DNA from: Candidatus Nomurabacteria bacterium
Lineage (GTDB): Bacteria > Patescibacteriota > Minisyncoccia > Phycocordibacterales > UBA9973
Reading direction: 5' to 3'
Length of the DNA: 64,000 nucleotides
Assembly (NCBI GenBank): GCA_023267215.1
Contig: JAHFNS010000001.1
Location: forward strand, 98,736-162,735
Shown: positions 1 through 64,000 of the stretch, piece by piece
How the letters are laid out: each line of letters opens with the position of its first letter
Numbering within the stretch: the first letter of the stretch is position 1
Translations under genes and position numbers: made by a program
Notes under the pieces: model-generated
What the model was told of the DNA's origin: nothing
The model's input: only the letters and a program-made list of their open reading frames with translations
Database searches by the model: none

Positions 1-518
1 AAATTTTTGAGCTTTTAGAAGAGGGGAAGAATCTAGCATTAGTTTCAGATGCTGGTACTCCGACTATCTCTGACCCTGGAGCAATGCTTATTTCTAAAAT
101 AAAAGAAAAGTTTTCCCAGAAGACGGTCTTCGGGGAAGAACCCCGAAGACCGTCTTCTGGGGTAGAAGTTATTCCAATTCCTGGAGCTTCTGCAGTTATT
201 GCTGCACTTTCTGCTTCTGGACTTCCAACGCATGAATTCACATTTCTAGGATTTCTTCCACACAAAAAAGGAAGAGAAACTTTATTTAAAGAAATTGCTG
301 AATCAAAACGCACAATGGTTTTCTATGAATCCCCACATCGCATTTTAAAAACATTAGAATCCTTAAATAAATTTTGTCCAAATAAAAAAGTTTGTATTGC
401 TCGCGAAATCACTAAGATTTATGAAGAGTTTAAAACAGGTACACCACAAGAACTTTTAGAATATTTAAAAAAAAATCCCGTAAAACAAAAAGGGGAGTTT
501 ACAGTATTAGTTTCTTAA
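1..518 (+). CDS. rsmI: 16S rRNA 2'-O-methyltransferase RsmI, C-terminal part (5' end lies outside window)
   Basis: Frame 3 is open from the window edge. Translation gives LEEGKNLALVSDAGTPTISDPG ... VIPIPGASAV ... FYESPHR, typical RsmI motifs. Track ORF 84..518 is the internal-Met tail. Carries an in-frame 48-bp palindrome at 115..162. Confidence 0.85.
   Translation, partial: IFELLEEGKNLALVSDAGTPTISDPGAMLISKIKEKFSQKTVFGEEPRRPSSGVEVIPIPGASAVIAALSASGLPTHEFTFLGFLPHKKGRETLFKEIAESKRTMVFYESPHRILKTLESLNKFCPNKKVCIAREITKIYEEFKTGTPQELLEYLKKNPVKQKGEFTVLVS
115..162. repeat. family A GC-rich palindromic element, copy 1 (in rsmI, in-frame)
   Basis: cccagaagacggtcttcgggg-aagaa-ccccgaagaccgtcttctggg. Perfect 21-bp inverted arms. 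Confidence 0.8.
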
Positions 519-519
519 T

Positions 520-2484
520 TTACAACAAATCTTCTGGATCTACAGAGACTTCGTAGGAAAAAGGTAAAGACGAAAGTAAATCAAAAAGACGTTGGTCTAT
601 GGTTGAACCTATAGACAGGAGAGATAAAGACCACTTTTTTGGTTCTAATTTAATAAGTGCATTGGTGACATATTGGTTTTTGTTTTTAGCCATAAATCCG
701 CCGAATATGTCTGGAGCGTATTCTTTGAAAAGCTCTGCCAGCAATCTCTTTGCTTCTATAGAGCCCTCTTTATCTCCTAAATAAGTAATTTTAATAAAGC
801 GTTTATATGGAGGATAATTTAAATTTTTTCTATCTTCTAATTCTTCACGCACAAAAGGAAGCAAGTTTTCTCCCTTGACGGCAAGCAAGGCGGAATCATT
901 TTTATTTTTTGTATGAATGATTAGTTTTCTTTCAGTTAACGAAAGCATAGAGAGCAGAAGCTGAATTATTTTCTCACTCATTTTGTAATTTGGAATTGTC
1001 CAAAGCCCGTCAAAGGAAGCGATGACAGACAAATCAACTTTATTTTTTAAATAATAAAAAGCCATTTCTGTGCCGACCAATATAGAGCCGGGAGTTTCCT
1101 CAAATTCTTTTATTATTTTATTTGCCCCACTAGCCGTTTTTGCTATCTCTTTATCCAATTTAAATATTTTAACTTTTGGAAATTTTTCTTTTAACTCTTC
1201 ATATACAGTGTCTGTGCCTATACCGAGCGGCATCAAATTCCAGCTTTCACAAATAGGGCATTTAGTTTCAGGGTCTTTTTCAGTATTGCATTTATTACAG
1301 ACAAACATTCTTTTTTTACCATCACGAGACAAATACAATACCAGAGGAGCCATACATTCGTCGCAATTTATAGTTTCATTGCAATCTTTACATATAGTAT
1401 AAGTGGCTAGGCCCTTCCTTAAAGAAAATACAAAAACATTTTTTTTAGATTTTATAGTGTTTTCTATATCCTCAATGCTCTTATCTGCAAATATTTTAAA
1501 TTGAGAATTTATTTTTTCGTTTTGCGAAGAGGGCTCATCTTCTTGATTTGGATTTATTATATTTATAGATACTCTATTAAAATTGGTTCTAAAAGACATA
1601 GGGTAAACTTCGCCTAGATTTTCTGTTTCTTTTCTTGCAATTGTTTCAAAACGGAGCAATGTGTCAGCCAATATAAATTTCACATTAATTTTTGCTGCAT
1701 AAAGTTCGGCAAAAGTTCTCATATCAAAATGTGGTTTTGGAATCATTTTATAAACATTGGAACTTTCATGTTCCACTATAATAGCCCCTAAGTCTTCTCT
1801 CGGAACAGATAAGAATTGAGTAGTTCCAAGTATTAGTACTCCGTGTGTAGAATTTATTATTCTCTCATAATTTTCAAGGATTTTTTTAGGTTTTAAACTT
1901 CCATGCATAGTGAAAGTAAAATTTTCTATACCTTTAGAAAGAGCTTGCTCAAATATTTCTATGTCATACTCTGTTGGTAATATTATGAAGACAGATTTTT
2001 TGAGAGCAAAATATCCGCGAATCAAAGTTTTGTAATAAGAAATACGATCTTCTAAAGAAGCTTGCAAAAGTAATTTTTCAGTTTTAATATTTGGATTTAC
2101 AAGACGGTCTTTAAGAAATTCTATATTAGAAAATTTTACTATTTGGTCATATTTTTCCCGAAAGATAGCAGGAACAAAAGAAATTACTCCGCTGTTTTTT
2201 TTGGAAATAAAATAAGAAGAAATAGAAAGCGCAGATTCCAGAAATTCATTTTTGAAAATGGAATACTTTTTTACTTCATTTATTTTCTTTAATTTGAAAG
2301 GCATACCCTTTATGCCAGATTTTGCATTACTCAAATCTTCACAAGATATTACTAAACCTAAGATTTTTTTATTACGGATGGGTACACTGACAATACTTCC
2401 ATTTTCTATATCTTTCGCAGTAAAATAAGTCAAGTCTGTTTTGAATACTCCTTTCTGAAGTGGGATTATTGTTACAATTTTCAT
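520..2484 (-). CDS. priA: primosomal protein N' (PriA)-like with possibly degenerate helicase motifs
   Basis: 654 aa. Has the PriA-type Cys-rich region CKDCNETINCDECMAPL...CNKCN...CPICES, GIGTDTVYEEL, and a C-terminal domain. I find no GxGKT P-loop, and the DEEH position reads VEHE. Confidence 0.75.
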   Translation of the reverse strand: MKIVTIIPLQKGVFKTDLTYFTAKDIENGSIVSVPIRNKKILGLVISCEDLSNAKSGIKGMPFKLKKINEVKKYSIFKNEFLESALSISSYFISKKNSGVISFVPAIFREKYDQIVKFSNIEFLKDRLVNPNIKTEKLLLQASLEDRISYYKTLIRGYFALKKSVFIILPTEYDIEIFEQALSKGIENFTFTMHGSLKPKKILENYERIINSTHGVLILGTTQFLSVPREDLGAIIVEHESSNVYKMIPKPHFDMRTFAELYAAKINVKFILADTLLRFETIARKETENLGEVYPMSFRTNFNRVSINIINPNQEDEPSSQNEKINSQFKIFADKSIEDIENTIKSKKNVFVFSLRKGLATYTICKDCNETINCDECMAPLVLYLSRDGKKRMFVCNKCNTEKDPETKCPICESWNLMPLGIGTDTVYEELKEKFPKVKIFKLDKEIAKTASGANKIIKEFEETPGSILVGTEMAFYYLKNKVDLSVIASFDGLWTIPNYKMSEKIIQLLLSMLSLTERKLIIHTKNKNDSALLAVKGENLLPFVREELEDRKNLNYPPYKRFIKITYLGDKEGSIEAKRLLAELFKEYAPDIFGGFMAKNKNQYVTNALIKLEPKKWSLSLLSIGSTIDQRLFDLLSSLPFSYEVSVDPEDLL

Positions 2485-2521
2485 CTTTTCATTCTATCAT
2501 AAATTGTGTTATATTTACGGG

Positions 2522-3535
2522 ATGAGTATTTTTTCTAGAAAATTAGGCATAGATTTAGGAACAGCCAACACATTGGTCTTTTTGCCAGGCAAAGGTATCG
2601 TTTTAAACGAACCTTCTGTGGTAGCTGTTTCAGAACAAGACAACAAAATCTTGGCTATTGGCTTTGAAGCAAAAGACATGATAGGAAAAACGCCGGATTC
2701 CATCATCACTTATTGTCCAATGAAAGACGGAGTTATTGCAGATTATCGAGTGACAGAAGCAATGCTCAAATATTTTATAAATAAAGCTTTAGGGAAATTT
2801 AATTTATTTAAACCAGATGTGATGGTCTCTGTACCTGCTGGGGTGACTTCCACAGAACGTAGAGCTGTCGTCGAAGCAGCTATTCGCGCAGGAGCAAAAA
2901 ATGCTTATGTGGTGAAAGAGCCTATTTTAGCTGCGATAGGTGCTGGAATCCCTATTTATGAATCAAAAGGGTATATGGTTGTAGATATCGGTGGAGGTAC
3001 GACGGATGTAGCAGTAATATCTTTAGGAGGAATAGTTTCTTCTACTTCTGTAAAATGTGCTGGAAATAAAATAGATCAAGCTATCGCAGATTATATTAAA
3101 AAAACTTTCAACTTGGCGATAGGCGATAGAACAGCAGAAGAAGTTAAAATAAAAATCGGTGCAGCTGTGCCTCTCGAAGAAGAACTTCGAGTGACCATCA
3201 AAGGACGAGATTTTATTCAAGGCTTGCCACGTTCTGCTCAAGTTGGGACTAATGAAATAGTCAAAGCGATAGACGGAGAATTAAAACAAATAATAAAAGC
3301 GATCAAAGATGTATTACAAGAAACTCCACCCGAACTTGCTTCTGATATTATGGACTATGGAATTATTATGACAGGCGGTTCTTCGCAATTACGCAACCTG
3401 ACAGATTTGGTCTATAGAAAAACTGGAGTAAAAGCGACACTTGCTGAGGATGCTCTCTTTTGTGTAGCAAAAGGTACAGGTATAGCTCTGGAACATTTAG
3501 ACGTCTATAAAAAAACAGTTTTAAGTAAAAAATAA
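2522..3535 (+). CDS. mreB: rod-shape determining actin homolog MreB
   Basis: GIDLGTANTLVF N-terminus, DIGGGTTDVAVIS, GIIMTGGSS actin-fold motifs. Start placed at MSIFSRK (track ORF begins 18 nt earlier at 2504). Confidence 0.9.
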   Translation: MSIFSRKLGIDLGTANTLVFLPGKGIVLNEPSVVAVSEQDNKILAIGFEAKDMIGKTPDSIITYCPMKDGVIADYRVTEAMLKYFINKALGKFNLFKPDVMVSVPAGVTSTERRAVVEAAIRAGAKNAYVVKEPILAAIGAGIPIYESKGYMVVDIGGGTTDVAVISLGGIVSSTSVKCAGNKIDQAIADYIKKTFNLAIGDRTAEEVKIKIGAAVPLEEELRVTIKGRDFIQGLPRSAQVGTNEIVKAIDGELKQIIKAIKDVLQETPPELASDIMDYGIIMTGGSSQLRNLTDLVYRKTGVKATLAEDALFCVAKGTGIALEHLDVYKKTVLSKK

Positions 3536-3540
3536 AAATA

Positions 3541-4272
3541 ATGGGAATTTTAGAAAATATAGATAAAAATAATCTGCATCATGCTTATCTAATAGAAGGT
3601 GATAAAGAGGAAATTATACCAGAGCTTTTAAAATTTCTAAAAAATTTAGGAATAGAAACATCTCACAATCCAGATTTTTGTCAGATTACACTCGATTCTT
3701 TTAAAATTGAAGATGCTCGTAATTTAAAATCGATAGGAAACGAAAAAGGTTTTTCTGTAGGTAAAAAAGTATTTTTAATTTCAGCTAATAATTTTTTATT
3801 GGAGGCACAAAATACATTGTTAAAAATATTTGAAGAGCCGATAGAAAATACTCATTTTTTTATAATAGTGCCTAACGCAGATGTTCTTTTAAAAACTCTT
3901 GTTTCTAGATTTTATTTAATCAAAACGAAATCGGAAATGATAGATGAGTTGAAAGAAGCTGAGAAGTTTATAACTATGCCTCTTAAAAACAGGATTGATT
4001 TTATTAAGGAATTGATAACTGAAGAAGAGGAAGAAGACGAAGAAGAAACATTAGAAATAAAAAGCACTAAAGCAAAAGCTTTAAAATTTCTAAATGCGCT
4101 AGAATCTGTGCTTGTGTCAAGGATGCCCTTTGACAAAAAGATGTCAAGGGGCATCCTTGACACTAAAACTTGTTTTGCCCACATTTTCAAAGTTCGTGAA
4201 TTTATAAACCAACCAGGCTCGTCTTTAAAAACCTTAATGGAATCTGTAGCCTTAATGATTCCCAATTTTTAA
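3541..4272 (+). CDS. holB: DNA polymerase III delta' subunit-like (AAA+ clamp loader lacking a canonical P-loop)
   Basis: HHAYLIEGDKEE (delta'-type HAYLF motif), SRF arginine-finger region. 243 aa, short. 4 nt after mreB. Confidence 0.55.
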   Translation: MGILENIDKNNLHHAYLIEGDKEEIIPELLKFLKNLGIETSHNPDFCQITLDSFKIEDARNLKSIGNEKGFSVGKKVFLISANNFLLEAQNTLLKIFEEPIENTHFFIIVPNADVLLKTLVSRFYLIKTKSEMIDELKEAEKFITMPLKNRIDFIKELITEEEEEDEEETLEIKSTKAKALKFLNALESVLVSRMPFDKKMSRGILDTKTCFAHIFKVREFINQPGSSLKTLMESVALMIPNF

Positions 4273-4301
4273 CTTTTATCATTAAATGATACAATATACA
4301 T

Positions 4302-4853
4302 ATGTTATTCAACTTTTCAAATTTTAAAACAGAGCTTAATAAAATAGCTGAATTTTTAAGCAAAGAATACAGTCAATTAAACATTGGCCGAGCTTCTCCT
4401 ATGGTTTTAGATTCTATTTCTGTAGAATTTTATGGAGCAAGTCAGCCTATAAAAAACGTCGCTTCTATTTCTATAGAAGATCCAAAAACACTAAGAATCA
4501 ATCCTTGGGATAAAAATCAGATTAAAGAAATAGAGAAGGCTATCATGGCTTCAAACTTAGGGTTGTCTGTAGCTGTCGATGGTGCAGGAATAAGAGTGAT
4601 ATTTCCTCAACAAACAACAGAGAGTAGACAAAAATTAGTGAAAGTTTTGAAAGATAAATTAGAAGAAAGTAGAATAGTCGTTCGTAAAGAAAGAGAAAAA
4701 GCTTGGGATGATATTCAAAAAATGGAAAAGGAGGGGAATATGACAGAAGATGAAAAATTCAGAGCAAAGGATGAATTGCAAAAAGTTATAGATGAAATAA
4801 ATCAAAAGTTGGAAGGTGTCTTCGAGAAAAAAGAAAAAGAAGTAATCGGATAA
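4302..4853 (+). CDS. frr: ribosome recycling factor
   Basis: 183 aa. RRF-like pattern: N-terminal EFxKExxxL, GRASP, central NLG/VIFP, C-terminal coiled EKxxKDELQK. Confidence 0.85.
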   Translation: MLFNFSNFKTELNKIAEFLSKEYSQLNIGRASPMVLDSISVEFYGASQPIKNVASISIEDPKTLRINPWDKNQIKEIEKAIMASNLGLSVAVDGAGIRVIFPQQTTESRQKLVKVLKDKLEESRIVVRKEREKAWDDIQKMEKEGNMTEDEKFRAKDELQKVIDEINQKLEGVFEKKEKEVIG

Positions 4854-4855
4854 AT

Positions 4856-5944
4856 ATGAACATATTGATTTTTATAATAATTTTATTAGTTTTGGTGCTT
4901 GTTCATGAATTTGGGCATTTTTTTACTGCTAAAAGATTTGGTATTAGAGTAGATGAATTTGGTTTTGGTTTTCCTCCAAAATTATTTGGTATAAAAAAAG
5001 GGGAGACAGAATATAGTATTAATCTTCTACCAATTGGTGGATTTGTGAAAATTTTTGGCGAAGATCCAAACGAAGAAAATACAGTAGGACCAGATGCTGC
5101 TAGGAGTTTTGTAAATAAACCAAAATATAAACAAGCAATAGTTCTTTTCGCTGGAGTCTTTGCGAATTTTTTACTTGCTTGGCTTTTGTTTTCTATTGGT
5201 TTTATATCAGGACTTCCTACTTCTGTTGGTAGTGAGCCGAAAGATTATAAAATGGAGAATGTGCATCTTGTTGTTCTTTCTGTTTTGCCAAATTCTCCAG
5301 CTCTAGCTGCTGGTCTAAAAACCGGAGATAAAATAGTTTATATAAAAAGTGGAGATGCTGTCACAGATCAAATCAGCCCTGAGACTGTCAAATCTTTTGT
5401 TGCTTTAGGTAAACAATTAGACATGGCATATCTTCGTGGCAATGACCCGACTTATAATATGATCCAGGTTATTCCAAAAGATACTAATGGTACTTATGCA
5501 ATAGGTATTTCTATGGATCAGATAGGGACCGTTAAATTGCCCTTTTTTAATGCCTTTTGGGAGGGTTTAAAATTAGACTGGTCTGTTACAGAAGGTACTG
5601 TTGTGGGGCTTTATACGCTCATTGTAGGGGGTATTATGGGTAAAGGAAGCTTTGCGAACGTTACTGGTCCTGTCGGAATGGTGGGTATCGTAGGTAATGC
5701 GTATCAATTTGGTTTTGTATATTTATTCTCTTTCGCTGCTTTAATTTCAGTGAATTTGGCGATAATAAATCTGATTCCATTTCCAGCCCTAGATGGTGGT
5801 CGTCTCTTCTTTTTACTTATTGAAAAAATAAAAGGTTCTCGTATGAATCCTAAATTTGCAAATACTGCAAACATGGTGGGCTTTGCAATTTTAATTATTC
5901 TCATGCTTCTTGTCACTTATCATGATGTAGTTAAATTATTTTGA
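4856..5944 (+). CDS. rseP: RIP metalloprotease RseP (site-2 protease, M50) with PDZ domain
   Basis: HEFGHFFTAKRFG (HExxH) in TM1, PDZ-like LAAGLKTGDKIV, C-terminal LDGG motif (ALDGGRLFF). Confidence 0.85.
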   Translation: MNILIFIIILLVLVLVHEFGHFFTAKRFGIRVDEFGFGFPPKLFGIKKGETEYSINLLPIGGFVKIFGEDPNEENTVGPDAARSFVNKPKYKQAIVLFAGVFANFLLAWLLFSIGFISGLPTSVGSEPKDYKMENVHLVVLSVLPNSPALAAGLKTGDKIVYIKSGDAVTDQISPETVKSFVALGKQLDMAYLRGNDPTYNMIQVIPKDTNGTYAIGISMDQIGTVKLPFFNAFWEGLKLDWSVTEGTVVGLYTLIVGGIMGKGSFANVTGPVGMVGIVGNAYQFGFVYLFSFAALISVNLAIINLIPFPALDGGRLFFLLIEKIKGSRMNPKFANTANMVGFAILIILMLLVTYHDVVKLF

Positions 5945-6003
5945 CCTCACCTAGAGCCCCTCTCCTTAATAAGGAGAGGGTGGCCAAAGGTCGGGTGAAG
6001 TGT
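5945..6003. repeat. family B palindromic element, copy 1 (intergenic rseP / Cys-rich gene)
   Basis: gacctcacc-tagag-cccctctcctt-aat-aaggagaggg-tgg-ccaaaggt-cgggtgaagtg. Core has perfect 10-bp arms around aat. Confidence 0.7.
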
Positions 6004-6007
6004 ATTT

Positions 6008-7726
6008 ATGAAATCAGAAACTAAAACATGTCAGAATTGCAAACAAGACTTCACTATCGAGCCAGAAGATTTTAATTTTTATGAAAAAATAAAAGTTCCA
6101 CCACCGACATTTTGTCCAGAATGTAGAAGACAAAGACGTTTTGTTTGGCGAAATGAACGGGTGTTATATCGTCGTACTTGTGGTTTATGTAATAAAAATG
6201 TTATTGCAATATATCACGAATCTTCACCTTTTCCTGTGTATTGTCGAGAATGTTGGTATGGAGATAAATGGGATCCTACTTCTTATGGTAGAGAGTATGA
6301 TATGTCTAAATCATTTTTTGAACAATATAAAGAATTATCTAATGTTGTTCCAAGATTGGCTATGTGGCAAAGAAATTGTATAGATTCAGATTACTCAAAT
6401 ATGGCTGGAGAATCAAAAAATGTTTATTTATCTGTTTCGGTTGTAAAAAATTCAGAAAATATTTTTTATTCAAAATCCGTAGATAAATCAAAAGACATTG
6501 TAGATTGTTTAAATATTATAAATGGATCTGAAAGTTTATATGAAAATGTCGAAGCACAGAGTAATTATAATTCACAATATCTTTTATTATGTAGAAGTTG
6601 TATGGATTCTTATTATTTGGTTGATTGCGTAAATTGTAGTAACTGTTTTTTGTCTTATAATTTAAGGAATAAACAATTTTGTATAAACAACAAAGAATAT
6701 AAAAAGGAAGATTATTTTAGAGAGGTAGAAAAGTTCAATTTAAAAAGTAGAGCTTCTCGTCAAGTTTTATTAAAAAGATTTGATGAGATAAAAAAGAAAT
6801 CCATTTATCGTTTTGGAAATATTAATAGGTGTGTGAATGTTACAGGCAACAATCTTTTAAATGTTAAAAATGGTAAAAGTTGTTTTGAAATTTATAACAT
6901 AGAAAATGTAAAATATTGCTATAGAGCTTTTGATATTAAAGATTCTATGGATTTTGACTATGGCGGATGGTCAGAATTACTTTATGAATATACGACAGGT
7001 GCGTTACATGATTACAATGTTAAGTTTAGTTATTCCGCAATGGATTCTGTGAGAAATGCTGATTATACAGAATCTTGTAGAAATTGTTCTAATATTTTTG
7101 GTTGTATTTCTCTCGTAAACACAGAAAATACAATATTAAATAAGGTTTATCCCGAAGAGGAATACAAAAAACTTCGTGAAGAAATTATCAAACAAATGAA
7201 TGAAGTACCATATATTGATAAAGTAGGTAGGGTTTATAAATATGGCGAATTTTTCCCAATAGAGTTATCACCCTGGGATTATAATGAGACTTTGGCCCAA
7301 GAATTTTTTCCTATTACAGAAGATACTGCGAAAGAAAAAGGATATCCATGGCGTCATTCAAACATAAAAAAATTTGAAATTACAATTACTTCAGAAAAAA
7401 TTTCTGATAATATAGATGACGTCAATGAAAATATTTTAAAAGAAGTTTTAGGATGTGCCCATAAGGGGAATTGTAGTCATCAATGTAATGTTGCTTTTCG
7501 TATAACGGACTATGAATTTAAATTCTATAAAAAACATAACATACCGTTACCTATTTTGTGTTCAAATTGTAGACATTATGAGAGATTCAAAGTTATGCCA
7601 GCATTAGATTTGTGGCATAGAAAATGTATGAAAGAGGGTTGTGATAATGAATTTGAGACAGCTTATGCTCCCGACAGGCCGGAGATTGTTTATTGTGAGA
7701 GATGTTATCAACAGGAAGTGTATTAA
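6008..7726 (+). CDS. large Cys-rich (multi zinc-ribbon) protein of unknown function with duplicated N/C-terminal module
   Basis: 572 aa with many CxxC pairs. N-terminal CQNCKQDFTIEPEDFNFYEKIKVPPPTFCPECRRQRRF recurs C-terminally as CNVAFRITDYEFKFYKKHNIPLPILCSNCRHYERF. Sits between rseP and mraY. Confidence 0.7.
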   Translation: MKSETKTCQNCKQDFTIEPEDFNFYEKIKVPPPTFCPECRRQRRFVWRNERVLYRRTCGLCNKNVIAIYHESSPFPVYCRECWYGDKWDPTSYGREYDMSKSFFEQYKELSNVVPRLAMWQRNCIDSDYSNMAGESKNVYLSVSVVKNSENIFYSKSVDKSKDIVDCLNIINGSESLYENVEAQSNYNSQYLLLCRSCMDSYYLVDCVNCSNCFLSYNLRNKQFCINNKEYKKEDYFREVEKFNLKSRASRQVLLKRFDEIKKKSIYRFGNINRCVNVTGNNLLNVKNGKSCFEIYNIENVKYCYRAFDIKDSMDFDYGGWSELLYEYTTGALHDYNVKFSYSAMDSVRNADYTESCRNCSNIFGCISLVNTENTILNKVYPEEEYKKLREEIIKQMNEVPYIDKVGRVYKYGEFFPIELSPWDYNETLAQEFFPITEDTAKEKGYPWRHSNIKKFEITITSEKISDNIDDVNENILKEVLGCAHKGNCSHQCNVAFRITDYEFKFYKKHNIPLPILCSNCRHYERFKVMPALDLWHRKCMKEGCDNEFETAYAPDRPEIVYCERCYQQEVY

Positions 7727-7729
7727 ATT

Positions 7730-7770
7730 CCCCTAAGCTGGGCTTAGGGGACAGAAGCCCAGCTTAGGGG
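7730..7770. repeat. family C GC-rich nested palindrome (intergenic Cys-rich gene / mraY)
   Basis: cccctaagc-tgg-gcttagggg-acag-aagcccagcttagggg. The left 21-mer is itself palindromic, and its reverse complement recurs 3'. Confidence 0.65.
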
Positions 7771-7798
7771 AAGTCTAAAAATATGTTAATATAACTAT

Positions 7799-8854
7799 AT
7801 GCTTTTGAATTTGATTAAAATTTTTTTACCAATGATGACAGCTTTGCTAATAGGGCTTTTCATTACGCCATTTGCCACTCATTTTTTTTATAAATACAAA
7901 ATGTGGAGAAAATATTCTCGTGGTGATACGGTTGGTACTTTAGATTTTAAAAAAATTCATAATAGCGAAGAAGAACTTAAAACACCTAGAGTTGGTGGAA
8001 TAATTATTTGGGTTTCAATCCTTTTTTCTGTTTTGATTTTTTATTTTATTTCAATTTTTTTCCCATCAGATAATACTGAAAAAATTAATTTTTTAAGCAG
8101 AAATCAAACTCTAATTCCTCTTTTAGTTTTAATTTTTGGTTCTTTATTAGGTTTAACGGATGATTTGATTCAAATTTATGGAAAAGGAAAAATTGCTCAT
8201 GATGATAAATCTTGGCGAAAATGGAAAGCGTTTTTAGTATTTCTTATTTCTTTTTTGATTGGACTTTGGTTTTATTATAAATTAGGAATGGTCTCAATTC
8301 ATATTCCTTTTAATGGGGATTTGTATTTGGGGATTTTAATTATTCCATTTTTCATAATTGTTTCTTTGGCCACTTTTTCTGGAGGAATTATTGATGGTTT
8401 AGATGGACTCTCAGGAGGAGTACTTGCCTCGATTTTTTCAGCTTATTCTGTGATAGCATTTATGAATAATCAAATCGATATTGCTGCATTTTCAGCTGTA
8501 GTAACGGGAGCAATTTTGGCATTTCTTTGGTTTAATATTCCACCGGCTAGGTTTTATATGGGCGAAACAGGAATTATAGGTCTCACTATTACTTTGGCCA
8601 CCTTGGCTTTTTTAACTGATACCGTTTTGATTTTACCTATTGTGGCAATGCCTTTAGTTGTGACTTCTTTATCTGTTATTATTCAAATGATTTCTAAAAA
8701 AATGAGGAATGGTAAAAAAGTTTTTAAAATATCCCCACTGCATCATCATTTTGAAGCTTTAGGTTGGTCTCCTTATAAAGTGGTTATGCGTTATTGGATT
8801 TTTTCAATCTCTTTTTCAATTATAGGAATAATTTTAACTGTGATAAGTAGATAA
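7799..8854 (+). CDS. mraY: phospho-N-acetylmuramoyl-pentapeptide transferase MraY
   Basis: Polytopic membrane protein. DDxxD-type (TDDLIQ), ISPLHHHFEALGW (MraY HHH signature). Confidence 0.85.
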   Translation: MLLNLIKIFLPMMTALLIGLFITPFATHFFYKYKMWRKYSRGDTVGTLDFKKIHNSEEELKTPRVGGIIIWVSILFSVLIFYFISIFFPSDNTEKINFLSRNQTLIPLLVLIFGSLLGLTDDLIQIYGKGKIAHDDKSWRKWKAFLVFLISFLIGLWFYYKLGMVSIHIPFNGDLYLGILIIPFFIIVSLATFSGGIIDGLDGLSGGVLASIFSAYSVIAFMNNQIDIAAFSAVVTGAILAFLWFNIPPARFYMGETGIIGLTITLATLAFLTDTVLILPIVAMPLVVTSLSVIIQMISKKMRNGKKVFKISPLHHHFEALGWSPYKVVMRYWIFSISFSIIGIILTVISR

Positions 8855-8858
8855 AATC

Positions 8859-9962
8859 ATGAGAGAAAGAAAAGTAGATAAATTTTTTTTAGTAATAGTT
8901 TTTATTTTGATTGTTGTTGGTTTTGCGATGTTTATCTCTGCTTCTTTGGGTATTTTAAATAAGAGCGAAAGTACTTTTTATTCTGTGCTTATTAGTCAAC
9001 TTATCCTTGGTTTTGGATTCGGTTTTTTGGGAATGTATTTTGCTTATAAAATTGATTACAAATTTTGGCGTAAATATTCTTTTTATATTTTTTTAGGTTC
9101 TGTGCTTTTAACAGCTGCTGTTTTCATTCCTTTTTTAGGCTGGAGTCATTTAGGAGCAACAAGATGGATAGAGTTAGGACCTTTGAGATTTCAACCAGCT
9201 GAATTTTTAAAATTTGGTTTTGTAATTTATTTTGCCGCTTGGCTTTCTTGGGCAAAAAATAAAGTGCAAGACTTCAAATTTGGTATTTTACCACTTGGTA
9301 TATTATTGGCCATTATCGCTTTTATTTTATTTAATCAACCAGATACGAAAAGTTTTATTTTAATTGCAATAACAGGCATATGTATGCTTTTTATCTCTGG
9401 TGTATCAATGAAATATTTATTACTAATTGGTATAGGGTCTATCGTAGTTCTCGGTTCTCTGGTATATTTTACTCCTTATCTTCAAAGTCGGGTAAAAACA
9501 TTTATTGATCCTTCTCAAGATCCACAAGGCTCTTCTTATCAAATACAACAATCTTTAATTGCGATTGGTTCAGGTGGAATCTTTGGCAGGGGATATGGTC
9601 AAAGTATTCAAAAATTTAGTTATTTACCTGAACCACAAGGAGATTCTATTTTTGCTGTTATTGGAGAAGAATTAGGTTTTGCAGGAGGAGTTTCCATAAT
9701 TTTACTTTATTTAATTTTTTTATTACGTGGTCTTAAAATTGCTAATAATTCTCCCGATTTATTTAGTAGACTTTTGGTTTCTGGAATTGTTATACTAATA
9801 GTGGCGCAATCGTTTATGAATATCGCTTCAATTACTGGAGTTTTTCCGTTGACAGGAGTGCCACTACCTTTTATGAGTCATGGCGGAACTTCATTAATGA
9901 TTTATCTTATAGCGATGGGTATCGTTTTTCGAATATCAAAATATCAACATAAAAATATATGA
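8859..9962 (+). CDS. ftsW: SEDS-family peptidoglycan glycosyltransferase FtsW/RodA
   Basis: 10-TM profile, LPEPQGDSIFAVIGEELGFAGG and PLPFMSHGGTS SEDS motifs. Overlaps murG start by 4 nt. Confidence 0.8.
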   Translation: MRERKVDKFFLVIVFILIVVGFAMFISASLGILNKSESTFYSVLISQLILGFGFGFLGMYFAYKIDYKFWRKYSFYIFLGSVLLTAAVFIPFLGWSHLGATRWIELGPLRFQPAEFLKFGFVIYFAAWLSWAKNKVQDFKFGILPLGILLAIIAFILFNQPDTKSFILIAITGICMLFISGVSMKYLLLIGIGSIVVLGSLVYFTPYLQSRVKTFIDPSQDPQGSSYQIQQSLIAIGSGGIFGRGYGQSIQKFSYLPEPQGDSIFAVIGEELGFAGGVSIILLYLIFLLRGLKIANNSPDLFSRLLVSGIVILIVAQSFMNIASITGVFPLTGVPLPFMSHGGTSLMIYLIAMGIVFRISKYQHKNI

Positions 9963-11089
9963 AAATAGTATTTACAGGAGGAGGAACAGGTGGGCATTTT
10001 TATCCGATTATTGCTGTTGCTCAAAAAGTTAATCAAATAATAGATAAAGAAAAAATAATAGGAGTAAAACTCTACTATATTTCTGATAGTCCATATGACA
10101 AAGAAATGCTTTTTGAAAATGGACTTATATATGAAGAAGTAAGTTCTGGAAAGATGCGTATCTATTTTTCTTTTAAAAATTTTACCGATATTTTTAAAAT
10201 GTTTTTTGGTACGATTAATGCAATTTATAAACTATTTACAATTTATCCAGATGTTGTTTTTGGTAAAGGTGGATATGGTTCATTTCCGACAATTTTAGCA
10301 GCGAGGATTTTACATATTCCTATTGTTATTCACGAATCAGATTCTGCTCCAGGGCGAGTGAATAAATGGGCTGGTCATTTTGCTAAAAAGATTGCTCTTT
10401 CTTTTAAAGAAGCGGCAGAGTATTTTCCAAAAAATAAAGTGGCATGGACGGGACAACCAATTTTAGTTGAAAAAGAACATAAAGCACCACAAAAAGAAGC
10501 ATTGGAATATTTTAAATTAGAATCAAATTTACCTGTCGTATTTATTTTAGGTGGTTCTCAAGGTGCAGAAATTATAAATAATACAATATTAGAAGCACTT
10601 CCTAGATTAATAAAGAATTTTCAAATAATTCACCAGACGGGAATAAATAATTATAATAATGTTGTCGGACAAGCGAAAGTTATTTTAGAATCCAATCAAG
10701 AAAAAATAAGATATTTACCTTTTGCTTACCTGAATCCTTTAGAAATGAAAATGGCTGCTGGGGTGGCAACAATCATTGTTTCTCGGGCAGGTTCAACTAT
10801 TTTTGAAATAGCTTCTTGGAATGTGCCATCTATTTTAATTCCTTTTACTAATTCAAATGCAGATCATTCAAGAAAAAACGCATTTAATTATGCACATACA
10901 GGAGCATGTGATGTGATAGAAGAAGCAAATATGACGGCTAATATTTTAAGTTCTGAAATTGAAAGAATAATAGAAGATAAAGAAGTTTGGAATAAAATGA
11001 CAGAAGCTACAAAAAATTTCAATAAACCCGATGCAGCTCTCAAAATCGCTCGCGAACTCGTAGACATAGCTCTTGCACATGAGAAATAA
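9959..11089 (+). CDS. murG: UDP-GlcNAc:undecaprenyl-PP-MurNAc-pentapeptide GlcNAc transferase MurG
   Basis: MKIVFTGGGTGGHFYP N-terminus, GGSQGA, GT28 fold. Confidence 0.85.
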   Translation: MKIVFTGGGTGGHFYPIIAVAQKVNQIIDKEKIIGVKLYYISDSPYDKEMLFENGLIYEEVSSGKMRIYFSFKNFTDIFKMFFGTINAIYKLFTIYPDVVFGKGGYGSFPTILAARILHIPIVIHESDSAPGRVNKWAGHFAKKIALSFKEAAEYFPKNKVAWTGQPILVEKEHKAPQKEALEYFKLESNLPVVFILGGSQGAEIINNTILEALPRLIKNFQIIHQTGINNYNNVVGQAKVILESNQEKIRYLPFAYLNPLEMKMAAGVATIIVSRAGSTIFEIASWNVPSILIPFTNSNADHSRKNAFNYAHTGACDVIEEANMTANILSSEIERIIEDKEVWNKMTEATKNFNKPDAALKIARELVDIALAHEK

Positions 11090-11176
11090 TTGTGATATAA
11101 TATACTTAGTTAATTAGTATCTTGATAGTTTAATAATCAAAGTTTTTAGAATTTCACTATATTCCAAAAAGAAGAG

Positions 11177-11482
11177 GTGTTTATGTTAAAAGTAAATGAA
11201 GTTGCAAGCCAAGAGGAATTTATATCTTGGTATGTTGATTCACAAATCTATAAATTTAAAGATCCGATTTGGGTTTTTAAATTATTAGAATTTCCTTCTA
11301 TTTTAGAAAATGAAATTGGAGGGAAATTGATTGATGCTTTTTTAGCATTTATCGAAGAAAAAGGGAAAGTCTTTCAACCAGAGACTTCCAATATGTATAT
11401 TTTCAAAAGAGCTATAATCTTAGCTTTAAGAGAAAAATATTTCACTATTCAGCAAGAAGAAATCTCAAAAATAGTAGAATAA
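11177..11482 (+). CDS. hypothetical protein (101 aa)
   Basis: ORF preceded by aagagg SD-like sequence. No recognisable motif. Confidence 0.45.
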   Translation: MFMLKVNEVASQEEFISWYVDSQIYKFKDPIWVFKLLEFPSILENEIGGKLIDAFLAFIEEKGKVFQPETSNMYIFKRAIILALREKYFTIQQEEISKIVE

Positions 11483-11514
11483 TCAAGATTTTTAAATTTC
11501 AAACAGGAGAAAAA

Positions 11515-11748
11515 ATGGAAAAGAAAGAAGGTTGGTTTTTAGAATATGAAAAATTTTCTGGGCATGATTCACTGCATGAACCAACATATTCTAATGTAAG
11601 TGTTGCTTTAGAAGTTGGAGATGATGGAGCAAATGAAATTGCACTTATCACTGCGACTACACAAGCTTTAGAAATTGTTGCAAAAGAAGGCTTAGAATCA
11701 AATAATCCTTCTTTGGCTTGGAAAATGCCTCTAAAAGTTAAAAAATGA
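11515..11748 (+). CDS. hypothetical protein (77 aa)
   Basis: ORF preceded by caggag SD and followed by hairpin terminator at ~11753..11790. Confidence 0.45.
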   Translation: MEKKEGWFLEYEKFSGHDSLHEPTYSNVSVALEVGDDGANEIALITATTQALEIVAKEGLESNNPSLAWKMPLKVKK

Positions 11749-11752
11749 ATGA

Positions 11753-11795
11753 AAAAGTCCGATGTACTATCGGACTTTTCTTATTTTTGGTAAAA
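11753..11795 (+). terminator. rho-independent terminator
   Basis: aaaagtccgat-gtact-atcggacttttc stem-loop followed by a T-run. Confidence 0.6.
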
Positions 11796-11816
11796 AATTA
11801 ACTAAAATGGTAGAAT

Positions 11817-13247
11817 ATGTATATGGAAAATAAAGTTGTCACACGATTTGCACCTTCACCTACAGGTTTTATGCATGTTGGTAATTTAAGAACTGCTCTC
11901 TATGCTTATTTATGGGCCAAGAAAAACAATGGCATTTTTATATTACGTATTGAAGATACAGATAAAGAAAGGGAAGTACAAGGTTCTATTTCACATATTT
12001 TAAAAGTTTTAGAATGGGTAGGTATTAACTGGGATGAAGGCCCAAATGTCGGTGGACCACATGCTCCATATTTGCAATCAGAAAGATTAGATTTATATAA
12101 AAAATATGCACAAATTTTAATTGATAAAGGTTTGGCATATCCTGACCCATACACTGAAGAAGAAGTAGGAATTTTCCGTGATACTGCAGAGCTTGCAAAG
12201 AAACCATTTTTATATAGAGAACACAGACCAGAAGTTTTTGAAAAATGGGATGGAACTAAACCTTTGAGATTTAAAACTCCTCTAATAAAAAGTTATAAAT
12301 GGAATGATTTAGTTTATGGCGAACTTTCGGGAGGTCCTGAAGCACTTGATGATTTTATTTTAATAAAAAGTGATGGATATCCAACATACAATTTTGCTCA
12401 CATTATAGATGATATAGAAATGGGTATTACTCATGTAATGCGTGGACAAGAATTTATTTCTTCTGTACCTAAATTTTTGTCTCTTTATGATGCATTAGGT
12501 ATTTCATATCCTCTTTTTGCAACCTTGCCACCAATTATGGGCGAAGGAGGAAATAAAAAATTAGGCAAAAGAGATGGAGCTAAAGATGTTTTAGAATATA
12601 AAAATGAAGGATATTTACCTTTCGCAATGGTGAATTTTTTAGCTTTGCTTGGTTGGAATCCGGGAGATGAAAGAGAAATTTTCAGTATGGATGAATTGAT
12701 AAAGATTTTTGATATTTCTAGAATAGGGCATTCAGGCGCTCAATGGAATGATGACAAGCTTGATTGGATAAATAAAGAACATATTAAAATACTTGCCTTA
12801 AAAAATCCTGAAGAATTAAAAAATAATATTTTTGCATATTTACCAGATGAATTGAAAATAGAAAAATTAATTCCTGTTATTACAGAAAGGATTTCTAAAT
12901 GGAGTGATGTAAAAGTAATGCTAGAAAAAGGGGAGTTAGATTTCTTTTATAAAATGCCAAAATATTCTAAAGAAAAACTAATTTATAAAAATATAAAATT
13001 AGAAAAAATTTCTAAAAATATTTCACAAGCAGTGTCAGAATTAGAAAAAATAAATGAAAAAGATTTTATATTAGAAAATATAAAAAAAGTATTGATGCAG
13101 GTAGCAAATACTTTAGAAAGTAGGGGAGAACTGTTGCATCCTGTAAGGTATGCCCTCTCAGGTCTTGATAAATCACCAGATCCATTCGTTATTGCTGAGA
13201 TTTTAGGTAAAAATGAAACTTTATTACGATTACAAAAGGCTATATAA
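11817..13247 (+). CDS. gltX: glutamyl-tRNA synthetase
   Basis: PSPTGFMHVGNLRTALYAY (HIGH), KLGKRDG (KMSKS-like), class I catalytic core plus anticodon-binding C-terminal domain. Confidence 0.85.
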   Translation: MYMENKVVTRFAPSPTGFMHVGNLRTALYAYLWAKKNNGIFILRIEDTDKEREVQGSISHILKVLEWVGINWDEGPNVGGPHAPYLQSERLDLYKKYAQILIDKGLAYPDPYTEEEVGIFRDTAELAKKPFLYREHRPEVFEKWDGTKPLRFKTPLIKSYKWNDLVYGELSGGPEALDDFILIKSDGYPTYNFAHIIDDIEMGITHVMRGQEFISSVPKFLSLYDALGISYPLFATLPPIMGEGGNKKLGKRDGAKDVLEYKNEGYLPFAMVNFLALLGWNPGDEREIFSMDELIKIFDISRIGHSGAQWNDDKLDWINKEHIKILALKNPEELKNNIFAYLPDELKIEKLIPVITERISKWSDVKVMLEKGELDFFYKMPKYSKEKLIYKNIKLEKISKNISQAVSELEKINEKDFILENIKKVLMQVANTLESRGELLHPVRYALSGLDKSPDPFVIAEILGKNETLLRLQKAI

Positions 13248-14505
13248 GCTTATAATAATACTATTTCTAGGAATTTTAGTGGTATTTCCTATTATTTTTT
13301 CTTATGCACAGACAGTAGGAGAGTTAAATAGTAAGATAAATCAAAAAAATGTAGATATAGACAAATTAGAACAAGAGATCAAACAATACCAAGCACAAAT
13401 AGATGACCTGGGAAAACAGAAAAATTCTCTAAATGGCTCTATTAAACAATTGGATTTAACTAAAAAAAAGTTGGTTGCAGATATAGCTGTTACTCAGAAT
13501 AAAATAGACAAAACAAATTTAAAAATAAAAGAATTAAGTTTACAAATAAATGATAAAGAAAGTGTTATTTCAAACAATCTAAATGCCCTATCTCTTGATA
13601 TTAAAAAGATAAATGAATTTGATCAAAATGATGCAGTAGAAACTATTTTATCAGAAAATAATTTTACAGTAATTTGGAATGATATAGATAATATGGCCAC
13701 ATTAAGTAATTCTATTAGAGTTGAAACAGCTAAATTAAGAGAGGTGAAAAGTATTTTAGAAAGTACCAGAAAAGAAACAACAGATGCAAAAAATGAGTTG
13801 TTGGTACTTAAATCTAAATTAGCCGACCAGAAAAAAATTGTAGAGCAAAATACAAAAGATAAAAATAAACTTTTAGCTCAGACAAAAAATAGCGAAGCTA
13901 ATTATCAAAAATTATTAATGGACAGGTTAGCCAAAAAAGATGCTTTTGAAAAAGAATTGCGCAATTATGAATCACAGTTAAAATATATTCTTGATCCATC
14001 TTCGCTTCCTAGCGCAGGAGTATTAAGTTGGCCAGTTGATAATGTATATATTACTCAATATTTTGGTAAGACAGAAGCAGGGAAACGTCTTTATGCTAAT
14101 GGAACACACAATGGTGTAGATTTTCGTGCTTCCATAGGTACACCTATTAAAGCTATGGCAGACGGTGTAGTGGCAGGTACTGGAGACACAGATGTGCAAT
14201 GTAATGGAGTTTCTTTTGGACGTTTTATTTTAATTAAATATGAGAATGGCCTTGCTAGTACTTTTGGACATTTATCACTTATAAAAGTAAGCACAGGAGA
14301 AAAAGTGTATCGTGGTCAAATTGTTGGTTATAGTGGCAACACTGGTTACTCTACAGGTCCTCATCTACATGTTTCTATTTATGCAAAAGATGCTGTTGAG
14401 TTAAAAACTTTACCAAGTAAATCTTGTCCGGGAAGAGTTTTAACTCAACCGATATCACCAATCAATGCTTATCTAGATCCTATGTATTATCTACCTCATT
14501 TATAA
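13213..14505 (+). CDS. M23 family metallo-endopeptidase with long N-terminal coiled coil (EnvC/NlpD-like)
   Basis: Signal/TM N-terminus, ~230 aa heptad-rich region, C-terminal HNGVDF...GHLS...GYSTGPHLHVSIY (HxxxD and HxH M23 motifs). Confidence 0.8.
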   Translation: MKLYYDYKRLYKLIIILFLGILVVFPIIFSYAQTVGELNSKINQKNVDIDKLEQEIKQYQAQIDDLGKQKNSLNGSIKQLDLTKKKLVADIAVTQNKIDKTNLKIKELSLQINDKESVISNNLNALSLDIKKINEFDQNDAVETILSENNFTVIWNDIDNMATLSNSIRVETAKLREVKSILESTRKETTDAKNELLVLKSKLADQKKIVEQNTKDKNKLLAQTKNSEANYQKLLMDRLAKKDAFEKELRNYESQLKYILDPSSLPSAGVLSWPVDNVYITQYFGKTEAGKRLYANGTHNGVDFRASIGTPIKAMADGVVAGTGDTDVQCNGVSFGRFILIKYENGLASTFGHLSLIKVSTGEKVYRGQIVGYSGNTGYSTGPHLHVSIYAKDAVELKTLPSKSCPGRVLTQPISPINAYLDPMYYLPHL

Positions 14506-14547
14506 TATATATTGCAGAAGGCATACAATAAGTGGTAAAATAAATAC

Positions 14548-14685
14548 ATGATTAATAAAACAGAAGGCGGTTTTTTGAAGATAATTATAATTATTCTTGT
14601 TGCTTTTATTTTAATGAAATATCTTCATATTACTTTTTATGATATTTTTAATTGGATCAAGACATTATTTAATAGTGTTTTATAA
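14548..14685 (+). CDS. possible small hydrophobic protein (~45 aa), not in ORF track
   Basis: atg...taa ORF translating MINKTEGGFLKIIIIILVAFILMKYLHITFYDIFNWIKTLFNSVL. Coordinates approximate. Confidence 0.2.
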   Translation: MINKTEGGFLKIIIIILVAFILMKYLHITFYDIFNWIKTLFNSVL

Positions 14686-15021
14686 ATGAAATTTACAATG
14701 AAAAAAGTAAATAAACAAAAAGGCGGTATAAGTATTTTGGGAATTATATTTTTAGGATTAATTTTAATTTTAATACTTAGTTATTTTAATATAAGTGTCA
14801 GATCAGTGGTAGAAAGTCCTACTGGACAAGATAACCTTAATTATGTCGGGGGAGGGACTAGAAATCTATGGAATGACTATCTCAAGAAACCAGCCGATTA
14901 TTTATGGAATGATATATTTGTAAATATCTTTTGGAAATCTTTTATTTCAAATATGGAACGTATTAGAGATGGCAAACCAACAGATTACGAAAATGCTGCT
15001 CCATTGTTTAATAGGAGTTAA
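14686..15021 (+). CDS. hypothetical secreted/membrane-anchored protein
   Basis: N-terminal hydrophobic segment GISILGIIFLGLILILIL. No known motif. Confidence 0.4.
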   Translation: MKFTMKKVNKQKGGISILGIIFLGLILILILSYFNISVRSVVESPTGQDNLNYVGGGTRNLWNDYLKKPADYLWNDIFVNIFWKSFISNMERIRDGKPTDYENAAPLFNRS

Positions 15022-15129
15022 GTGTTGAGGGGACAGTCTTTTTGGGCTTATCTTTTTTGATAGTTTAATTAACATAGTGTCGCACAATATATGTTTTGGA
15101 CATGGTCTATCTGAAATAATGCAGTAATA

Positions 15130-15510
15130 TTATTTACACGAGTTAGAAAGCACATAGCCGGATTTCTCTGCCTCTAGAGACGTTGCAAAATATATTCTAT
15201 TTTCTTCTTTAATAGTTTTTCCTGCTCCACAACTTATAGAATAATATTTACTCCCCCGACTTGAAGCGAAAAAATTTCCAGAGTTTGATTTTTGAGAATC
15301 ATTTGAATTTTGAGGTAAAGTGGCTAAATTTTGATCTATGGCACCTATAGCATTGGCTTCTCCTCCGTTATATTCGATCTTAAGGCCCGAAGGCATTTCT
15401 TTTGATAGTCTACCTAATTCAAATGAGCCTAAACCGACCAAAATAATAATGATAATTACCAATATATCTTTACCTTTGTCGCTCTCTATAAATGACTTGA
15501 TTTTTTCCAT
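15130..15510 (-). CDS. membrane-anchored protein with C-terminal Ada-like (Ada_Zn_binding-like) domain
   Basis: Start taken at MEKIKSF to avoid overlap with rpmA. TM helix ILVIIIIILVGLG. C-terminus KYYSISCGAGKTIKEENRIYFATSLEAEKSGYVLSNSC resembles the YxxPSCxxxKxIxxENRVxFxSxEEAxxAGYRPCKxC family but keeps only 2 Cys. Confidence 0.5.
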   Translation of the reverse strand: MEKIKSFIESDKGKDILVIIIIILVGLGSFELGRLSKEMPSGLKIEYNGGEANAIGAIDQNLATLPQNSNDSQKSNSGNFFASSRGSKYYSISCGAGKTIKEENRIYFATSLEAEKSGYVLSNSCK

Positions 15511-15582
15511 ATAATTGTTTATACTTGATTTTACGTTGATTTGTAAGTAAATTTTAACATTTAATAATATAAAAATAAACAT

Positions 15583-15855
15583 ATGGCACATAGAAAAGCT
15601 GGCGGAACCGCGAAAAACTTAAGAGATTCAAATCCAAAATATCTTGGTACTAAACTTGCTGATGGACAAAAGGCACAACCTGGTTCTATTATTATCCGCC
15701 AACGCGGTACAGTGATTATGGCTGGTAATAACGTATCCATGGGCAAAGATCACACCTTATTTGCTTTAAAAGCTGGTACAGTCAAATTTGGCTCTAGACG
15801 TAAGATATCTTTTAATGGTAAAACGGTAGTTAAAAAGGTAGTAAATGTAGTTTAA
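15583..15855 (+). CDS. rpmA: 50S ribosomal protein L27
   Basis: [22 protein letters not shown]...RQRGT N-terminus is diagnostic for L27. Confidence 0.9.
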
Positions 15856-16295
15856 ATCCTTTCTATAATAAGCTTAAATGAAGATTTCTTGTTTTTTATA
15901 AGAATCGGAATTTCAAATTCCCCTATTTCTTTTATTTGTTTTTCTAAGACAATAAATTTTTCAGCTATTTCTGCATGACATTGTTTACTCATAGCCTCAA
16001 CTATCATTTTAGGATGAATAGCAGAAAACAGATGTCCTTTATCATCTGATTTTGCTTTTATATTGATAATCTTACCCTTTATCTCTTCTAAATTTTTCAT
16101 CAAAAGATCTTCTTGGACTTCCCTCTCTATTACAATTTCTTTTTTGTGTCTTTCGATTTCAGTTACTGCTTTTGCTGTTGCTAGTGTTGCCAATTTTTTA
16201 GGAAATAAAAAATTTATGGCATAGCCGTCATTTATTTCTTTTATGTCATATTTTTTTCCTACCCTTGGAACATCTTGTAAGAAAATTATTTTCAT
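15852..16295 (-). CDS. rplI: 50S ribosomal protein L9
   Basis: MKIIFLQDV...[25 protein letters not shown]-domain and a C-terminal domain. 147 aa. Confidence 0.85.
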
Positions 16296-16296
16296 A

Positions 16297-17508
16297 TTAT
16301 TTATTCAATAATTCTACAGCTTTATTTAACTGCACATCATTTTTATTTTCAATATCTTTTTTAGTAAAAGATACAACATAATCAGGATCTAGTCCTTTTT
16401 CAGATATGGATTTACCATTTGGAGTTAACCATTTAGCTACAGTGATTTTCAAAAGAGTATCTGGTGTTACCTTCACCATTTCCTGCACAGATCCTTTACC
16501 AAAACTTTTTTCCCCAACTAGAAAAGCTTTTTTGTAATCTTGCATGGCTCCAGCCAAAATTTCAGAAGCTGAAGCAGAACCTCCATCTATTAAGATGGCA
16601 AATTTCAATTTATCAGTAAATATATTATATCCTTCACTTCGATAAACTTTAGGCTTAGCATTACTACCATAATCTTCTGTAACAACTGTTTTTCCTCCTT
16701 CTAAAAACCAACTAGCCATACTTACGGCTGCATTCAAATATCCACCTGGATTACCCCTTAAATCTAGTATTAATTTATCTGATTTAGATGCAGAAAATTC
16801 TTTTATTGCATTTTGGAAAAGTTCGGCTGAATTAGCTGAAAAACTATATAATCTTATAACAAAAATTCCATCTTTTCTTGATTCAATATCAAGGGTTGGC
16901 ATATTTATTGTATCTCGCACCATTTTAACTTCTTTTGGATCTATATCTCCCTCATGAAAAATGGTAAGGGTTACAGTCGTACCAACATCACCTCTAATTA
17001 AATTTATAGCTTTTTCTATACTCATATCAGAAGTAGTTAAATTATTTATTTTTAGAATTTTATCACCAGATTTTATATTAGCTTTATAAGCTGGAGTATC
17101 TTTTAGAGGAGCAATGACTGTAAGTATCTTGTCTTTCATACCAATTTCAATACCAACTCCACCAAAATTTCCTTGTATACTATCTTGAAATAGTTTTGCA
17201 TCATCTGGTTTAAAAAATATGCTATATGGGTCATTTAAAGAGCTTACAAGGCCAGAAATAGCTCCATAAACTTTATTTTGATCTGTTATTTTACTAATAT
17301 TTGGATATTTGTCATTTATTTCGTTCCAAGCTTTCCAAAAAGGTGAAAAATCAGCTTCAGTGGAAACAGCTGTTTCTTTTCCTAAAACATTGACAACTTT
17401 ATTTATTTCTGGTCTATTATTTAAACCAATATAAGTGCCTAGACCAAAAAAAATAGCTACAAGTAATATAGTGGAAAAAGCACGTCTTGTTTGAAAATAT
17501 TCTAACAT
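16297..17508 (-). CDS. carboxy-terminal processing protease (S41 family, PDZ-containing)
   Basis: N-terminal TM, PDZ (GVGIEIG...GDKILKIN), LDLRGNPGG and Ser/Lys dyad region typical of CtpA/Prc. Confidence 0.85.
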   Translation of the reverse strand: MLEYFQTRRAFSTILLVAIFFGLGTYIGLNNRPEINKVVNVLGKETAVSTEADFSPFWKAWNEINDKYPNISKITDQNKVYGAISGLVSSLNDPYSIFFKPDDAKLFQDSIQGNFGGVGIEIGMKDKILTVIAPLKDTPAYKANIKSGDKILKINNLTTSDMSIEKAINLIRGDVGTTVTLTIFHEGDIDPKEVKMVRDTINMPTLDIESRKDGIFVIRLYSFSANSAELFQNAIKEFSASKSDKLILDLRGNPGGYLNAAVSMASWFLEGGKTVVTEDYGSNAKPKVYRSEGYNIFTDKLKFAILIDGGSASASEILAGAMQDYKKAFLVGEKSFGKGSVQEMVKVTPDTLLKITVAKWLTPNGKSISEKGLDPDYVVSFTKKDIENKNDVQLNKAVELLNK

Positions 17509-17511
17509 AAA

Positions 17512-17805
17512 TTATATTTTATCATTAAAATCTCTATTTTCAGAAAAATTATCAAAAGTCTTTTCTTCCTTCTCTCCTGTCTTTTCATTATTATAAATTA
17601 AATAACTAAAATAAATGATCACTAAACCAGTGATAGAAAAGATTATATTCTTTAGAGAAAGTGGAAATCCTAAATAAGGCAATATAGCTATCCAAATACC
17701 TAAAATAAAGACTATTTTTATTTTGCTCATAGTTACTATTATACCGCATTTATTAATAAAAAACAAAACTATTTGAAATATTCTGGTGTATTTATAGACA
17801 TCCAA
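17512..17805 (-). CDS. small membrane protein (97 aa)
   Basis: Two predicted TM helices. Tightly packed between ctpA-like gene and PBP2. Confidence 0.4.
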   Translation of the reverse strand: MDVYKYTRIFQIVLFFINKCGIIVTMSKIKIVFILGIWIAILPYLGFPLSLKNIIFSITGLVIIYFSYLIYNNEKTGEKEEKTFDNFSENRDFNDKI

Positions 17806-19463
17806 TCTAAAAGTCCACGCATTATTGAAGAAGCACCTACTCCCCCTCCAGAGGGACCTGATTCCATCATAATAGTAAAAGCATATTTAGGATTTTCATA
17901 AGGGAAAAAACCAATAATCCAAGAATTGACTTTGCTTTTACTTATTCCAACTTGAGCTGTTCCAGTTTTTGAAGCAATTTCAACATAAGGCACATTGATG
18001 GCTACCGAAGTTCCAACTAAGACACTTTGTCTCATTCCTTCATGCACAACATCAAAATATTCTTTTTTAAAATCAATTTTTGAAGTTGTATTTTCTTTTG
18101 TTTTATCTCCTAGAATATAATGTGGAGTAACTAGTGTACCATCATTAGCTATAGCAGAAACTGCTCGAACCATTTCCATAGGTGTCACTTGAAATCCATA
18201 TTGTCCGATAGCGGTATGATAAGTGTCCCCAATGCGCCATAGATCTCCTTTAAAATTTTTTATTTTCCATTCAGGGCTTGGAATAATGCCACCTTTTTCA
18301 TCCGGTAAATCAACATTAGTTTTTTCACCGATGCCGAATAATTTTGCATATTTTTCGATATTTAATATACCTAAACCTTTTTGATCCTGGAATCCACCTC
18401 CAATTTCATAAAAATAAACATCACTTGATACAGCTAGAGCTTGTCGCATATCTACCCATCCATGTGCTTTCCAATCTTTGAAAATTGTTTTTTGATCTGG
18501 AAAATATGGGTTTGGAATTGAAATAGAGCCTGTAGATAATATTTTTTTTGCTGGATCTATTACATTCTCATTTAATGCCCCCATGGCAAAAAATGGTTTG
18601 ACAATGGATCCGGGTGTATAAAGTCCTGAGATTGTTCTATCTAAAAAAACTTTTCTTTTATCATTAAAATAATTTGTAATTTTTTTTGAATCTTTACCAA
18701 GAGAAAGCACCTCTGAATCATATTCAGGAAAGCTAACAGAAGAAAGTATTTCGCCGTTACGAACATCCATCAAAACACCTGCTCCACCAGAAAAAGAATT
18801 ACTTTCTGATAAATTCTTAATTAGAATAAATAATTCTTTTTGGATACGTGAATCAATTGTAGTTACTAAATCAGCACCTCGTTTTGGTATATTTACAATA
18901 TTTTCAGAATGAACAGTTTTACGTGCATCCATTTCTACTATTTTTGAACCATTTTCTCCTTTTAATTCCTTATTATATTGTTTTTCTAAGCCATCTTTTC
19001 CTATAAATTCACTTTGCCAATAATTGCCTGACTTGTCTTGCATTGGATAACTTACATACCCCAAAATATGTGAAAATCCGGGAGATAAATAAGTGCGAAT
19101 AGTGGTGGGAAGATCTGACACTTTTTTATTCCAAGTAAGTTCTATTTTATTTCTATCATAAATAATTCCTCTATCACTAAAAATAATTTGTTTTTCTAAA
19201 ACGTTGTTTTTACTTCTATCTAGAAAAGCTTCTCCTTTTTGAATTTGTAAATAACCAAGCCTAGTTCCAAAAGTTCCTAAAAATAATATAAAAAAGATGC
19301 CGATAAAGAAAATGGTTTTTTTTGAAATCGGTTTTTCTATCCTACCTTCAAATTGTTGGCGATCAAAATTTTGTAAGTTTTTAGAATCAAGAAAAATCTC
19401 ATCGGGTTCAACGAAGAAATTTGCGTTTTTTATTTTCTTTTTTGATAATATTCTCTTTATCAT
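17769..19463 (-). CDS. penicillin-binding protein 2 / FtsI-family class B transpeptidase
   Basis: N-terminal TM, dimerisation domain, transpeptidase motifs GSIVKPF (SxxK), SSD (AVSSDVYF), KTGTA. Confidence 0.85.
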   Translation of the reverse strand: MIKRILSKKKIKNANFFVEPDEIFLDSKNLQNFDRQQFEGRIEKPISKKTIFFIGIFFILFLGTFGTRLGYLQIQKGEAFLDRSKNNVLEKQIIFSDRGIIYDRNKIELTWNKKVSDLPTTIRTYLSPGFSHILGYVSYPMQDKSGNYWQSEFIGKDGLEKQYNKELKGENGSKIVEMDARKTVHSENIVNIPKRGADLVTTIDSRIQKELFILIKNLSESNSFSGGAGVLMDVRNGEILSSVSFPEYDSEVLSLGKDSKKITNYFNDKRKVFLDRTISGLYTPGSIVKPFFAMGALNENVIDPAKKILSTGSISIPNPYFPDQKTIFKDWKAHGWVDMRQALAVSSDVYFYEIGGGFQDQKGLGILNIEKYAKLFGIGEKTNVDLPDEKGGIIPSPEWKIKNFKGDLWRIGDTYHTAIGQYGFQVTPMEMVRAVSAIANDGTLVTPHYILGDKTKENTTSKIDFKKEYFDVVHEGMRQSVLVGTSVAINVPYVEIASKTGTAQVGISKSKVNSWIIGFFPYENPKYAFTIMMESGPSGGGVGASSIMRGLLDWMSINTPEYFK

Positions 19464-19467
19464 AATC

Positions 19468-19731
19468 TTATTTTGAAACTCTTATTTTTTTCTTTAACAA
19501 TTCTATTAATATTAAAACTATAGCCGAAATGATAAAAGAAACAAAATAGATATTATAAAATTTGATTTCTTGTGTTCCATAAAGTAAATCTGAAAGAAGG
19601 AATAAAACAACACTTTCCCAGAAAAATGAAAAATAAGCCATTCCTGCTAATCCCAAAATGAGAGAAAGCCAAAAAGGCATGAAAAGTATGGATAAAATAA
19701 GTATTAAAAAGGCTAAGATTCTAAATACCAT
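19468..19731 (-). CDS. small polytopic membrane protein (possibly MreD-like)
   Basis: 87 aa, entirely hydrophobic helices. Immediately upstream of PBP2 as mreD often is. Assignment speculative. Confidence 0.35.
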   Translation of the reverse strand: MVFRILAFLILILSILFMPFWLSLILGLAGMAYFSFFWESVVLFLLSDLLYGTQEIKFYNIYFVSFIISAIVLILIELLKKKIRVSK

Positions 19732-19754
19732 AACCTTATTTTACACTTTTCTTA

Positions 19755-20570
19755 TTAAAATACCAATCTCCAAAGATAACGTAATATAAAAAATAAAAGA
19801 ATAATTAAAATTCCATAAAACAAAATTTTACTACTTAAAATAAAAGTAAACAAAGTTAGAAAAAAAACTTCTATATATTTAAATGGTTTTAATAGATAAT
19901 TTGTTGAGAAATCTTTTGTTGTTTTTGGAGTGTTTAGAGATTTTATTTCATTTTGTATTTCTTTTTTTTTATTTTCTGAATTGATATTTATATTATTTCT
20001 TAACTTTTCCAAGCTACTAGTTGTAGTATCTACTGATTGAGTGACAAAGCTAGGTGTTTTATCTTCTATTATCTTTTTTATATCTGATATAGATGTGGAG
20101 TTTGAAGTAGTATCGGAATCTGTTGTTTTGGGAATAATTTTTTTAGAAATACTACGCGGATTCTTTTCTGTTTCATTTTCAGCTAAATATACTTCTTCAT
20201 ATTTCCCTTTTGAGATTAAAAATTTTGCATTTTCTATTTTACCAAAAATATTATGATCTCCTGCAGTTGCTGTCCAATCAATAGAAACATCATTAGCTGT
20301 TTTAGGAGCTAAAGAGAAATCTTTTCTACCCAATAGAACAGTGTTGTCAAAGAAAATAACAGTACCAGAGAGTTCTCTATTGTCAGGATTAAAAACAAAA
20401 GTATAAATCTTTATTTTATCTCCCTCTTCAAATGGATCTTTGGAATACCAAATGTTGCCAGAAACAAAGCCAGTGTTTGGAGTCTGTGCAAGTATTTTTT
20501 GTACTGGTAAAAAAGACAATAAGAAAGAAAATATTAAAAATAAAATTATTCCAAATTTCTTGAGAGTCAT
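19755..20570 (-). CDS. hypothetical bitopic protein (N-terminal signal peptide, Ser/Thr/Asn-rich linker, C-terminal TM anchor)
   Basis: MTLKKFGIILFLIFSFLLSFLPVQKILAQ signal. C-terminal FFLTLFTFILSSKILFYGILIILLFFIL helix. Confidence 0.5.
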   Translation of the reverse strand: MTLKKFGIILFLIFSFLLSFLPVQKILAQTPNTGFVSGNIWYSKDPFEEGDKIKIYTFVFNPDNRELSGTVIFFDNTVLLGRKDFSLAPKTANDVSIDWTATAGDHNIFGKIENAKFLISKGKYEEVYLAENETEKNPRSISKKIIPKTTDSDTTSNSTSISDIKKIIEDKTPSFVTQSVDTTTSSLEKLRNNININSENKKKEIQNEIKSLNTPKTTKDFSTNYLLKPFKYIEVFFLTLFTFILSSKILFYGILIILLFFILRYLWRLVF

Positions 20571-20589
20571 AATAATATTATATTCTTTT

Positions 20590-21852
20590 TTATTCTTTAT
20601 TCAATGCTTCGATTGGGTTTAGTTTTGAAGCATTACGAGCTGGGAAAACCCCGAATACAACTCCTATAATCATAGACATGGAAAGAGACAAAATTATTCC
20701 ATATAAAGGTACGATAAAGCTCCAAGCAAAATTAAAACTTTGTGCAATCTTGGCGACAGCATAAGCGAATAGTGCCCCACCCAAAATTCCGACGATTCCA
20801 CCTATCAAGGTAAGAAGTACTGCTTCAATTAAAAATTCAAAAAGAATATCTTTATTACGAGCACCCAATGCTTTTTTGAGTCCTATCTCCCCTATTCTTT
20901 CAGTCACGACGACATACATTATATTCATAACACCCACTCCTCCGACAACGAGTGAAATGAGGGCAATAGCAATTAAAAGAAATGTCACGGCACTCAGAAT
21001 TGTATTAAATGTTTCTAGATTTTGTGCTTGAGTTTTTACACTAAAATCATCTTTAGATGGGTCAGTGATGGAATGATTACGACGAACCATATCCGTCACA
21101 TCAAGAGCTGTTGTTTCAGCCTTATTTCCATCATAGAGTTCTACGATGCCATAAAAAAGATAATCTATGCCTAAGTATTTTTTTTGCAATGTAGTGATCG
21201 GTATAAAAATTTGATCATCATCCGTGGTCCCTAATCCACCACGAGGTTCATAAACTCCTATTACCTCTAGGTTGTAATTGCCAACGCGTATGAGTTTACC
21301 TATTGGATCAATATTACCAAATAAATCTGTCGCAACAGTGCTTCCTAATACAGCCACTTGTCCTAAGCCACGATTCTCTTCTTCAGTATATGGACGTCCA
21401 GAAGCTATCACTCCTTTATCAATATCAAAACGTGAAGCATTAGCCCCAAAGATAAAAGTATTTTTAGAAATATTTCCATAGCTCACTATTTGCTGACTTA
21501 AAACTGCGCCATAAGCATTCTTTACATTTGGAATACTTTTTATATCTTCTATGTCTTTGTTTTTTAAAGTTGTGATAGGAACAGCATTAGTTCCTGCATT
21601 ATTTTGTATATTGTTGCTAGTATTTGCATTGGCATTACGTTGTTTGGTTGAAGCCGGAATGACTGTCTCTATTGAAAGAGTGTTTGAACCAAACATTTCT
21701 ACTTGTGAATTGATATAACTTTTAAATCCTTCTCCAGCTGAAAGGACGAGCACCACAGTGCCTATACCTATCATGATACCGAGAGTCGTCAAAAAAGTAC
21801 GACTTTTGTTGTGAGTGATCCCTCTTATAGCTTGTTTGAAATATTTATTCAT
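20590..21852 (-). CDS. ABC transporter permease, FtsX/MacB-like
   Basis: N-terminal TM, large extracytoplasmic MacB-type domain, C-terminal FtsX 3-TM bundle (LGARNKDILFEFLIEAVLLT). Confidence 0.8.
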   Translation of the reverse strand: MNKYFKQAIRGITHNKSRTFLTTLGIMIGIGTVVLVLSAGEGFKSYINSQVEMFGSNTLSIETVIPASTKQRNANANTSNNIQNNAGTNAVPITTLKNKDIEDIKSIPNVKNAYGAVLSQQIVSYGNISKNTFIFGANASRFDIDKGVIASGRPYTEEENRGLGQVAVLGSTVATDLFGNIDPIGKLIRVGNYNLEVIGVYEPRGGLGTTDDDQIFIPITTLQKKYLGIDYLFYGIVELYDGNKAETTALDVTDMVRRNHSITDPSKDDFSVKTQAQNLETFNTILSAVTFLLIAIALISLVVGGVGVMNIMYVVVTERIGEIGLKKALGARNKDILFEFLIEAVLLTLIGGIVGILGGALFAYAVAKIAQSFNFAWSFIVPLYGIILSLSMSMIIGVVFGVFPARNASKLNPIEALNKE

Positions 21853-23110
21853 ATCTTAATGCGTCTATTGGGTTAAGTTTAGATGCTTTCATTGCTGGGA
21901 AAAGTCCGAAAACAATACCTGTCATTGAGGAAACAAAAATGGCGAGAATTATGGCGATTGGTGAAATTACAAAAGCCCAATCATAACCAGCGTAACGTGC
22001 GCCGAGTGCAATAAAATAAGAAACAATTATTCCTGCAATAATACCCAAGATTCCACCTATTCCTGTTAAGACAACTGCTTCTATTAAAAATTGATTGCGA
22101 ATCTGATGCGAAGTAGCACCTAATGCTTTACGTAAACCTATTTCGCGGGTACGTTCAGATACAGTGACAAGCATTATATTCATAATTCCTATCCCTCCCA
22201 CTATCAATGAAATTCCGGCCATCAGTCCTAAAAACATACGAAGTCCATCGGTGATACTCGTCAATATTTTTATGGCATCAGCTAAATCTCGAACTGAAAA
22301 ATCATCATTATCTTTATTTGTGATGCGATGTTGTTCACGAAGTACTTGTTCTACATCAGAAATTGTACTTTTAACATTATCGGATGAATCAACTTTTATT
22401 CGAATACCTTGGACATAATCAATACCTAAAATTTGTTTTTGTCCGATGATTAAAGGAATAAAAACTTGATCATCTTGATTTTGAAATGCGACCGTGCCTA
22501 ATTTTTGTTGTACTCCAATTATACGAAAAGGAATACTACCGAAAGTGTTACTACTACTTTGCATTTTTACAATTGCACCAAGCTCTCCACCGTTTGGAAA
22601 TAATTGTTCAGCCACGTCATATCCCAATACCATGACATTTGCCCCACTCTTTCCTTCTTCAACAGTAAAAAATGTTCCACGATCCATTGTGACATTACCA
22701 ATTTGAGGATAATTACCGAGAGTTGCGGTAAAACTTGTATCGACAGATTCATCACCTGTCACTAAGGTTGTAGTTCCGCGGACAATTGCTATGACATCTG
22801 TCGCATGTGGTACTCTATTTTTATCTCCTATTGCATCTACATCATTATCAATGAGAGTTTTTATTTGAATTCCAAAAACAGCAGCTGGGGGGCCAGTTTC
22901 GTTGCTTTTTCCTGGTAAAACTCCTATCAAATTCGTACCCAATTTCGTGATTTGTCCTAAAACAAGAGCTTGTGCTCCAGCACCAATAGAAATAATTATG
23001 ATGACCCCTGCGACACCGATGACTATGCCTAGAATTGTCAAAAAACTTCTTGCTTTACGTGTCAGAAGATTTTTAATAACTGACTTTATATTTTTTGAGA
23101 AATTCACCAT
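21845..23110 (-). CDS. ABC transporter permease, FtsX/MacB-like (paralog)
   Basis: Same architecture (LGATSHQIRNQFLIEAVVLT). 8-nt overlap with downstream permease. Confidence 0.8.
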   Translation of the reverse strand: MVNFSKNIKSVIKNLLTRKARSFLTILGIVIGVAGVIIIISIGAGAQALVLGQITKLGTNLIGVLPGKSNETGPPAAVFGIQIKTLIDNDVDAIGDKNRVPHATDVIAIVRGTTTLVTGDESVDTSFTATLGNYPQIGNVTMDRGTFFTVEEGKSGANVMVLGYDVAEQLFPNGGELGAIVKMQSSSNTFGSIPFRIIGVQQKLGTVAFQNQDDQVFIPLIIGQKQILGIDYVQGIRIKVDSSDNVKSTISDVEQVLREQHRITNKDNDDFSVRDLADAIKILTSITDGLRMFLGLMAGISLIVGGIGIMNIMLVTVSERTREIGLRKALGATSHQIRNQFLIEAVVLTGIGGILGIIAGIIVSYFIALGARYAGYDWAFVISPIAIILAIFVSSMTGIVFGLFPAMKASKLNPIDALRYE

Positions 23111-23112
23111 AG

Positions 23113-23826
23113 TTATGATTCTTCTTCTATCATTTCACTCTTTTTTGGATTTGCATTTTTTTCGTCAGAGACAATAGAGCCATCTCTGATAGTGATAATG
23201 CGATGAGCATGTTCAGCTACTGTTCTATCGTGAGTGACGAGTATAATAGTACGGCCTTCATCATTTAAACGTCCTAATATGCTCATAACTGTCGTTCCAC
23301 TCTTAGAGTCCAAGTTACCTGTCGGTTCATCGGCGAAAATAACTTTCGGATTACAAACGAGAGCTCGAGCTATGGCAACACGTTGTTTTTGTCCGCCAGA
23401 AATTTGATTGGACAAAAAGTTTAATCTATTACTGAGACCTACTGCTTCGAGTGCTTTTGTTGCCAAGGCGACATGATCTTTCATTTTACTGTATGTTAAA
23501 GGAAGAATGACGTTATCGAGAACAGAAGTACGTGCTAAAAGATTGAAAGATTGAAAAACGAAACCAATTCTTTCGTTTCGAATACGGGCAAGTTCATCAT
23601 CAGTAAATTCTTCTATGTTTTCACCATCAAAAAGATAAGTACCAGCTGTTGATCTATCAAGGAAACCAATGATATGCATCAAAGTAGATTTACCAGAACC
23701 AGATGGTCCCATGATAGCTAAAAATTCCCCTTCTTCTACATCTAAACTTATTCCGCGAAGAACCTTAGTGACAGCGGCACTACTGTTGTCGTATTCTTTT
23801 GTTATATTTTTAAGTTGTATTAACAT
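23113..23826 (-). CDS. ABC transporter ATP-binding protein (MacB/LolD-type)
   Basis: Walker [10 protein letters not shown], signature [15 protein letters not shown], Walker [13 protein letters not shown]-loop VTHD. Confidence 0.9.
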
Positions 23827-23829
23827 TTT

Positions 23830-25323
23830 TTATTTTTTTATGAGAGTCACTATTTCTTCACCTTCCGAAAGACCCGTCGAGACTTCTGTCATTCCTCCAT
23901 CACCTTCCATACCTGTAGATATCTCTACTTCTTTATAATCTTTAGTTTTTGTATTTGTCACCAAGCGAATAGTTTTCACTCCAGTTTTATCTTTTAATAT
24001 TGCTCGAGAAGGAACTACTAAAACATTATTTTTCTCCCCTACTAGAACAGTCATATTTGCTGTCATTCCTGGACGGAGTTTTGGTGTGTCTGAAACGTTA
24101 GCAGTTATTTTGTAATTTACTACTCCAGAAATAATAGTAGAGGCAGGATCTATTTTTAATATAGTACCTTTAAATATTTGATCAGTATTAAATGCATCAA
24201 ATGTAATATCTATCGGAGCTCCTATTTTAATACTGGTTACATTTGCCTCATTTATATTTGCTTCTAAATAAACACTGTTTACATCTTGCAGAGTCACTAC
24301 ATTTTTTAGAGCTTGGGCTAGTTCGCCAATTTTTATATCTACATTTGTAATAGTTCCACCTGCGGGGGCACGAAGAATAGTGTGTTCTAAATTTGCACTA
24401 GCTAATTGAAGTTGTCCTTCGGCAGTTAAAATATTTGCTTTTGCAAGATCTATATCAGCTCCACGAGCTCCAGCTTTTTTCAAAGCGAGAGCTGCTTCTT
24501 GTTGTGTTACTAGATTTAATGCTGATTGATATGTATTATAACGAGTAATGTAGGTTCCAGATTTAGTATTTGGAATTGAAATTATCCATTGTACATTGAA
24601 ATTTTGAAGAAAGTTAGCTGGAAATTGAATAAATAAACCCTTGGTTCCGAGTGGTGTCGCGATAGATGTACTAACAGAACCAGTAAAAGATTCAATTCCA
24701 GAAGTAGTAAAATAAGATGAAGAACCAGGAATGACAGTAATCACATAATCACCTTTTTCTTCTCCTGTATATGTACCAGATATAGTCGGAGCGGTAATAA
24801 TATTTGAATTTGTGCTGTTGCTAGGTACGGCTATTAGATCATTTGTAAGAAGAGTATTATATGCATTACTAGCATCACTACGTGCATTATCTAGCGCTAT
24901 TTGTGCTAATTTTATTTCTTCATTTGAAGCACCATCTAAAATTGCTTTATATCTAGCTTCTGCAGCTGCCACAGCTCCGCGAGCTTGTGTGAGTGCTGCC
25001 AATTCATTACCTTGATCTAGGGTGGCTAAGATTTGTCCAGGTCTAACGGTATCCCCCACTTTTATTTTTAGCGAACGAACTATCCCACTACTAAAAAATG
25101 ATAAATTTAAATCGGTATTAGATGTCACTTGACCTGTCGCCAAGACAGTTTGTTTAAGGTTTGTAATTTTTACTGTATCCGTAGTGATATTGGCGCTATT
25201 GTTTTTAGATTTGAATATCATATATCCAATCAAAATTACAACAATTAAAATAATTCCATAAATTACTTTTTTAGTTAAAGACCACATTTTAATTTTTTCC
25301 CAAACGTTTTTTACTTTTTGCAT
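23830..25323 (-). CDS. HlyD/MacA-family periplasmic adaptor (membrane fusion protein)
   Basis: N-terminal TM, biotinyl/lipoyl-like half motifs, coiled-coil hairpin, beta-barrel region. Heads the operon adaptor-ATPase-permease-permease. Confidence 0.7.
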   Translation of the reverse strand: MQKVKNVWEKIKMWSLTKKVIYGIILIVVILIGYMIFKSKNNSANITTDTVKITNLKQTVLATGQVTSNTDLNLSFFSSGIVRSLKIKVGDTVRPGQILATLDQGNELAALTQARGAVAAAEARYKAILDGASNEEIKLAQIALDNARSDASNAYNTLLTNDLIAVPSNSTNSNIITAPTISGTYTGEEKGDYVITVIPGSSSYFTTSGIESFTGSVSTSIATPLGTKGLFIQFPANFLQNFNVQWIISIPNTKSGTYITRYNTYQSALNLVTQQEAALALKKAGARGADIDLAKANILTAEGQLQLASANLEHTILRAPAGGTITNVDIKIGELAQALKNVVTLQDVNSVYLEANINEANVTSIKIGAPIDITFDAFNTDQIFKGTILKIDPASTIISGVVNYKITANVSDTPKLRPGMTANMTVLVGEKNNVLVVPSRAILKDKTGVKTIRLVTNTKTKDYKEVEISTGMEGDGGMTEVSTGLSEGEEIVTLIKK

Positions 25324-25373
25324 ATTAAAATAGAGTATAGCATAAATAATACTAAAAATAAAGCTTAATTCTT

Positions 25374-25754
25374 CTATTTTTCTTCTAGAATTTTGAGAAT
25401 TTTATTTAATTTATTTTCTTCAATATCATCTAAACGCTTCATAAGTATTTCCGCATCTTCTTTTACTCGTAAATTGTTTTCATAATCTGCATCTGCTCGA
25501 AGTTCTGAATGTTTACTCTGTAAATTTTGTCCAACCATAATAATAGACAATAATACTAATTGTAAAAATGTTTGCGCGATCCAAGAGATAGTCGTCGCTG
25601 TGCCATTATTTATCGCTTCTGGTAAACTTATCAAAGCAATAATAGTAAATATTATAGCGCACCACATGGTGCCAACCATTTTGGTAATAGCAACAGCTAT
25701 TTTATCTAGTAAAGTTAACTTTTCTCTATGTTCTTTGTTTACGTTTCGTATCAT
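25374..25754 (-). CDS. DUF1003-family membrane protein
   Basis: 126 aa. Two TM helices then a charged coiled C-terminus (pattern of the DUF1003 family). Assignment by pattern recall. Confidence 0.45.
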   Translation of the reverse strand: MIRNVNKEHREKLTLLDKIAVAITKMVGTMWCAIIFTIIALISLPEAINNGTATTISWIAQTFLQLVLLSIIMVGQNLQSKHSELRADADYENNLRVKEDAEILMKRLDDIEENKLNKILKILEEK

Positions 25755-25791
25755 AATATTATTATACTACATTTTTTAACTTTCCCGAGGG

Positions 25792-26304
25792 TTACCTTCG
25801 AGAGGTTGTGTCATAGCCTAATTCTATTGCTCGATTTACTGCTTTTTTCATAAAGTATATCCAGTGGTCTCGATTTTTTTCTTCATTAAATTTTTCTAAG
25901 TTGTCTAAAACTTCTTTAGCTGTTTTCCAAACCAAAATAAATTTTTCATGTTCTTCAAGTTGTGTTGGTTTCAGGTCTGTAGTTTTAAGTATAACTAGTA
26001 AGCATGTAGCATGTGCAAAACGATTCACATGCTTTAATGTATTATGGTAGTGAGTTATTGCTTCAGCAATTTTTTCTGTATATAAAAAATTATATAAACC
26101 ACTTTCTTCTAAAACTTCTCTCAAAATTCCATCTTGTATATTTTCTCCATTTTCTACCCCACCAGAAAAAAACCAAATTTTTTCTCCATCGCTTATTCTG
26201 TTTACTGCATACATTTGACTAATTGGGTCAAAAACCACAGCACATCCGCCATCCCGTCGCTCCTCATTTTCTCTTTTGATTCCAAATTCCAAAATGTCTG
26301 ACAT
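25792..26304 (-). CDS. NUDIX hydrolase
   Basis: Nudix box GGVENGENIQDGILREVLEESGL. Confidence 0.75.
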   Translation of the reverse strand: MSDILEFGIKRENEERRDGGCAVVFDPISQMYAVNRISDGEKIWFFSGGVENGENIQDGILREVLEESGLYNFLYTEKIAEAITHYHNTLKHVNRFAHATCLLVILKTTDLKPTQLEEHEKFILVWKTAKEVLDNLEKFNEEKNRDHWIYFMKKAVNRAIELGYDTTSRR

Positions 26305-26307
26305 AAT

Positions 26308-26997
26308 TTATTTTATAATCTTTATTTTTAAAATTGTTTTTAGGTCAGTGTCTAAATGAATGGCGACTTTTTCTCCTACTCTCAATTTCTCTGTCATAGA
26401 TGATTCTTTTATTATATAAACTTCTTCTAATTTTTTCATTTTTAAAGTAATTAAAATATTATTGTTTTCTTCTTTTATTGAAGATATGACTCCTAGAATA
26501 TTATTAGAAGCTTTTAAAACTGCATGTGTGCTTGTACTTTGAGCACTACGCACTGGCACATTTTCCTCATAAGCATCTTTTACAGTATGCAAACTTTGTC
26601 TAACAAAGAATACATTCTCAGCTAACTTTGCCATACCAAAACCTAAAGTTATTACTATCAATATAGCTATGATAAATATTTTATTCTTTTCTTTGACTAA
26701 AGGCCAATCAAATTTCCTATACATAAAAACAAAAAAGATAGTCAAAACAATAGCTATTAAAATATATTCAAAAAGAAAATAAGATGGATTATAAATACTT
26801 TGTTCTACAAAATCTTCTATGGAGCTTTTTTCAAAAATATCTAATATGAAAATGCCGATAAACATCGTAGAAAATATAAAAAGTAAAACGCTCAAACCGA
26901 TCACTCCTAAACGCATAGCAGACATGACCCAAGCTTGGATTGGCTTTTTAACTTTGATGTTTTCTTCTATTTTGGCTAAAATTTCTTCTTTATTCAT
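26308..26997 (-). CDS. membrane protein, putative anti-sigma factor (translationally coupled to ECF sigma)
   Basis: 229 aa with 4 TM helices. Start overlaps the stop of the upstream sigma gene. Confidence 0.45.
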   Translation of the reverse strand: MNKEEILAKIEENIKVKKPIQAWVMSAMRLGVIGLSVLLFIFSTMFIGIFILDIFEKSSIEDFVEQSIYNPSYFLFEYILIAIVLTIFFVFMYRKFDWPLVKEKNKIFIIAILIVITLGFGMAKLAENVFFVRQSLHTVKDAYEENVPVRSAQSTSTHAVLKASNNILGVISSIKEENNNILITLKMKKLEEVYIIKESSMTEKLRVGEKVAIHLDTDLKTILKIKIIK

Positions 26998-27547
26998 AAT
27001 ATTTAATTCCTTTTTCTTCTGCTAATTTCTTGATCTTTTCTTTAATTCTTTTTATTTTAACACTAATCGTATTTTCTTTCATTTTGTACAAATCTGATAA
27101 TTCTTTTATGGAAATATCTTCCAAGTAATACATCGTGAGTAAACTTCTCTCTTCCTCATCTAAATAATCTAAAAATAAATTTACTAGCATTTTTTCATCA
27201 TATACATCTTTTTTAAGATCATGCATTGGTTCGTTATGTGTTTCTAAATATGATTCGAGAGATATTTTTGGTTGGCGTTTATTTTTACGTAAAGCATCAA
27301 TAACTGTATTTTTAGCAATACGATAAAGCCAAGCTCTAAATGGAATAGAAGATGAGTAAGAATTTATAAATCGGTAAGCTTTATAAAAAGTTTCAGCAGT
27401 AGAATCTTCTGCTTCTTCTTTATTACCAAAATGCATTTTTTGGGTATAGAAAAAAATCTTATCAAAATAACGATTGGTTATCGTAGAAAATAAATTAACT
27501 TCTCCGTGTTGTATTTTTGAAACGATTTCTTCATCCGTAGGATTCAT
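26990..27547 (-). CDS. RNA polymerase sigma factor, ECF (sigma-70 family group IV)
   Basis: Region 2 (FYKAYRFINSY...WLYRIAKNTVIDALRK) and region 4 HTH (LSDLYKMKENTISVKIKR). Confidence 0.8.
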   Translation of the reverse strand: MNPTDEEIVSKIQHGEVNLFSTITNRYFDKIFFYTQKMHFGNKEEAEDSTAETFYKAYRFINSYSSSIPFRAWLYRIAKNTVIDALRKNKRQPKISLESYLETHNEPMHDLKKDVYDEKMLVNLFLDYLDEEERSLLTMYYLEDISIKELSDLYKMKENTISVKIKRIKEKIKKLAEEKGIKYYE

Positions 27548-27621
27548 ATCTAAACATAATACCCCACATTTAGAAAAAATGCAGGGTATCTATGCTTATT
27601 ATTAGTTTATTTTCACCTAGA

Positions 27622-27939
27622 TTAGTTTCCAGATGTTGGAGTTGTTGTAGAAGAATCTACTGTTGTTTTTGGAGTAGTTTTCTTTACTGTTTTCTTTATA
27701 GTTTTCTTTGTTGTTTTTGGAGTCTTTTTAACTACCTTTGTTGTTTTGACAACAGTTGTCTTTTTTGTCTTTTTTACAGCCTTTTTGGTTGTTTTAGGAG
27801 CAGTGACAGTGGTTCCTGTTCCTGTATTGTCTACTCCAGGAGTTGTTAAATCAGCAGCGAAAGCAGGAGCAACCATAGCTAAAGCCATAAGAGCACTCAT
27901 AGAGCCTAGAACTAAAGATTTTTTTATAGATTTATTCAT
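27622..27939 (-). CDS. secreted Lys/Thr-rich basic repeat protein
   Basis: Signal peptide MNKSIKKSLVLGSMSALMALAMVAPAFA, then (K/T)-rich repeats TTKKAVKKTKKTTVVKTTKVVKKTPKTTKKTIKKTVKKTT. The DNA underneath is low-complexity. Confidence 0.5.
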   Translation of the reverse strand: MNKSIKKSLVLGSMSALMALAMVAPAFAADLTTPGVDNTGTGTTVTAPKTTKKAVKKTKKTTVVKTTKVVKKTPKTTKKTIKKTVKKTTPKTTVDSSTTTPTSGN

Positions 27940-28046
27940 AATTTTGTTTAATTTGTTTATTTTTAATGATTTAAGGTATTCGACCTCTCACCTTCTTATA
28001 TATCATTACGAAGGAAGAGGTATAAATATGACAAAAAACTATTAGA

Positions 28047-28769
28047 TTAAATTTCTATTATTACCGAAATTGGTAAATGGTCAGAGGCTCTTGTTTTATA
28101 AACTTCAAAAGAACTCACCTTCATATCTTTACTCGTAAATATATAATCTAATTTATGTTTAACCTCTTCAATAAGACAAACTGTACATCCGTTTTTATAA
28201 ACTGACCATGTGGGAGTATCGGAATTTATCTCAGTATCTTTTAATTCTTGTTTCATTTTTTGAACTGGGAAACTTTCAGGCAATGCATTAAAATCACCGA
28301 GCACTATAGTATTTGTTTTTGGTAAAAGTTTTAGTAAATTTTCTGTTTGTAGATTTTGTAATTCCAATGGTTTTTGATGAGAGTGCCTCAAATGAATACT
28401 AAAAACATTTAAAATATTCTCCCCTATCTTAATATTTGCTTCTACGGCAGATTTTTTACTTTCTTCTGTCAATTGATGTATTTTGCTGTTTACAATTTTG
28501 TATTTACTTAAAATTGCATTACCAAATTTTATTGATTTCTTGTCAGCTGTTTCCTCTCTAGATAAATATTTTAATGGCATATTTAAATTAGCTTCATAGA
28601 CATATTCATAACCTAATTCTTTTGCAATAATTTCTCCAATATTGCCATTTTCATCTTCTACTACTTCTTGAAGAGCAATAATATCTGCATCAGCATTTTT
28701 TAAAAACTCAATTACCTCATCTAAATAAGTTCCACACCATATATTCCAAGATAATATTTTTAATTTCAT
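28047..28769 (-). CDS. endonuclease/exonuclease/phosphatase (EEP) family hydrolase
   Basis: MKLKILSWNIWCG...ADIIALQEV N-terminal EEP signature. C-terminal SDHLP. Confidence 0.75.
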   Translation of the reverse strand: MKLKILSWNIWCGTYLDEVIEFLKNADADIIALQEVVEDENGNIGEIIAKELGYEYVYEANLNMPLKYLSREETADKKSIKFGNAILSKYKIVNSKIHQLTEESKKSAVEANIKIGENILNVFSIHLRHSHQKPLELQNLQTENLLKLLPKTNTIVLGDFNALPESFPVQKMKQELKDTEINSDTPTWSVYKNGCTVCLIEEVKHKLDYIFTSKDMKVSSFEVYKTRASDHLPISVIIEI

Positions 28770-28790
28770 AATTTTATTGTCCCCAATCCA

Positions 28791-29321
28791 CTAATTAGTT
28801 TTAATTCTTACTTTTTCTGTCATTGCTTTTGTGCTTATATAAGCGAGAGCATCAATATCTGGGTCAGATAATTCAATCATATCTAGATCAGGACGATTAA
28901 ATATTTTTGCACTATTAATTTGAGAATCATTCTGTAATGATTTTTTAAGTTCAACATATTTTTCATCTTGTAATACAAAATCAACATCTCCCACTTGTGC
29001 CCTATATTGATCTGGTCGGCGAATATAAAGATAAGTATATACAGTTTTTGGAACATCATTTTGAGCAGGAATAACAATCGGCTTATGTAAAAGAAAATAT
29101 TTTTGATTCCAATTATCAGATTTTTCAGTTAATTCTTCCCGTAATTTTATCAGAAGTTTATATTCATTGTCATAATGACAGAATATCCCCATATTCCCTG
29201 CTACAGGAAGATATTTATCAAAAGCTTTTTTACACAATTCAAAACAAGCAAAATGTGTATGTTTTATAGCCTCCGTCAATTGCTCTTCGTTTTCTATTGG
29301 ACTAAATCTATATAATTTCAT
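28791..29321 (-). CDS. hypothetical protein (176 aa)
   Basis: ORF in the phosphoesterase cluster. No motif recognised. Confidence 0.45.
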   Translation of the reverse strand: MKLYRFSPIENEEQLTEAIKHTHFACFELCKKAFDKYLPVAGNMGIFCHYDNEYKLLIKLREELTEKSDNWNQKYFLLHKPIVIPAQNDVPKTVYTYLYIRRPDQYRAQVGDVDFVLQDEKYVELKKSLQNDSQINSAKIFNRPDLDMIELSDPDIDALAYISTKAMTEKVRIKTN

Positions 29322-29328
29322 AAATTTA

Positions 29329-29691
29329 TTATTTTAATTCCACTAAATGCAAATGGAAATGATTTGGTATAGAAGCCATTTTTTGGTTAGCTTCCATTAT
29401 ATAATGGTAATTTGTATTTCTAATATAATTTTCTTTTATCTTTTTATATTCAGCTATTTCCCTTTCATTTAGTTTATTCTCACTAATGTGTCTTCTTGGC
29501 AAGAGCATGTCGTGCCTATTTGCTATCTTATCATAAGGAAAAATATTTTTAACAATTCTCCAATATTTAAAAGACTTCACAGAAACCCGTTCGTCGCATA
29601 ATGGGCATAAAGTTTTTTTATGACTTTTTAAACCTTTCAAGTATTTCCTATATATTTTCGCACTTTTTTGTGTTCTTAATGTTTTTAACAT
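29329..29691 (-). CDS. HIT (histidine triad) family nucleotide hydrolase/transferase
   Basis: C-terminal NHFHLHLV histidine triad (HxHxHxx). Size typical of HIT. Confidence 0.7.
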   Translation of the reverse strand: MLKTLRTQKSAKIYRKYLKGLKSHKKTLCPLCDERVSVKSFKYWRIVKNIFPYDKIANRHDMLLPRRHISENKLNEREIAEYKKIKENYIRNTNYHYIMEANQKMASIPNHFHLHLVELK

Positions 29692-29699
29692 AAAAATAA

Positions 29700-30626
29700 T
29701 TATTTTTCTAACTCTTCTTTTAATAAAGGCGAGATTTGTTTTCTCATAATTATACCTTCTTTTTGAGCTAAATTATCTTCAAAACTAACATTTAAAATTT
29801 TTTTAACTAAATCTTTTGTATTTTTGTCATCACTTATAAGGTAAGTCTTTTCTTTTTCTAAATCAATAGCACTCAAAAAAATAAAATCTAAACTTTCTTC
29901 ATCCTTTACTTTATTTATTATTTCTATAATCTCATCAATCCTTTCTCTCATTAATTTTTCTACTCCAATCATTTCGATCTGAGCGATACCGAATTTTTTA
30001 TTAGCAATATTATATAAAGCTAAGTCTCCTGTAATTCTGTTAATAAGCTTTTCACCTGATAAGTCTGATTTTGCTTCAAAAAGTTCCTTCCAAAAATTAT
30101 CAGGTAATTTTGCAATTTTATTAAGATACTCTGCTATTTTTTTATCTCTATCTGTCGTAACACCTCCTTTGAAGTTAGAAGTATTAGATATTACTGCAGT
30201 TAAAAGTAGAATTGCTGATTTTTGAGATATCTCTATTTTTTTTTCCATAAATTTTTCAGCGATTAAAGTAGCAACTGAATCAACTAGTTCAATCTGAACT
30301 TTTGCATTTGGAAATTTATCAGCTTCATGAATTTTTCTATGGTCTATAATCTCAACAACCTTTTCTAGTTCAATATTTCCTTCAACTCCATTCAAATCAG
30401 AAGTATCGATAAGTACAACTTCATCAAAATCTTTGGAATTTAAAATAACTGCGGGATATTCAAAATTAAAACGATCTAAAACATACTTGGCTTCATCGTG
30501 AAGTTCTCCCATTACACCAATAATATTATTCCTCCCAGTTTTTTCTAAAAACTCCGAATAAGCAAAAATTCCAGCCACACCGTCTATATCAGGATTTACA
30601 TATGATGTTACTAGTAATTTTGACAT
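29700..30626 (-). CDS. DHH/DHHA2 phosphoesterase, family II inorganic pyrophosphatase (PpaC)-like with substituted catalytic residues
   Basis: MSKLLVTSYVNPDIDGVAG aligns to PpaC MSKILVFGHQNPDTDAIAS. LIDTSD (motif II). IIDHRK where DHH is expected. ISNTS where ISDT is expected. C-terminal MRKQ (RK pair). Confidence 0.7.
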   Translation of the reverse strand: MSKLLVTSYVNPDIDGVAGIFAYSEFLEKTGRNNIIGVMGELHDEAKYVLDRFNFEYPAVILNSKDFDEVVLIDTSDLNGVEGNIELEKVVEIIDHRKIHEADKFPNAKVQIELVDSVATLIAEKFMEKKIEISQKSAILLLTAVISNTSNFKGGVTTDRDKKIAEYLNKIAKLPDNFWKELFEAKSDLSGEKLINRITGDLALYNIANKKFGIAQIEMIGVEKLMRERIDEIIEIINKVKDEESLDFIFLSAIDLEKEKTYLISDDKNTKDLVKKILNVSFEDNLAQKEGIIMRKQISPLLKEELEK

Positions 30627-30630
30627 ATAT

Positions 30631-30978
30631 TTATCTATATACTTTAGACTTATGATATTTTTCTTGAAAATAGGTTAATTTTTCTATTTCAGATATATTA
30701 TAATCTTTTCCATCAGTAACTATCAATTTTATTTCTCCATCCTCGCCTCTTTTTATTCCAGCAATAACTACTCCTTCAAACTCTTTTAATGACTCAGTCG
30801 GACCTAAAACATAAGCATCTATCTCTTCATTATCTGCTTCTGAAAGAGTGTCTGGTATAAAACCATAATTAACAGGATAAATAGTTTCAAATCTAGGGTC
30901 TGGATGTTTTGTCCCTAAAGGCCTATCCATCACAACTTTCACCTTTTTGCCTAACCAAATTTTTATTTCTTCTGGCAT
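30631..30978 (-). CDS. truncated family I inorganic pyrophosphatase-like protein with degenerate DGDPxD motif
   Basis: YPVNYGFIPDTLSEADNEEIDAYVLGP aligns to PPase YPxNYGFIPxTLxxDGDPxDVLVL with the Asp residues replaced (A, N, E). 115 aa against the usual ~175 aa. Confidence 0.6.
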   Translation of the reverse strand: MPEEIKIWLGKKVKVVMDRPLGTKHPDPRFETIYPVNYGFIPDTLSEADNEEIDAYVLGPTESLKEFEGVVIAGIKRGEDGEIKLIVTDGKDYNISEIEKLTYFQEKYHKSKVYR

Positions 30979-30991
30979 AAAATTGTTATGC

Positions 30992-31429
30992 TTATTTTTC
31001 TTTTTTTATAATATCCTTTTTGCCATCTGAATAACCCTCAATGACTTCAATTTCTTCAGGATTAGAAAAATATTCAATAGTATTAGCTAAAGCAGCTTTC
31101 TTAAATAATTCATTTGAATAAACAGCAGGTATCCCCTCTGAACAAGAAAGAGTTATATGAGAGTACTCATTTTTTGATTTTAGGTTTTCAACCAAGAGAG
31201 CATCTCCTTTTTCATCATATGCACGTCCAATAATTTTCATTATAGTTTCTTTTCCTATTTCTATTCCATCCAAATTATCAGGTTTAAATGCAATAGTTGA
31301 ATGATGCCCAAAAACTTTTTTATGTTTAGGTGGAAATTTCTTTAATAAATTTTGTACATCTTTTACAAATTCAGCTGTGTACATTATAAATATCTTCTCT
31401 TTATTTTCTAAATTACTTTGTTCAATCAT
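30992..31429 (-). CDS. 2H phosphoesterase-like protein (two HxT/S motifs)
   Basis: GHHSTIAF and SHITLSCS (H-x-T-x twice) spaced as in LigT/2',3'-cyclic phosphodiesterase family. 145 aa. Confidence 0.5.
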   Translation of the reverse strand: MIEQSNLENKEKIFIMYTAEFVKDVQNLLKKFPPKHKKVFGHHSTIAFKPDNLDGIEIGKETIMKIIGRAYDEKGDALLVENLKSKNEYSHITLSCSEGIPAVYSNELFKKAALANTIEYFSNPEEIEVIEGYSDGKKDIIKKEK

Positions 31430-31448
31430 AACTTTATTATACCAAAAC

Positions 31449-31745
31449 CTAAATTAAAAAAAGTAAAATTACAAAAAGGACTACAAAACAAGCGAAAAAA
31501 CCTACGACTTTAGCAAAGAAAAGCATAGCTTCTTGTTTTTTATTTTCTATTAGTAACTGTAATGGTCGAGCTAAAAACAAGAACCCCATAACTGCAGCTG
31601 ATAATACAAAAAGACTCAACATTGTCATTGGAATTATGATGGTATCTTCTTGGTTTTTTATAAAAGAAATTACCGTGCTCATAGATAAAACTAAAAGGAC
31701 AATATATAAAGCAGCCTCTACTGCACATAAAAATGGTTTTTTCAT
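31449..31745 (-). CDS. small polytopic membrane protein
   Basis: 98 aa, three hydrophobic helices. Confidence 0.4.
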   Translation of the reverse strand: MKKPFLCAVEAALYIVLLVLSMSTVISFIKNQEDTIIIPMTMLSLFVLSAAVMGFLFLARPLQLLIENKKQEAMLFFAKVVGFFACFVVLFVILLFLI

Positions 31746-31789
31746 ATACTTAGATTATATCAAATTTAAATTAAAAAGTATTAGCTGCT

Positions 31790-31801
31790 GGGAGGCTCGG
31801 G
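31790..31801 (+). repeat. 11-12 nt direct repeat of the tRNA-Gln 3' end (gctgggaggct), candidate att remnant
   Basis: Same 11-mer as plus-strand 33556..33566 (acceptor 3' strand, discriminator and first C of CCA of tRNA-Gln), in the same orientation. GC-rich, so unlikely by chance in this genome. Confidence 0.4.
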
Positions 31802-31881
31802 CTGGGACCCCTTGATTCCTTACCTCATAATGTTATTTTTAACTCTTTTATTATATCAAAACGACGTATCTCGAGCACTAA

Positions 31882-32550
31882 TTATAAATCACTTTTTCCA
31901 ATATTACATACTGAGCAAAGTGTCTGTAAATTTTCTAAAACAGTTTCTCCACCTTTCGCCCATGCCTTTATGTGGTCAACATGCAGAATAATACTTGGGT
32001 CAGTTGCAGGTGACCTCCCACAATTTTTACATTTAAAATTGTCTTGTCTCATAACAACAAAGCGGAGTCTCCAATTTATTGTTCTTGATGTTTTATGTTT
32101 TGTGCTTGGCTCAATTCTAAATTTTTTTACTGCTTCTTCAGAAGAGACATCTTCTTCTTTGTTCATATATGTAACAAATTTCTCTAATGCTTTATGCCAA
32201 CCACCAAAACGTCTTGCGTAGGTATCAACACTGTATTTTGAAAATGGTTTCAGAATATCCCCATATTTAGGTTGTTTGCCAAGTTTTATCCAAATTTCTT
32301 CTAGATTCTTAAACAACTCTTCTTCTGGGAGATTCATTGGTGTTCTATTATCTTTAAGATTGGCTTTTTCTAACGCAGTATGCCAACTTCCAAAACGACG
32401 AATATAAGTTGTACTATGAAATTTCCCTTTTTTATCTTGTTCATCACGAGTAATTGAAGGTTTATTCAACATTAAAGCAAGTCCCCTTAAATCAGCGACC
32501 AGTTCTTCGTCTGTAACACCACGATGATAATCTTCGAGTTCAAATTTCAT
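31882..32550 (-). CDS. HNH endonuclease with two N-terminal HNH-associated repeats
   Basis: C-terminal CKNCGRS...HVDHIKAWAKGG...NLQTLCSVCN (HNH). Repeats RRFGSWHTALEKANL / RRFGGWHKALEKFV. Start taken at MKFELEDY to avoid overlap (track ORF runs to 32664). Confidence 0.8.
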   Translation of the reverse strand: MKFELEDYHRGVTDEELVADLRGLALMLNKPSITRDEQDKKGKFHSTTYIRRFGSWHTALEKANLKDNRTPMNLPEEELFKNLEEIWIKLGKQPKYGDILKPFSKYSVDTYARRFGGWHKALEKFVTYMNKEEDVSSEEAVKKFRIEPSTKHKTSRTINWRLRFVVMRQDNFKCKNCGRSPATDPSIILHVDHIKAWAKGGETVLENLQTLCSVCNIGKSDL

Positions 32551-32584
32551 AATTTTATTATACCAAAATAACGTCTTTCTAGTG

Positions 32585-33154
32585 TTATTGTTCAGCAATC
32601 TCTTCAATAGATTCTCTGGTAATTCTAATTTTTTTTCCAGTCGGAAGAGTGATAACCGATTCAATTTTTAGAATTAATTCTAAAGGTTCTAATTGGTTAT
32701 CTTCTACTCGAATTTCTCCTGTTTTCTCATCAAGCACAACATGAGCTTTTTCAGAATTTCCATCTCGTTTGCCAATTATTAAATGCATATCGCCAACTTC
32801 TTTGGAGCGCGATTCAATAAATAGTCCCTCGGCGTCCAATCGATTTTTAAAAGTTTTGGTTGAGCTCTTTATATGATTCAAGATTTCATCTATAAAAATT
32901 CTCCAAATCTCAAGCCTTGTGTGTGCAGTCATTACATTATGAAAACCTGGTTTAAGTTGTGTTCTCAATCCACTGTTTAACTTTTTAAACTTTAGTTGTA
33001 AAATTTCATCATCTAAATTTTTTACAATATCAGTAAGCTCAGACCTAATTTTAGATTCAACGCTTTCTAATCTTTCTCTCTCTAAAAGATCTTGACCGCC
33101 CAATAAATAGCATCTATCTATTTCTTGTAATAATAATTTTAAAATATGTTCCAT
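32585..33154 (-). CDS. hypothetical protein (189 aa)
   Basis: ORF between the HNH gene and tRNA-Gln. No motif recognised. Confidence 0.45.
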   Translation of the reverse strand: MEHILKLLLQEIDRCYLLGGQDLLERERLESVESKIRSELTDIVKNLDDEILQLKFKKLNSGLRTQLKPGFHNVMTAHTRLEIWRIFIDEILNHIKSSTKTFKNRLDAEGLFIESRSKEVGDMHLIIGKRDGNSEKAHVVLDEKTGEIRVEDNQLEPLELILKIESVITLPTGKKIRITRESIEEIAEQ

Positions 33155-33188
33155 ATATTTGACGCATCTCGAGCAATGATAAAATCAA

Positions 33189-33476
33189 TTAACCTTTTAC
33201 AAAAGTTATAATGACAAGTGCTATTGTAGCCAATGCAAGTATGCCTGTAGCAATAGCTAAAATCCAGGTAGCACGAACAAGTGCATCGGTGTGTTTGTCT
33301 GAAGAACTTGATGCTTTCTCAATCGCGTCTTTTGCGTAACTCAAAGCCGTCGATGTTTTTGAGCCTGAATTAAATATAGCAACTGTTAGTTTATGGATTG
33401 CACGATTTATGCCTGTACCAACAGTACCTCCATTTTGATTTATATCGTCCCAGCCATCTAATTCAAAATTTCCCAT
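33189..33476 (-). CDS. small tail-anchored membrane protein
   Basis: 95 aa, single C-terminal TM (ILAIATGILALATIALVIITFV). Confidence 0.4.
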   Translation of the reverse strand: MGNFELDGWDDINQNGGTVGTGINRAIHKLTVAIFNSGSKTSTALSYAKDAIEKASSSSDKHTDALVRATWILAIATGILALATIALVIITFVKG

Positions 33477-33553
33477 ATGTTTAAAAAATATTTGTAAACA
33501 AGCTTACAACTTGCAGATGAGAAGGAACTCGAGCGCGCGAACCTAGCTCAAAC

Positions 33554-33627
33554 TGGCTGGGAGGCTTGGAATCGAACCAAAATTGATCGCTTCAAAGGCG
33601 ACTGTCCTACCGTTAGACGACCTCCCA
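33554..33627 (-). tRNA. tRNA-Gln (anticodon UUG), CCA encoded
   Basis: Reverse complement reads TGGGAGG TC GTCT AACGGTA GGAC A GTCGC CTTTGAA GCGAT CAATT TTGGT TCGATTC CAAGC CCTCCCA G CCA. It has U1-A72, G73, GG in the D-loop, a TTCGATT T-loop, and anticodon loop CU-UUG-AA. Confidence 0.8.
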
Positions 33628-33630
33628 AAA

Positions 33631-34326
33631 TTATTTTTTTATTATATTTTCAAAAATACCTTCTGACCAACCTGCTATTTTTCTTACCAAACTTGAACTT
33701 TCCCTAACCTTTATTTTTAATACTCCATGATACTTTTCATTGGTATTTTTGCGATTGGTCGTCAATTTATTTCTTTTCCAATAAACAGCAGAAAAGTTAT
33801 TGATAGGAAAACCTGTTACTTTTGACCAATATTTCCTTACTTCTTCAACTCTATCTTTATGGGTTTGATGAAGAAATATATTAAAGATTAGCATATTTTT
33901 ATTGATTTTGCACACCCTAATAAGCCAAATTAAAAAGACCTGTATCATTTTGGGATCCATGTTAGAAAATTGAAGTTGAGATCCTGGGTAGTATTCTTTT
34001 TCCTTTGCACCTTCTGCCCAATACATAATAACTCCTATTAAAAATAATTCTTTACTAGTAATAGTATTAATTTCTAAATTGGCTTGCGTGAAAATTTTAT
34101 TTTGTTTTTCTATTCTTTGTTTTCTTTTCGCATCACCACCTCTCTGAGAAGCGGCTAATCTTTCTTTCGTAATTCTTTGTTTTTGTTTTTTACCTAGTTT
34201 TACAGATTGTAACCAAATAGCCAAAGTTGATTTTGCAATAGGGACAATAGACAAAATTTCAGAATAAGTCTTCCCTTCTTTGCGTAATTTTATAACTAAT
34301 TCTTTTTCTTTTGTTTTTTCTATCAT
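33631..34326 (-). CDS. HTH-domain protein (resolvase/transposase-type N-terminal HTH), function unknown
   Basis: N-terminal KELVIKLRKEGKTYSEILSIVPIAKSTLAIWLQ helix-turn-helix. Central IGVIMYWAEGAKE weakly LAGLIDADG-like. Immediately upstream of tRNA-Gln. Confidence 0.5.
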   Translation of the reverse strand: MIEKTKEKELVIKLRKEGKTYSEILSIVPIAKSTLAIWLQSVKLGKKQKQRITKERLAASQRGGDAKRKQRIEKQNKIFTQANLEINTITSKELFLIGVIMYWAEGAKEKEYYPGSQLQFSNMDPKMIQVFLIWLIRVCKINKNMLIFNIFLHQTHKDRVEEVRKYWSKVTGFPINNFSAVYWKRNKLTTNRKNTNEKYHGVLKIKVRESSSLVRKIAGWSEGIFENIIKK

Positions 34327-34373
34327 AGGTAGGATACAAGTATTATAACACCTTACCTATGTTTAAATCAATT

Positions 34374-34592
34374 TTATCTTTTTACTTTTTTAGATTTAAC
34401 AACACCATTTTTGAACCAAAAACCAACAGTACTTTTACCTATTTTTAATTTATCTGCTATCTGACAAAAACTAAAACCTTTTTTTCTAAGCATTGCTGCT
34501 TTTTCTTTAATTTTTAAACTATGTGAAATCATATATATTAACAATATACTTTTATATTTTAATAATGTGAAGTAATGTAAATAGAAGTACAA
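34374..34592 (-). CDS. small HTH protein, paralog of the N-terminus of 33631..34326
   Basis: KEKAAMLRKKGFSFCQIADKLKIGKSTVGFWFKNG aligns with the HTH of the neighbouring gene. Confidence 0.4.
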   Translation of the reverse strand: MYFYLHYFTLLKYKSILLIYMISHSLKIKEKAAMLRKKGFSFCQIADKLKIGKSTVGFWFKNGVVKSKKVKR

Positions 34593-35350
34593 GCATTAAT
34601 ATTATTATTTTGACATAAAGTAATCGTACTAGAACCAGCAGAAAGAGCTGTGATTATAGCTGATGTATTGTTATTGTTGTAGTAATTATTATTTATTGAA
34701 GTAGAACATAATTGCCCTGTGATAGAACTATATAATGTATTTGTAGTACATCCTGGAATATATGAAGAATATCCTAAATTGTTCGTTCCACTACATAATT
34801 GTCCAGTAGTAATACTATACAAATAACCTGAAGCGCAACCTGGAATAGTAGAATTGGAAGAAGTATATGATACAGAAGCAACACTTGGATTGGTATTTCC
34901 TGATACATATAATCCAGTTGAAGTAGCAGATGAAATAGTTGCTGAGTTTCCAACAGAAAGAGAAAGGCCAGATAAATTAAAACCAGAAGTATTGGTAGAG
35001 TTGATACCTACACCTGTCACATAAACATAAATAGTACCACAAGAACTCGCATCATTGGTCTGGCAAACAGTTATTGTGTCATTACCACTAGTGTTACCGT
35101 AAATCGAAATAGTATTACCACTTACATATGCTGTGGCTATGCTTTGATTATAATTACTAGAAATATAATAACTCATATAGTTATAGTTGTAACTATAACT
35201 ACTGTTATATATAGTGACAGTAGACGTCTGTCCGACAGTAAGAGAAAGACTTGTCTGACTCATGGAAAGTGTAGAAGCATATACACTATTACTAAAAGCT
35301 AAAAAAGCACTAAACACAAGACACATTGCGACTAATTTTTTTATTTTCAT
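34559..35350 (-). CDS. secreted Ser/Thr/Asn/Tyr-rich low-complexity surface protein
   Basis: Signal peptide MKIKKLVAMCLVFSAFLAFSNSVYAS. YNYNY and repeated ITGQLCS motifs. Ends ...TLCQNNNINACTSIYITSHY. Confidence 0.55.
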   Translation of the reverse strand: MKIKKLVAMCLVFSAFLAFSNSVYASTLSMSQTSLSLTVGQTSTVTIYNSSYSYNYNYMSYYISSNYNQSIATAYVSGNTISIYGNTSGNDTITVCQTNDASSCGTIYVYVTGVGINSTNTSGFNLSGLSLSVGNSATISSATSTGLYVSGNTNPSVASVSYTSSNSTIPGCASGYLYSITTGQLCSGTNNLGYSSYIPGCTTNTLYSSITGQLCSTSINNNYYNNNNTSAIITALSAGSSTITLCQNNNINACTSIYITSHY

Positions 35351-35398
35351 ATTTATATTAATAAATTAACTGTTAATAATTTCGACTATTATTTATAA

Positions 35399-36442
35399 TT
35401 ACTCTTTTGAAAGAATTTTTATTAAAGCAAGTTCTAATGGAAGTTCTCCTATAAAAGCTCTATCTATGTCATTAAAAGATTCTAATAAAATTGACAATGA
35501 ATGAGAATCAAATTGAGTTTTTATTAAACTTTTTAAAAATTCTAAATCTTCTTCTCCTAAATCCCCTGCCATTTCTTTTTCCAATTTTGGTGCATACCTT
35601 AGAATAACTGCCATACGAAATTTTTCTATGATAAGTTTAAAATAAAGTTTTATATCTAAATTTTCTCCTACCGCTTTTTTGATAGTCGCAATTCCTTTTT
35701 CTAAATCTTTTTCTGCTATAGCAGAGATATAATCATTTACCAAAGTCGTCTTAGGTGCGCCGGTTATCTTTTCTACATCTCTCCTAACTATTTTGCTTAT
35801 CTTTTTTCCTTTTGCATCAACAGAGAAATTTAAAACTTTTTGTAATGTACCTAATGCATCTCGGAAAGAACCATCTCCCAATATTGCTATGAGTTCTGCC
35901 ACACCACTTTCTAATTCATAACCTTCTTTTTTGGCAACATCCAAAACCATATTTTTAGCAATGACATTGGAAGCTTTTCTAAATGTAAAAACCTGACAAC
36001 GAGAAACAATTGTCTCTGGCACTTTGTGCACTTCTGTTGTAGCCAGAATAAAAATAACATGTTTTGGAGGCTCTTCTAAAGTCTTCAATAATGCACCCCA
36101 AGCATCTTTGGAAAGCATATGAACCTCGTCTATTATGTAAACTTTATATTTTGAGTCAAAAGGAAGGACTCTAGCCCCGTCCCGAAGGGCTCTAATGTCC
36201 TCTATACCTCGATTTGAGGCGGCATCTATCTCATAAAGGTCATTCTCTGAGACTCCAATTTCCTTAGCGAAAATACGAGCCACAGAGGTTTTTCCTATGC
36301 CTCTAGAACCCACAAAAAGGTAAGCATGTGAGACTTTATTAGTCTCAACAGAGCTTTCTAAAACCTTCACAATATGGTCTTGCCCAACGACTTCCTTGAA
36401 AGTTTTGGGTCGGTATTTACGATATAAAGCAAGGTCGTGCAT
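35399..36442 (-). CDS. dnaX: DNA polymerase III gamma/tau subunit (clamp loader ATPase)
   Basis: YRPKTFKEVVGQDHIVKVLESSV...HAYLFVGSRGIGKTSVARIFAKEI (Walker A), DEVHML (Walker B), SRCQ sensor. 347 aa, short form. Confidence 0.85.
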   Translation of the reverse strand: MHDLALYRKYRPKTFKEVVGQDHIVKVLESSVETNKVSHAYLFVGSRGIGKTSVARIFAKEIGVSENDLYEIDAASNRGIEDIRALRDGARVLPFDSKYKVYIIDEVHMLSKDAWGALLKTLEEPPKHVIFILATTEVHKVPETIVSRCQVFTFRKASNVIAKNMVLDVAKKEGYELESGVAELIAILGDGSFRDALGTLQKVLNFSVDAKGKKISKIVRRDVEKITGAPKTTLVNDYISAIAEKDLEKGIATIKKAVGENLDIKLYFKLIIEKFRMAVILRYAPKLEKEMAGDLGEEDLEFLKSLIKTQFDSHSLSILLESFNDIDRAFIGELPLELALIKILSKE

Positions 36443-36454
36443 TAACTAACTATA

Positions 36455-37462
36455 TCAAATTTTTTTTAAAAAATCACGAATTATTTTTTCTACTTCTTTA
36501 GAATTTTCTGTCTCCATTAATTTTGCACGTAATTCTTTCGCACCAGGAAAATCATTTACATACGCTTTGAAATGTTTTTTCATGACAGCAAAACTTTTAT
36601 GTTTTGGTATCGCAAGCTCTTTATCAAAAAGTTGAGTGTGTTCCATGAGAACTTCTAGTTTTTCTTCTACCCTCTCCTTTTCAAGGAGAGGGGTTGGGGG
36701 TGAGGTGAATACCCAAGGATTTCCAAAAACTCCCCTACCTATCATTATTCCATCACAACCATACTTTTCTGCTTTCTCTTCCGCATCTTTTAAATCTTTA
36801 ACATCACCATTGCCAATGAGCAAAATATCTTTGCCACTTTTTTTAATAAGCTCTTTTATTTTTTTAATGTAATCCCAATTTGCAGGAACGAGAGATAATT
36901 CTTTTGTTGTTCGTAAATGAATCGTCAAAGCAGAAATATCTTCCTTTAATAATTCTGGTATCCAATTATCAATATCTTCCCTATTGAAACCAACTCTCGT
37001 TTTGACAGACACTGGGATATGAAGCCCTGCAGATTTTATTCCAGCATGAGCAGCCTGTATTATTTTTCTAGCAAGTTGTGGTGTCTTTATCAAACCCGAG
37101 CCAGCACCTTGAGCAACGACAGATTTGTCTGGACAACCCATATTTATATCTATTCCATCAAAACCGAGACTAGCAATATAACTACAAGCTTTTTCCATAT
37201 TCTCCGGGTTAGCACCGAAAACTTGAGCGATGATAGGTCTCTCAGCTTCAGAATATTTTAAAATGTGAGAAAGTTTCTTTTTGGCGAGTTTATTACACAA
37301 GCCATCAGCCGCCACAAACTCTGTCCAGAAAACGACGCTGTTTCTATTTTCTCTGTTCTTACTATATTTCGCCAAGATACGACGAAAAGCAATGTCAGTG
37401 ACATCCGACATCGGTGCAAGGCAGAAAAATGGTTTTTTAAGTTTTCTCCAGAAATTTTGCAT
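36455..37462 (-). CDS. tRNA-dihydrouridine synthase (DusB-like)
   Basis: FCLAPMSDVTDIAFRRI, MIGRGVFGNPWVF, TIM-barrel FMN motifs. Carries an in-frame palindromic element (TSPPTPLLEKERV) right after GNPWVF. Confidence 0.85.
   Translation of the reverse strand: MQNFWRKLKKPFFCLAPMSDVTDIAFRRILAKYSKNRENRNSVVFWTEFVAADGLCNKLAKKKLSHILKYSEAERPIIAQVFGANPENMEKACSYIASLGFDGIDINMGCPDKSVVAQGAGSGLIKTPQLARKIIQAAHAGIKSAGLHIPVSVKTRVGFNREDIDNWIPELLKEDISALTIHLRTTKELSLVPANWDYIKKIKELIKKSGKDILLIGNGDVKDLKDAEEKAEKYGCDGIMIGRGVFGNPWVFTSPPTPLLEKERVEEKLEVLMEHTQLFDKELAIPKHKSFAVMKKHFKAYVNDFPGAKELRAKLMETENSKEVEKIIRDFLKKI
36655..36725. repeat. family B palindromic element, copy 3 (inside dus, in-frame)
   Basis: ttcacctcaccccc-aa-cccctctcctt-ttc-aaggagaggg-tagaggaaaaa. 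Read in-frame as FTSPPTPLLEKERVEE on the minus strand. Confidence 0.7.
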
Positions 37463-37623
37463 AATTTTAAAAGAAATAAGAAATAATTTTTAGAAAGCCT
37501 TGCGCAAGAGCTTAGAAAATAAAGGAGGTATTCCGACTATTATTTTCTTGAGCGACGAGCAGTTCGCTGGCAAAGCTTTGCCAGATAGATTGCTTTATAA
37601 AAATTGATTTCTTGTTTCTCGCT

Positions 37624-38478
37624 CTATTTGAACTTGTAATATACCTTATTCCCAAACCTTAGGTCAATGTATAAAAGCGAGGAATATTTATTCTTAAAAT
37701 CGGTCTGTAAAGGCTCTGTGGTTAAAACAGATTGTAAATTTTCTAAAACTTGTTCAAAATCAGAGTCAGCTTTAAAAATTATCTTTGGGCCCATTTGTGA
37801 TTTCAAAGACGAAGAAAGATAAATTTCAATATCTCCATTATCTAAAATATTAAAAATGGCTGGCTTTACACCTATTTTTTCTAAAGTATTTTTAAAAGAA
37901 ATCAATTTAGTAAAATAAGGAATATTCGTTTTGCCATAAAATTTTAAATATACTTCTCCAGAAAAATATGGCGCTTCGTCAAAGACATAGCCACTTTCAT
38001 CCATAAAATAGCATTTTTCATCATTAGAATTTGTTTCTTTCGTATTGGTATCCATCTTTTCTTCTAATTGTTCACCACAATATGTATATAAAGCAGTCCT
38101 TTCAACTAAAGAAACATTTAAGGTTTTTGAGTTTGATGTATTAAGAGAAATATTTTTTAATCTTTTAAATCTGAGAGTCAATTCATTTATTATTTCTCCT
38201 TTTGGATAAAGTAAAAAATTTGATTTTGGAAAAAAATAAAAATAGTAACCAAAAGTTTTGTCTTTGACAATATTTTTTATTGCTTCTGTTTCTATAACTT
38301 TGTTGCCAGTAATTTCTATATTAGAAATATTAAATTCTCCCCATCTTGAAAGAAAAGCAAGTCCAATAAAAATTGTCGCTAAAAATAAAGTCAGAAATAA
38401 TATTTTCTTGTATAAAATTTTATGTTTCTCTTTTTTTATTTTTAAAAGACGCGGAGAATTTAAAACGCTTTTTTGCAT
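37624..38478 (-). CDS. FtsQ/DivIB-like cell division protein (TM + POTRA)
   Basis: N-terminal TM (ILFLTLFLATIFIGLAFL) followed by ISNIEITGNKVIETEAIKNIV POTRA-like start. Confidence 0.5.
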   Translation of the reverse strand: MQKSVLNSPRLLKIKKEKHKILYKKILFLTLFLATIFIGLAFLSRWGEFNISNIEITGNKVIETEAIKNIVKDKTFGYYFYFFPKSNFLLYPKGEIINELTLRFKRLKNISLNTSNSKTLNVSLVERTALYTYCGEQLEEKMDTNTKETNSNDEKCYFMDESGYVFDEAPYFSGEVYLKFYGKTNIPYFTKLISFKNTLEKIGVKPAIFNILDNGDIEIYLSSSLKSQMGPKIIFKADSDFEQVLENLQSVLTTEPLQTDFKNKYSSLLYIDLRFGNKVYYKFK

Positions 38479-38492
38479 TACAAGTTAGTTTA

Positions 38493-39803
38493 TTATTTAA
38501 TAAACTCTTTATTTCCCATATATTTTCTCAATACTTCTGGAATCTTTATGGTACCGTCTGCTTGCTGATAATTTTCAAGAATAGCTGCCATTGTTCTACC
38601 CATGGCACATGCAGTAGCATCATTCATATGAACTGGCTCTATTTTACCGTCACTTCTTCTCACTCTCGTGTTTAAACGACGAGATTGAAAACTTGTCATT
38701 AAATCCGCAGTATGTGTTTCTCTATATAAATCTTGTCCTGGCATCCATGTTTCTATGTCTATTTGTCGATAATCTGGTTTCCCCATATCTCCAGTACAAA
38801 TCATTACTACTTGATAAGAAAGTTTTAAGGTTTGTAAAAAATATTCTTGTATAGCAACTAAAAATTCTTGCTCTTGAATTGAATTTTCTGGAAGACAAAA
38901 GGTTTCCATTTCAAGCTTCTCAAATTGGTGCACTCTTATTATTCCTTTTGTGTCTTTTCCTGCGGCTCCAGCCTCTCTTCGAAATGCCGGAGAATAACCT
39001 ATATATCTAAGAGGCATATCCTGTTCATTTAAAATTTTATCTATATGCATTGCCCCTAAAGTGTGTTCAGCACTTCCTATTAAATACAAATCATCAACTT
39101 CTAAATGATATTTATCTTCTTTTGGAAGGAGTCTTGCCATTTTAAGATAAACATTTGGTTTTATCATAAATGGAGGGATAACAGGAATGAATGGTTTAGA
39201 ACTTATATTTATATTTTTTTCTTTTACAATTTTTTCTAAAATTTCTCCGTTCGTAAAAATTTCTAAAAGATAATTTATCAGAGCAAACTGTAATAAAACT
39301 AGATCTCCCTTAAAATAAGTAAATCGAGCGCCTGTTACTTCTGCAGCAGTCGTATTATCCATAATTCCTAATTTCTCCCCTAATTCATAGTGTTCTTTGG
39401 GTTTAAAATCAAAAACTGGTTTTTCTCCCCAACTTCTTATAACTACATTCCCCGATTCATCTGGACCAATAGGAACATCTGGAGAAGTAACATTAGGAAT
39501 CTCCAACATCATTTTTTGCCATTCTTCCATAGTCGCTTTCAACTTTTCTTCTTTTTGTTTGATGTCTTCTTTAACAGCACGCATTTCTTCTATCAATTGC
39601 ATTTTTTGAACAGAATCTTGATTTCGAGAAATGTTATTGGAAACTTTATTCACTTCACTCCTTAAATCTTCAACTTCTTTAAGTTGTTTTAAACGTTCAT
39701 CGTCAAGCTCTATTAATTTAATAATATCAACATCGACAAATTTCTTTTTTGCTCCTTCTTGTACTATTTCTTTATTTTCACGAATAAATTTGATGTCTAA
39801 CAT
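38493..39803 (-). CDS. serS: seryl-tRNA synthetase
   Basis: Start at MLDIKFIRENKE (typical SerRS N-terminus). Track ORF extends 87 nt further, which is unlikely. Coiled-coil arm, class II motifs (FRREAGAAGKDTKGIIRVHQF, ...GRTMAAILEN). Confidence 0.9.
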   Translation of the reverse strand: MLDIKFIRENKEIVQEGAKKKFVDVDIIKLIELDDERLKQLKEVEDLRSEVNKVSNNISRNQDSVQKMQLIEEMRAVKEDIKQKEEKLKATMEEWQKMMLEIPNVTSPDVPIGPDESGNVVIRSWGEKPVFDFKPKEHYELGEKLGIMDNTTAAEVTGARFTYFKGDLVLLQFALINYLLEIFTNGEILEKIVKEKNINISSKPFIPVIPPFMIKPNVYLKMARLLPKEDKYHLEVDDLYLIGSAEHTLGAMHIDKILNEQDMPLRYIGYSPAFRREAGAAGKDTKGIIRVHQFEKLEMETFCLPENSIQEQEFLVAIQEYFLQTLKLSYQVVMICTGDMGKPDYRQIDIETWMPGQDLYRETHTADLMTSFQSRRLNTRVRRSDGKIEPVHMNDATACAMGRTMAAILENYQQADGTIKIPEVLRKYMGNKEFIK

Positions 39804-39826
39804 AAAGTTATTATATACTATAATGT

Positions 39827-40687
39827 ATGAAAATTCAAAAGCTCCCCAAAAATAAATTTCCGAAAGCATTATTAGAAATTCCACAACCACCAGAGCAGCT
39901 TTACATTATTGGCGAATTGCCAAAAGAAAATTTGATTTATTTATCTGTCGTCGGTTCTCGTAAATTTACTTCTTATGGAAAAGATATTTGTGAAAAAATA
40001 ATCGCAGGATTGAAAGGGTATCCGATAGCTATAGTTTCTGGCTTCGCTATAGGCATAGATACAATATCTCATAAAAAAGCAATGCAAGTAGGTTTAAAGA
40101 CAATAGTTTTTCCTGGATCAGGACTTTCTGATGAAGCGATTTATCCAAAAACAAATGTACGACTAATGAGAGAAGTAGTAGAAAATGGTGGCTGTCTAAT
40201 TTCAGAATTCGAACCAGATTTCAAAGCGACTCAGTGGAGCTTCCCTATGCGTAACAGACTCATGGCTGGTATTTCAAAGTCTGTACTTATTATAGAAGCC
40301 GAAGAAAAGTCTGGCACGCTCATCACCGCTCGCTTGGCCACAGAATACAATAGAGATGTGCTTGCAGTGCCTGGCTCTGTATTTTCATCAAGTTCAAGAG
40401 GTACCAATAAATTGATCAAGCAAGGAGCGACTCCAGTATCTTCGGCGGAAGATGTGCTCGAAGCTCTCGGATTCGAAATCAAAAAAGATGAAAGCAAACA
40501 AGCAAAACTTTTTGCTGACTTGTCTCCCGAAGAGAAAAAAGTAATAGATCTACTTCGTGAACCAATGCCTCGTGATGATTTGATTCGTGCAATGAAAATG
40601 CCGACACCGAATGCAAACGCCATCATCTCCATAATGGAAATAAAAGAATTAATTAAAGAAGAATTAGGCGAGATACGATTAGCATAA
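39827..40687 (+). CDS. dprA: DNA processing protein DprA (Smf)
   Basis: VVGSRKFTSYGKD...IVSGFAIGIDTISHKKAM...FPGSGL Rossmann-like DprA core plus C-terminal winged-helix-like tail. Confidence 0.85.
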   Translation: MKIQKLPKNKFPKALLEIPQPPEQLYIIGELPKENLIYLSVVGSRKFTSYGKDICEKIIAGLKGYPIAIVSGFAIGIDTISHKKAMQVGLKTIVFPGSGLSDEAIYPKTNVRLMREVVENGGCLISEFEPDFKATQWSFPMRNRLMAGISKSVLIIEAEEKSGTLITARLATEYNRDVLAVPGSVFSSSSRGTNKLIKQGATPVSSAEDVLEALGFEIKKDESKQAKLFADLSPEEKKVIDLLREPMPRDDLIRAMKMPTPNANAIISIMEIKELIKEELGEIRLA

Positions 40688-40692
40688 ACAAA

Positions 40693-40735
40693 AAAGTCAC
40701 ACAAGAAAGTGTAACTTTTTTGTGTGACTTGAATT
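40693..40735 (+). terminator. rho-independent terminator of dprA
   Basis: aaaaagtcacacaa-gaaagtgtaac-ttttttgtgtgactt inverted repeat with T-run. Confidence 0.7.
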
Positions 40736-40904
40736 TACTATTCAATTTTCTCAAATGTTTTGAGAAAATTATAACCATCTTCAATAGCTATAAATATTTT
40801 TCCAAATTTTTTCCTCCTCAGGAAATTATTGTTATTGAAATTTGTCAAAAATCTAAAGCTTATTTATTTGTCTATAATATAGCATATATAGATATAAAAG
40901 TCAA

Positions 40905-40932
40905 TTGCAAATATCAGGGATTTTGGTATAAT
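40905..40932 (+). promoter_or_regulatory. near-consensus sigma-70-like promoter (TTGCAA-16-TATAAT)
   Basis: ttgcaa at ~40905..40910, 16-nt spacer, tataat at ~40927..40932. Followed ~30 nt later by a hairpin terminator, defining a tiny transcription unit. Confidence 0.45.
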
Positions 40933-40938
40933 GTGAAT

Positions 40939-40992
40939 ACAAAGTGCCGAAAGGCTTCGAGAAACCCCGCTTCTGCGGGGTTTCGATTTTCT
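40939..40992 (+). ncRNA. candidate ~55-nt small RNA (GNRA-tetraloop hairpin + terminator hairpin)
   Basis: gccGAAAggc hairpin then aaaccccgc-ttct-gcggggttt followed by tcgattttc. Lies between the promoter above and the convergent mazF-like stop codon. Putative only. Confidence 0.3.
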
Positions 40993-41380
40993 ACAAAAAT
41001 AGTTTAAGTTTTTGTTTTATTTCATTAAAAAGATGGTCAGGCATTACATAGATATCTCTTTTTAATCTTTTCACACTAATCAATCTCATCTGAGCAAGTA
41101 TAGCTGACACTTTTTGATTATTTGGATCAATATAATTAAAATAAAAATCAAATTTCTTTTGTTTAGTTGAAAGTGGGACACACCAAAACATATGATTATT
41201 AAATTTCTTTACAATTAATACTGGACGAGAAAAACTATCTTCACTACCATTCTGCTCATATCCAATATTTCTACCTAAAGAACACATCCAGACTTCTCCT
41301 TCTTTAGGAAAATTATCAGGCATATTTTCTCTGGTATTTATTTTCTTTTTTAATTCGTTCCAATTATCAAATTCTTCCAT
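40991..41380 (-). CDS. MazF/PemK-family toxin (mRNA interferase)-like protein
   Basis: GEVWMCSLGRNIGYEQNGSEDSFSRPVLIVKKFNNHMFWCVPLSTKQK aligns with MazF GDLIWVDFDPTKGSEQAGHRPAVVL...CVPCTTQSK. No adjacent antitoxin ORF. Confidence 0.6.
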   Translation of the reverse strand: MEEFDNWNELKKKINTRENMPDNFPKEGEVWMCSLGRNIGYEQNGSEDSFSRPVLIVKKFNNHMFWCVPLSTKQKKFDFYFNYIDPNNQKVSAILAQMRLISVKRLKRDIYVMPDHLFNEIKQKLKLFL

Positions 41381-41507
41381 GTTTTTATTATCTCAAATAA
41401 TTAAATTTAATACAAATAAAAAAACTAAAATTTGCAAAAAAAATATATTTCGTGTAATACTTGAAGTTAGGTGCTAGCGACTAGTTGCTAGGGACTAGAA
41501 AAAATTT

Positions 41508-43781
41508 ATGAAATTACTCATTGTTGAATCACCATCAAAAGCAAAGACTATAGAAAAATATTTAGAAGGCGCATACACAGTGCGTGCTTCTATTGGACAT
41601 ATTCGTGATTTACCTAAATCAAACAAACAAGCGATAGATATCGAAGGTGGTTTCATTCCACATTATGAAATTTCAAAAGGTAAAGAAAAAGTTGTTCATG
41701 AACTTCAATCACTCGGAGAAAAAGCCACAGAGATATTGTTAGCGACAGACCCCGACCGTGAAGGAGAAGCTATAGCTTGGCATATAGAAGAACTTTTAAA
41801 GAAAGATAAAAAAATAAAAGCTAAAGCGAAACGTGTGACATTCCATGAAATAACAAAGGAAGCCGTAGAAGAAGCATTGAAACATCCTCGAAACATAGAC
41901 ACTGCTTTGAGAAAAGCTCAAGAAGCAAGACGTGTCCTCGACAGACTCGTAGGATATGATCTGTCTGGTTTGATATGGAAAAAAGTACGCTATGGACTCT
42001 CTGCAGGACGTGTTCAATCCCCTGCACTCCGCATAATAATGGAACGCGAAAGAGAAATCCGTGCTTTTGTGCCAGAGAAATATTGGAGAATATTAGGACT
42101 TTTTGAAACACCCAAAAAAGGAAAACTTACTTTAAATTGTTCTATTGAGCCAAGAGATGAAAAAGTTGTAGAAAAAATAATGGAAGAAGGCAATAGTAAA
42201 GATTGGTTTGTAACTGATGTCAAAGAGGGAGAGCAAAAGAGAGTTCCTCGTGCTCCGTTCACTACTTCCACATTACAACAGACAGCGAGCTCTCGCCTTG
42301 GATATTCCCCTTCTAGGACAATGCAAATAGCTCAAAAACTTTATGAAGCTGGACATATCACATACATGCGTACAGATAGTACAAATTTATCTCTTGTCGC
42401 TCAATCACAGATAGTTTCTATGATTGAAAAAAAATATGGGAAAAATTTTGCACAAGCAAGAATTTATAAAACAAAATCAAAAAATGCCCAAGAAGCACAC
42501 GAAGCTATTCGCCCAACTCATATAGAAAATATGTTGGCTGGCACAGATGAACAACAAAGACTTTATAGATTAATCTGGGAGCGTGCTGTTTCTTCACAAA
42601 TGGCAGATGCGAAATTATTGAAGACAAAAATAAGTGCGAATATAGCTTACAGCCCCAAAGACGGTCTTCGGGGAGCTCCCCGAAGACCGTCTTTGGGGCA
42701 ATTCGAATTCCCAGACTTCACAGCTGTCGGTTCCAGAATTCTTTTCTCTGGTTGGCTAGAAGTTGATAGAGATAGTGTCGGAGAAGATTTTGAATTACCA
42801 GAAGTAAAGAAGGGAGACAAATTAAAATTGTTAAATCTCGTTAATGAAGAAAAATTTACCGAACCACCAAATAGATATAGTGAAGCAGGCCTCATTAAAG
42901 AACTCGAGGCACGAGACATAGGTAGACCTTCTACTTATGCTTCCATAATGAAAACATTGGAAGACAGAGAATATGTCAGGAAAGAAGGCAAAACTCTATT
43001 CCCTACAGACGTCGGTGAAGTCGTGTCAGACTTCTTAGAAAATAATTTTGCAAATTATATCTCTGATACATTCACAGCTGAGATGGAAGACGAGCTAGAT
43101 GAAATATCTCGTGGTGAACGTGAATACGAAAAAACATTAAAAGATTTCTATGGACCATTCTTAAAAGAAATAAAAATAAAAGAAAAGTTAGAAAAAGCGA
43201 CAAATTTAGGAGAAGCACCAGAAGGTATAGTGTGTCCAAAATGTGGCAGTAAAATGATAGTGAAGCTTTCTCGTGCAGGAAAATTCTATTCTTGTATTAA
43301 ATATCCAGATTGTGACGGAGCCCTTATGATAGACGGTACAGAATTGAAAGGTCCAAAAGAAACTGGTGAGATGTGTCCCCAATGTGGACATAAGAGTGGA
43401 GGAAAAAAAGGAAATGGGGGTGGAGGAAAATTGATCATACGCGAGAGACGTGATGGCACTGGCACATTCATTTCTTGTTCTCGTTATCCAAAATGTAAGT
43501 TCATAAAAAAAGACGAAGCAGAAGAAGCAAAAAAAAGAACTGGGGTTATCTGTCCAACTTGCAAAAAAGGAGATATTTCTGAGCGCAAAGGAAGATTTGG
43601 AGTATTTTATTCCTGTTCAAACTATCCTGATTGTAAATTTGCAATTAAAGCAAAACCCACTGGTAAAACATGTGATAAATGTGGATCTTTAATGATGCAA
43701 GGTACAAAAACTATCCCTGATAGATGCAGTAATAATACATGTTTAAATTATCGACCTGATAAATTAAATAAAATTAAATAA
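41508..43781 (+). CDS. topA: DNA topoisomerase I with C-terminal zinc-ribbon repeats
   Basis: MKLLIVESPSKAKTIEKYLEG...GHIRDLP (TOPRIM), active-site region HITYMRTDS, four CxxC...CxxC zinc ribbons at the C-terminus. Carries an in-frame 46-bp palindrome at 42653..42698. Confidence 0.9.
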   Translation: MKLLIVESPSKAKTIEKYLEGAYTVRASIGHIRDLPKSNKQAIDIEGGFIPHYEISKGKEKVVHELQSLGEKATEILLATDPDREGEAIAWHIEELLKKDKKIKAKAKRVTFHEITKEAVEEALKHPRNIDTALRKAQEARRVLDRLVGYDLSGLIWKKVRYGLSAGRVQSPALRIIMEREREIRAFVPEKYWRILGLFETPKKGKLTLNCSIEPRDEKVVEKIMEEGNSKDWFVTDVKEGEQKRVPRAPFTTSTLQQTASSRLGYSPSRTMQIAQKLYEAGHITYMRTDSTNLSLVAQSQIVSMIEKKYGKNFAQARIYKTKSKNAQEAHEAIRPTHIENMLAGTDEQQRLYRLIWERAVSSQMADAKLLKTKISANIAYSPKDGLRGAPRRPSLGQFEFPDFTAVGSRILFSGWLEVDRDSVGEDFELPEVKKGDKLKLLNLVNEEKFTEPPNRYSEAGLIKELEARDIGRPSTYASIMKTLEDREYVRKEGKTLFPTDVGEVVSDFLENNFANYISDTFTAEMEDELDEISRGEREYEKTLKDFYGPFLKEIKIKEKLEKATNLGEAPEGIVCPKCGSKMIVKLSRAGKFYSCIKYPDCDGALMIDGTELKGPKETGEMCPQCGHKSGGKKGNGGGGKLIIRERRDGTGTFISCSRYPKCKFIKKDEAEEAKKRTGVICPTCKKGDISERKGRFGVFYSCSNYPDCKFAIKAKPTGKTCDKCGSLMMQGTKTIPDRCSNNTCLNYRPDKLNKIK
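42653..42698. repeat. family A GC-rich palindromic element, copy 2 (in topA, in-frame)
   Basis: ccccaaagacggtcttcgggg-agct-ccccgaagaccgtctttgggg. Perfect 21-bp arms, near-identical to copy 1. Confidence 0.8.
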
Positions 43782-43835
43782 TAAATTTAAATCTTAAAAA
43801 TTGAATAAAAATAACCATTATAATATAATGATATT

Positions 43836-45308
43836 ATGGCTGAAGTAAAAGAAATTATAAATCTCGTAAAAGGAGGTTTAAATAAAAAAGAAGAAGAGCT
43901 CGTAAGAAAAGCTTGTACTTTTGCTAAAAATGCACACGAAGGACAAAAAAGATTAAATGGAGACCCATATTTTATTCACGTATTTGAAACAGCAAAAATA
44001 TTAGCCAAACTTGGAATGGATGCCGAAACTATAGTCGCAGGATTTTTGCATGATGTACTCGAAGATACTAAAATTACGGCTGAAGAAATGAAAAAGGAAT
44101 TTGGAGAAAATATAGTATTTTTGGTAAATGGCGTCACGAAGCTTGGAACTTTAAAATATCATGGAGATGAACGACATGTAGAAAGTTTAAGAAAATTTTT
44201 TGTGGCAATGACAAATGATTTGCGAGTAGTGATCATAAAATTTGCAGACAGATTGCACAATCTTCGTACTCTTCAATATATAAAAGAAGACAAACAAAAA
44301 AGAATCGCTTTAGAATCTATCGAAGTTTATGCTCCACTTGCCAATCGTCTTGGAATGGGAAAATTAAAGGGTGAAATAGAAGATGCTGCTTTTCCTTATG
44401 CATATCCAAAAGAATATGCACAAATAGAAGAAATAATTAAAGAAAAAAGAAGTCTTTATGAAAAAAATTTAGAAGAAATACATAGAGAGCTTGAGAAAGA
44501 ATTATACAAAAACAATGTTAAAGTAATTGAAGTTAATTATAGATTAAAACACAGATATAGTTTGTGGAAAAAGCTTTTAAAGTACGACATGGATATCGAA
44601 AAATTAAATGATATTATAGCTTTGCGTGTTATTGTAGAAAATATAGAAGATTGTTATAAAGTGTTAGGTATTATCCATTCTATTTGGAGACCATTACCTG
44701 GTAGAATTAAAGATTATATCGCTGTTCCTAAACCCAATGGATATCGTTCAATTCACACTACTATTTTTACTGGTTCAGGTGGAGTAGCAGAAATTCAAAT
44801 AAGAACACAAGAAATGCATGCTGAAGCAGCCTATGGTGTTGCTGCCCATTTTGCTTATAAAGAAAAAAAGAAAAATAAAACTGACAATGATGAAAAATCT
44901 AAATTTAAGTGGATTGAAGAATTAAAAAACTTCAATTATGAATTAGATAATCCTAAAAAATATTTAGAACACTTAAAAACTGATTTCTTTAATGACCGTA
45001 TTTTTATTTTTACCCCCAAAGGAGATGTAATTGATTTACCGGAAGATTCTAGTCCAGTAGATTTTGCGTATTCTATTCACTCAGATGTTGGCGATCATGT
45101 CGCTGGAGTTAAAATCAACAATAAAATGGTTCCGATTATTTCTAAATTAAAAAATGGAGATATTGTCGAAATAGTAACTAAAAAAGATGCTCATCCTTCA
45201 AGTAAATGGTTAGAAATTTCAAAAACAAATATTGCTAAAAAAAATATTAGATCTTACTTAGAAAAAAATAGCCTACTTTCTAAACTTAAATCTTTTGGTC
45301 GCAGTTAA
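43836..45308 (+). CDS. (p)ppGpp synthetase/hydrolase, short RSH (HD + synthetase + TGS)
   Basis: HD domain (HVFETA...GFLHDVLEDT), synthetase domain (YRSIHTTIF, RVIVE), TGS-like C-terminus (IFIFTPKGDVIDLPEDSSPVDFAYSIHSDVG). 490 aa, no ACT domain. Confidence 0.8.
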   Translation: MAEVKEIINLVKGGLNKKEEELVRKACTFAKNAHEGQKRLNGDPYFIHVFETAKILAKLGMDAETIVAGFLHDVLEDTKITAEEMKKEFGENIVFLVNGVTKLGTLKYHGDERHVESLRKFFVAMTNDLRVVIIKFADRLHNLRTLQYIKEDKQKRIALESIEVYAPLANRLGMGKLKGEIEDAAFPYAYPKEYAQIEEIIKEKRSLYEKNLEEIHRELEKELYKNNVKVIEVNYRLKHRYSLWKKLLKYDMDIEKLNDIIALRVIVENIEDCYKVLGIIHSIWRPLPGRIKDYIAVPKPNGYRSIHTTIFTGSGGVAEIQIRTQEMHAEAAYGVAAHFAYKEKKKNKTDNDEKSKFKWIEELKNFNYELDNPKKYLEHLKTDFFNDRIFIFTPKGDVIDLPEDSSPVDFAYSIHSDVGDHVAGVKINNKMVPIISKLKNGDIVEIVTKKDAHPSSKWLEISKTNIAKKNIRSYLEKNSLLSKLKSFGRS

Positions 45309-46342
45309 ACACTAAAATTAGAAATATCGTAAAGATTGTCATTATTTTCCTCTTCTTTTATTTCTTCTTTACTTCTATCATCTAATGGAACATCTGTTGG
45401 AATTTCTGCAGCAAGATTATCCATAGGATCAATGATTGTTTCAGTTTGTATTCCACCCTCTGGTGCATTACTTTTTGCTATATAATTTTCAAGCATATCA
45501 TCTGCTCTTTTTTCTACACTTGTTTTATTAATCAAATCTAAAATAGTTCTTAAATCATCTGTAGAAAAAAAATCTATCTTAATTTGTCCGCCTAATTCAT
45601 GTCTATCTATATGTACCCTGGTGCCTAATTTATCTTGAAATTCTTCTTCTAGTTCTACTATCTCTGGATCAGGCATAAATTCTTTTTTACGCACACGATC
45701 ATAGGCTATTTTTCTAGCTAATCTTTCTGCCTCTCGTACGGTTATTTTTTTATAAACAATTTCTTTAAACAAAACAATCTGCTCTTCAGGATGATCTACA
45801 AGCATGAGCAATGGCCTAGTATGACCTTCAGTAATTTTTCCTTCTGATAATGCATTCAATATTTCTTCTGGTAAAGATAAAATACGCAAAGAATTTGAAA
45901 CATATTCCCTACTTCTACCCATTTTTTTAGCTATTTCAGCATGAGTAAATTTAAATTCATTTGCTAAACGAAAAAAAGCACGAGCCCGATCAACTACATT
46001 TAAATCTTCTCGTTGTAAATTCTCTATTATAGCCAATTCAAGTTTTGTCATAGAAGAATCACCTGTTCGAATTATAACTGGCACTTGAGATACTCGTGCT
46101 AAAATAGCAGCTCGGAGTCTACGTTCTCCAGCGATAAGCTCATATTCTGTCATTAAACCACCATCTTCTTTTTCTACTTCCACTCGAGAAACTATCAAGG
46201 GAGAAAGTACTCCATACTGTTTTATAGAATCGGATAAATCTTGTAATCGAGCTTCATCAAAGTCTCGACGAGGTTGATATGGATTTGGTTTGATTTTATC
46301 TGTATCAACCCAGAAAATTGAATTGGAATATAATGTGGACAT
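45305..46342 (-). CDS. parB: chromosome partitioning protein ParB/Spo0J
   Basis: ParB box LIAGERRLRAAILA, HTH region, acidic C-terminal tail. Confidence 0.8.
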   Translation of the reverse strand: MSTLYSNSIFWVDTDKIKPNPYQPRRDFDEARLQDLSDSIKQYGVLSPLIVSRVEVEKEDGGLMTEYELIAGERRLRAAILARVSQVPVIIRTGDSSMTKLELAIIENLQREDLNVVDRARAFFRLANEFKFTHAEIAKKMGRSREYVSNSLRILSLPEEILNALSEGKITEGHTRPLLMLVDHPEEQIVLFKEIVYKKITVREAERLARKIAYDRVRKKEFMPDPEIVELEEEFQDKLGTRVHIDRHELGGQIKIDFFSTDDLRTILDLINKTSVEKRADDMLENYIAKSNAPEGGIQTETIIDPMDNLAAEIPTDVPLDDRSKEEIKEEENNDNLYDISNFSV

Positions 46343-46438
46343 AAATTGATTTTAGCATAAATTAGAAAAATAAAAAAATTGATTTTGAGCATAAATTTGT
46401 GTAGAATGTGTGAATTGTTAATTAGTAATTAAAAAGAA

Positions 46439-46522
46439 GCCCAGGTGGCGGAATTGGTAGACGCGATAGACTCAAAATCTATTGGTGGCAACATCATGAG
46501 AGTTCGATTCTCTCCCTGGGCA
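46439..46522 (+). tRNA. tRNA-Leu (anticodon CAA)
   Basis: GCCCAGGTGGCGGAATTGGTAGACGCGATAGACTCAAAATCTATTGGTGGCAACATCATGAGAGTTCGATTCTCTCCCTGGGCA. Long variable arm, anticodon loop CU-CAA-AA, GTTCGATTC T-loop. Confidence 0.85.
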
Positions 46523-46527
46523 CAAAT

Positions 46528-47856
46528 ATGCCAAAAATGAAAGTACAATCAAATAGTTCTATTGATTTTGAAGTAAACGGCGGAAAAAAGTTAAGCGGAA
46601 CAATAAAGACTAATTTTTCTAAAAACGGCTCTGTTGGGCTTCTTTGTGCTTCCCTTTTAAATAAAGGAAAAACGACCTTGCACGGTATTGCTCGCATTGA
46701 AGAAGTTTATAGAGTGATAGAAATATTGGAAAGCATAGGAGTGAAAATCAATTGGATAAATCAAAACTCTATTCAAATAATTCCTCCCGTAAAATTTAAA
46801 CTAGAAAATATAAATGTTGAATCAGCGGTAAAGACTCGCTCCGTCGTGATGCTTATGGGCCCGATGATTCATTTCTTAAAATCTTTTTCTCTCCCTCATG
46901 CACAAGGCTGTAGCCTAGGCAAACGCACTATTGCTGCTCATACTTATGCCTTAGAAGACCTTGGAATAAAAATAAAAACGACAAATACGAGTTACGAAGT
47001 AAGCACTAAAAAAATAAAACCAGCTGATATTGTGATGTATGAATCTGGAGATACAGCCACTGAAAATATTTTACTTGCTTCCGCTTTAATTTCAGGTATT
47101 ACCAAAATATCTTTTGCTAGTCCTAACTACATGGTACAAGAAATTTGTTTCTTTCTTGAAACTTTAGGTGTACAAATAGATGGAGTTGGCACTTCTACGC
47201 TAACTGTGCATGGAATAAAAGAAATAAACAAAAATATTGAATATTGGAATAGTGAAGACCCTATTGAATCTATGATGTTTATTGCTGCTAGTATTATTAC
47301 TGACTCACATCTCACTATCACCCGAGTGCCTATAGATTTCTTGTCTCTTGAAATGGAAAAACTAAAAAGAATGCATTTAAAATACAAAATTTCAAAAATT
47401 TATTATTCTTATAACGGCAGAACAAAATTGGTAGATATTGAAATCTTTCCTAGTAAATTAAAAGCCTTAGAGGATAAAATCCACGCAAATCATCCAGGGA
47501 TAAATATAGACAATCTTCCCTTCTTTGTACCTATCGCTATAAAAGCACAAGGTCAAACGATGATTCATGATTGGTTTTATGAAGTACGTATGATATATAT
47601 GAATGAATTAAATCGTCTTGGGGCAAATGTTACTCTTGCCGACCAACACCGTCTCTATATTCAAGGTGGAACACCTCTCAAACCTGCACAAATCGTCTGT
47701 CCTCCAGCTCTTCGTCCCTCTATGGTTATACTTATTTCCATGCTTGGAGCTCCCGGCACATCCATTCTTCGCAATGTATATATGATAAATCGTGGCTATG
47801 AAGAAATAGCAAAACGTCTAAACTCCATTGGCGCCGACATTAAGATTTTAAAATGA
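46528..47856 (+). CDS. murA: UDP-N-acetylglucosamine 1-carboxyvinyltransferase MurA
   Basis: EPT/EPSP-synthase fold. N-terminal KLSGTIKTNFSKNGSVGLLCASLL, 442 aa. Stop overlaps miaA start. Confidence 0.8.
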   Translation: MPKMKVQSNSSIDFEVNGGKKLSGTIKTNFSKNGSVGLLCASLLNKGKTTLHGIARIEEVYRVIEILESIGVKINWINQNSIQIIPPVKFKLENINVESAVKTRSVVMLMGPMIHFLKSFSLPHAQGCSLGKRTIAAHTYALEDLGIKIKTTNTSYEVSTKKIKPADIVMYESGDTATENILLASALISGITKISFASPNYMVQEICFFLETLGVQIDGVGTSTLTVHGIKEINKNIEYWNSEDPIESMMFIAASIITDSHLTITRVPIDFLSLEMEKLKRMHLKYKISKIYYSYNGRTKLVDIEIFPSKLKALEDKIHANHPGINIDNLPFFVPIAIKAQGQTMIHDWFYEVRMIYMNELNRLGANVTLADQHRLYIQGGTPLKPAQIVCPPALRPSMVILISMLGAPGTSILRNVYMINRGYEEIAKRLNSIGADIKILK

Positions 47857-48794
47857 ATACACCTCACCCTAACCCTCTCCTTAATAAGGAGAGAGGAAAA
47901 ATCTTACCAAAGGTTATTGTGATATTAGGCTCAACAGCTACTGGAAAGAGTGACCTAGCTGTTAAAATTGCCAAAAAAATCAATGGAGAAGTTATTTCAG
48001 CTGATTCTAGACAAGTCTACAAAAGTCTTGATATAGGCACAGGTAAAATAAGTAAAAAAGAAATGAAGGGTATCCCTCATCATTTGCTCGATGTCGTAAA
48101 TCCAAAGAAAAAATTTACAGTCGCAGAATATCAAAAGAAAGCAATCCACGCCATGGCTCTGATTGTAAAAAAAGGCAAAACTCCCATAATTTGCGGAGGC
48201 ACGGGATTTTATATTGATGCTATTACCAAAAGCACCGTTTTTCCTGAAGTTCCACCGAATTTAAAATTAAGAAAAACTTTAGAAAAAAAATCAGCTCTAG
48301 AGCTTTTTAAAATGTTAATGAAATTAGATAAAAGACGTGCGAAAGATATAAAAGATAAAAATGAAATAAATAATAAAGTCAGATTAATAAGAGCAATAGA
48401 GATAGTTAAAGCTATCGGTAAAGTTCCAAAATTACAAAGTGACACAAACTCTGCCATGGCAAAAAATGTGTCACTATATGAGTTTATAAAAATTGGATTA
48501 TATTTATCGCCAGATGAATTAAAAAAGAAAATAGAAAAAAGAGTTAAAAAAATGTTTAAAGATGGATTGTTGAATGAAATAAAAAAATTAAAGAAAGCAG
48601 GAATATCCGAAAAAAGATTAAAAGAGTTTGGTTTTGAATACGATTCCCCTACTTATGAAAAAGTGGTGAAAGAAACCATAAAATACACCAAACGCCAAAT
48701 GACTTGGTTTAAGAGAGATAAAGAAATTAAATGGATTGATGCCTCAACACAAACAAATTTAGAAAAAATAATTAATGATTTACAAAAGGATTAA
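47853..48794 (+). CDS. miaA: tRNA dimethylallyltransferase MiaA
   Basis: P-loop GSTATGKSDLAVKIAK, DSRQVYKSLDIGTGK, HHLLDV. N-terminal 22 residues are encoded by a palindromic element. An in-frame GTG at ~47919 is an alternative start. Confidence 0.85.
   Translation: MNTPHPNPLLNKERGKILPKVIVILGSTATGKSDLAVKIAKKINGEVISADSRQVYKSLDIGTGKISKKEMKGIPHHLLDVVNPKKKFTVAEYQKKAIHAMALIVKKGKTPIICGGTGFYIDAITKSTVFPEVPPNLKLRKTLEKKSALELFKMLMKLDKRRAKDIKDKNEINNKVRLIRAIEIVKAIGKVPKLQSDTNSAMAKNVSLYEFIKIGLYLSPDELKKKIEKRVKKMFKDGLLNEIKKLKKAGISEKRLKEFGFEYDSPTYEKVVKETIKYTKRQMTWFKRDKEIKWIDASTQTNLEKIINDLQKD
47858..47915. repeat. family B palindromic element, copy 2 (5' end of miaA)
   Basis: acacctcaccctaa-ccctctcctt-aat-aaggagagagg-aaaaatctta-ccaaaggtt. 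Shares cctcacc, the core palindrome and ccaaaggt with copy 1. Confidence 0.7.
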
Positions 48795-49443
48795 AGTTGG
48801 TATCTCTATCATAATAATCTTCTCTTTCTTCTTTCTTTAAGAATTTTACGACTTTGTAGGTAATAGGTGTAAATAATATTTCAACACCTGTTTTAAATAA
48901 ATAATTCGAGATTATTAAGGTGACGAGTAATGAATTCGGTAAAATACCAAAGAAAGCTATTATAATAAAAATGACACTGTCCACAAGCTCTCCAACTAAC
49001 GTCGAACCTATGGTCCTAGTCCAGAGCCATCTACCACGTGTTATTATTTTCATTTTAGCTAAAACAAATGAGTTAGAAAATTCTCCAAAGAAATATGCTA
49101 TCAGACTGGCACAAACAATTCTAGGTGTTAATCCTAAAATAACATCATAAGCAGATTGATTATCCCAGCCAGATGCTGCTGGTAATTTCCCTACTACAAT
49201 AAATATAATAGACATCATAAGTGCCATAAAAAATCCAAGCCAAATAACACTTCTCGATCTTTTATAACCATAAACTTCAGTTAATACATCTCCAAAAATA
49301 TATGAAAGTGGAAACAATAAAGTACCTCCATCAAAGACGAACCATTTTAAATCTATAATTTTTGTCGAAGCTACATTAGAAATGAGTAGAACTGAGACAA
49401 AGAAAACGCTAATAACATTCAGGTATTTAAAATTTTTATTCAT
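48772..49443 (-). CDS. queuosine-precursor transporter (YhhQ/DUF165 family)
   Basis: LFPLSYIFGDVLTEVYGYKRSR signature. 6 TM. Start set at MNKNFKYL because the track ORF's extension would overlap tRNA-Trp. Confidence 0.65.
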   Translation of the reverse strand: MNKNFKYLNVISVFFVSVLLISNVASTKIIDLKWFVFDGGTLLFPLSYIFGDVLTEVYGYKRSRSVIWLGFFMALMMSIIFIVVGKLPAASGWDNQSAYDVILGLTPRIVCASLIAYFFGEFSNSFVLAKMKIITRGRWLWTRTIGSTLVGELVDSVIFIIIAFFGILPNSLLVTLIISNYLFKTGVEILFTPITYKVVKFLKKEEREDYYDRDTNFNPFVNH

Positions 49444-49446
49444 TTG

Positions 49447-49517
49447 CGGGCGATGAGAGAATCGAACTCCCGCCAAAGGTTTTGGAGACCTTCGTTCTAC
49501 CACTAAACTAATCGCCC
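49447..49517 (-). tRNA. tRNA-Trp (anticodon CCA)
   Basis: Reverse complement GGGCGATTAGTTTAGTGGTAGAACGAAGGTCTCCAAAACCTTTGGCGGGAGTTCGATTCTCTCATCGCCCG. Anticodon loop CU-CCA-AA, G73. Confidence 0.8.
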
Positions 49518-49584
49518 TAACATAAACAAAAAGAACAACTTTACGCTGTCAATTTAGTATAGCAAAATAAAGAAAAAATTGAAA

Positions 49585-49743
49585 TTATTTTTTAACTTCT
49601 TTATGCTTCACTTGTTTTTTACACCATTTGCAATACTTTTTGAGCTCGATTTTTTTAGTAACGAGTTTCTTATTTTTACTGGACCAGTAATTGATACGTT
49701 TACAGGTAGTACATGCAAGTTTTATAAGTCTATCTTGTGACAT
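49585..49743 (-). CDS. rpmG: 50S ribosomal protein L33
   Basis: Not in ORF track (52 aa). Translation MSQDRLIKLACTTCKRINYWSSKNKKLVTKKIELKKYCKWCKKQVKHKEVKK has the L33 CxxC...CxxC zinc ribbon and YxxxKNKK pattern. Confidence 0.7.
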   Translation of the reverse strand: MSQDRLIKLACTTCKRINYWSSKNKKLVTKKIELKKYCKWCKKQVKHKEVKK

Positions 49744-49787
49744 ATATATAGAATAATATAAAATCCTTTAAATTGCAAGCCTATTTT

Positions 49788-50924
49788 TTATTTTACAACC
49801 CTCGGCAAGAGGGCACTTAGGCGCGTGGTTATTTCATAATTTATAGTATCAATCTTTTCAGCCATTTCTTCTGCTGTAATTTGTTCTTTGCCTTGATTCC
49901 CTATTATTACAACCTCATCCTCAATTTTTACATTTTTTAAATTATTTATATCAACGACAAACATATTCATGGCAATTCTGCCTAAAATTTTGCATCTTGT
50001 CTCATTAATAAGAACTTCAGCCTTGTTTGATAGTCCTCTATCTATGCCATCAGCATAGCCTTGTGGTATTACAGCTATTTTTGTTGGAGCATATGTCATA
50101 AAAGTTAACCCATATCCTATAGTGTTCCCAGCTGGTAGGGTTTTAATTTGAGCAATCTTTGTTTTCCAAGAAAGTACTGGTTTTAATTCCAATTTATTTT
50201 TATATTGATATTTTATATGTTCCGATGGCCACATACCATACACTCCAATACCAAGTCTGATAATATTATTTATTCCTTTATTTTTTTCATAAACAAGCAA
50301 ACCAGAAGTAGCAGAAATATGTGTCTGTAAATTTTTATAACCAAACTTTTTTGCGATATTTATTGCTTCACCGAATTTTTTTATTTGCTTTTTAGCATGT
50401 GTAAAATTATTTGTATCTTCTATGTTTGCAAAGTGTGCATAAATTCCTGTAAGTTTTATATTTCTACATTTCTTTAGTTCCTCAAAAAATTTAGATAACT
50501 CATTTATCAAAAAACCTTCTCGGCCTAAATATGCATCTATCGGCAAATGTATTTCTTGTTTAATTTTTAATTTTTTAGATACTTTATCTATATTTTTTAA
50601 TTCTTCTAAAGAAAAAACAGATAAAATGGGGCCTAATTTGATAGCTTTATTTAAATCCCCTTTTTTCACATAACCTAAAAGTAAAACTTTCTTTTTACTA
50701 ACTTTTCTCAATAAACTAAGTTCCTCTATACTATTTATTTGAAAATAATCTACATATGGTTCTAGAACTTTGGCTATTTCATTCTGACCATGACCATAAG
50801 CATTACCTTTTATGGCAACAGAAAACTTAGTACCCTTTTTGGCTAAATTTCTAAACTGCTTGATATTATGAATCAAATTTTCTTTTGATAATTCAATGTA
50901 AGAAAGAGGTAAATTATTTTTCAC
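49788..50924 (-). CDS. alr: alanine racemase
   Basis: PLP-lysine motif AIKGNAYGHG, TIM-barrel plus C-terminal beta domain. Confidence 0.85.
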   Translation of the reverse strand: MKNNLPLSYIELSKENLIHNIKQFRNLAKKGTKFSVAIKGNAYGHGQNEIAKVLEPYVDYFQINSIEELSLLRKVSKKKVLLLGYVKKGDLNKAIKLGPILSVFSLEELKNIDKVSKKLKIKQEIHLPIDAYLGREGFLINELSKFFEELKKCRNIKLTGIYAHFANIEDTNNFTHAKKQIKKFGEAINIAKKFGYKNLQTHISATSGLLVYEKNKGINNIIRLGIGVYGMWPSEHIKYQYKNKLELKPVLSWKTKIAQIKTLPAGNTIGYGLTFMTYAPTKIAVIPQGYADGIDRGLSNKAEVLINETRCKILGRIAMNMFVVDINNLKNVKIEDEVVIIGNQGKEQITAEEMAEKIDTINYEITTRLSALLPRVVK

Positions 50925-50929
50925 AATAT

Positions 50930-51901
50930 TTATTTAACGGTAGTTTTTAATTTTTGTTCTCTTTTAAATCTTTCTACTGCTAAGTCAATCAATCTATCTA
51001 ATAATCTAGCTAGCGGCAAACCACTTGCTTCCCATAATTTTGGATACATACTTATTGATGTAAATCCTGGAATTGTATTAATTTCATTAACAAATATTTT
51101 TCCATCTTTCTTAACAAAGAAATCTACCCTTCCCATACCTTCACAACAAAGAACTTCAAAAACTTTTACAGCTATGTTTTGAACTTTTTTGACAATATCT
51201 TTTGAAAGTCTAGCTGGTATTAAAAGATCTGCAGCTTTGTCGTCAAGATATTTAGCTTTGTAAGAATAAAAATCATTAATCGGAACTATCTCTCCCGGGA
51301 TCGAAGCTTCAGGATTTTCATTTCCCAAAACAGAACATTCTATCTCTTGTCCTTCTATAAATTCTTCTAGAACAACCTTACTGTCATAATTAAAAGCATC
51401 TTTTACTCCAGCTAAAAATTCTTTTTCATTATTTACTTTATGAATACCTACAGAAGAACCCATGTTTGCTGGCTTTATAAAAATAGGCAAACCCAATTTT
51501 TTTTCTAAATCTTTAAAAGAAATTTTTTCTTTTTGTTTTATTGTCACAAATTTACCGATAGGAATACCTGCTTCTTTGAAAATTCTTTTCATTACATCTT
51601 TATCCATAGAAACAGCCGAACCTAAAACACTAGGACCAACAAAAGGTAAATTTAAAATTTTTAATAATCCTTGCATGCTTCCATCTTCTCCAAATGGTCC
51701 ATGAAGAACAGGAAAAATGACGTCTACTTTCTTAAGAGAATTTAAATCAAATTTACCATCTCTATTTATTTTAATTGGGAATATCTGATATTTATTTTTA
51801 TCTAATGCACTAATCACGTTTTTTGAGGAAACTAAAGAAACATCATGTTCTGCTGATTTACCTCCAAAAAGTATACCTATTTTTAACTTCTTTTTTACCA
51901 T
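50930..51901 (-). CDS. ddl: D-alanine--D-alanine ligase
   Basis: KIGILFGGKSAEHDVSLVS, ATP-grasp motifs (EFIEGQEIECSV, RVDFFV...NEINTIPGFT). Confidence 0.9.
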   Translation of the reverse strand: MVKKKLKIGILFGGKSAEHDVSLVSSKNVISALDKNKYQIFPIKINRDGKFDLNSLKKVDVIFPVLHGPFGEDGSMQGLLKILNLPFVGPSVLGSAVSMDKDVMKRIFKEAGIPIGKFVTIKQKEKISFKDLEKKLGLPIFIKPANMGSSVGIHKVNNEKEFLAGVKDAFNYDSKVVLEEFIEGQEIECSVLGNENPEASIPGEIVPINDFYSYKAKYLDDKAADLLIPARLSKDIVKKVQNIAVKVFEVLCCEGMGRVDFFVKKDGKIFVNEINTIPGFTSISMYPKLWEASGLPLARLLDRLIDLAVERFKREQKLKTTVK

Positions 51902-51940
51902 ATTTTGAGTATAACATTTATATTTATAAATAAAAATAAT

Positions 51941-52825
51941 TTAATTATCTAAAATATTAACCATTTTTTCCATATCTATAAATCTCCCTTCTTCAGTCGA
52001 GCCTAAGACAGTAATTGCCACAATGTGTCCGTTTTTAGCCTTATAGATTATAGTTAAATTCCCTCCTGCTAGCGGAGTAAATCCTGTTTTAGAAAACAAA
52101 ATATTTGGTATTTTATCTAAAATCACATCAGTATTTTTAATATTATGTTCAAAACCTGAAAGAGATTTTATCTTTATTTCTGGCAATATTGTAGCACTGA
52201 AAATTTCAGGATAACCTTTAAAAGCATATAAAGCTAGTATATTCATACCTTCTGCTGTAGCAGAAGCTCCTGCATGACTCTCGTCTATATCTAATCCGGT
52301 AGGATTTAAAAACAAAGTTTTCTCCATTCCTATCTTTTTTGCTTTCAAATTCATTTGTTCTAAAAAATTATTAACACTTTCTGCTAAAGCATACGCTCCA
52401 TCATTCACAGAACCTATCAAGGTGAATTTAGCCAAATCTTCTATTTTAAATTTTTCATTCACAAAAAATCCATAATCACTTTCTTGCTTTAAAGCATTTT
52501 GAGAGATAAAAATAACATCACTTTCTTCGTGTTTACTTAAAGCTAAGATGATCGTCATTATCTTCGTAAGTGAAGCAATGGGCATAGAAACATCATCGTT
52601 CTTTGCATAAATTTTTACCCCTTGAGTCTGATCATAGATAGATATTGCCCTAGCTTGAATGGAAGCATTAGTGAGTATGTTTTGTATTTTTTCTATTTTA
52701 GTTTCTTCATTGTTAAATAAATTATCTAATTTTTTATTTTCAATAAAAAATAAAATTGCCTCTAAGGCAAGAATAATTAAAATAAAAAATAAAAAATAAT
52801 TTTCTTTAGATATCTTCATCTTCAT
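51941..52825 (-). CDS. D-alanyl-D-alanine carboxypeptidase (S11, PBP5/6-like)
   Basis: SLTKIMT (SxxK), SVNDG (SxN), KTGFT (KTG). N-terminal signal/TM. Confidence 0.8.
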   Translation of the reverse strand: MKMKISKENYFLFFILIILALEAILFFIENKKLDNLFNNEETKIEKIQNILTNASIQARAISIYDQTQGVKIYAKNDDVSMPIASLTKIMTIILALSKHEESDVIFISQNALKQESDYGFFVNEKFKIEDLAKFTLIGSVNDGAYALAESVNNFLEQMNLKAKKIGMEKTLFLNPTGLDIDESHAGASATAEGMNILALYAFKGYPEIFSATILPEIKIKSLSGFEHNIKNTDVILDKIPNILFSKTGFTPLAGGNLTIIYKAKNGHIVAITVLGSTEEGRFIDMEKMVNILDN

Positions 52826-53366
52826 TCTTTATTTCTTCTGCTAAATTTTGTGAACTAGATTCTATCGTGGTATTTATTAATTCATAATCTGGTAATTCTT
52901 CTACAGATTTAACACCCATGAAAGAAAGTAATTCGAAAGTAGGCTTATAAATATAACGTCTACTATCTAAGGGGTCAACACTTTTTTCTATGAGTCCTCT
53001 TATAGAAAGCGCTCGCAGGGTGAAACTAGAATTTACACCTCTTATATAATCTATCAATGCACGGCCAACTCCATTTTTATAAAGGATAACAGAAAGAGTT
53101 TCTAGGCTTGCTTTTGAAAGCTCTTTATTTAATTCTTCTTTTTGTAATTTTTCTATAAGGTCTGAGAGTTCTCCCGCAGTACCCAAAGTAACCTCATTCT
53201 CTTTTTCTTGCAATACTATTCCTCTACCCTTCAGGTTTTCTTTTAATTTTTCTAAAGCTTCATTCATTTCCATCTGCTCCACACCCAAAAATTCAGAAAG
53301 TTTCTTCCTAGACATTGGTTCTCCTTTAAAGAAAAGTATTGCTTCTATTTTTTGTTCTAAATCCAT
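52806..53366 (-). CDS. scpB: segregation and condensation protein B
   Basis: Two winged-helix repeats (IEAILFFKGEPMSRKKLSEFLGV... / ...GRALIDYIRGVNSSFTLRALSIRGLIEK). Confidence 0.8.
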   Translation of the reverse strand: MDLEQKIEAILFFKGEPMSRKKLSEFLGVEQMEMNEALEKLKENLKGRGIVLQEKENEVTLGTAGELSDLIEKLQKEELNKELSKASLETLSVILYKNGVGRALIDYIRGVNSSFTLRALSIRGLIEKSVDPLDSRRYIYKPTFELLSFMGVKSVEELPDYELINTTIESSSQNLAEEIKNEDEDI

Positions 53367-53427
53367 AAATTATTATAAATATTAATAACATTTAGAGCGA
53401 AGGCTCAAAAATTCTTTAGCAAAATCT

Positions 53428-54165
53428 TCATATCTGTTTCTCTATCAATATGTCTTCAAAATTATTCTCCTGCACGACATGGAGAATTCCCTGCCTCACA
53501 AGTTCTAGCATAGCAAGAAAACCAACAATTACAACTACCTTTTCTTCTCGCGTCTTCGCCACCCCAGAAAAGTCTCTAAAACTCATTTTTAGTGCCCCTT
53601 GTATTCTCTCGGTCAATTTATCAATCATTTCTTCTATGCTCATCACTTTTTTCACTTCCACTTCTGGTAAGAATACTTTTTTGGGCATTCTGCCGAGAGC
53701 ATCTTTCGCAAAAGTCATCATAGACTCTTTTGTGATTTGCTCATCTGGTAAAAATACCAAGACTTCATTCTTTCTTTCAAGTGGAGCAAAAATTATTTTC
53801 TCACCAAACCTCTCTTTGATATGCCCTGCGAGCTTCATATAAGTCTCGTAGAGTTTCAATCTGTCTTCTAAGTTGTGTATGTCACTTTCTTCTTCAGAAG
53901 TTAAATTCAAATTTGGTAAAAGTGATTTTGATTTTATTAAAATGAGTGTCGCTGCGACGACGATAAAACTAGAAATCTCAGAAGGATCTTTCTTCTCTAA
54001 TTCATTTACATATTTCAAGTAGTCTTCAGTGACTTGAGCTAAAGATAAATCATTGATAAAAAACTTCCTTTCTTCGATCAAAGAAAGCAATAAATGAAAC
54101 GGCCCTTCATAGGCGTCTGTTTTTATCTTATATAAATCTTTTGTCACTTCGGCTTCTTCTCCCAT
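53428..54165 (-). CDS. scpA: segregation and condensation protein A
   Basis: YEGPFHLLLSLIEERKFFINDLSLAQVTEDYLKY kleisin N-terminus. C-terminal winged helix. Confidence 0.75.
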   Translation of the reverse strand: MGEEAEVTKDLYKIKTDAYEGPFHLLLSLIEERKFFINDLSLAQVTEDYLKYVNELEKKDPSEISSFIVVAATLILIKSKSLLPNLNLTSEEESDIHNLEDRLKLYETYMKLAGHIKERFGEKIIFAPLERKNEVLVFLPDEQITKESMMTFAKDALGRMPKKVFLPEVEVKKVMSIEEMIDKLTERIQGALKMSFRDFSGVAKTREEKVVVIVGFLAMLELVRQGILHVVQENNFEDILIEKQI

Positions 54166-54193
54166 CCTTATAGTATATACCTTTTTTTATATT

Positions 54194-54592
54194 TTATCTA
54201 TTTAAATAAGTAACGGTGAGCTGTAAGACAGTCGCAAACATAACCCATAAAAGATATGGAATGTTGACAAGAGCAACCCATTTCACATATGGATAAATGA
54301 TTATCAACGCCCAAATCAAGGTTCCTAAAACGAGAAGTATGTCTATCGCTGCTAAATAATTGTTCTGCAAAGTAAATTGGAAATAAGTAAAAGATAAATT
54401 GAAAATAAGATTGAGGATAAAAGGAATCAAAACAAAAACTGGTAATTCTTTTTTGAAAACTTTATAAAATACTGTCCCAAAAGAAAAAATAATAATTGCA
54501 TAAAGTACACTCCACACTGGACCAAAGAGCCAAGAAGGTGGAGCCCAAGATGGTTTTATAAGTTGCTGATACCAAGAATAAGATGTATTCAT
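54194..54592 (-). CDS. tspO: tryptophan-rich sensory protein TspO/MBR
   Basis: WYQQLIKPSWAPPSWLFGPVWSVLY signature. 5 TM, 132 aa. Confidence 0.7.
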   Translation of the reverse strand: MNTSYSWYQQLIKPSWAPPSWLFGPVWSVLYAIIIFSFGTVFYKVFKKELPVFVLIPFILNLIFNLSFTYFQFTLQNNYLAAIDILLVLGTLIWALIIIYPYVKWVALVNIPYLLWVMFATVLQLTVTYLNR

Positions 54593-54604
54593 AATTATAT
54601 TTTA

Positions 54605-55354
54605 TTAATTAATAATCATGCTTAAAACTTCCCCCTTCTCATTTGTAGTATATGTAAAATTCTTTTTTTCTTGAATATGCCCATCTTCATACATTACAGT
54701 TCCTGACTTTTTTTCTAAATCAATAGTGTTAGACAAAACATGCCAAGAACCACCTAATACAGCTTTTACAGGAGAAAGGCTAATTATATTATCTTTCAAA
54801 TATTTTTCTACATTCTCTCTTTCTGTTAAGTCAGAACAGGAAACATCATTAAGGGTCAAAGTATAATGAATATCTGGATTCTCTGTATAAGCATAAACAC
54901 CATCACCTCTATCAGCCGTCCCTCCAAATCCCACACTAGCTGTACCTTCTCCAAAGATTATTCTCTGCTCTTCCATCACATTCATTCCTTCACCAAATGT
55001 ATTCCACCATAAGTCTGCAGTACGGCTCATGCTCATTTTATCAACAGGGCTCACAGTACCTACAAATTTACCCACTTTACTATCTTTTTGAGCTGGAAAA
55101 AAATTTAATTCACCTGTTGCATTCGTACCACCTTCTCCACTAAGTAATAGTCGCAAAGTAAATTTATCATAATATCCACTATCATCATAAGGCTTGCCAT
55201 ATTTAGCAAAACAAAGTTCGATTGGTTTAATGTCAGTATTAGTGCCTATTGTATTTATAGGTTTAAATATATTTATACCACCTAAAAAGTAAAGCCAATA
55301 CACAAAACAAAGCACTATGATCAACGATATTATAATTGTTATTTTTTTAGTCAT
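54605..55354 (-). CDS. hypothetical membrane-anchored extracytoplasmic protein
   Basis: N-terminal TM (ITIIISLIIVLCFVYWLYFLGG). No motif recognised. Confidence 0.5.
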   Translation of the reverse strand: MTKKITIIISLIIVLCFVYWLYFLGGINIFKPINTIGTNTDIKPIELCFAKYGKPYDDSGYYDKFTLRLLLSGEGGTNATGELNFFPAQKDSKVGKFVGTVSPVDKMSMSRTADLWWNTFGEGMNVMEEQRIIFGEGTASVGFGGTADRGDGVYAYTENPDIHYTLTLNDVSCSDLTERENVEKYLKDNIISLSPVKAVLGGSWHVLSNTIDLEKKSGTVMYEDGHIQEKKNFTYTTNEKGEVLSMIIN

Positions 55355-55392
55355 ATCATTTATGACGCCAATTTCATACTTTCATTACAATA

Positions 55393-56109
55393 CTATTTTA
55401 GCGTAATGCTTTTTATTATTATTGGTTCAAGGGGTTTATCAGAACTATCTGTCTTTACAGAATTTATTGCGAGAGCTACATCCGAACCCGCAATTACTTT
55501 ACCAAACACAACATGCTTCGTATCTAAAAAATTATTATTAGCAGCATTGATGAAAAATTGACTACCGTTTGTGTTTGGTCCTGAATTCGCCATTGCTATC
55601 GTACCTAGATCATTTTTGTTATTAGAATTTAATTCATCATCAAATTTATATCCTGGATTTCCCGTACCCCAAGAATCTTTTTTAGAATCATCTTTAGAAA
55701 GTGGGTCTCCTCCTTGACTCATAAAACCTTTGATCACTCGATGAAATTTAGTCTCATCATAAAAGCCCTTTTTTGCCAAAGTAATAAAATTCTCTACAGT
55801 TTTTGGCGTATTTGGATTAAATTCTATTTTAATGTCTCCTTTGTTTGTATGTAATATTGCACTCATAATTTTTTTGTCATCGACTTGGTTATTAATATTT
55901 TTATCTTTTGTACTATCGACAGGTGTTTGTGTTTGTTCCTGTGCTTGTAATTGTGTTTGATTCTCGGATTTTTGTGCAGGAGAATTAGATAATAAACTAG
56001 CTAATTTTTGTTCTTCCTCACTTGGTACTTTTTTTTCGCTTGGCATAGAAAGCCAATAACCTGTTCCAAGTGCTATAAGTATCAAAAATCCAATTCCAAT
56101 TTTACTCAT
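55393..56109 (-). CDS. peptidyl-prolyl cis-trans isomerase, cyclophilin type, with N-terminal anchor/linker
   Basis: AILHTNKGDIKIEFNPNTPKTVENFITLAKKGFYDETKFHRVIKGFMSQGGDP cyclophilin core. N-terminal TM then Gln/Ser-rich linker. Confidence 0.85.
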   Translation of the reverse strand: MSKIGIGFLILIALGTGYWLSMPSEKKVPSEEEQKLASLLSNSPAQKSENQTQLQAQEQTQTPVDSTKDKNINNQVDDKKIMSAILHTNKGDIKIEFNPNTPKTVENFITLAKKGFYDETKFHRVIKGFMSQGGDPLSKDDSKKDSWGTGNPGYKFDDELNSNNKNDLGTIAMANSGPNTNGSQFFINAANNNFLDTKHVVFGKVIAGSDVALAINSVKTDSSDKPLEPIIIKSITLK

Positions 56110-56164
56110 TTTTTATTTACTAATTAAATCTTATAATTTTCTTATTATATATTAAATTTTGCAC

Positions 56165-56195
56165 ATACAAAATGCCCCCTTGGAGGCATTTTGTA
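56165..56195. terminator. hairpin terminator-like element downstream of the SWIB gene
   Basis: aaaatgcc-ccctt/gga-ggcatttt inverted repeat (8-bp stem) flanked by T-rich sequence. Confidence 0.4.
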
Positions 56196-56202
56196 TTAAT
56201 AA

Positions 56203-56460
56203 CTATGAAAGATGTTTAGAAACAAGCTTTGTCATTTCAAACATATTGACTACTTTTTTACCACCAAATACTTCCTTAAGGAGAGCATCAGCATTGATAT
56301 TACGCTTATTCTTTGGGTCTTGAAGATTATTCTTCTTGATATACACCCACAATGCCTTTACCACTTCAGATCTAGGCATAGAACCTTTACCGACTACTGC
56401 TGCTAATTGGAGACTCACACTCATTGGCTTCATAAATGCGGAAACTTTTTTTACTACCAT
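56203..56460 (-). CDS. SWIB/MDM2-domain protein
   Basis: PRSEVVKALWVYIKKNNLQDPKNKRNINADALLKEVFGGKKVVNMFEMTKLVSKHL matches the SWIB fold signature. Confidence 0.65.
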   Translation of the reverse strand: MVVKKVSAFMKPMSVSLQLAAVVGKGSMPRSEVVKALWVYIKKNNLQDPKNKRNINADALLKEVFGGKKVVNMFEMTKLVSKHLS

Positions 56461-56531
56461 ATTTTTTTTATTAATTAATAATATTTATATATTATAGCAC
56501 ATTTTATTAAGAATAATAGTCATATATAAAA

Positions 56532-56801
56532 TTAAAATTTATATCCTTCAGATTTTAAAATTCTTTTCTTTTTATCCGGCCCCCGATTGTATCCACCAAG
56601 CCCTCCATCAGAACGAATGACTCTATGGCAGGGAATTTTAGGGTTGTGATTTCTATTTAAAATATTCCCAACTGCCCGACTCGCTTTTATATTCCCTGCT
56701 CTCCTCGCCACTTCCTTATACGTCAAAACTTTTCCTTTTGGAATTTTCTTAACAACTTCATATACTTTTTCTGAAAAAGATTTCATATCTAGAATATTCA
56801 T
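56532..56801 (-). CDS. MGMT-family protein (methylated-DNA-protein-cysteine methyltransferase DNA-binding domain only)
   Basis: VPKGKVLTYKEVARRAGNIKASRAVGNILNRNHNPKIPCHRVIRSDGGLGGY, i.e. PCHRV active-site motif in an 89-aa stand-alone C-terminal domain. Confidence 0.75.
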   Translation of the reverse strand: MNILDMKSFSEKVYEVVKKIPKGKVLTYKEVARRAGNIKASRAVGNILNRNHNPKIPCHRVIRSDGGLGGYNRGPDKKKRILKSEGYKF

Positions 56802-56825
56802 CCCAACAAACTCCAGTTTGTAAGG
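56801..56825. promoter_or_regulatory. palindromic operator-like motif (copy 1 of 3), cccaACAAACTccAGTTTGTaagga
   Basis: Abuts the MGMT start codon. The same 14-16 nt palindrome recurs at ~58881..58904 and ~59214..59238. Confidence 0.45.
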
Positions 56826-56838
56826 ATATTAATAATAC

Positions 56839-57084
56839 TTAATCTTCAATTATTAAAAGTTTACTTTCGCTTTGATGCCCGTTTATGATGCGTATTTTGG
56901 AAAATGGAAGTTTAAAATGCAAAGAAAGAAGCTCTATCACTCGCTTATTGGCTAAATTACGCTCAGCTTTTTCTTTGACAGAAACTAAAAAATGATCTTC
57001 CGATTTTTGTTTCAGAGATTCCTTTTTCGCCTTAGTTGCAACTTTCACATGAATGTATTTCATTTTATTAAAACCAAATCTCAA
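56839..57084 (-). CDS. DUF167 (YggU-like) protein, copy a
   Basis: YIHVKVATKAKKESLKQKSEDHFLVSVKEKAERNLANKRVIELLSLHFKLPFSKIRIINGHQSESKLLII matches the DUF167 pattern. Probable start MKYIHV. Confidence 0.6.
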   Translation of the reverse strand: MRFGFNKMKYIHVKVATKAKKESLKQKSEDHFLVSVKEKAERNLANKRVIELLSLHFKLPFSKIRIINGHQSESKLLIIED

Positions 57085-57463
57085 TAGTAATTAAAATATC
57101 TATGCCATCATAAAGATTTTCCTGAAAGCGGATTTGTTTTTTGAGAGGCAAAATGTATGTCGGAGAATACCAATCCGGGAAAATAGAAGTCGTCCACTCC
57201 GTCTTCTTTATCTTCGCCTTGGCATAGACAGCTCCGAACCCTCTCCTCAGCTTCCCCTTCTGCATTTCCCTAATCTTCGCCGAAATATCCTCCGGCACCC
57301 GCGCAAATCTCCAAGCCGAATCTTTTTCGCTCTTGTCATACCCGTATACCCAAACAATAACCTTACTCTTAAACCTAAAAGTCCCTCTTATCTTCCCTTT
57401 TCTAATTTTTTTAGTTTTAGATTTTAGATTCTTTGGCATTAATTTTCCATACTCCTTTTTCAC
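57068..57463 (-). CDS. DUF1905 family protein, copy a
   Basis: FRFKSKVIVW...AWRFARVPEDISAKIREMQKGKLRRGFGAVYAKAKIKKTEWTTSIFPDWYSPTYILPLKKQIR matches the DUF1905 beta-barrel pattern. Lys-rich N-terminal extension. Confidence 0.6.
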   Translation of the reverse strand: MKKEYGKLMPKNLKSKTKKIRKGKIRGTFRFKSKVIVWVYGYDKSEKDSAWRFARVPEDISAKIREMQKGKLRRGFGAVYAKAKIKKTEWTTSIFPDWYSPTYILPLKKQIRFQENLYDGIDILITIEIWF

Positions 57464-58304
57464 GAAAAGCTGGGATTGTTTGACGTCTAGCCATATTAAT
57501 CAAACTGGCTAAAGATTGTAAATTTTTCTTTGCATATTCTGCCAGAGTTATTATTTCGGCACCCTTTAAATATGCAATTCTTTTATTTAGACTTTCAGAA
57601 AGAGCTAAATATAAAACTTGTTCCATTTCTTTTGTTGATTTTTTAACTTTAAAATTTGAAAAAGTTTTGTAATATATATGCTTTTCTTTATCACGAATAA
57701 TAATATTCGGATAACCAAATTCTTGAAGCTGTAAATTAATAAGGACACGACCGATACGCCCATTACCGTCACAAAATGGATGAATATGTTCAAATTCTAA
57801 ATGAAAATAAGCTATTTTTTTAAAAATATTTATATCATGATCTGTTTTATAATCATTCAATAATACTTCTACCATTCTCATGACATGTTCTGGTGCAGGT
57901 GCAATATGGTTACTGACTCTAACAAATTCACCTGCTTTTCTAAATCTACCAGCAATAGAATCATCTATTCCACCGATAAGTAAGCTATGAATAAAAAGAA
58001 CCGTTTCTTGGTTTAAGACGATGCTATTTTTTTTTGCTTTTATATATTCATAAACTCGAGCTAAATTTTTTGCTTCAAAAACCTCACGGAGTGAATAATT
58101 TTTGGAAACTTCCAAATCTAAAAGAATCTTCTCTGTGTCTGGAAGAGTGAGTGTTGAATTTTCAATTGCATTTGAGTTGTATACGGATTCAGCAAGCTCT
58201 ACTTCGTCTAAAACTGTCAAAAGAGACTCTTTCCCCTTTTTTAGAGAATCAAGAGACTTTTTTAAATTTATTATATTTTGAAACTTCTTATTTACTTTAT
58301 TCAT
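57417..58304 (-). CDS. Fic/DOC-family protein (class II-like, internal inhibitory motif)
   Basis: Fic motif HPFCDGNGRIGRVLINLQL. N-terminal SNAIEN fits the (S/T)xxxE(G/N) inhibitory-helix motif. Confidence 0.8.
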   Translation of the reverse strand: MNKVNKKFQNIINLKKSLDSLKKGKESLLTVLDEVELAESVYNSNAIENSTLTLPDTEKILLDLEVSKNYSLREVFEAKNLARVYEYIKAKKNSIVLNQETVLFIHSLLIGGIDDSIAGRFRKAGEFVRVSNHIAPAPEHVMRMVEVLLNDYKTDHDINIFKKIAYFHLEFEHIHPFCDGNGRIGRVLINLQLQEFGYPNIIIRDKEKHIYYKTFSNFKVKKSTKEMEQVLYLALSESLNKRIAYLKGAEIITLAEYAKKNLQSLASLINMARRQTIPAFREKGVWKINAKESKI

Positions 58305-58420
58305 AAATATATACTTATAGTATAGTCTATTTACTGTTTATTGTCAAGTAAAACGTAAATATGAGGTAAAAACAGCCTATATTTACGTTTTTTAATTTTA
58401 ACCTTTAAATTCTTTGGCAT

Positions 58421-58864
58421 TTATTTATCAAACTGACTAACCCAAAATATTTTTTTATCTTTTAACCATTTTAGTATCTGTTTCTTTAATGCAATTGGGT
58501 AAATTTTTTCTTTCATAAATTGCTCTTTGGAAAATAGAGCAAATTCAATATGGCCTTCTTGGCTTTTTGTTTTAATCTTTTTTACTTCTGTTTTAAATAC
58601 TAAATTTATTTCGTGACGTCTTTGCCCTTCTTCTATATAAATATTATCAGCAACACCAATAAAGGTTATTTTCTTTACTTCTATATTTAATTCTTCCTTA
58701 AATTCACGTTTAATCGCTTTTTCTATTTTTTCATTAAATTCTAAATGCCCACCTGGTAAAAAATAGTTACCATGTTTCTTACTCCTACAAATTAATATTT
58801 TATTATTATCAAAAACAACAGCTCGAATAATAACCTCAACTATATTTTTATATTTATATTTCAT
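58421..58864 (-). CDS. NUDIX hydrolase
   Basis: Nudix box GGHLEFNEKIEKAIKREFKEELNI. Confidence 0.7.
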   Translation of the reverse strand: MKYKYKNIVEVIIRAVVFDNNKILICRSKKHGNYFLPGGHLEFNEKIEKAIKREFKEELNIEVKKITFIGVADNIYIEEGQRRHEINLVFKTEVKKIKTKSQEGHIEFALFSKEQFMKEKIYPIALKKQILKWLKDKKIFWVSQFDK

Positions 58865-58880
58865 ATTTTTATATTCATCC

Positions 58881-58904
58881 TTACAAACTCCAGTTTGTAA
58901 GGAT
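58881..58904. promoter_or_regulatory. palindromic operator-like motif (copy 2), ccttACAAACTccAGTTTGTaagg
   Basis: Perfect 11-bp inverted arms. Lies between the NUDIX start and the ArsR-like stop. Confidence 0.45.
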
Positions 58905-58905
58905 G

Positions 58906-59193
58906 TTAATTAAACTGTTGAAATGATTTTAAAAAGTTAACAAACATTTTACCATATGGAGATAAAGTGTGTTCGACAAACTTACCTTTATATCTTTTAT
59001 TAACTAATCCTGCTTGATGAAGTCTTCGAGTGTGTTCACCTATTGTTTTTGGATTTGCCTTAAGCGTATCAATAATATCATCGAGAGTTATCCCATTTTC
59101 TTTTTGTACAAGGAGCAATATCTCAATGCGATAGTGATTTGCTATCCCTTTTAGATGTCGCTCCATTTGTTTTGCTGTTTTTATTTTTGCCAT
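58906..59193 (-). CDS. ArsR/SmtB-family HTH transcriptional regulator
   Basis: Start taken at MAKIKTAKQMERHLKGIANHYRIEILLLV. wHTH ...TIGEHTRRLHQAGLVNKR. Track ORF extends upstream over the palindrome. Confidence 0.6.
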   Translation of the reverse strand: MAKIKTAKQMERHLKGIANHYRIEILLLVQKENGITLDDIIDTLKANPKTIGEHTRRLHQAGLVNKRYKGKFVEHTLSPYGKMFVNFLKSFQQFN

Positions 59194-59213
59194 ATTTATA
59201 TTATATACTACAT

Positions 59214-59238
59214 CCTTACAAACTCCAGTTTGTTGGGG
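59214..59238. promoter_or_regulatory. palindromic operator-like motif (copy 3), ccttACAAACTccAGTTTGTtgggg
   Basis: ~20 nt upstream of the proposed ArsR-like start, suggesting autoregulation. Confidence 0.45.
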
Positions 59239-59251
59239 TGTTAATTTGATA

Positions 59252-59623
59252 TTAGAACCAGATTTGGATTGAGATTGAGATTTGGATATCATCATAAAGA
59301 TTTTCCTTGTAACGGATTTGTTTTTTGAGAGGCAAAATGTATGTCGGAGAATACCAGTCTGGAAAAATTGAAGTCGTCCACTCCGTCTTCTTTATCTTCG
59401 CTTTGGCATAAATAGCTCCCCATCCCCGTCGTGGCTTCCCTTTCTGCATCTTTTTAATCTTAGCCGAAATGTCCTCCGGTACCCGAGCGAATCTCCAAGC
59501 ACTATCAATATTCTCCCTATTAGTACCGTAGCTCCAAACAATAACTTTACTTTTGAATTTGAAAATCCATTTTATTTTGCTTTGACTAATTTTTTTAGTT
59601 TTAATATTTAAATTCTTTTGCAT
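59252..59623 (-). CDS. DUF1905 family protein, copy b (paralog of 57068..57463)
   Basis: AWRFARVPEDISAKIKKMQKGKPRRGWGAIYAKAKIKKTEWTTSIFPDWYSPTYILPLKKQIRYKENLYD is almost identical to copy a. Underlying DNA is also near-identical over more than 130 nt. Confidence 0.6.
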   Translation of the reverse strand: MQKNLNIKTKKISQSKIKWIFKFKSKVIVWSYGTNRENIDSAWRFARVPEDISAKIKKMQKGKPRRGWGAIYAKAKIKKTEWTTSIFPDWYSPTYILPLKKQIRYKENLYDDIQISISIQIWF

Positions 59624-59671
59624 TTTTTAAAAAAATTCATTCATCTTGTATATATTTTTTTAATATATCAT

Positions 59672-59950
59672 TTAATCTTCAATTACCAAAAGCTTACTTG
59701 GGCTTCTGTGGCCATTTATGATTCTTGTTTTTGACACAGGTATTTTGAAATGAAGAGAGATGAGTTCCAACACTCTTTTATTAGCTAAATTACGCTCGGC
59801 TTTTTCTTTGACCGAAACTTCAAAATGATCCTCAGATTTTTGCTTAAAGGATTCTTTTTTCATTCCAGCCATAACTTTTACGTGAATGTATTTCATTTTA
59901 TTATTTACTTTTTCAATGCAATTGGGTAAATTTTTTCTTTCATAAATCAA
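59672..59950 (-). CDS. DUF167 (YggU-like) protein, copy b
   Basis: MKYIHVKVMAGMKKESFKQKSEDHFEVSVKEKAERNLANKRVLELISLHFKIPVSKTRIINGHRSPSKLLVIED, paralog of 56839..57084. Confidence 0.6.
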   Translation of the reverse strand: MIYERKNLPNCIEKVNNKMKYIHVKVMAGMKKESFKQKSEDHFEVSVKEKAERNLANKRVLELISLHFKIPVSKTRIINGHRSPSKLLVIED

Positions 59951-60037
59951 TTATAACCCACTAACTCATGAATTAATAATAAAAAATCCACTTACAGAAG
60001 TGGATTTTTTAATCTAAATATTGAGATAATCTAGAGA

Positions 60038-60601
60038 TTATTTAATACAAGCTGCTTTGGCTGTTGTGAAAGCTGTATTAGCTGCTGTTTTAGCATCTTT
60101 CATAGCTACGACAGCTGCATCCTTTGCAGACTTACGAGCTGCCACGGCTGCTGTTTTAGCATCTTTCATAGCTACGACAGCTGCATCCTTTGCAGACTTA
60201 CGAGCTGCTATAGCTGTTGTCATAGCTGTCTTTTTAGCTGTTGCATTAGTCAAGGCTTTTGCTGCTGCTACAGCTATCGTATAAGTGCTATTAGCATCTT
60301 TAATAGCTCCTGTATAAGTAGTATTTGAAGATTTAACTGCTGTAACATAGGTAGTATTAGCATCTTTTACTGCTGCAGTGTAAGTTTTATTAGCATCTTT
60401 TACCGCTACCTTTTTTGCAGTAGTCGCATCTGCAACACATTTTTTTTGATCAACTGTTAATTTAGTTTTAGAAGTCGGTGCACTTGTTGTCGTTGGAGTA
60501 GTTACGTCAGTAGATGTAGTATTTTCTTGTGCATATGCAAGAGAAGATACAAACAATACACCAACCAACAATGATCCAACAAATAATTTTGATTTATTCA
60601 T
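60038..60601 (-). CDS. secreted Ala/Lys/Thr-rich repeat protein
   Basis: Signal peptide MNKSKLFVGSLLVGVLFVSSLAYAQ. Protein repeats KDANxTYTxAV and a perfect 22-aa tandem AARKSAKDAAVVAMKDAKTAAV x2. Confidence 0.6.
   Translation of the reverse strand: MNKSKLFVGSLLVGVLFVSSLAYAQENTTSTDVTTPTTTSAPTSKTKLTVDQKKCVADATTAKKVAVKDANKTYTAAVKDANTTYVTAVKSSNTTYTGAIKDANSTYTIAVAAAKALTNATAKKTAMTTAIAARKSAKDAAVVAMKDAKTAAVAARKSAKDAAVVAMKDAKTAANTAFTTAKAACIK
60081..60212. repeat. 66-bp perfect tandem duplication inside the repeat-protein gene
   Basis: gctgctgttttagcatctttcatagctacgacagctgcatcctttgcagacttacgagctgc occurs twice back to back (period 66 nt). Confidence 0.6.
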
Positions 60602-60724
60602 AATTTATTTTATATTTATTATTTTAATAAACTAATATATTCGACCTTTTGCTATCTATAGTATATACGATAGAGAAGACTTGAATATGACAAAATTATT
60701 TATTAAAAATACGTTTTTTTACTT

Positions 60725-61900
60725 TTATTTTTTTCTATTCTCTCTAAAAGAATCATCAAATATCTCATAATAATCAGCATATATGTATTTCTGTCCATAA
60801 TCTATATTACCCAGAGACTCTAGAATTCCCAATTTCTTAAGTCTTTCAATAACCTTATAAGCACCTGGTGCAGTAAAACCAGTCCACTTCATAATTTCTG
60901 CTACACCAACTATTGGCTGACTAAAAAGTTTTCTAACAATTTCTAATGTTGACTCCGCTGATTTTTTACCTAATTTCTGCATTTTAGCAAAATCACGATC
61001 ACGTAAAGCTGTAATTTTTGTACAAGTTTCAATTGAAGAATCAGCTATTTCTATTACACCTTCAAGAAAAAATTCTAACCAACTATTAATATTAGAATCT
61101 TCGTCGTGATAATCTTGTAATTTCTGATAATATAGTTTTTGATATTTTTTGAAATAACTTGAAAGATATAAAACAGGTAATTCAAGTAACCCGATATGAT
61201 GAATAAACATCGCTATAAGTATTCTACCTGTTCTACCGTTGCCATCAGTAAAGGGATGAATTGTTTCAAATTGCGCATGTAAAAATGCAGCCTTTATTAA
61301 AGAAGGATAATCATCTTTATCGTTAATAAATTTTTCTAAATCATCAAGAGATTTATTCATATCTAAAACAGCAGGAGGAACAAAAGATGCATCACTTGGA
61401 GTTTTTCCTCCAATCCAATTTTGGGAATGACGAAATTCCCCAGGATAAGCATGTTGAGTAGAACGTGCATCCACCATGAGTCTTTCATGTAGCTCTTTAA
61501 TAAATCGTAAAGAAAATGGAAAATCTTTCACACGATCAATGCCATAATTTGCAGCTCTTATGTAGTGTTCTATGTCGTCTACATCTTTATTCTTTCTCTC
61601 TTTTTTTTCAGTGACTGGCGCCGCTACGGCATCTTGCATTGTAGCTTTCGTTCCTTCTATTTGACTTGAATAAGTTGCATCCTTAGCAACGAACATGAAA
61701 ACAAAATAATCTTTATCTGGTAAAAGACGAGTGATACCATCAAGTTTACCAACAAGACGAATTGCTTCCTCATGTTTTTTATACAACTTAGGACTGATAA
61801 AAAAACCTTCCTTGGGTGGAAAATCAAAAGGGGTAAAGGTTTTATATCCTCCTTTTTGCTCTATATATCTACCTATTTTTTGTTTGTTTATATTGCTCAT
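60725..61900 (-). CDS. Fic-family protein, long form with C-terminal winged-helix domain
   Basis: Fic motif HPFTDGNGRTGRILIAMFI. YSSQIEG fits the (S/T)xxxE(G/N) inhibitory motif. 391 aa. Confidence 0.8.
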   Translation of the reverse strand: MSNINKQKIGRYIEQKGGYKTFTPFDFPPKEGFFISPKLYKKHEEAIRLVGKLDGITRLLPDKDYFVFMFVAKDATYSSQIEGTKATMQDAVAAPVTEKKERKNKDVDDIEHYIRAANYGIDRVKDFPFSLRFIKELHERLMVDARSTQHAYPGEFRHSQNWIGGKTPSDASFVPPAVLDMNKSLDDLEKFINDKDDYPSLIKAAFLHAQFETIHPFTDGNGRTGRILIAMFIHHIGLLELPVLYLSSYFKKYQKLYYQKLQDYHDEDSNINSWLEFFLEGVIEIADSSIETCTKITALRDRDFAKMQKLGKKSAESTLEIVRKLFSQPIVGVAEIMKWTGFTAPGAYKVIERLKKLGILESLGNIDYGQKYIYADYYEIFDDSFRENRKK

Positions 61901-61966
61901 ATCAATGTAAACATTTTACCCTATTTCGTTTATATTTGCAACTAAGATATAAACTCAGAAGCCTAC

Positions 61967-62137
61967 TCATTTTTTCTTATCTTGATCTTTTGGAAAGTTA
62001 TTCAAAAAATTCTGCAAGCTAAAAGCTTTTAGTAAGGCCTCTTCAGTCGGGTTCGGATTTCCCCTAATAAGTCTACACACCTCGCAATCATCGTCATCAA
62101 AATCTTCTTCCTTTGGTTTTTTAATTTTTTTCGACAT
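61967..62137 (-). CDS. possible small acidic protein (56 aa) upstream of the long fic gene, not in ORF track
   Basis: MSKKIKKPKEEDFDDDDCEVCRLIRGNPNPTEEALLKAFSLQNFLNNFPKDQDKKK. Co-directional and immediately 5' of fic. Coordinates approximate. Confidence 0.3.
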   Translation of the reverse strand: MSKKIKKPKEEDFDDDDCEVCRLIRGNPNPTEEALLKAFSLQNFLNNFPKDQDKKK

Positions 62138-62162
62138 AAATATATTTTATACTAATTTTCTA

Positions 62163-62888
62163 TTAAATGCTTACTCCTAAAATTTCCAATTTATCTTTAA
62201 CTTTTTCCCATTTTGGAAATTTTTTATTGAACAACTCAAAAAACCTTTTGTCATGATTTTTGTATTTTAAATGACAAAGTTCATGAACAATTACGTAGTC
62301 AATACATTCTTTGGGTGTACTAATGAGCTTAGGATTGAGAAAAATTTTATCTTTATTCAAAAAACTACCCCAGCGTTTTTTCATTTCTCGTATTTTCAAA
62401 ACTGGATTATTTTTGTAATCAAATTTATTCAACATAGCAGAAAATCTTTCAAGAAAGATTTTCTGCATTTTTTCTAGAAACCAAACATCAATTAATTTCT
62501 TATTGTGCTTACCATTTGATACTAGTTTAGTCGTAGACACCATTAGTTTGCCTTTTGTAAGGGTGACCAGATCTCCCTTGCCGTGTTTAACGACAAGTTT
62601 GTATTGCCTGCCAAGATATAAATATCCTTCACCAGAAATATATTCTTTTTCATAAATATTCCTTTGGTATTTTTTAAAAAAAGAAAGTTGTTTTTCCAAC
62701 CAAAACCACTTTCTTTTTAGAAATGCCTCAATCTTTTTATCATCAGCCTTGTGCGGACACTTAAGGATAATCTTTAGTTTTGGAGTAACTGTCAAAGAAA
62801 GAGTTTTTCTATCTTGTTTTATAAGTTGGTATTCATATATGAATGTGCCAAAAATAAACTTCTTCATATAATTATATAAATAATTCAA
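62163..62888 (-). CDS. DUF45/YgjP-like zinc metallopeptidase-fold protein (HExxH)
   Basis: IDYVIVHELCHLKYKNH (HExxH) near the C-terminus. Start overlaps the 3' end of the hsdR-like gene. Confidence 0.7.
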   Translation of the reverse strand: MNYLYNYMKKFIFGTFIYEYQLIKQDRKTLSLTVTPKLKIILKCPHKADDKKIEAFLKRKWFWLEKQLSFFKKYQRNIYEKEYISGEGYLYLGRQYKLVVKHGKGDLVTLTKGKLMVSTTKLVSNGKHNKKLIDVWFLEKMQKIFLERFSAMLNKFDYKNNPVLKIREMKKRWGSFLNKDKIFLNPKLISTPKECIDYVIVHELCHLKYKNHDKRFFELFNKKFPKWEKVKDKLEILGVSI

Positions 62889-64000
62889 AGTTATTTTCTG
62901 CTAAAAGCATAATGGTATCAATAATTGATTTAATAAAATCACTATCAATATCTATTCCTTTTTCTCCTTTTACTACATCATATAAATAGTCGTCAATTGT
63001 GTTTCTAATTTTTCTTTTAACATCTATATTTTTCTGCCAGTCAATTATTGCCCCCTGTTTAAGTATAGAGAAGATATCTAGGACAATTGAGACATATGCC
63101 TCATTTTTGACCCCTAAACCTTCAAATTGGACTTTTAAATTGCGATAAAAGACATCTGAGCCATTTAGCCCTTTTATCTCTTTTGGCAAATCATCGCCTT
63201 TCTTATTGAGCACATCATCACTAATGAGCCTCATCTGCTTTAGAGCTTCAATATCAGCTAGTTTTCCTAATCTCATTTTTTCTATGATTTCCTCTATTTT
63301 CTTTGAAAACCTTTCAAAAAATTCTGGATCTTTATCCATTTGTTCGCTAATAGTCCTTTGCGTTTGAGACGCTATCGCTTCCGCTTTTGACTTATCAGAA
63401 CCAAGGTTTTCGACAGCTTCTTTAAATTGCTCTCTGTCTGTAATATTTACTTGTTTTGTGAGTAATTCAACTCCCTTGGCATCAACATATTTATCAAGAA
63501 TTTTAATTAATGATTCTTTATATTCCGACAAATCAACTCTTTCTCTATAGAGAAGACTGGCTGATTTTCGGATTTCCATAAATTTCTTTAAATCTTTTTT
63601 ATACATTCCTATCTTATCTTTGAATTCATGAACGAAATCTTGCAAAATAAAACATTCGTTTAAGTTTCTTATAAAATCATTTAAGCTTTTATAAAACATT
63701 TCTCTTTTTGCTTCATCCTTAAGAAATTGCAAATAAACTTCGTCGTCAGACGAATTTTTTATTTCATTAAATAAATCGTGAATCAAACCATAACTTTGCT
63801 CCAATTCATTTATTTTCTCTGATACATCAATTAGACTTCCTTTAACATCATTTTCGTCATAATTACCGAAAAGCTTCATGGCTGTATCTATGTTTTTGGC
63901 ATTTTCTGAATAGTCAATAATATATCCAGCCGTCTTTGGCAGTTTATTATTTTCAAAAAGTCTATTTACACGAGCAATTGCTTGAAGTAGCCCGTGGTCG
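62872..64000 (-). CDS. hsdR: type I restriction enzyme R subunit (HsdR), C-terminal part (5' end beyond window)
   Basis: Frame stays open to the window edge. Upstream in-frame translation reads DHGLLQAIARVNRLFENNK (helicase motif VI QxxxRxxR). Followed by the coiled C-terminal domain and the usual DUF45 neighbour. Confidence 0.6.
   Translation of the reverse strand, partial: DHGLLQAIARVNRLFENNKLPKTAGYIIDYSENAKNIDTAMKLFGNYDENDVKGSLIDVSEKINELEQSYGLIHDLFNEIKNSSDDEVYLQFLKDEAKREMFYKSLNDFIRNLNECFILQDFVHEFKDKIGMYKKDLKKFMEIRKSASLLYRERVDLSEYKESLIKILDKYVDAKGVELLTKQVNITDREQFKEAVENLGSDKSKAEAIASQTQRTISEQMDKDPEFFERFSKKIEEIIEKMRLGKLADIEALKQMRLISDDVLNKKGDDLPKEIKGLNGSDVFYRNLKVQFEGLGVKNEAYVSIVLDIFSILKQGAIIDWQKNIDVKRKIRNTIDDYLYDVVKGEKGIDIDSDFIKSIIDTIMLLAENNFELFI

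Follow-up and report, generated by a model that had tools for sequence, protein, structure and literature searches.

A short GC-rich palindrome read in frame in topA belongs to a dispersed family of coding palindromes in Patescibacteria

The window, by which we mean the whole 64-kb stretch of DNA analyzed here, contains a topA gene that encloses a GC-rich palindrome, and a related palindrome lies in rsmI near the window start (Table 1). An earlier note, made from the DNA letters, had described the topA copy as two perfect 21-bp arms around agct (ccccaaagacggtcttcgggg-agct-ccccgaagaccgtctttgggg, 42653-42698). The sequence is as described there and, because the centre AGCT is self-complementary, the palindrome is perfect over 48 nt; a repeat finder reports it as two abutting 24-nt arms (42652-42675 and 42676-42699) that are 100% complementary. 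Its GC content is 67%, against 27-36% across the window and about 31% in the genome, and it folds with an energy of -49.3 kcal/mol as RNA (z = -9.5) and -30.6 kcal/mol as DNA (z = -9.9), values equaled by 0/200 shuffles in either case. Unit 1 alone is a near-hairpin, with 9/10 positions paired and one A.C mismatch. The element consists of two inverted 21-nt units with a short spacer between them, each unit a near-hairpin, and a strand of DNA or RNA can form one hairpin of 22-24 bp or, less well, two small ones.

The topA ORF reads the element as PKDGLRGAPRRPSLG, and all of its frames are free of stop codons. Because the palindrome is stop-free in every frame, an antisense ORF with the same peptide at its end is extended across it; as the earlier note had proposed, the palindrome accounts for this ORF, which is most likely spurious. 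An intrinsic terminator was rejected, the element being internal to topA, with 1.1 kb of the gene on each side and no T-run after the hairpin. Rfam searches returned only tRNAs above threshold, the hairpin itself giving sub-threshold microRNA-precursor noise.

Table 1. Palindromic elements in the window, their parts and their host genes
Feature	Position	Strand	Details
Host gene topA	41508..43781	+	757 aa; Toprim, Topoisom_bac, Zn ribbons
Family-A doublet in topA	42652..42699	+	Perfect 48-nt palindrome, 16 codon-equivalents; from codon position 2 of AGC to codon position 1 of CAA
Unit 1 (arm 1)	42653..42673	+	CCCCAAAGACGGTCTTCGGGG, read (S)PKDGLRG; 21 nt
Centre/spacer AGCT	42674..42677	+	AACT in orthologues L001 and L002; TACT in the unrelated same-site palindrome of L067
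Unit 2 (arm 2)	42678..42698	+	CCCCGAAGACCGTCTTTGGGG, read PRRPSLG; exact reverse complement of unit 1
Antisense ORF	42647..42919	-	90 aa; same peptide at its end
Host gene rsmI, 3' part	3..518	+	ORF runs off the window start
Family-A doublet in rsmI	115..161	+	21-nt arms 115-135 and 141-161, spacer AAGAA; read QKTVFGEEPRRPSSG
Family B nested palindrome	4114..4163	+	In frame in the pol III delta' gene (ORF 3541..4272); read VSRMPFDKKMSRGILD
Family C intergenic copy	5959..5979	.	Inverted flanks ACCTCACC / GGGTGAAGT
Family C single hairpin	36671..36691	-	CCTCTCC-N7-GGAGAGG; in frame in dus-like ORF 36455..37462
Decaying palindromic insert in miaA	48432..48476	+	LQSDTNSAMAKNVSL; common to L001, L070 and L081; most orthologues without it

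Comparison with other TopA proteins identifies the palindrome as an in-frame insertion, as had been claimed, at the tip of a beta-hairpin, probably surface-exposed, in domain D2. E. coli TopA aligns with a 17-residue gap exactly at this position, at the turn of the beta-hairpin. The site is insert-free in 66 of the 120 closest orthologues, a set that is 77-92% identical, and presence or absence of the insert changes at least 27 times on a neighbor-joining tree. The insert covers residues 383-397 and is flanked by strands at 368-379 and 404-413. An AlphaFold2 model, poor overall (mean pLDDT 55), built from a 32-sequence alignment and used for local secondary structure only, has a low-confidence segment (382-397, pLDDT<50) that coincides with it. 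The insert thus models as a disordered loop between two beta-strands, in line with the surface loop that the earlier note had suggested looking for, and its frame suggests that the element is read through as a loop of 15-16 residues. It is very improbable that these 15 residues are instead a loop with a function in the TopA of this lineage or an ancestral segment of the protein. The insert is kept in three related genomes (the window, L001 and L002), yet E. coli and most relatives lack the segment, it models as disordered, its residues change freely while pairing is kept, and other proteins use this DNA in three different frames, a frame-independent reuse that already contradicts an adaptive peptide.

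Searching the window with the family-A arm, up to three mismatches allowed, returned only the 42652-42699 and 115-161 sites, with 0.00 expected from 100 shuffles. The assignment of both copies to one repeat family is supported; their 21-nt arms, in one genome, differ at only 2/21 positions. Opposite the rsmI insert the E. coli protein shows a gap of 16 residues, 23/120 RsmI homologues are empty, and the DNA of the empty site was read directly. The site forms a series from empty through a single 21-nt hairpin to double; single- and double-unit forms are exactly 7 codons apart in one comparison, 6 in a second. That the rsmI spacer AAGAA is host DNA between two separately inserted units is one of two possibilities, weakened because the same spacer is found in doublets of atpG, gatB and a methyltransferase gene. 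Direct counting places the start of the first arm at codon position 3 in topA and 2 in rsmI, and that of the second arm at position 1 in both, so that first arms differ in phase and second arms share it, as the earlier note had it. Its further argument, that the 1-nt difference in the loop is a compensation selected to restore the frame, is not supported in that form: arms of 21 nt are 7 codons, spacers of family-A copies range from about 1 to 19 nt, and the 48 nt of the topA doublet and the 51 nt of the best-preserved rsmI-type doublets are both whole codons. A special compensation event need not be invoked, since an essential gene will show in-frame variants only.

Families B and C recur in different genes, and family A extends well beyond the window. 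In-frame doublets with the same 11-nt core occur in gltX, murE (twice), recJ, a uvrA-like gene, a SAM methyltransferase gene, atpG and gatB (twice) of other Patescibacteria MAGs, in all three frames and both orientations, and a near-identical 51-nt doublet, spacer included, is present in three unrelated genes of three MAGs. A scan of species-representative genomes, a collection outside which the source contig lies, gave 62 loci, with at least four exact-core doublets in one MAG; the window alone gives 2 copies in 64 kb. Matches in Prevotella, Clostridia and others, many of them intergenic stem-loops with only the 11-nt core in common, were treated as unrelated hairpins or repeats, and a search of viral contigs with the single unit found no match. 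Thirty-three of 53 strong GC-rich palindromes, including both family-A window copies, lie inside ORFs of at least 150 aa, as do most of the other Patescibacteria family-A doublets, and nested palindromes were found at p<=0.02 in 13/33 in-ORF cases versus 1/20 intergenic ones. These observations show that the topA element is a member of a family of short GC-rich palindromes that is dispersed through coding sequence in Patescibacteria (Nomurabacteria/Paceibacteria and relatives).

All in-gene copies found keep the reading frame and have no stop codon in the frame that the gene uses, no palindrome separates two gene halves, and indels between orthologous copies are whole codons. All three observations speak against an element that is cut out of the mRNA or passed over by ribosomes, after the manner of the yeast mitochondrial GC-rich byp elements or T4 gene 60; although a hairpin of -49 kcal/mol is the type of structure used in bypassing, taking out the 46 nt as delimited would disrupt the reading frame, and peptides spanning DGLRGAPRRPSLG, the read-through product, would be at odds with such a mechanism, which we consider highly unlikely. 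A programmed bypass (byp-like) element was likewise rejected for the topA copy, which is in frame, stop-free in all frames and does not split a gene. Palindromic chimeras are known from amplified DNA, but an artefact of assembly or amplification is effectively excluded here, the identical TopA protein being recorded on two contigs and orthologous copies, with compensated differences, being present in independent ENA and JGI assemblies and, for the rsmI site, also in Logan.

The topA and rsmI sites of related Nomurabacteria/Paceibacteria hold many different palindromes. At topA, 54/120 orthologues are occupied, by about ten different ones. Loci without an insert have 15-20 aa between anchors and fold at 0 to -13 kcal/mol; those with an insert have 26-35 aa, and 18/20 fold at -23 to -53 kcal/mol. 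The site of L087 holds a single unit and those of L105 and L108 a doublet of that unit's family, and two different palindromes there have an (A/T)ACT spacer in common. At one orthologous rsmI site, different palindromes have identical length and register.

Across these copies the pairing of the arms is conserved and the encoded peptide is not. Between the topA copies of the window and L001, two pairs have changed, both with full compensation. Among four equal-length sequences at the rsmI site 94% of cells are paired and 8/21 pairs have changed on both sides, a covariation that 0/500 shuffles reach and that is 0 in slid controls, while the peptides read from orthologous sites run from QKTVFGEEPRRPSSG to PKLDLGEIPLSPTSG and QKSDLGEISISLTSG. 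Perfect palindromes persist at 86-92% protein identity; partly degraded copies are seen in L002, in L147 and in the window's miaA insert.

Strong covariation could also reflect a host-selected structure, namely an mRNA hairpin or DNA cruciform with a function of its own (candidates are a pause site, a site for RNase III or decay, and a supercoiling-sensitive structure in topA) that is recruited repeatedly to the same place. The unconstrained peptide, the ten or so different hairpins at one site in 54/120 orthologues and the survival of perfect palindromes at the divergence just given all fit such a function, but about half of the close orthologues do without the hairpin, several copies are decaying, and no Rfam family matches above threshold. 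The same elements also occur, in either orientation, between genes and within a dozen unrelated housekeeping genes, and templated correction can yield covariation without selection; on these grounds we find a host-selected structure an unlikely explanation.

A purely local origin, with no mobility at all, would have the hairpin copied inverted beside itself by replication template switching and the arms then homogenized, the hot spots being tolerant sites. The process is documented (PMC8794818, PMC13100816), template switching homogenizes the arms of inverted repeats (PMC8794818, PMC7202029, PMC13100816), and several observations are in its favor: the steps of 6-7 codons in the rsmI series, the single unit of L087 beside the same-family doublets of L105 and L108, the perfect arms with compensated changes, the different palindromes of equal length and register at one site, and the (A/T)ACT spacer in two different topA-site palindromes. 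It leaves unexplained why the rsmI and topA arms of one genome are only 2/21 positions apart, why a near-identical 51-nt doublet sits in three unrelated genes of three MAGs, and why families B and C recur across genes. Local template switching is plausible as a maintenance step and improbable as the sole origin. For palindromes of the same length and register at one site, in-situ concerted evolution fits at least as well as repeated insertion, and for this reason the word mobile rests on the copies in different genes.

The account that we favor, with a probability of roughly 0.6, is that of a selfish, non-autonomous mobile hairpin repeat, similar to Rickettsia palindromic elements (RPEs) and REPINs, that permissive loops tolerate and that stays palindromic through templated correction or selection on structure. 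Copies would enter new sites in either orientation and any phase and, in a small, gene-dense genome, those that persist would be the ones in frame and in permissive loops, a restriction that would create hot spots. Template switching within the palindrome (quasipalindrome correction), ectopic conversion from other copies, or both, may keep the palindrome perfect, and decay would set in once correction fails. Comparison of filled, half-filled and empty sites puts the inserted length at 39-51 nt, depending on the empty allele taken as ancestral, with 42, 45, 48 and 51 nt as the candidate values. No target-site duplication or common target motif is visible, and no flanking direct repeat is evident at either window copy, the boundaries being uncertain by a few bases; among 20 non-housekeeping ORFs of the window Pfam finds no HUH, RAYT or IS domain, only a free-standing HNH endonuclease.

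A bolder version, which we put forward tentatively and consider possible rather than probable, is that Patescibacteria carry previously undescribed, phylum-wide hairpin elements, ultra-short and built of 21-nt units, which specifically target the same codon-level sites in essential genes, replace one another there and co-evolve, each change being mirrored in all four quarter-sites. This would imply a new kind of structure-specific, hairpin-directed machinery for mobilization or conversion, or else a selected RNA- or DNA-level role for hairpins in core genes.

Beyond what the earlier note had noticed, the main points are that the element belongs to one of many families, that its site is a hot spot, and that the constraint acts on base pairing and not on the peptide. 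If our reading is true, a considerable part of the length variation so far unexplained among the core proteins of candidate-phyla-radiation bacteria, here TopA, RsmI, ParB, MiaA, pol III delta', MurE and GatB, would come from tiny hairpin repeats and not from protein evolution, and alignments, the trimming of phylogenomic markers and structure prediction would be affected in these lineages. Dozens of orthologous sites in empty, single, double and decaying states also offer a natural experiment on the birth, upkeep and loss of palindromes, and set the question of upkeep (templated correction versus selection) in genomes without much of the usual repair machinery. The RPE phenomenon of selfish DNA in protein-coding genes would be extended to a second, very distant group with reduced genomes and to much smaller elements.

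Our searches brought up no relevant literature on in-frame palindromic elements of Patescibacteria or Parcubacteria, and the wider picture of many families, hot spots and dispersed in-frame doublets across Patescibacteria is new. Several known systems share some of its features. Quasipalindrome template-switch mutation perfects and extends inverted repeats, giving apparent compensatory changes (PMC7202029, PMC8794818, PMC13100816), and fits the perfect arms and four-fold coordinated changes seen here; it is a mutational process that acts locally rather than a family of elements, and it transfers no sequence between genes. REPINs and BIMEs are inverted, imperfect palindromic units with a spacer, extragenic, present in tens to hundreds per genome and associated with a single-copy RAYT transposase (PMC3337134, PMC3116915). 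Family A resembles them in its two short inverted near-palindromic units that form one long hairpin around a spacer, in the existence of singlets and in compensated variation. It differs in being mostly intragenic where REPINs are extragenic, in comprising many low-copy families, and in that no RAYT is found among the 20 window ORFs. With respect to MITEs, the whole of the topA element is inverted repeat.

The small dispersed repeats (SDRs, 21-27 nt) of heterocystous cyanobacteria, reportedly described by Elhai and colleagues in 2008, are likewise mobile-looking hairpin units of about 21-27 nt whose families share structure and not sequence, with compensatory changes and nested or adjacent insertions; they are found for the most part in large genomes, in non-coding or repeat contexts, and in-frame colonization of essential genes is not one of their hallmarks. 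The optional GC clusters of yeast mitochondrial DNA (such as the 46-bp var1 clusters) and MJRE2 of Methanocaldococcus jannaschii are short, strain-polymorphic, GC-rich palindromes, some of them in coding sequence. They share with the topA element a GC-rich composition in an AT-rich genome and an intact reading frame where they lie in genes; they belong to organelle or archaeal hosts and to different sequence families, and we know of no nested-unit hot spots described for them.

The closest parallel is with RPEs, elements of 105-146 bp confined to Rickettsia (Ogata et al., 2000, as summarized in PMC2229807). Both are dispersed palindromes with a long stem-loop, intergenic or fused in frame in housekeeping genes of small AT-rich genomes, and neither has a known transposase. 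Translation of an RPE adds an apparently neutral segment to its protein, as that of the topA insert probably does. The topA element matches this description in occurring at several unrelated loci (two window copies and at least nine other genes), in forming a long stem-loop and in being fused in frame where orthologues lack it. At 46-51 nt it is about three times shorter, and it differs further in its 21-nt units, its nested two-hairpin design, its GC-richness on an AT-rich background, its Patescibacteria host, and in the many families that re-occupy the same codon-level hot spots. We therefore regard it as RPE-like and not as an RPE, a distinction drawn from length and host (a Nomurabacteria/Paceibacteria MAG).

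The element that the earlier note described at positions 42653-42698, CCCCAAAGACGGTCTTCGGGG-AGCT-CCCCGAAGACCGTCTTTGGGG, is present, and the perfect palindrome is 48 nt long because its centre is self-complementary and one further base is paired on each side (table). Toprim, Topoisom_bac and zinc-ribbon domains identify the host ORF as DNA topoisomerase I, and the nearest relatives of its product are annotated as Candidatus Nomurabacteria, Paceibacterota or Patescibacteria. The element has 67% GC, against 27-36% for the window, and folds at -49.3 kcal/mol as RNA (z = -9.5) and -30.6 kcal/mol as DNA (z = -9.9). Searching the window for the family-A arm with up to three mismatches returned only this site and the rsmI copy, with 0.00 matches expected from 100 shuffles. 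Between the two copies, codon phase differs for the first arms and agrees for the second, and an antisense ORF carries the same peptide at its end, both as previously claimed. Two contigs on record have an identical TopA protein, the longest being 335,961 bp. A PemK/MazF-like toxin gene lies directly upstream of topA; L001 and L002, two genomes with orthologous topA copies, lack it at the corresponding syntenic place.

Coordinates of features in the window and in compared loci
Feature	Position	Host ORF or strand	Description
topA copy, family A	42652-42699	ORF 41508..43781, 757 aa	read as PKDGLRGAPRRPSLG
Antisense ORF	42647..42919
rsmI copy, family A	115-161	3' part of rsmI	read as QKTVFGEEPRRPSSG
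Isolated AAGACGGTCTT core	2100-2112	minus strand; priA-like ORF 520..2484	lacks CCCC/GGGG ends
Family B	4114-4163	pol III delta' ORF 3541..4272	nested, in frame: GTGTCAAGGATGCCCTTTGACA-aaaaga-TGTCAAGGGGCATCCTTGACAC, read as VSRMPFDKKMSRGILD
Family C, two copies	5959-5979; 36671-36691		one intergenic, one in frame in a dus-like gene
GC-rich palindrome	7726-7774	directly after stop of ORF 6008..7726	20-nt arms; offset inner hairpin CCCCTAAGC..GCTTAGGGG
HNH homing endonuclease	31882..32664	(-)	HNH_repeat domains
tRNA	33557-33627
PemK/MazF-like toxin	40991..41380	(-)
miaA insert	48432-48476	ORF 47853..48794	13-15 residues, LQSDTNSAMAKNVSL
Duplicated gene set	56.8-61.9 kb		two ORFs each of DUF1905, DUF167/YggU-like and Fic-domain
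ParB-like ORF palindromes	L079 8712-8754; L086 9491-9530
Long hairpins	L104 10662-10728; L114 5791-5850; L138 6037-6098	outside long ORFs	27-33-nt arms (CCCCGG.GCACAAAT..AAAA..)

The topA element is an insertion lying in a loop, the former as the earlier note had proposed: E. coli TopA (4rul_A) shows a 17-residue gap exactly there, between TTLTVG and AGDFRLKARGRILRFDGW. The gap falls at a beta-hairpin turn, which in the E. coli structure belongs to domain D2. Only 4-9 residues occupy this site in 66 of the 120 closest homologues (77-100% identity), compared with 21 here, and the remaining 54 carry inserts. In an AlphaFold model that is poor overall (mean pLDDT 55), strands 368-379 and 404-413 flank insert 383-397, which matches a low-confidence segment (382-397). 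The RsmI insert corresponds to a 16-residue gap in E. coli RsmI (5hw4_A); of 120 homologues, 23 are empty at the site, 30 have 3 to 9 additional residues and 67 have 10 to 18.

A whole class of palindromes has the topA site as a hot spot. We took out the DNA between two conserved anchors from 80 metagenomic topA loci. At insert-free loci the anchors are separated by 15-20 aa and the DNA folds at 0 to -13 kcal/mol; where 26-35 aa separate them, 18 of 20 loci reach -23 to -53 kcal/mol. About ten different palindromes occur as inserts, including GCGGAAGCCTTGCTTTCGCG, CCCCACATGTCGGACATGTGG, AACTTGGAGGTTCTTCCTCCA, AATTCGGGTGTTGGACACC and CCAAGGGTTCCCCTTGG, and insert presence or absence requires at least 27 changes on a neighbour-joining tree of TopA.

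A second topA hot spot, FET.KK^KITLEC, is seen in L081, L088, L089 and L141-L143. A ParB-like ORF, in which two closely related genomes have different nested palindromes, is a candidate further hot spot, and MiaA is another hot spot. The miaA insert is encoded by a decaying palindrome whose outer 9 bp and centre, GCCATGGC, are still intact; it is common to L001, L070 and L081 and missing from most orthologues, and peptides akin to it (TNSAI AENV) appear at the rsmI hot spot elsewhere.

The arms of nearly all in-gene palindromes are themselves near-hairpins (a stem, a 1-5-nt centre and the stem again), so each element consists of two inverted hairpin units. A search of 1.16 Mb of related DNA yielded 53 GC-rich palindromes whose arms measure at least 14 nt, 33 of them within ORFs of at least 150 aa; the arms are significantly self-complementary in 13 of these 33, versus 1 of the 20 others, which are mostly terminator-like. 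The topA element has this nested-hairpin design and is in frame and stop-free. Its long hairpin is perfect and the small hairpin of unit 1 contains an A.C mismatch, so inter-unit pairing is what is kept. The palindrome at 7726-7774 could act as a terminator or belong to this class as an intergenic copy. The long hairpins of L104, L114 and L138, which are related to one another, may form a further repeat family or represent a structured RNA that lacks annotation.

Across orthologous copies the arms co-vary and the peptide is free of constraint, and related copies show decay. Relative to the window, the L001 topA copy (92% protein identity) has C-G to T-A and A-T to G-C changes, both compensated; in the L002 copy (86%) the outer stem survives over 16 bp with a single compensated change, but the inner GGGG has decayed. 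The elements that four related genomes carry at the rsmI site agree in length and register and have differing cores (AAGACGGTCTT, AAGTTGGACTT, AAGTCAGACTT). In the four-sequence alignment, 94% of long-hairpin cells are paired and both sides have changed in 8 of 21 pairs, a covariation that 0 of 500 shuffles reached, with a value of 0 in slid controls; the small hairpins are kept less well (85% paired, both sides changed in 6 of 20 pairs). Some substitutions recur in mirrored form across all four quarter-sites, for example CACATGTC to CACAAGTC between L086 and L097. The peptides encoded at this site (QKTVFGEEPRRPSSG, PKLDLGEIPLSPTSG, QKSDLGEISISLTSG) are unrelated.

The earlier note had also taken a 1-nt loop difference between the two copies as compensation preserving the frame, which is not supported given 7-codon arms (21 nt), widely varying spacers among family-A copies and whole-codon indels between orthologous copies: survivorship in essential genes yields such a difference, so no compensation event is needed. 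The topA palindrome measures 48 nt; among rsmI-type doublets, those preserved best are 51 nt long. Empty rsmI alleles read TTT AGT GAT GAG GTG and single-unit alleles T[CC CCG AAG ACC GTC TTC GGG G]AG, and the window's double form has an additional 21-nt unit relative to L146 and 18 nt relative to L148. Net insertion is 39-48 nt depending on the ancestral empty allele chosen; comparison of filled and empty sites, whose insertion boundaries are uncertain, revealed no target duplication.

The topA element belongs to a dispersed family. A double-core scan of one genome per species found 62 loci, about a quarter in Patescibacteria MAGs. In these MAGs, in-frame copies lie in genes for glutamyl-tRNA synthetase, RecJ, a UvrA-like ATPase, a SAM methyltransferase and ATP synthase gamma, and at the same site in two MAGs each for Mur ligase and GatB; L026 has a full in-frame doublet in a PriA-like gene. 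A near-identical 51-nt doublet is found in three MAGs, each time in a different host gene, with the spacer AAGAA also present in the window's rsmI copy. The DNA is read in all frames and both orientations (KTVFGE, EDGLRG/KDGLLS, PRRPSSG/KRPSFG, EDRLRG), and core-adjacent pairs co-vary across copies (G-C, A-T, T-A; C-G, T-A). Families B and C of the window also recur in other genes and in other genomes.

Family B, unrelated to family A, also occurs in an L101 ORF, and other genomes have matching peptides (VSRMPLD, MSKMPFD) at their rsmI hot spot. Family C (CCTCTCC-N7-GGAGAGG, flanking motif ACCTCACC/GGTGAGGT) also occupies the topA hot spot of L093 and L109, and L088, L107, L108 and L125 carry it in other genes. 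The isolated core in the priA-like ORF may be chance or a remnant. Several intergenic stem-loops per genome, AAAGACGGTCTTT-N11-AAAGACCGTCTTT, share the family-A 11-nt core in Prevotella/Prevotellaceae and Marseilla (L013, L015, L018, L020-L023, L027, L033, L036, L040, L043, L044, L047, L049, L052, L055-L057, L059-L061, L064); these probably represent a repeat or terminator family of Bacteroidales that is unrelated to family A.

We suggest that the family would be selfish, non-autonomous DNA, similar to RPE and REPIN elements. Copies landing in frame in permissive loops would persist in a genome offering little intergenic space, and the palindrome might be kept perfect by template switching within it or by conversion from other copies (PMC8794818, PMC7202029, PMC13100816). 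Less likely rival explanations are a purely local origin, a structure selected by the host, bypass, an adaptive peptide and an artefact. None of 20 window ORFs has a transposase domain and no mobilising enzyme was identified there; the sole nuclease of note among them is a free-standing HNH endonuclease. It adjoins several ORFs without a family match and a tRNA, a neighbourhood that may be a small mobile island. After the duplicated gene set come a YgjP-like metallopeptidase and, at the window end, the C-terminal portion of a type I restriction R subunit.

Full-text literature searches found no reports of such elements in Patescibacteria. Like an RPE (PMC2229807), the element is a palindromic repeat that sits in frame in conserved genes of a reduced genome rich in AT, but it differs in size and host. 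It also looks like a miniature REPIN, sharing the design of REP doublets and REPINs, two hairpin units in inverted orientation (PMC3337134); REPINs, however, are extragenic and have a known RAYT; the topA element lies inside a gene, and no RAYT turned up among the 20 window ORFs. Most unusual are the re-occupation of hot spots and the four-fold coordinated changes.

Follow-up and report, generated by a model that had tools for sequence, protein, structure and literature searches.

The miaA gene in the 64-kb stretch of DNA analysed here (the window; G+C content about 31%) carries a 39-nt copy of a dispersed palindromic repeat directly behind its second codon, and this insertion keeps the reading frame open and lengthens the N-terminus by 13 residues. 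By analogy with the protein-coding palindromes of Rickettsia, the most likely reading is that the repeat is translated as a harmless 13-residue N-terminal add-on, and we hold it highly probable overall that the element is an in-frame insert translated from the native ATG of the gene. In the mechanism that we propose, a copy of about 39 nt of the repeat, termed family B in the following, would have entered miaA in frame between native codon 2 and the residues preceding strand beta1 of the protein; the simplest model places its 13 codons between M-N and K-[FI]-L-P-K-V. Translation would begin at the native ATG at 47853, and the ATGA overlap with the preceding gene murA may let ribosomes that leave murA re-initiate without a Shine-Dalgarno sequence. 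These ribosomes would read through the repeat and produce a MiaA protein whose 13 added residues, TPHPNPLLNKERG, are probably flexible, solvent-exposed and tolerated. In this model miaA would owe the element neither its start codon nor a site for ribosome binding. The element may be regarded as selfish DNA that persists at a permissive position of a protein, as family B seems to do in Dus and a second family, A, in TopA and RsmI.

Protein matches assign the window to the uncultured Candidatus Nomurabacteria (Paceibacterota, candidate phyla radiation). Both genes of the locus were assigned by profile searches (Table 1). For the upstream reading frame the best NCBIfam matches were NF006873 with 292.7 bits (cut-off 297) and TIGR01072 with 284.7 bits (cut-off 392.7); both scores for these MurA models remain under the curated cut-offs, yet they are far above the score obtained for AroA (58 bits). 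The downstream frame matched the miaA equivalog model TIGR00174 with 216.9 bits, at a cut-off of 148.65, and its P-loop, GSTATGKS, agrees with the consensus GxTxxGKS. The translation begins MNTPHPNPLLNKERGKILPKVIVILGSTATGKS, and the profile alignments start at residue 21 for TIGR00174, at residue 20 for Pfam IPT and at residue 54 for IPPT. The ATG of miaA occupies positions 47853-47855 and overlaps the TGA of the frame 46528..47856, and the order parB-murA-miaA is kept at the orthologous loci. A first-pass annotation of the same DNA had described the miaA reading frame, the overlap of its ATG with the murA stop, the repeat and an in-frame GTG at about 47919, and all of these features were confirmed in place.

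Table 1. Positions of the features discussed in the text, numbered from the first nucleotide of the window.
Feature	Position	Strand	Remarks
Full-length family B copy, outer arms GACCTCACC / GGGTGAAGT, inner hairpin, mini-hairpin GGCC-AAA-GGTC	5943..6002	+	intergenic
Family B half form in Dus (tRNA-dihydrouridine synthase, 36455..37462)	36670..36707	-	read as TSPPTPLLEKERV
murA (UDP-N-acetylglucosamine 1-carboxyvinyltransferase)	46528..47856	+	Pfam EPSP_synthase; MurA NCBIfam models; TGA stop 47854-47856
miaA ORF, 313 aa, 13-codon repeat-derived insert included	47853..48794	+	TIGR00174, Pfam IPT, IPPT
ATGA start/stop overlap, native miaA start and murA stop	47853..47856	+	AAATGAAY in 8/8 insert-bearing orthologues read as DNA
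Family B half form in miaA, 39-nt (13-codon) in-frame insertion encoding TPHPNPLLNKERG	47859..47897	+	alignment with two other window copies
Left arm CACCTCACCC	47860-47869	+	
Spacer TAA	47870-47872	+	
Inner stem CCCTCTCCTT	47873-47882	+	
Loop AAT	47883-47885	+	
Inner stem AAGGAGAGAGG	47886-47896	+	
miaA codons 16-21, K I L P K V, probably native N-terminal residues	47898..47915	+	contains 'ccaaaggtt'
In-frame GTG, codon 23 (Val23), rejected candidate start	47919..47921	+	AAGG 5 nt upstream

The repeat follows a general plan in which the left arm CACCTCACCC precedes a hairpin of the form CCCTCTCCTT-NNN-AAGGAGAGGG, and in miaA it makes up codons 3-15 (ACA CCT CAC CCT AAC CCT CTC CTT AAT AAG GAG AGA GGA). 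Family B is more than a chance match, as its 23-nt core occurs at three sites in the 64-kb window and at none in 100 dinucleotide-preserving shuffles. Folding z-scores range from -2.4 to -4.4; the miaA hairpin alone folds at -12.2 kcal/mol and the 71-nt region at -18.5 kcal/mol, with a z-score of -3.3. In the other copies the left boundary is (C)ACCTCACCC with unrelated sequence upstream, and the ATG and codon 2 of miaA are therefore not repeat sequence. The first-pass annotation had described the N-terminus as encoded entirely by the element and, as one option, as donated by it; this goes too far, as miaA keeps its native ATG and the 39 nt of the element were added in frame behind codon 2. 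The same applies to the right-hand side, where 'ccaaaggtt' had been counted as part of the element: the codons AAG GTT (K20-V21) are also present in orthologues without the element and so are native to miaA. The segment CCAAAGGT of miaA matches the mini-hairpin of the intergenic copy, a match that is not conserved among the orthologues. We further considered the native KVIV codons as the right arm of the element, with TCAC/GTGA and AACC/GGTT pairing to the left arm, and discarded this assignment, as the pairing is not conserved in the orthologues.

For comparison we used the best 120 MiaA homologues, among which nine, all from Nomurabacteria, carry the insert in addition to the window protein (10/120 with the latter included); DNA was read for eight insert-bearing and two insert-free orthologues. 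The extension of the insert-bearing proteins follows the pattern MNTPHP[SN]PLLxKERGK[FI]LPxV (MNTPHPSPLLIKERGKFLPTV and variants), and the remaining 110 of the 120 begin with M[KQ]KxK[VI]IVILG or a similar sequence. The overlap of the start codon with the murA stop is kept in every insert-bearing orthologue that was read, and an insert-free relative shows a position-homologous TAATG overlap followed by AAA AAA TCT AAG GTT. Present in some close orthologues and missing from others, the extension is an insertion rather than an ancestral segment. Conservation of the extension was not seen apart from that of the repeat: what the insert-bearing orthologues share in this segment is the repeat. Note that this set was drawn from called proteins, and that out-of-frame copies could escape a set of this kind. 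An out-of-frame copy would give rise to a truncated N-terminus, and the absence of truncated N-termini among the best full-length homologues (0/120) weighs against such missed copies. A protein search with the N-terminal 66 residues returned short fragments only and no further insert-bearing orthologues. Two of its fragment matches, P0310 and P0313, do have truncated N-termini; P0310, a MiaA starting with 'MILG...', was considered as an out-of-frame case, but was traced to gene calling in a split gene and is an unrelated artefact. As a test of frame, metagenome DNA was also scanned for the junction motif AAATGAAYACACCTCAC, and 2 of the 119 stretches retrieved were true miaA junctions, both of them already known.

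The insert-bearing proteins are scattered over a neighbour-joining tree, and the nearest relatives of the window protein are free of the insert: its identity to the insert-free proteins P0002-P0005 is 84-87%, and 68-75% to the other proteins that carry it. Block-wise identity around the junction gave no recombination signal to explain this patchy distribution, for which losses on several occasions, several gains at one permissive site, or recombination may be responsible. The insertion might instead have inactivated miaA or be degrading it, in which case the gene would be turning into a pseudogene and its frame would be open by chance. Such an outcome would suit an element that is selfish DNA, and an unrelated Patescibacteria contig (L250) does contain a miaA broken by an internal stop. 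Nevertheless we find this explanation barely credible, as the 313-codon frame is unbroken and exceeds the equivalog cut-off for MiaA, and as the insert allele is intact in 10 divergent lineages (68-75% identity) with a strongly conserved catalytic core.

The first-pass annotation had offered two options for the start of translation, an N-terminal extension supplied by the element or a GTG start at codon 23 with the element acting as spacer and ribosome-binding site. A comparison of miaA 5' ends with and without the element, as it had proposed, supports the first option and not the second: the ATGA overlap is present in 8/8 orthologues, the GTG is not conserved (0/8), and a start there would cut into beta1. 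In its full form the second option holds that the element is an untranslated 5' leader or RNA structure in the murA-miaA spacer, that MiaA is made from the GTG at 47919 or from a near-cognate codon, and that the frame beginning at the ATG is an artefact of calling the longest reading frame. This is in line with the presence of an in-frame GTG with AAGG 5 nt ahead of it, with the conservation of the hairpin at the nucleotide level, as expected of an RNA or DNA element, and with N-terminal REP insertions elsewhere, which were often judged non-coding (PMC3733652). In the eight orthologues read, however, the codons at the position of the GTG are ATC, GTT, GTA, ATC, GTA, GTA, GTA and ATA. Most of these sequences have no canonical start in the interval concerned: five of the eight contain no ATG, GTG or TTG between element and P-loop, two contain a TTG only directly before the glycine, and the remaining one carries a TTG four codons ahead of Val21. 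Near-cognate ATT or ATC triplets at codons 17 and 22 are further candidate starts, and likewise are not conserved in the orthologues.

Structural considerations point in the same direction. A protein starting at the GTG would have three residues before the P-loop glycine, compared with a minimum of eight across the 120 homologues. In an AlphaFold model beta1 comprises residues 20-26, and residues 1-12 have pLDDT values below 50; alignments with solved MiaA chains start at query residues 17-20, opposite residues 3-8 of those chains. Given this location of beta1, initiation at Val23 would be expected to delete half of the strand and leave a protein shorter than all 120 homologues.

The variation within the extension argues against an untranslated leader as well. 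Three indels were found there, an addition of 24 nt in L005 that represents a nested mini-hairpin, a loss of 24 nt in L007 and an addition of 3 nt in P0063, and all of them keep the frame; the probability of three indels in multiples of three arising without coding constraint is approximately (1/3)^3. Pro19, located downstream of the repeat and upstream of the GTG, is invariant and yet encoded by four different codons (CCA, CCT, CCC, CCG), and the invariant Asn2 is encoded by two (AAT, AAC). Variation confined to synonymous changes indicates that purifying selection acts on the protein sequence ahead of the GTG.

The sequence 'aaagg' and the 'aaggaga' of the hairpin core, the latter described as a perfect Shine-Dalgarno, had been put forward as ribosome-binding sites. 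A Shine-Dalgarno match of at least 4 nt is absent upstream of 35 of the 43 long reading frames in the window, and since this genome barely uses such sequences neither motif is informative here. Moreover, the AAGGAG in the hairpin core lies 9 nt before an ATC, and there is no start codon at that place. One feature has to be counted against the ATG, namely the stable hairpin about 20 nt downstream of it that could hinder translation. The ATG at 47853 is the only conserved start; we infer with considerable confidence that the repeat is translated, and consider an untranslated leader improbable.

Apart from the coding constraint, the hairpin is unusually uniform at the nucleotide level. Among columns with invariant amino acids in the eight orthologues, 7 of 9 inside the element are also invariant in their codon, compared with 6 of 56 downstream of it (Fisher p = 7e-5). 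The loop codon varies freely between AAT, ATT, GCC, ATC, AGT, GTT and GTA; the stems are invariant in the orthologues, and consequently there is no covariation to read. The pattern suggests either that the stems are held at the nucleotide level or that the element arrived later than the species diverged, an effect that comes on top of the coding constraint. It could also be taken to mean that both starts are used, with a long isoform carrying the repeat-derived tail and a minor short one, and with the hairpin tuning either their ratio or the amount of MiaA made through coupling to murA. Both codons do exist in the window genome, and the hairpin, whose stems are under extra nucleotide constraint, starts about 20 nt past the ATG, a distance at which structure is able to influence initiation or elongation. 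But the internal start is confined to the window genome and would give a truncated beta1, and nothing calls for a regulatory role; the hairpin shows the same degree of conservation in unrelated phyla and between genes, and its conservation need not be connected with miaA. We therefore regard the use of two starts as distinctly unlikely.

Translation of the repeat from the ATG is also consistent with the other copies found in the window. The intergenic copy is of full length, folds at -29.5 kcal/mol (z-score -4.0) and fills the spacer between the gene for an M50 protease (stop codon at 5942-5944) and the reading frame 6008..7726. The half form in Dus, 13 codons long like the miaA insert, lies in frame directly C-terminal of the GNPWVF motif, and the Dus reading frame is intact with a full-length family match; the copy must be translated because of its position in the middle of the gene. 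Dus and MiaA share the frame in which the hairpin core is read, PLL-E-KER in the former and PLL-N-KER in the latter. Family B inserts are present in 8 of about 100 Dus homologues, all eight of which are intact, the others being without this insert. Some of the insert-bearing orthologues hold full-length versions of the element that read ...KERVAENRVRS, and one of the loci (L017) has the full-length form at the same site. The position is structurally permissive, an inter-domain linker following GNPW[FV]F that has a baseline of 7-10 residues and a variable length, and that hosts at least three further, unrelated insert families (CQGASLTSTVSKMP..., KRSSPEFFNPEGPT... and QKPGFKNLEKPGFGE).

A second palindrome, designated family A, is perfect, has a length of 46-48 nt and is found in frame in TopA (42652-42699) and in RsmI (115-161). 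Alignment with the solved E. coli structures opens gaps exactly at the family A sites, of about 20 residues in TopA and about 16 in RsmI. Taken together, four of the five copies of families A and B in the 64-kb window sit within housekeeping genes. For selfish DNA in compact genomes, permissive sites of proteins may thus be one of few kinds of refuge, and such sites could seed new protein segments.

The closest parallel to the miaA insert is provided by the Rickettsia palindromic elements (RPEs), palindromes that reside in frame in genes (Ogata et al. 2000 Science, 2002 Genome Res, as summarised in PMC10969869 and PMC3733652). Copies of RPE-1 at protein N-termini were reported as expressed; on the other hand, repeats at the 5' end of annotated reading frames are often not coding, with the true start located further downstream (both PMC3733652). 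Family B resembles the RPEs as a dispersed palindrome that is in frame in conserved housekeeping genes, whose peptide occupies permissive terminal, linker or surface positions, and that is present in some and absent from other close orthologues; in both cases several families occur in one small, host-dependent genome. Differences concern the length, which is about 100-150 bp (30-50 aa) for RPE-1 but 39-60 nt (13-20 aa) for family B inserts, and the host, an alphaproteobacterium in one case and a member of the candidate phyla radiation in the other. In addition, RPEs are described as specific to Rickettsia, whereas family B has close sequence relatives in many phyla. The likeness is one of function and anatomy, with no sequence relationship apparent, and in these two respects the miaA insert can be classed by analogy as an RPE-like protein-coding palindrome and as a new case of this kind in the candidate phyla radiation.

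The intragenic REPs tagged with GTAG or CGTC (Di Nocera et al. 2013) raise the same dilemma at N-termini, and the alternatives of a coding repeat and of a downstream start have been discussed for them (PMC3733652). They are short stem-loops of 20-40 bp, sometimes paired into larger structures and intragenic in several species, and in this they are similar to family B. The ends of family B, (C)ACCTCACCC and GGGGTGAGGT, differ from them in that the aligned copies are without a GTAG or CGTC tag. As for other hairpin repeats, cyanobacteria reportedly contain 'small dispersed repeats', a term ascribed to Elhai et al. in 2008. Among MITEs, in-frame fusions are made by ERIC, BOX and the MITEs of Anabaena (PMC10969869). 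Family B shares with MITEs and small dispersed repeats the character of a non-autonomous hairpin repeat that is able to nest, as does the 24-nt mini-hairpin within the miaA copy of L005. It is set apart from MITEs by a length of 39-65 nt as opposed to 70-300 bp, and by the lack of a target-site duplication, none of which was seen at the miaA or Dus sites. Full-length copies do have outer inverted arms. Family B belongs neither to the GTAG/CGTC class of REPs nor to the typical class of MITEs. Finally, the locus has the appearance of an N-terminus mis-annotated by longest-frame start calling, in that an upstream in-frame ATG lengthens the frame past the homologous core and a GTG is available downstream. 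It departs from this situation in that the upstream ATG is conserved, native and position-homologous, while the GTG is not conserved and would truncate the fold. For annotation the longer miaA frame thus appears to be the right call, and repeat-derived N-termini and internal inserts in proteins of the candidate phyla radiation should neither be trimmed nor be called frameshifts. Protein-coding palindromes, described as a peculiarity of Rickettsia, would then also occur in another group of host-dependent organisms with small genomes.

Searches of the literature with the strings GGGGTGAGGT and CCTCACCCC found no relevant match, and we found no paper describing palindromic coding elements in Patescibacteria, an absence that is no proof of novelty. 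No Rfam family matched at gathering thresholds over the whole window, where hits were limited to tRNAs and noise, and none matched at E<=10 over the intergenic copy. In the window and about 250 loci, the latter being genome fragments, tblastn searches that used IS200 TnpA and the RAYT of E. coli as queries showed no Y1 (HUH) transposase gene near any of the elements. The terminal inverted repeats of RAYT-like 'TIRYT' transposase genes share the motif GGGGWSAS (PMC3733652), and the outer arm GGGGTGAG fits this motif, an 8-nt match that we take as a weak lead. The consensus of the full-length element gave no match in cultured phage genomes.

A scan for the hairpin core with one genome per species detected at least 120 loci among the matches listed, and these include Cyanobacteria, Bacteroidota, Ignavibacteria, Armatimonadota, Chloroflexota, Nitrospirales, Proteobacteria, several groups of the candidate phyla radiation and a Bathyarchaeia MAG. 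Many copies of family B are present in genomes of Nostoc, Calothrix and Rivularia, and 41 stretches from predicted viral contigs contain the hairpin core. For 127 of the 138 matches listed, CCTCACC or GGTGAGG was found within 40 nt on the expected side, as against 1.2% of control windows. It is conceivable, although we put the chances somewhat below even, that family B, rather than being specific to one lineage, is one cross-phylum composite hairpin, built from outer arms ACCTCACCCC / GGGGTGAGGT, an inner hairpin CCCTCTCC...GGAGAGGG and, in some cases, a variable mini-hairpin. Conservation of its nucleotide sequence would then extend over Cyanobacteria, Bacteroidota, Chloroflexota, Armatimonadota, Nitrospirota, Proteobacteria, several lineages of the candidate phyla radiation, predicted viral contigs and at least one archaeal MAG. 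In genomes of this radiation, which are densely packed with genes, the element and other palindrome families would systematically colonise permissive sites of essential proteins (MiaA, Dus, TopA, RsmI). If true, this breadth would imply horizontal spread and a conserved partner acting in trans, for instance a RAYT/TIRYT-like transposase or a host factor, and proteins of the candidate phyla radiation would have in the element a general source of insertions that has not been described before. The nucleotide-conserved stems and the cross-phylum module point to a mechanism of maintenance or mobilisation that is worth finding.

Two of the insert-bearing miaA orthologues look like snapshots of the insert's growth and decay: in locus L005 an in-frame 24-nt mini-hairpin is nested within the left arm of the element, while in locus L007 its loop and right arm are gone through an in-frame 24-nt deletion. 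Long N-terminal extensions of other kinds are found in the MiaA homologues P0068, P0113, P0041 and P0110, the first two having in common the extension ..RRGFERDGAKTSGFFK..QKIRTGEK... Further repeat families may therefore invade the murA-miaA junction, too. On the Patescibacteria contig L250, miaA is apparently split by an internal segment with a stop codon at its end, and a GC-rich palindrome is located immediately upstream of the gene. The 'MILG' start called for this miaA was rejected as a gene-caller artefact, the true ATG lying upstream and yielding MPRQNKKLKLVMILG.

At the other end of murA, only 4 nt separate the end of tRNA-Leu(CAA) from the annotated ATG (46528), and as MurA profiles align to the product only from residue 14 on, the real start may be a methionine further downstream. 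Judged from the starts of 43 long ORFs in the whole window, Shine-Dalgarno sequences are almost absent in this genome. Many starts, such as those at 39827, 43836, 32550 and 58304, have a TATAAT-like A/T-rich sequence at a very short distance before them, suggesting that the mRNAs are leaderless or carry very short leaders.

Outside miaA, a full-length copy of the family B hairpin repeat occupies the entire spacer from the M50 protease gene to ORF 6008..7726, with its first bases inside the protease TGA stop and its end 6 nt before the ATG of the following ORF, a cysteine-rich protein of 572 aa for which no Pfam match was found. The same composite element, with ACCTCACCCC / GGGGTGAGGT flanks, was present in 41 stretches of IMG/VR contigs (L251-L291), viral by prediction, that could be true phages or misclassified Patescibacteria contigs; the highest number is five copies within 7.3 kb, in L252. 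A search of cultured phage genomes for the family B element returned no match.

The Dus linker that follows GNPW[FV]F is an insertion hot spot among the orthologues, and in various Nomurabacteria it holds at least three unrelated insert families in addition to family B. The family A repeat unit of the window, a GC-rich perfect palindrome of 46-48 nt (CCCCAAAGACGGTCTTCGGGGAGCTCCCCGAAGACCGTCTTTGGGG), lies within TopA and RsmI, and alignment gaps against the E. coli structures of both proteins coincide exactly with its copies.

Features discussed, with positions in the window unless a locus is named
Feature	Position	Character	Sequence
Family A copy in TopA	42652-42699	in frame	..AYSPKDGLRGAPRRPSLGQF..
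Family A copy in RsmI	115-161	in frame	..SQKTVFGEEPRRPSSGVEV..
tRNA-Leu(CAA) to murA ATG	46439-46528		
Spacer filled by family B copy	5942-6008		
Dus linker site	~36650-36720		
Dus linker insert 1	orthologues P0121-P0240	not family B	CQGASLTSTVSKMPxG
Dus linker insert 2	orthologues P0121-P0240	not family B	KRSSPEFFNPEGPTxTLxGTAKGAG
Dus linker insert 3	orthologues P0121-P0240	not family B	QKPGFKNLEKPGFGE
Apparently split miaA	L250 340-760		
Nested mini-hairpin	L005 337-360		CCC GCC TGC CAA TTG ACG GGC AGG
Deletion in element	L007 ~510-560		
Diverged direct repeats	56780-59950	200-250 nt, 77-82% identity	
Tandem 66-nt unit	60081-60212	95% identity	

The diverged direct repeats, spaced ~2.2-2.8 kb apart, suggest that this region carries tandem paralogous genes. 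The 66-nt unit is present in two tandem copies.

Follow-up and report, generated by a model that had tools for sequence, protein, structure and literature searches.

Operators of ArsR/SmtB-family regulators are imperfect 12-2-12 inverted repeats that lie at or over the regulator's own promoter and upstream of or within its targets (PMC8790569). Here, a 95-aa protein of Candidatus Nomurabacteria bacterium was analysed together with the palindrome, hereafter S, that brackets its gene. The protein shares a small HTH_5 winged-helix domain with SmtB, ZiaR, AztR/AzuR and CadC as well as with the non-metal members HlyU and SdpR, and its gene resembles those of the SmtB/ArsR autorepressors in having a putative operator with a 2-bp centre over its own -35 region. 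However, the arms of S are 15 bp long instead of 12; the regulator carries neither cysteine nor a recognisable alpha3N/alpha5 metal site; its mRNA is predicted to be leaderless; a second S overlaps its stop codon in more than 90% of the loci, and further copies occupy non-promoter positions; and no efflux or detoxification partner gene is conserved beside it in the neighbourhoods of 79 loci.

The locus also bears likeness to systems of other kinds. As in REP/RAYT pairs, the gene is flanked by its own palindrome while other copies lie at gene 3' ends and in convergent spacers, but an HUH (Y1) transposase is absent and the copies per genome are few, not tens to hundreds. Like Rickettsia RPEs, S occurs in frame inside a coding gene (here TspO), although it is 32 bp long and RPEs are about 100-150 bp; the precise promoter geometry of S at the regulator sets it apart from both REPs and RPEs. 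Tus/TerB and RTP/IRI likewise combine a small DNA-binding protein, a site over its own promoter and few oriented sites elsewhere, whereas S is almost symmetric, terminus placement was not seen from the skew of the window, and the protein is of the ArsR family. Finally, S recalls integron attC and Acinetobacter pdif sites, palindromes bounding small accessory modules of shifting order, but no recombinase is linked to it, the attC or dif (11-6-11) architecture is absent, and most modules are without a site of their own.

Results

Palindrome S in the window

The window, i.e. the whole 64-kb stretch of DNA that was analysed, contains exact matches to the core ACAAACTCCAGTTTGT at 56806-56821, 58883-58898 and 59218-59233, so that all three perfect copies fall inside 2.5 kb and the remaining 61 kb have none. 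With up to one mismatch, three matches were found in the window and none in 100 dinucleotide-preserving shuffles; allowing two mismatches returned the same three and no others, and at three mismatches the window was at chance level (11 observed, 8.8 expected). Comparison with relatives extends the core to a full unit of 32 bp, a 15-2-15 palindrome with the consensus ACATCCTTACAAACT-GG-AGTTTGTAAGGATGT, whose arms are near-symmetric and whose asymmetry is limited to the central 2-6 bp. The features of the region are as follows.

56532-56786, minus strand: MGMT-type alkyltransferase, C-terminal domain only, with the PCHR cysteine motif; 84 aa from MKSF
56798-56829, minus strand: S1, ATATCCTTACAAACTGGAGTTTGTTGGGATGA; starts 9 nt past the DUF167A stop; MGMT begins 11 nt beyond its other end
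56839-58347, minus strand: Fic - DUF1905A - DUF167A block, which together with the NUDIX gene sits between S2 and S1
58421-58864, minus strand: NUDIX hydrolase, 147 aa, NUDIX box present, downstream of S2
58875-58906, minus strand: S2, perfect copy; overlaps the regulator stop codon by one base (the last of the codon, the first of S2), and the NUDIX ATG lies 10 nt on
58906-59193, minus strand: regulator, 95-aa ArsR/SmtB-type winged-helix protein without cysteine; predicted S-binding protein
59200-59205, minus strand: TATAAT, -10 hexamer, 6 nt (59194-59199) from the regulator ATG; leaderless mRNA predicted
59210-59241, minus strand: S3, ACACCCCAACAAACTGGAGTTTGTAAGGATGT; starts 10 nt past the DUF1905B stop; predicted autoregulatory operator
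59252-59950, minus strand: DUF167B - DUF1905B, context upstream of S3, paralogous to DUF167A/DUF1905A

All genes flanking S1, S2 and S3 are on the minus strand, and the 32-mer precedes the start codon by 11 nt at MGMT, 10 nt at NUDIX (ATG at 58864) and 16 nt at the regulator (ATG at 59193). The MGMT start was set at MKSF (56786) by homologue starts, the alternative ATG at 56801 falling within S1. With this start reset, the first-pass annotation was correct in placing the motif three times within 2.5 kb near minus-strand starts (10-16 nt from the 32-mer), in calling copy 2 perfect (taken alone, S2 reads as a perfect 13-2-13 palindrome) and in its three domain assignments, which hold by Pfam. 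MGMT matches DNA_binding_1 (1.9e-30) and also TIGR00589 (80.8 bits, cut-off 46.4), and the NUDIX match is 3.7e-16.

For each copy, the stop codon of the same-strand upstream gene (DUF167 for S1, the regulator for S2 and DUF1905 for S3) is also within 10 nt, a stop-codon adjacency that the first-pass annotation had not mentioned.

The surroundings of S have been rearranged. NUDIX-Fic-DUF1905A-DUF167A is bracketed by a direct repeat of about 70 bp, each unit of which holds one S copy (S1 or S2) plus about 11 nt on its upstream and about 25 nt on its downstream side. The first 7 nt of the NUDIX gene and the 18 nt ahead of them share homology with the leader and start of MGMT. The order of DUF167B/DUF1905B is opposite to that of DUF167A/DUF1905A (56839-57463), suggesting local duplication and rearrangement. 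The Fic block has its own near-consensus sigma70-like promoter, TTGACA-17-TATACT (58347-58319), and in one relative (L001) Fic-DUF1905 is placed upstream of the regulator, unlike in the window.

The regulator and its promoter

By sequence, the regulator is assigned to the ArsR/SmtB family, scoring 28.9 bits (E = 1e-6) against Pfam HTH_5 (PF01022), above the curated gathering score of 22; a precomputed PF01022 match is carried by most of its homologues, which form 2273 clusters and in Patescibacteria are named ArsR or wHTH. Its best phmmer matches in the PDB are HlyU (2.3e-4), ArsR (1.4e-3) and CadC (8e-3), and its score against NCBIfam HTH_metalloreg (NF033788), 37.6 bits, is under the cut-off of 55. 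In the AF2 model, the mean pLDDT of which is only 57, helices span residues 8-18, 21-32, 38-45, 49-61 and 80-93 with strand-like segments between them, so that an a1-a2-a3-a4-wing-a5 topology with a4 as the recognition helix can be proposed with low confidence.

The translated C-terminal helix, SPYGKMFVNFLKSFQQFN, lacks a His, Asp or Glu cluster, and the metal or metalloid ligand residues of the family (Cys at alpha3N; Asp, His or Glu at alpha5) were not found in the regulator, which has no cysteines at all. His14, His21, His55 and His76 are invariant across its homologues. As cysteine and a recognisable alpha5 metal site are both missing, the signal is probably not a classical metal or metalloid signal of the ArsR/SmtB family.

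The promoter and start-site calls at the regulator were inferred from sequence. In relatives, the spacing from S to the regulator ATG peaks at 16-18 nt, and a near-invariant TATAAT occupies positions +5 to +10 past S, with the ATG coming 6 nt later. Among the 32 loci that share an identical 16-nt spacing, each position of the hexamer is kept in 28-32. A -10 element matching at five or more of six positions follows 80% of 107 regulator-upstream S sites, compared with 7% on the mirror side, and the orientation of S relative to the regulator is 107 versus 5. The succession of S3, TATAAT, 6 nt and ATG therefore points to a leaderless promoter lying under the palindrome, as expected for autorepression. 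S3 is predicted to cover the -35 region and spacer and is centred near -32.5 relative to the predicted transcription start, so that bound dimers would block RNA polymerase. Very probably, the regulator binds S and represses its own promoter.

Conservation in Patescibacteria

The comparison set comprised 79 Patescibacteria genome loci encoding the regulator at 61-92% identity (70-92% over most of them). S is present within 100 nt upstream of the regulator in 77 of the 79 loci, about 16 nt from the ATG; 73 loci have a copy at the stop codon, no further than 100 nt downstream. Six loci (L078, L191, L166, L199, L076 and L077) encode divergent paralogues with 54-65% identity, which are bracketed in the same layout by divergent palindromes of their own, such as AYATTCCGACATTCT-TG-AGAATGTCGGAATRT, and these palindromes likewise precede a -10 element and a leaderless ATG. 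In L078 and L191, the paralogue pair and a canonical regulator/S pair share one genome region. The matching of each paralogue with its own palindrome suggests that protein and site form a cognate pair, S being the predicted DNA-binding site of the adjacent winged-helix protein. Residue-to-base covariation between regulator and S reached z values of up to 12, which are confounded by phylogeny. At the level of sequence, the comparison thus demonstrates the association of S with the gene, its geometry, the co-variation of paralogue and site, and the recombination breakpoints described below.

The same variants bear on whether S could be a LexA (SOS) box, with the wHTH gene simply SOS-regulated. 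Gram-positive LexA boxes read GAAC-N4-GTTC, and the core of S, AAC-N4-GTT, recalls them; repair genes (MGMT, GIY-YIG, RarA, methylpurine-DNA glycosylase and a UvrC-like gene) occur among the neighbours, and a few loci have lexA within 5 kb. LexA is normally autoregulated, however, and no S stands upstream of any of the three lexA genes found (L045, L058 and L061). Palindromes that vary with each wHTH paralogue would also be left unexplained by LexA, making this reading extremely improbable.

S might alternatively act as an RNA hairpin, that is, as a terminator, a 3'-end stabiliser or a stem hiding an AAGGA Shine-Dalgarno-like sequence in translational coupling. Its position within 10 nt past stop codons is in line with such a role, as are the predicted stabilities of sense-strand S2 (-18 kcal/mol, z -6.9) and S1 (-11.5 kcal/mol, z -3.6) and the presence of a central GGAG and a 3'-arm AAGGA, about 25 downstream ATGs lying 3-15 nt past S. 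Sense-strand S3 (-8.7 kcal/mol, z -1.3), however, is no better than shuffled sequence. At the central pairs 12/21 and 13/20, only about 48% of sites are Watson-Crick and about half have A-A, and the arm pairs are Watson-Crick in just 70-75%; the complementarity of a site's own arms (5.21/7) is close to that between different sites of the same locus (4.93/7; p = 0.09), giving no sign of selection for a hairpin as such, and T-G versus C-A combinations, summed over four variable arm positions, number about 85 versus 65. Moreover, no U tract follows S (its flanks hold TGT, TAT or TTT at most), several dispersed copies precede a separate classical terminator, and a terminator scan flagged just a partial S3 stem on the plus strand, antisense to the genes. 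An Rfam search gave chance-level miRNA-type matches (E ≥ 0.2), the regulator-upstream S precedes the predicted start site, and a generic stem would need neither a conserved sequence nor paralogue-matched variants. We regard an RNA role as very improbable.

S was also considered specifically as an intrinsic terminator and rejected, as a G+C-rich stem with a U tract was not found in it.

Dispersed copies of S and neighbouring genes

Extra copies of S thin out from 0.2 per kb to 0 by 4-5 kb from the regulator gene, and more than 3 kb away about 3 sites were found in about 220 kb (~1 per 70 kb). The genes beside them are heterogeneous: TspO is the commonest, and the others include MGMT, GIY-YIG, glycosyltransferases, RarA, YchF, MnmA, PurD and the housekeeping operon rplM-rpsI. 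By junction type, 75 copies are tandem, 22 convergent and 9 divergent, which is close to baseline; about a fifth thus lie at convergent junctions, where S sometimes occupies a whole spacer of about 36 nt, and some others lie inside ORFs. Their orientation follows the upstream gene (77 versus 23) more strongly than the downstream gene (66 versus 39). A good -10 at the fixed offset accompanies 11-13% of the non-regulator sites, compared with 2-8% on the mirror side, with no directional signal, and no conserved -10 was found after the sites equivalent to S2 in relatives. A classical operator does not account for such placement and orientation of the dispersed copies.

Orientation and convergent placement would suit a polar terminator like RTP/Ter or Tus/Ter, in which the protein and S arrest replication forks or transcription and one copy is autoregulatory, as TerB is at tus and IRI at rtp. 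A small winged-helix protein with a site of about 30 bp over its own promoter and a handful of further sites per genome would also be expected of such a system. The arms of S are near-symmetric, though, the pair flanking the gene points the same way, and the extra copies cluster round the regulator; GC skew and gene orientation switch only once within the window, near 15 kb, at a distance of 42 kb from the sites, and the protein is by sequence of the ArsR family, not RTP. A terminator of this kind is highly improbable.

Comparison of gene order between the window and three relatives (L001, L002 and L003) revealed shuffling with junctions at S, the regulator, MGMT, SWIB, DUF1905, Fic-DUF1905 and NUDIX being permuted as modules between close relatives. 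In L010, S forms the exact junction between the 3' end of the regulator and the C-terminal half of TspO, corresponding to an S x S deletion; in L059, S is interrupted by 75 nt; and in L048, L200 and L194, S is inserted in frame in a TspO loop. Within the TspO coding sequence S is 91% invariant while the flanking codons vary, and nearly identical 32-mers are found in unrelated contexts.

Such permutation raises the question of whether S is a site-specific recombination site bounding mobile modules in the manner of integron attC or Xer/pdif, with the regulator as one cassette. Besides the breakpoints, the consistent orientation of S, its position just past stop codons and its asymmetric centre between symmetric arms agree with this idea. 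Against it, the neighbourhoods of the 79 loci, taken to 5 kb on each side (890 neighbouring proteins), hold no recurrent tyrosine or serine recombinase, and Phage_integrase gave one match among 36 genes upstream of dispersed sites. S is absent from most genes of the region, is 32 bp long and near-perfect, unlike attC, and homologous recombination between 32-bp repeats suffices for the breakpoints; the fixed -10/ATG geometry and the paralogue-specific palindromes would be left unexplained. A site-specific recombination site is therefore very unlikely.

Alternatively, S may be mainly a selfish or neutral low-copy palindromic element with a dedicated binding protein, similar to REPs or Rickettsia RPEs; it would multiply through copy-and-paste and recombination, and its copies would survive where they are harmless (gene 3' ends, convergent spacers and tolerant protein loops). 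S1 and S2 would then have been left behind by local duplication and recombination between S copies and would have no regulatory effect on MGMT or NUDIX. The shuffled junctions, the ~70-bp direct repeat, the L010 deletion, the in-frame TspO insertions, the dispersed copies that track upstream genes and convergent spacers, and the recurrence of the 32-mer in unrelated contexts are all consistent with this reading, and the regulator is bracketed by its own palindromes as RAYT genes are by REPs. The copy number is very low for such an element (~1 per 70 kb beyond 3 kb; 3 in 64 kb), however, the protein matches wHTH families alone in Pfam and NCBIfam, with no nuclease or transposase domain, and recombinase linkage is absent. 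Conservation of S in TspO and at the S-MGMT junction far exceeds that of the adjoining sequence and speaks for a function at these places. This reading, which disputes the role of S1 and S2 only and is compatible with S3 as a true operator, seems unlikely.

For the neighbouring genes themselves, the first-pass annotation had proposed an autoregulated ArsR-like repressor that controls a mini-regulon for DNA and nucleotide damage from duplicated promoter modules, and had named a dispersed repeat family as the finding that would speak against it. The repressor fares well, with sites at both ends of its gene (77 and 73 of 79 loci), a TATAAT and leaderless start, and paralogue-specific palindromes, and the fall of S density to 0 by 4-5 kb is not that of a dispersed repeat family. 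The shared MGMT and NUDIX flanks are real, but they belong to the ~70-bp direct repeat that brackets an inserted or duplicated block, and non-regulator sites mostly have no -10; duplicated promoter modules are not supported. The suggested search upstream of orthologs was run and gave a split answer: the S-MGMT junction, with S directly ahead of an MGMT-only gene, is kept in four relatives, among them L001, L002 and L005, whereas S-NUDIX occurs in this window only among the regulator loci. In L001, L002 and L005, an intact S is followed by a diverged spacer of 6, 11 or 16 nt, which makes MGMT a plausible target of the regulator. Regulation of either neighbour, MGMT or NUDIX, is putative, and that of NUDIX, if it exists, would be peculiar to this genome alone. 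A coherent damage regulon is not borne out, as neighbours elsewhere are heterogeneous and some copies of S are convergent or intra-ORF.

Discussion

The best reading of these data, to which we assign a probability of roughly 0.6, is that the regulator represses its own gene and that copies of its operator have come to stand at gene boundaries, probably serving there as roadblocks or operators. Regulator dimers on S3 would block RNA polymerase at their own promoter until a signal, assumed by analogy, releases them. S1 and S2 would be further copies at gene boundaries without a conserved promoter, most likely protein roadblocks or operators. S2, predicted to be a second binding site at the gene boundary, would limit transcription from the regulator promoter running into NUDIX, and S1 transcription from the Fic promoter running into MGMT. 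New copies would arise through duplication and S/S recombination, not through point mutation. Binding, repression, the roadblock effect and the signal are what we infer in this scheme, as distinct from what was compared directly. Points that tell against it include the missing directional -10 signal at non-regulator sites, the placement and orientation of the dispersed copies, the heterogeneous neighbours, among them the housekeeping rplM-rpsI operon, the low confidence of the structure model, and the palindrome, which at 32 bp or more is long for one wHTH dimer. In SmtB and CzrA, two dimers bind per site, which is how the family copes with a long palindrome.

A wider role is conceivable but distinctly unlikely, namely that the wHTH protein and S constitute a lineage-wide boundary-element system, both a sequence-specific protein roadblock or transcription terminator and a hotspot for reshuffling accessory-gene modules. 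A self-bracketed, autoregulated protein would then have had its 32-bp palindrome copied to gene ends, convergent spacers and TspO coding loops, an arrangement that can be likened to a REP/RAYT partnership minus the transposase or to a bacterial protein-dependent terminator.

To our knowledge, almost nothing experimental is available on gene regulation in the Patescibacteria (CPR), which are mostly uncultured. The autorepressor and its copied operator would provide this group with a sharply defined regulator/site pair, comprising a conserved protein, a 32-bp site and a seemingly leaderless promoter, for which S and S' (the paralogue palindrome) offer natural specificity variants. If the non-promoter copies are functional roadblocks, they would reveal a means by which very compact genomes gate adjacent genes or insulate them from each other; as relics, they would represent an operator that behaves as a low-copy mobile repeat and drives the shuffling of gene order.

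The palindrome in the window

The 16-mer ACAAACTCCAGTTTGT is present in three copies in the window (56806-56821, 58883-58898 and 59218-59233), and no further copy was found in the 64 kb at two mismatches or fewer. Matches with three mismatches occur at chance level, and 0 of 100 shuffled sequences matched ACAAACTCCAGTTTGT at one mismatch or fewer, which bears out the first-pass annotation that one palindrome recurs near genes for MGMT, NUDIX and ArsR-type proteins. Read on the minus strand, which carries every gene of the region, the module common to all three copies is longer than the 16-mer; comparison with relatives gives a 32-bp palindrome, S (15-2-15), with copies S1, S2 and S3.

Features of the palindrome region (A and B, paralogous copies in the window)
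56532-56801, minus strand, MGMT, C-terminal domain only (Pfam)
56798-56829, S1
56839-58304, minus strand, DUF167A, DUF1905A and Fic (Pfam)
58421-58864, minus strand, NUDIX (Pfam)
58875-58906, S2
58906-59193, minus strand, ArsR/HTH_5 winged-helix protein of 95 aa, the regulator (Pfam; start fixed by promoter spacing in relatives and by homologues)
59193, minus strand, ATG of the regulator
59200-59205, minus strand, TATAAT
59210-59241, minus strand, S3
59252-59950, minus strand, DUF1905B and DUF167B (Pfam)

The paralogous DUF167 and DUF1905 pairs (56839-57463 and 59252-59950) lie in opposite gene order and, together with two Fic-domain genes (57417-58304 and 60725-61900), mark a locally duplicated, rearranged accessory region around the regulator. 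MGMT is adjoined by a gene for an 85-aa stand-alone SWIB/MDM2-domain protein (56203-56460, minus strand; Pfam 3e-31), which lies on the opposite side of the regulator in the related loci L002 and L003. A further minus-strand gene (60038-60601) encodes a 187-aa protein rich in Ala, Thr and Lys, probably with a signal or anchor at its N-terminus and with internal tandem repeats (a 66-bp unit, 1.9 copies at 100% identity, and arrays of 33-bp period).

Conservation of S with the regulator

A search with the regulator over one genome per species gave 79 loci at 61-92% identity, all from Patescibacteria-type MAGs (Nomura-, Paceibacterota, Uhr-, Moran-, Kaiser-, Yanofsky-, Lipton- and Levyibacteria among others). 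The family comprises 2273 clusters at 90% identity, the named ones being ArsR-family or wHTH regulators of Patescibacteria. A position matrix built on the matches gave the consensus ACATCCTTACAAACT-GG-AGTTTGTAAGGATGT and 189 clean sites, with bimodally distributed scores. A copy of S stands no more than 100 nt upstream of the regulator in 77 of 79 loci and no more than 100 nt downstream in 73 of 79, so S is not missing where the regulator is kept; nor is it a frequent dispersed repeat, since the density of additional copies is about 0.2 per kb at first and reaches zero within 5 kb of the regulator.

The regulator passed the sequence test for family membership and is predicted to work like an SmtB/ArsR repressor. 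By sequence it falls outside the metal-sensing subgroup: cysteine and an alpha5 site are both absent, and its score lies under the metalloregulator cut-off. A structure predicted with 28 close homologues reached a pLDDT of 57, too poor for a fold search.

Promoter geometry at S3

Most often, 16-18 nt separate the regulator ATG from the end of S. The 32 loci in which this spacer is exactly 16 nt share the arrangement (t)GTG-TATAAT-6 nt-ATG, each TATAAT position being kept in 28-32 of them, and the 6 nt between the -10 hexamer and the ATG imply an apparently leaderless regulator mRNA. A -10 matching at five or more of six positions stands at the fixed offset in 80% of 107 regulator-upstream sites, versus 7% on the mirror side. 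Given this putative start, the centre of S falls near -32.5, with the central CTTGAG/CTGGAG at the -35 position; TTGAGA, a frequent variant, is 16 bp from the -10. Such a layout would be the geometry of steric autorepression, and matches that of the SmtB/ArsR family, whose 12-2-12 inverted repeats overlap the -35 region and are placed 'upstream or within' the regulated genes (PMC8790569). Autorepression through S3 is thus predicted, with a probability of roughly 0.75.

A consensus scan for promoters and terminators found nothing in significant excess. The regulator promoter escaped it on account of a weak -35, and a strong promoter was flagged upstream of Fic. This near-consensus sigma70-type promoter in the NUDIX-Fic gap (TTGACA-17-TATACT, 11/12 matches, 58347-58319, minus strand) suggests that Fic-DUF1905A-DUF167A, and any read-through towards S1 and MGMT, probably have a promoter of their own.

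Paralogues carry their own palindromes

Divergent paralogues of the regulator (54-65% identity) in loci L078 (3760-4026), L191, L166, L199, L076 and L077 are flanked likewise, but by divergent palindromes of their own, such as AYATTCCGACATTCT-TG-AGAATGTCGGAATRT or, in L077, AATCT-TG-AGATT. These, too, are followed by a predicted -10 and leaderless ATG, and in L078 and L191 the paralogue-palindrome pair lies beside a canonical pair in the same genome region. The paralogues are the strongest argument that the wHTH protein itself would bind S, and from these sequences we consider it very probable that the two form a cognate pair. Mutual information between protein and site is significant by permutation, yet confounded by phylogeny, and is taken only as suggestive. 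Elsewhere in L078 (5001-5309), a regulator ORF runs through the left arm of S, gains seven residues and stops at the central TGA (CTTGAG), so the centre of S can supply a stop codon.

The paralogues' own palindromes also exclude explanations of S as a LexA box, a Xer site or a generic hairpin, and each of the minor rivals (site-specific recombination sites, RNA hairpins, a Ter-like polar terminator and a LexA box) is disfavoured by a specific test. S does lie near lexA genes in some regulator loci, yet the lexA genes found have no S upstream. In two loci (L058, 518-1966, and L045, 2-1111, minus strands), a single 482-aa ORF appears to join LexA_DNA_bind and Peptidase_S24 domains to an N6/N4 DNA methyltransferase domain, an architecture unfamiliar to us. 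For an RNA hairpin, complementarity between the two arms of a site (5.21 of 7 variable positions) was compared with that between different sites of the same locus (4.93; p=0.09) and between loci (4.26), which makes the 'covariation' of the arms a property of lineages rather than of single hairpins; mirror-pair counts likewise gave no structure-specific signal. Central pairs are A-A in about half of all sites, and the sense strand of S3 folds no better than shuffled sequence. S is without a match in Rfam: a scan of 56400-59700 at permissive E-values returned nothing relevant.

A site for site-specific recombination would call for a linked recombinase; clustering of 890 neighbouring proteins gave no consistent partner, and neither a partner gene nor a recombinase is conserved in the 5 kb to each side. 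A phage or mobile-element origin was rejected, the motif occurring in only one contig of a viral collection. A Ter-like polar terminator, or another link to replication, is opposed by the position of the window's only skew switch, 42 kb from the palindromes. At that switch (about 14-16 kb), where cumulative GC skew reaches its maximum, genes pass from the plus to the minus strand; it may mark a terminus-like point or no more than a strand-bias boundary.

Copies of S away from the regulator promoter

Copies other than the regulator-upstream one do not behave as promoter operators: a good -10 stands at the fixed offset in 13% of 93 copies after the regulator stop and in 11% of 164 other copies, with 2-8% on the mirror side. 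When metagenome contigs were scanned motif-first, they gave 120 loci with 178 sites, of which 73 are beside a regulator, 19 have one elsewhere in the locus, 59 have none although each flank spans 500 nt or more, and 27 are near a contig end. Where a copy lacks a regulator, 48 of 65 upstream genes are on the same strand and 23 end within 20 nt, with only 35 of 69 downstream genes on the same strand. About 20 such copies lie in true convergent spacers, some of which S nearly fills. Over all such sites, tandem, convergent and divergent junctions number 75, 22 and 9, which is near the 72%, 15% and 14% of the baseline.

The adjoining genes are heterogeneous. Downstream of S in regulator loci are TspO (5), MGMT (4), membrane HTH_11 proteins (4), GIY-YIG (3), glycosyltransferases (3), RarA (2) and YchF (2); downstream of dispersed copies are MnmA, TspO, PheS, TatD, PurD, methylpurine glycosylase, MsrB, RsmI, S9, Ddl and NUDIX, and upstream of them are genes including those for L13, L31, RNase III and Obg. 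In locus L169 (3462-4392), S separates rplM (L13) from rpsI (S9), genes that are normally co-transcribed, and this arrangement would make a good test case for a roadblock effect.

Rearrangements at S

Gene order around S differs between the window (DUF167B-DUF1905B-S3-regulator-S2-NUDIX-Fic-DUF1905A-DUF167A-S1-MGMT) and its closest relatives, L001 (Fic-DUF1905-S-regulator-S-MGMT), L002, L003 and L005. The match between S1 and S2 extends for about 11 nt on the upstream side and about 25 nt on the downstream side, through ATGAAAT, so that a direct repeat of about 70 bp encloses the intervening block; the flanks shared by the MGMT and NUDIX copies, read earlier as duplicated promoter modules, are real and explained by this repeat. 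In locus L010 (5291), an S x S deletion has fused the 3' end of the regulator, precisely at S, to the C-terminal half of TspO, the only part of that gene to remain. Such junctions suit the main rival reading, which we regard as unlikely: duplication and S x S recombination would have left S1, S2 and the dispersed copies behind as relics of little regulatory meaning. The S-MGMT junction is kept in the window, L001, L002 and L005, with S intact in 4/4 and spacers diverged to 11, 11, 6 and 16 nt, respectively.

In other Patescibacteria, TspO adjoins S more often than any other gene does, and S also lies in frame within the loop between TM2 and TM3 of TspO (QHPYILENVRML) in L048 (2260), L200 (573-604) and L194 (578); in L059 (about 5690-5790) a 75-nt insertion splits this copy. 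About 91% of S is invariant within TspO, amid varying flanking codons, which suggests that the DNA sequence itself is under selection there. The TspO gene of the window (54194-54592, minus strand) has no S. A GGGCAGGCAAA-containing sequence, found inside the L059 insertion (about 5700-5775) and just upstream of S in L200 (about 1215-1235), may belong to a further family of short repeats in these genomes.

Interpretation

On the most likely reading, the regulator is an autorepressor of the ArsR/SmtB type, and copying has carried its long operator to gene boundaries nearby and, in a few cases, far away. In the window, S3 would control the regulator's promoter, S2, overlapping the regulator stop codon, would block read-through into NUDIX, and S1 would block transcription from the promoter upstream of Fic (58347-58319) before it reaches MGMT. 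A real regulatory effect on MGMT or NUDIX is conceivable, at somewhat under even odds. Of the earlier proposal of a regulon for DNA or nucleotide damage, the palindrome before MGMT stands, being kept in three relatives; a dedicated damage regulon as such is improbable.

No description of the regulator or of the motif, including in CPR, was found in the searchable literature. From known SmtB/ArsR repressors, the regulator would differ in the two predicted operators that bracket its gene, in its apparently leaderless promoter, in the copying of the site to non-promoter positions and into an ORF, and in the rearrangements that S appears to mediate.
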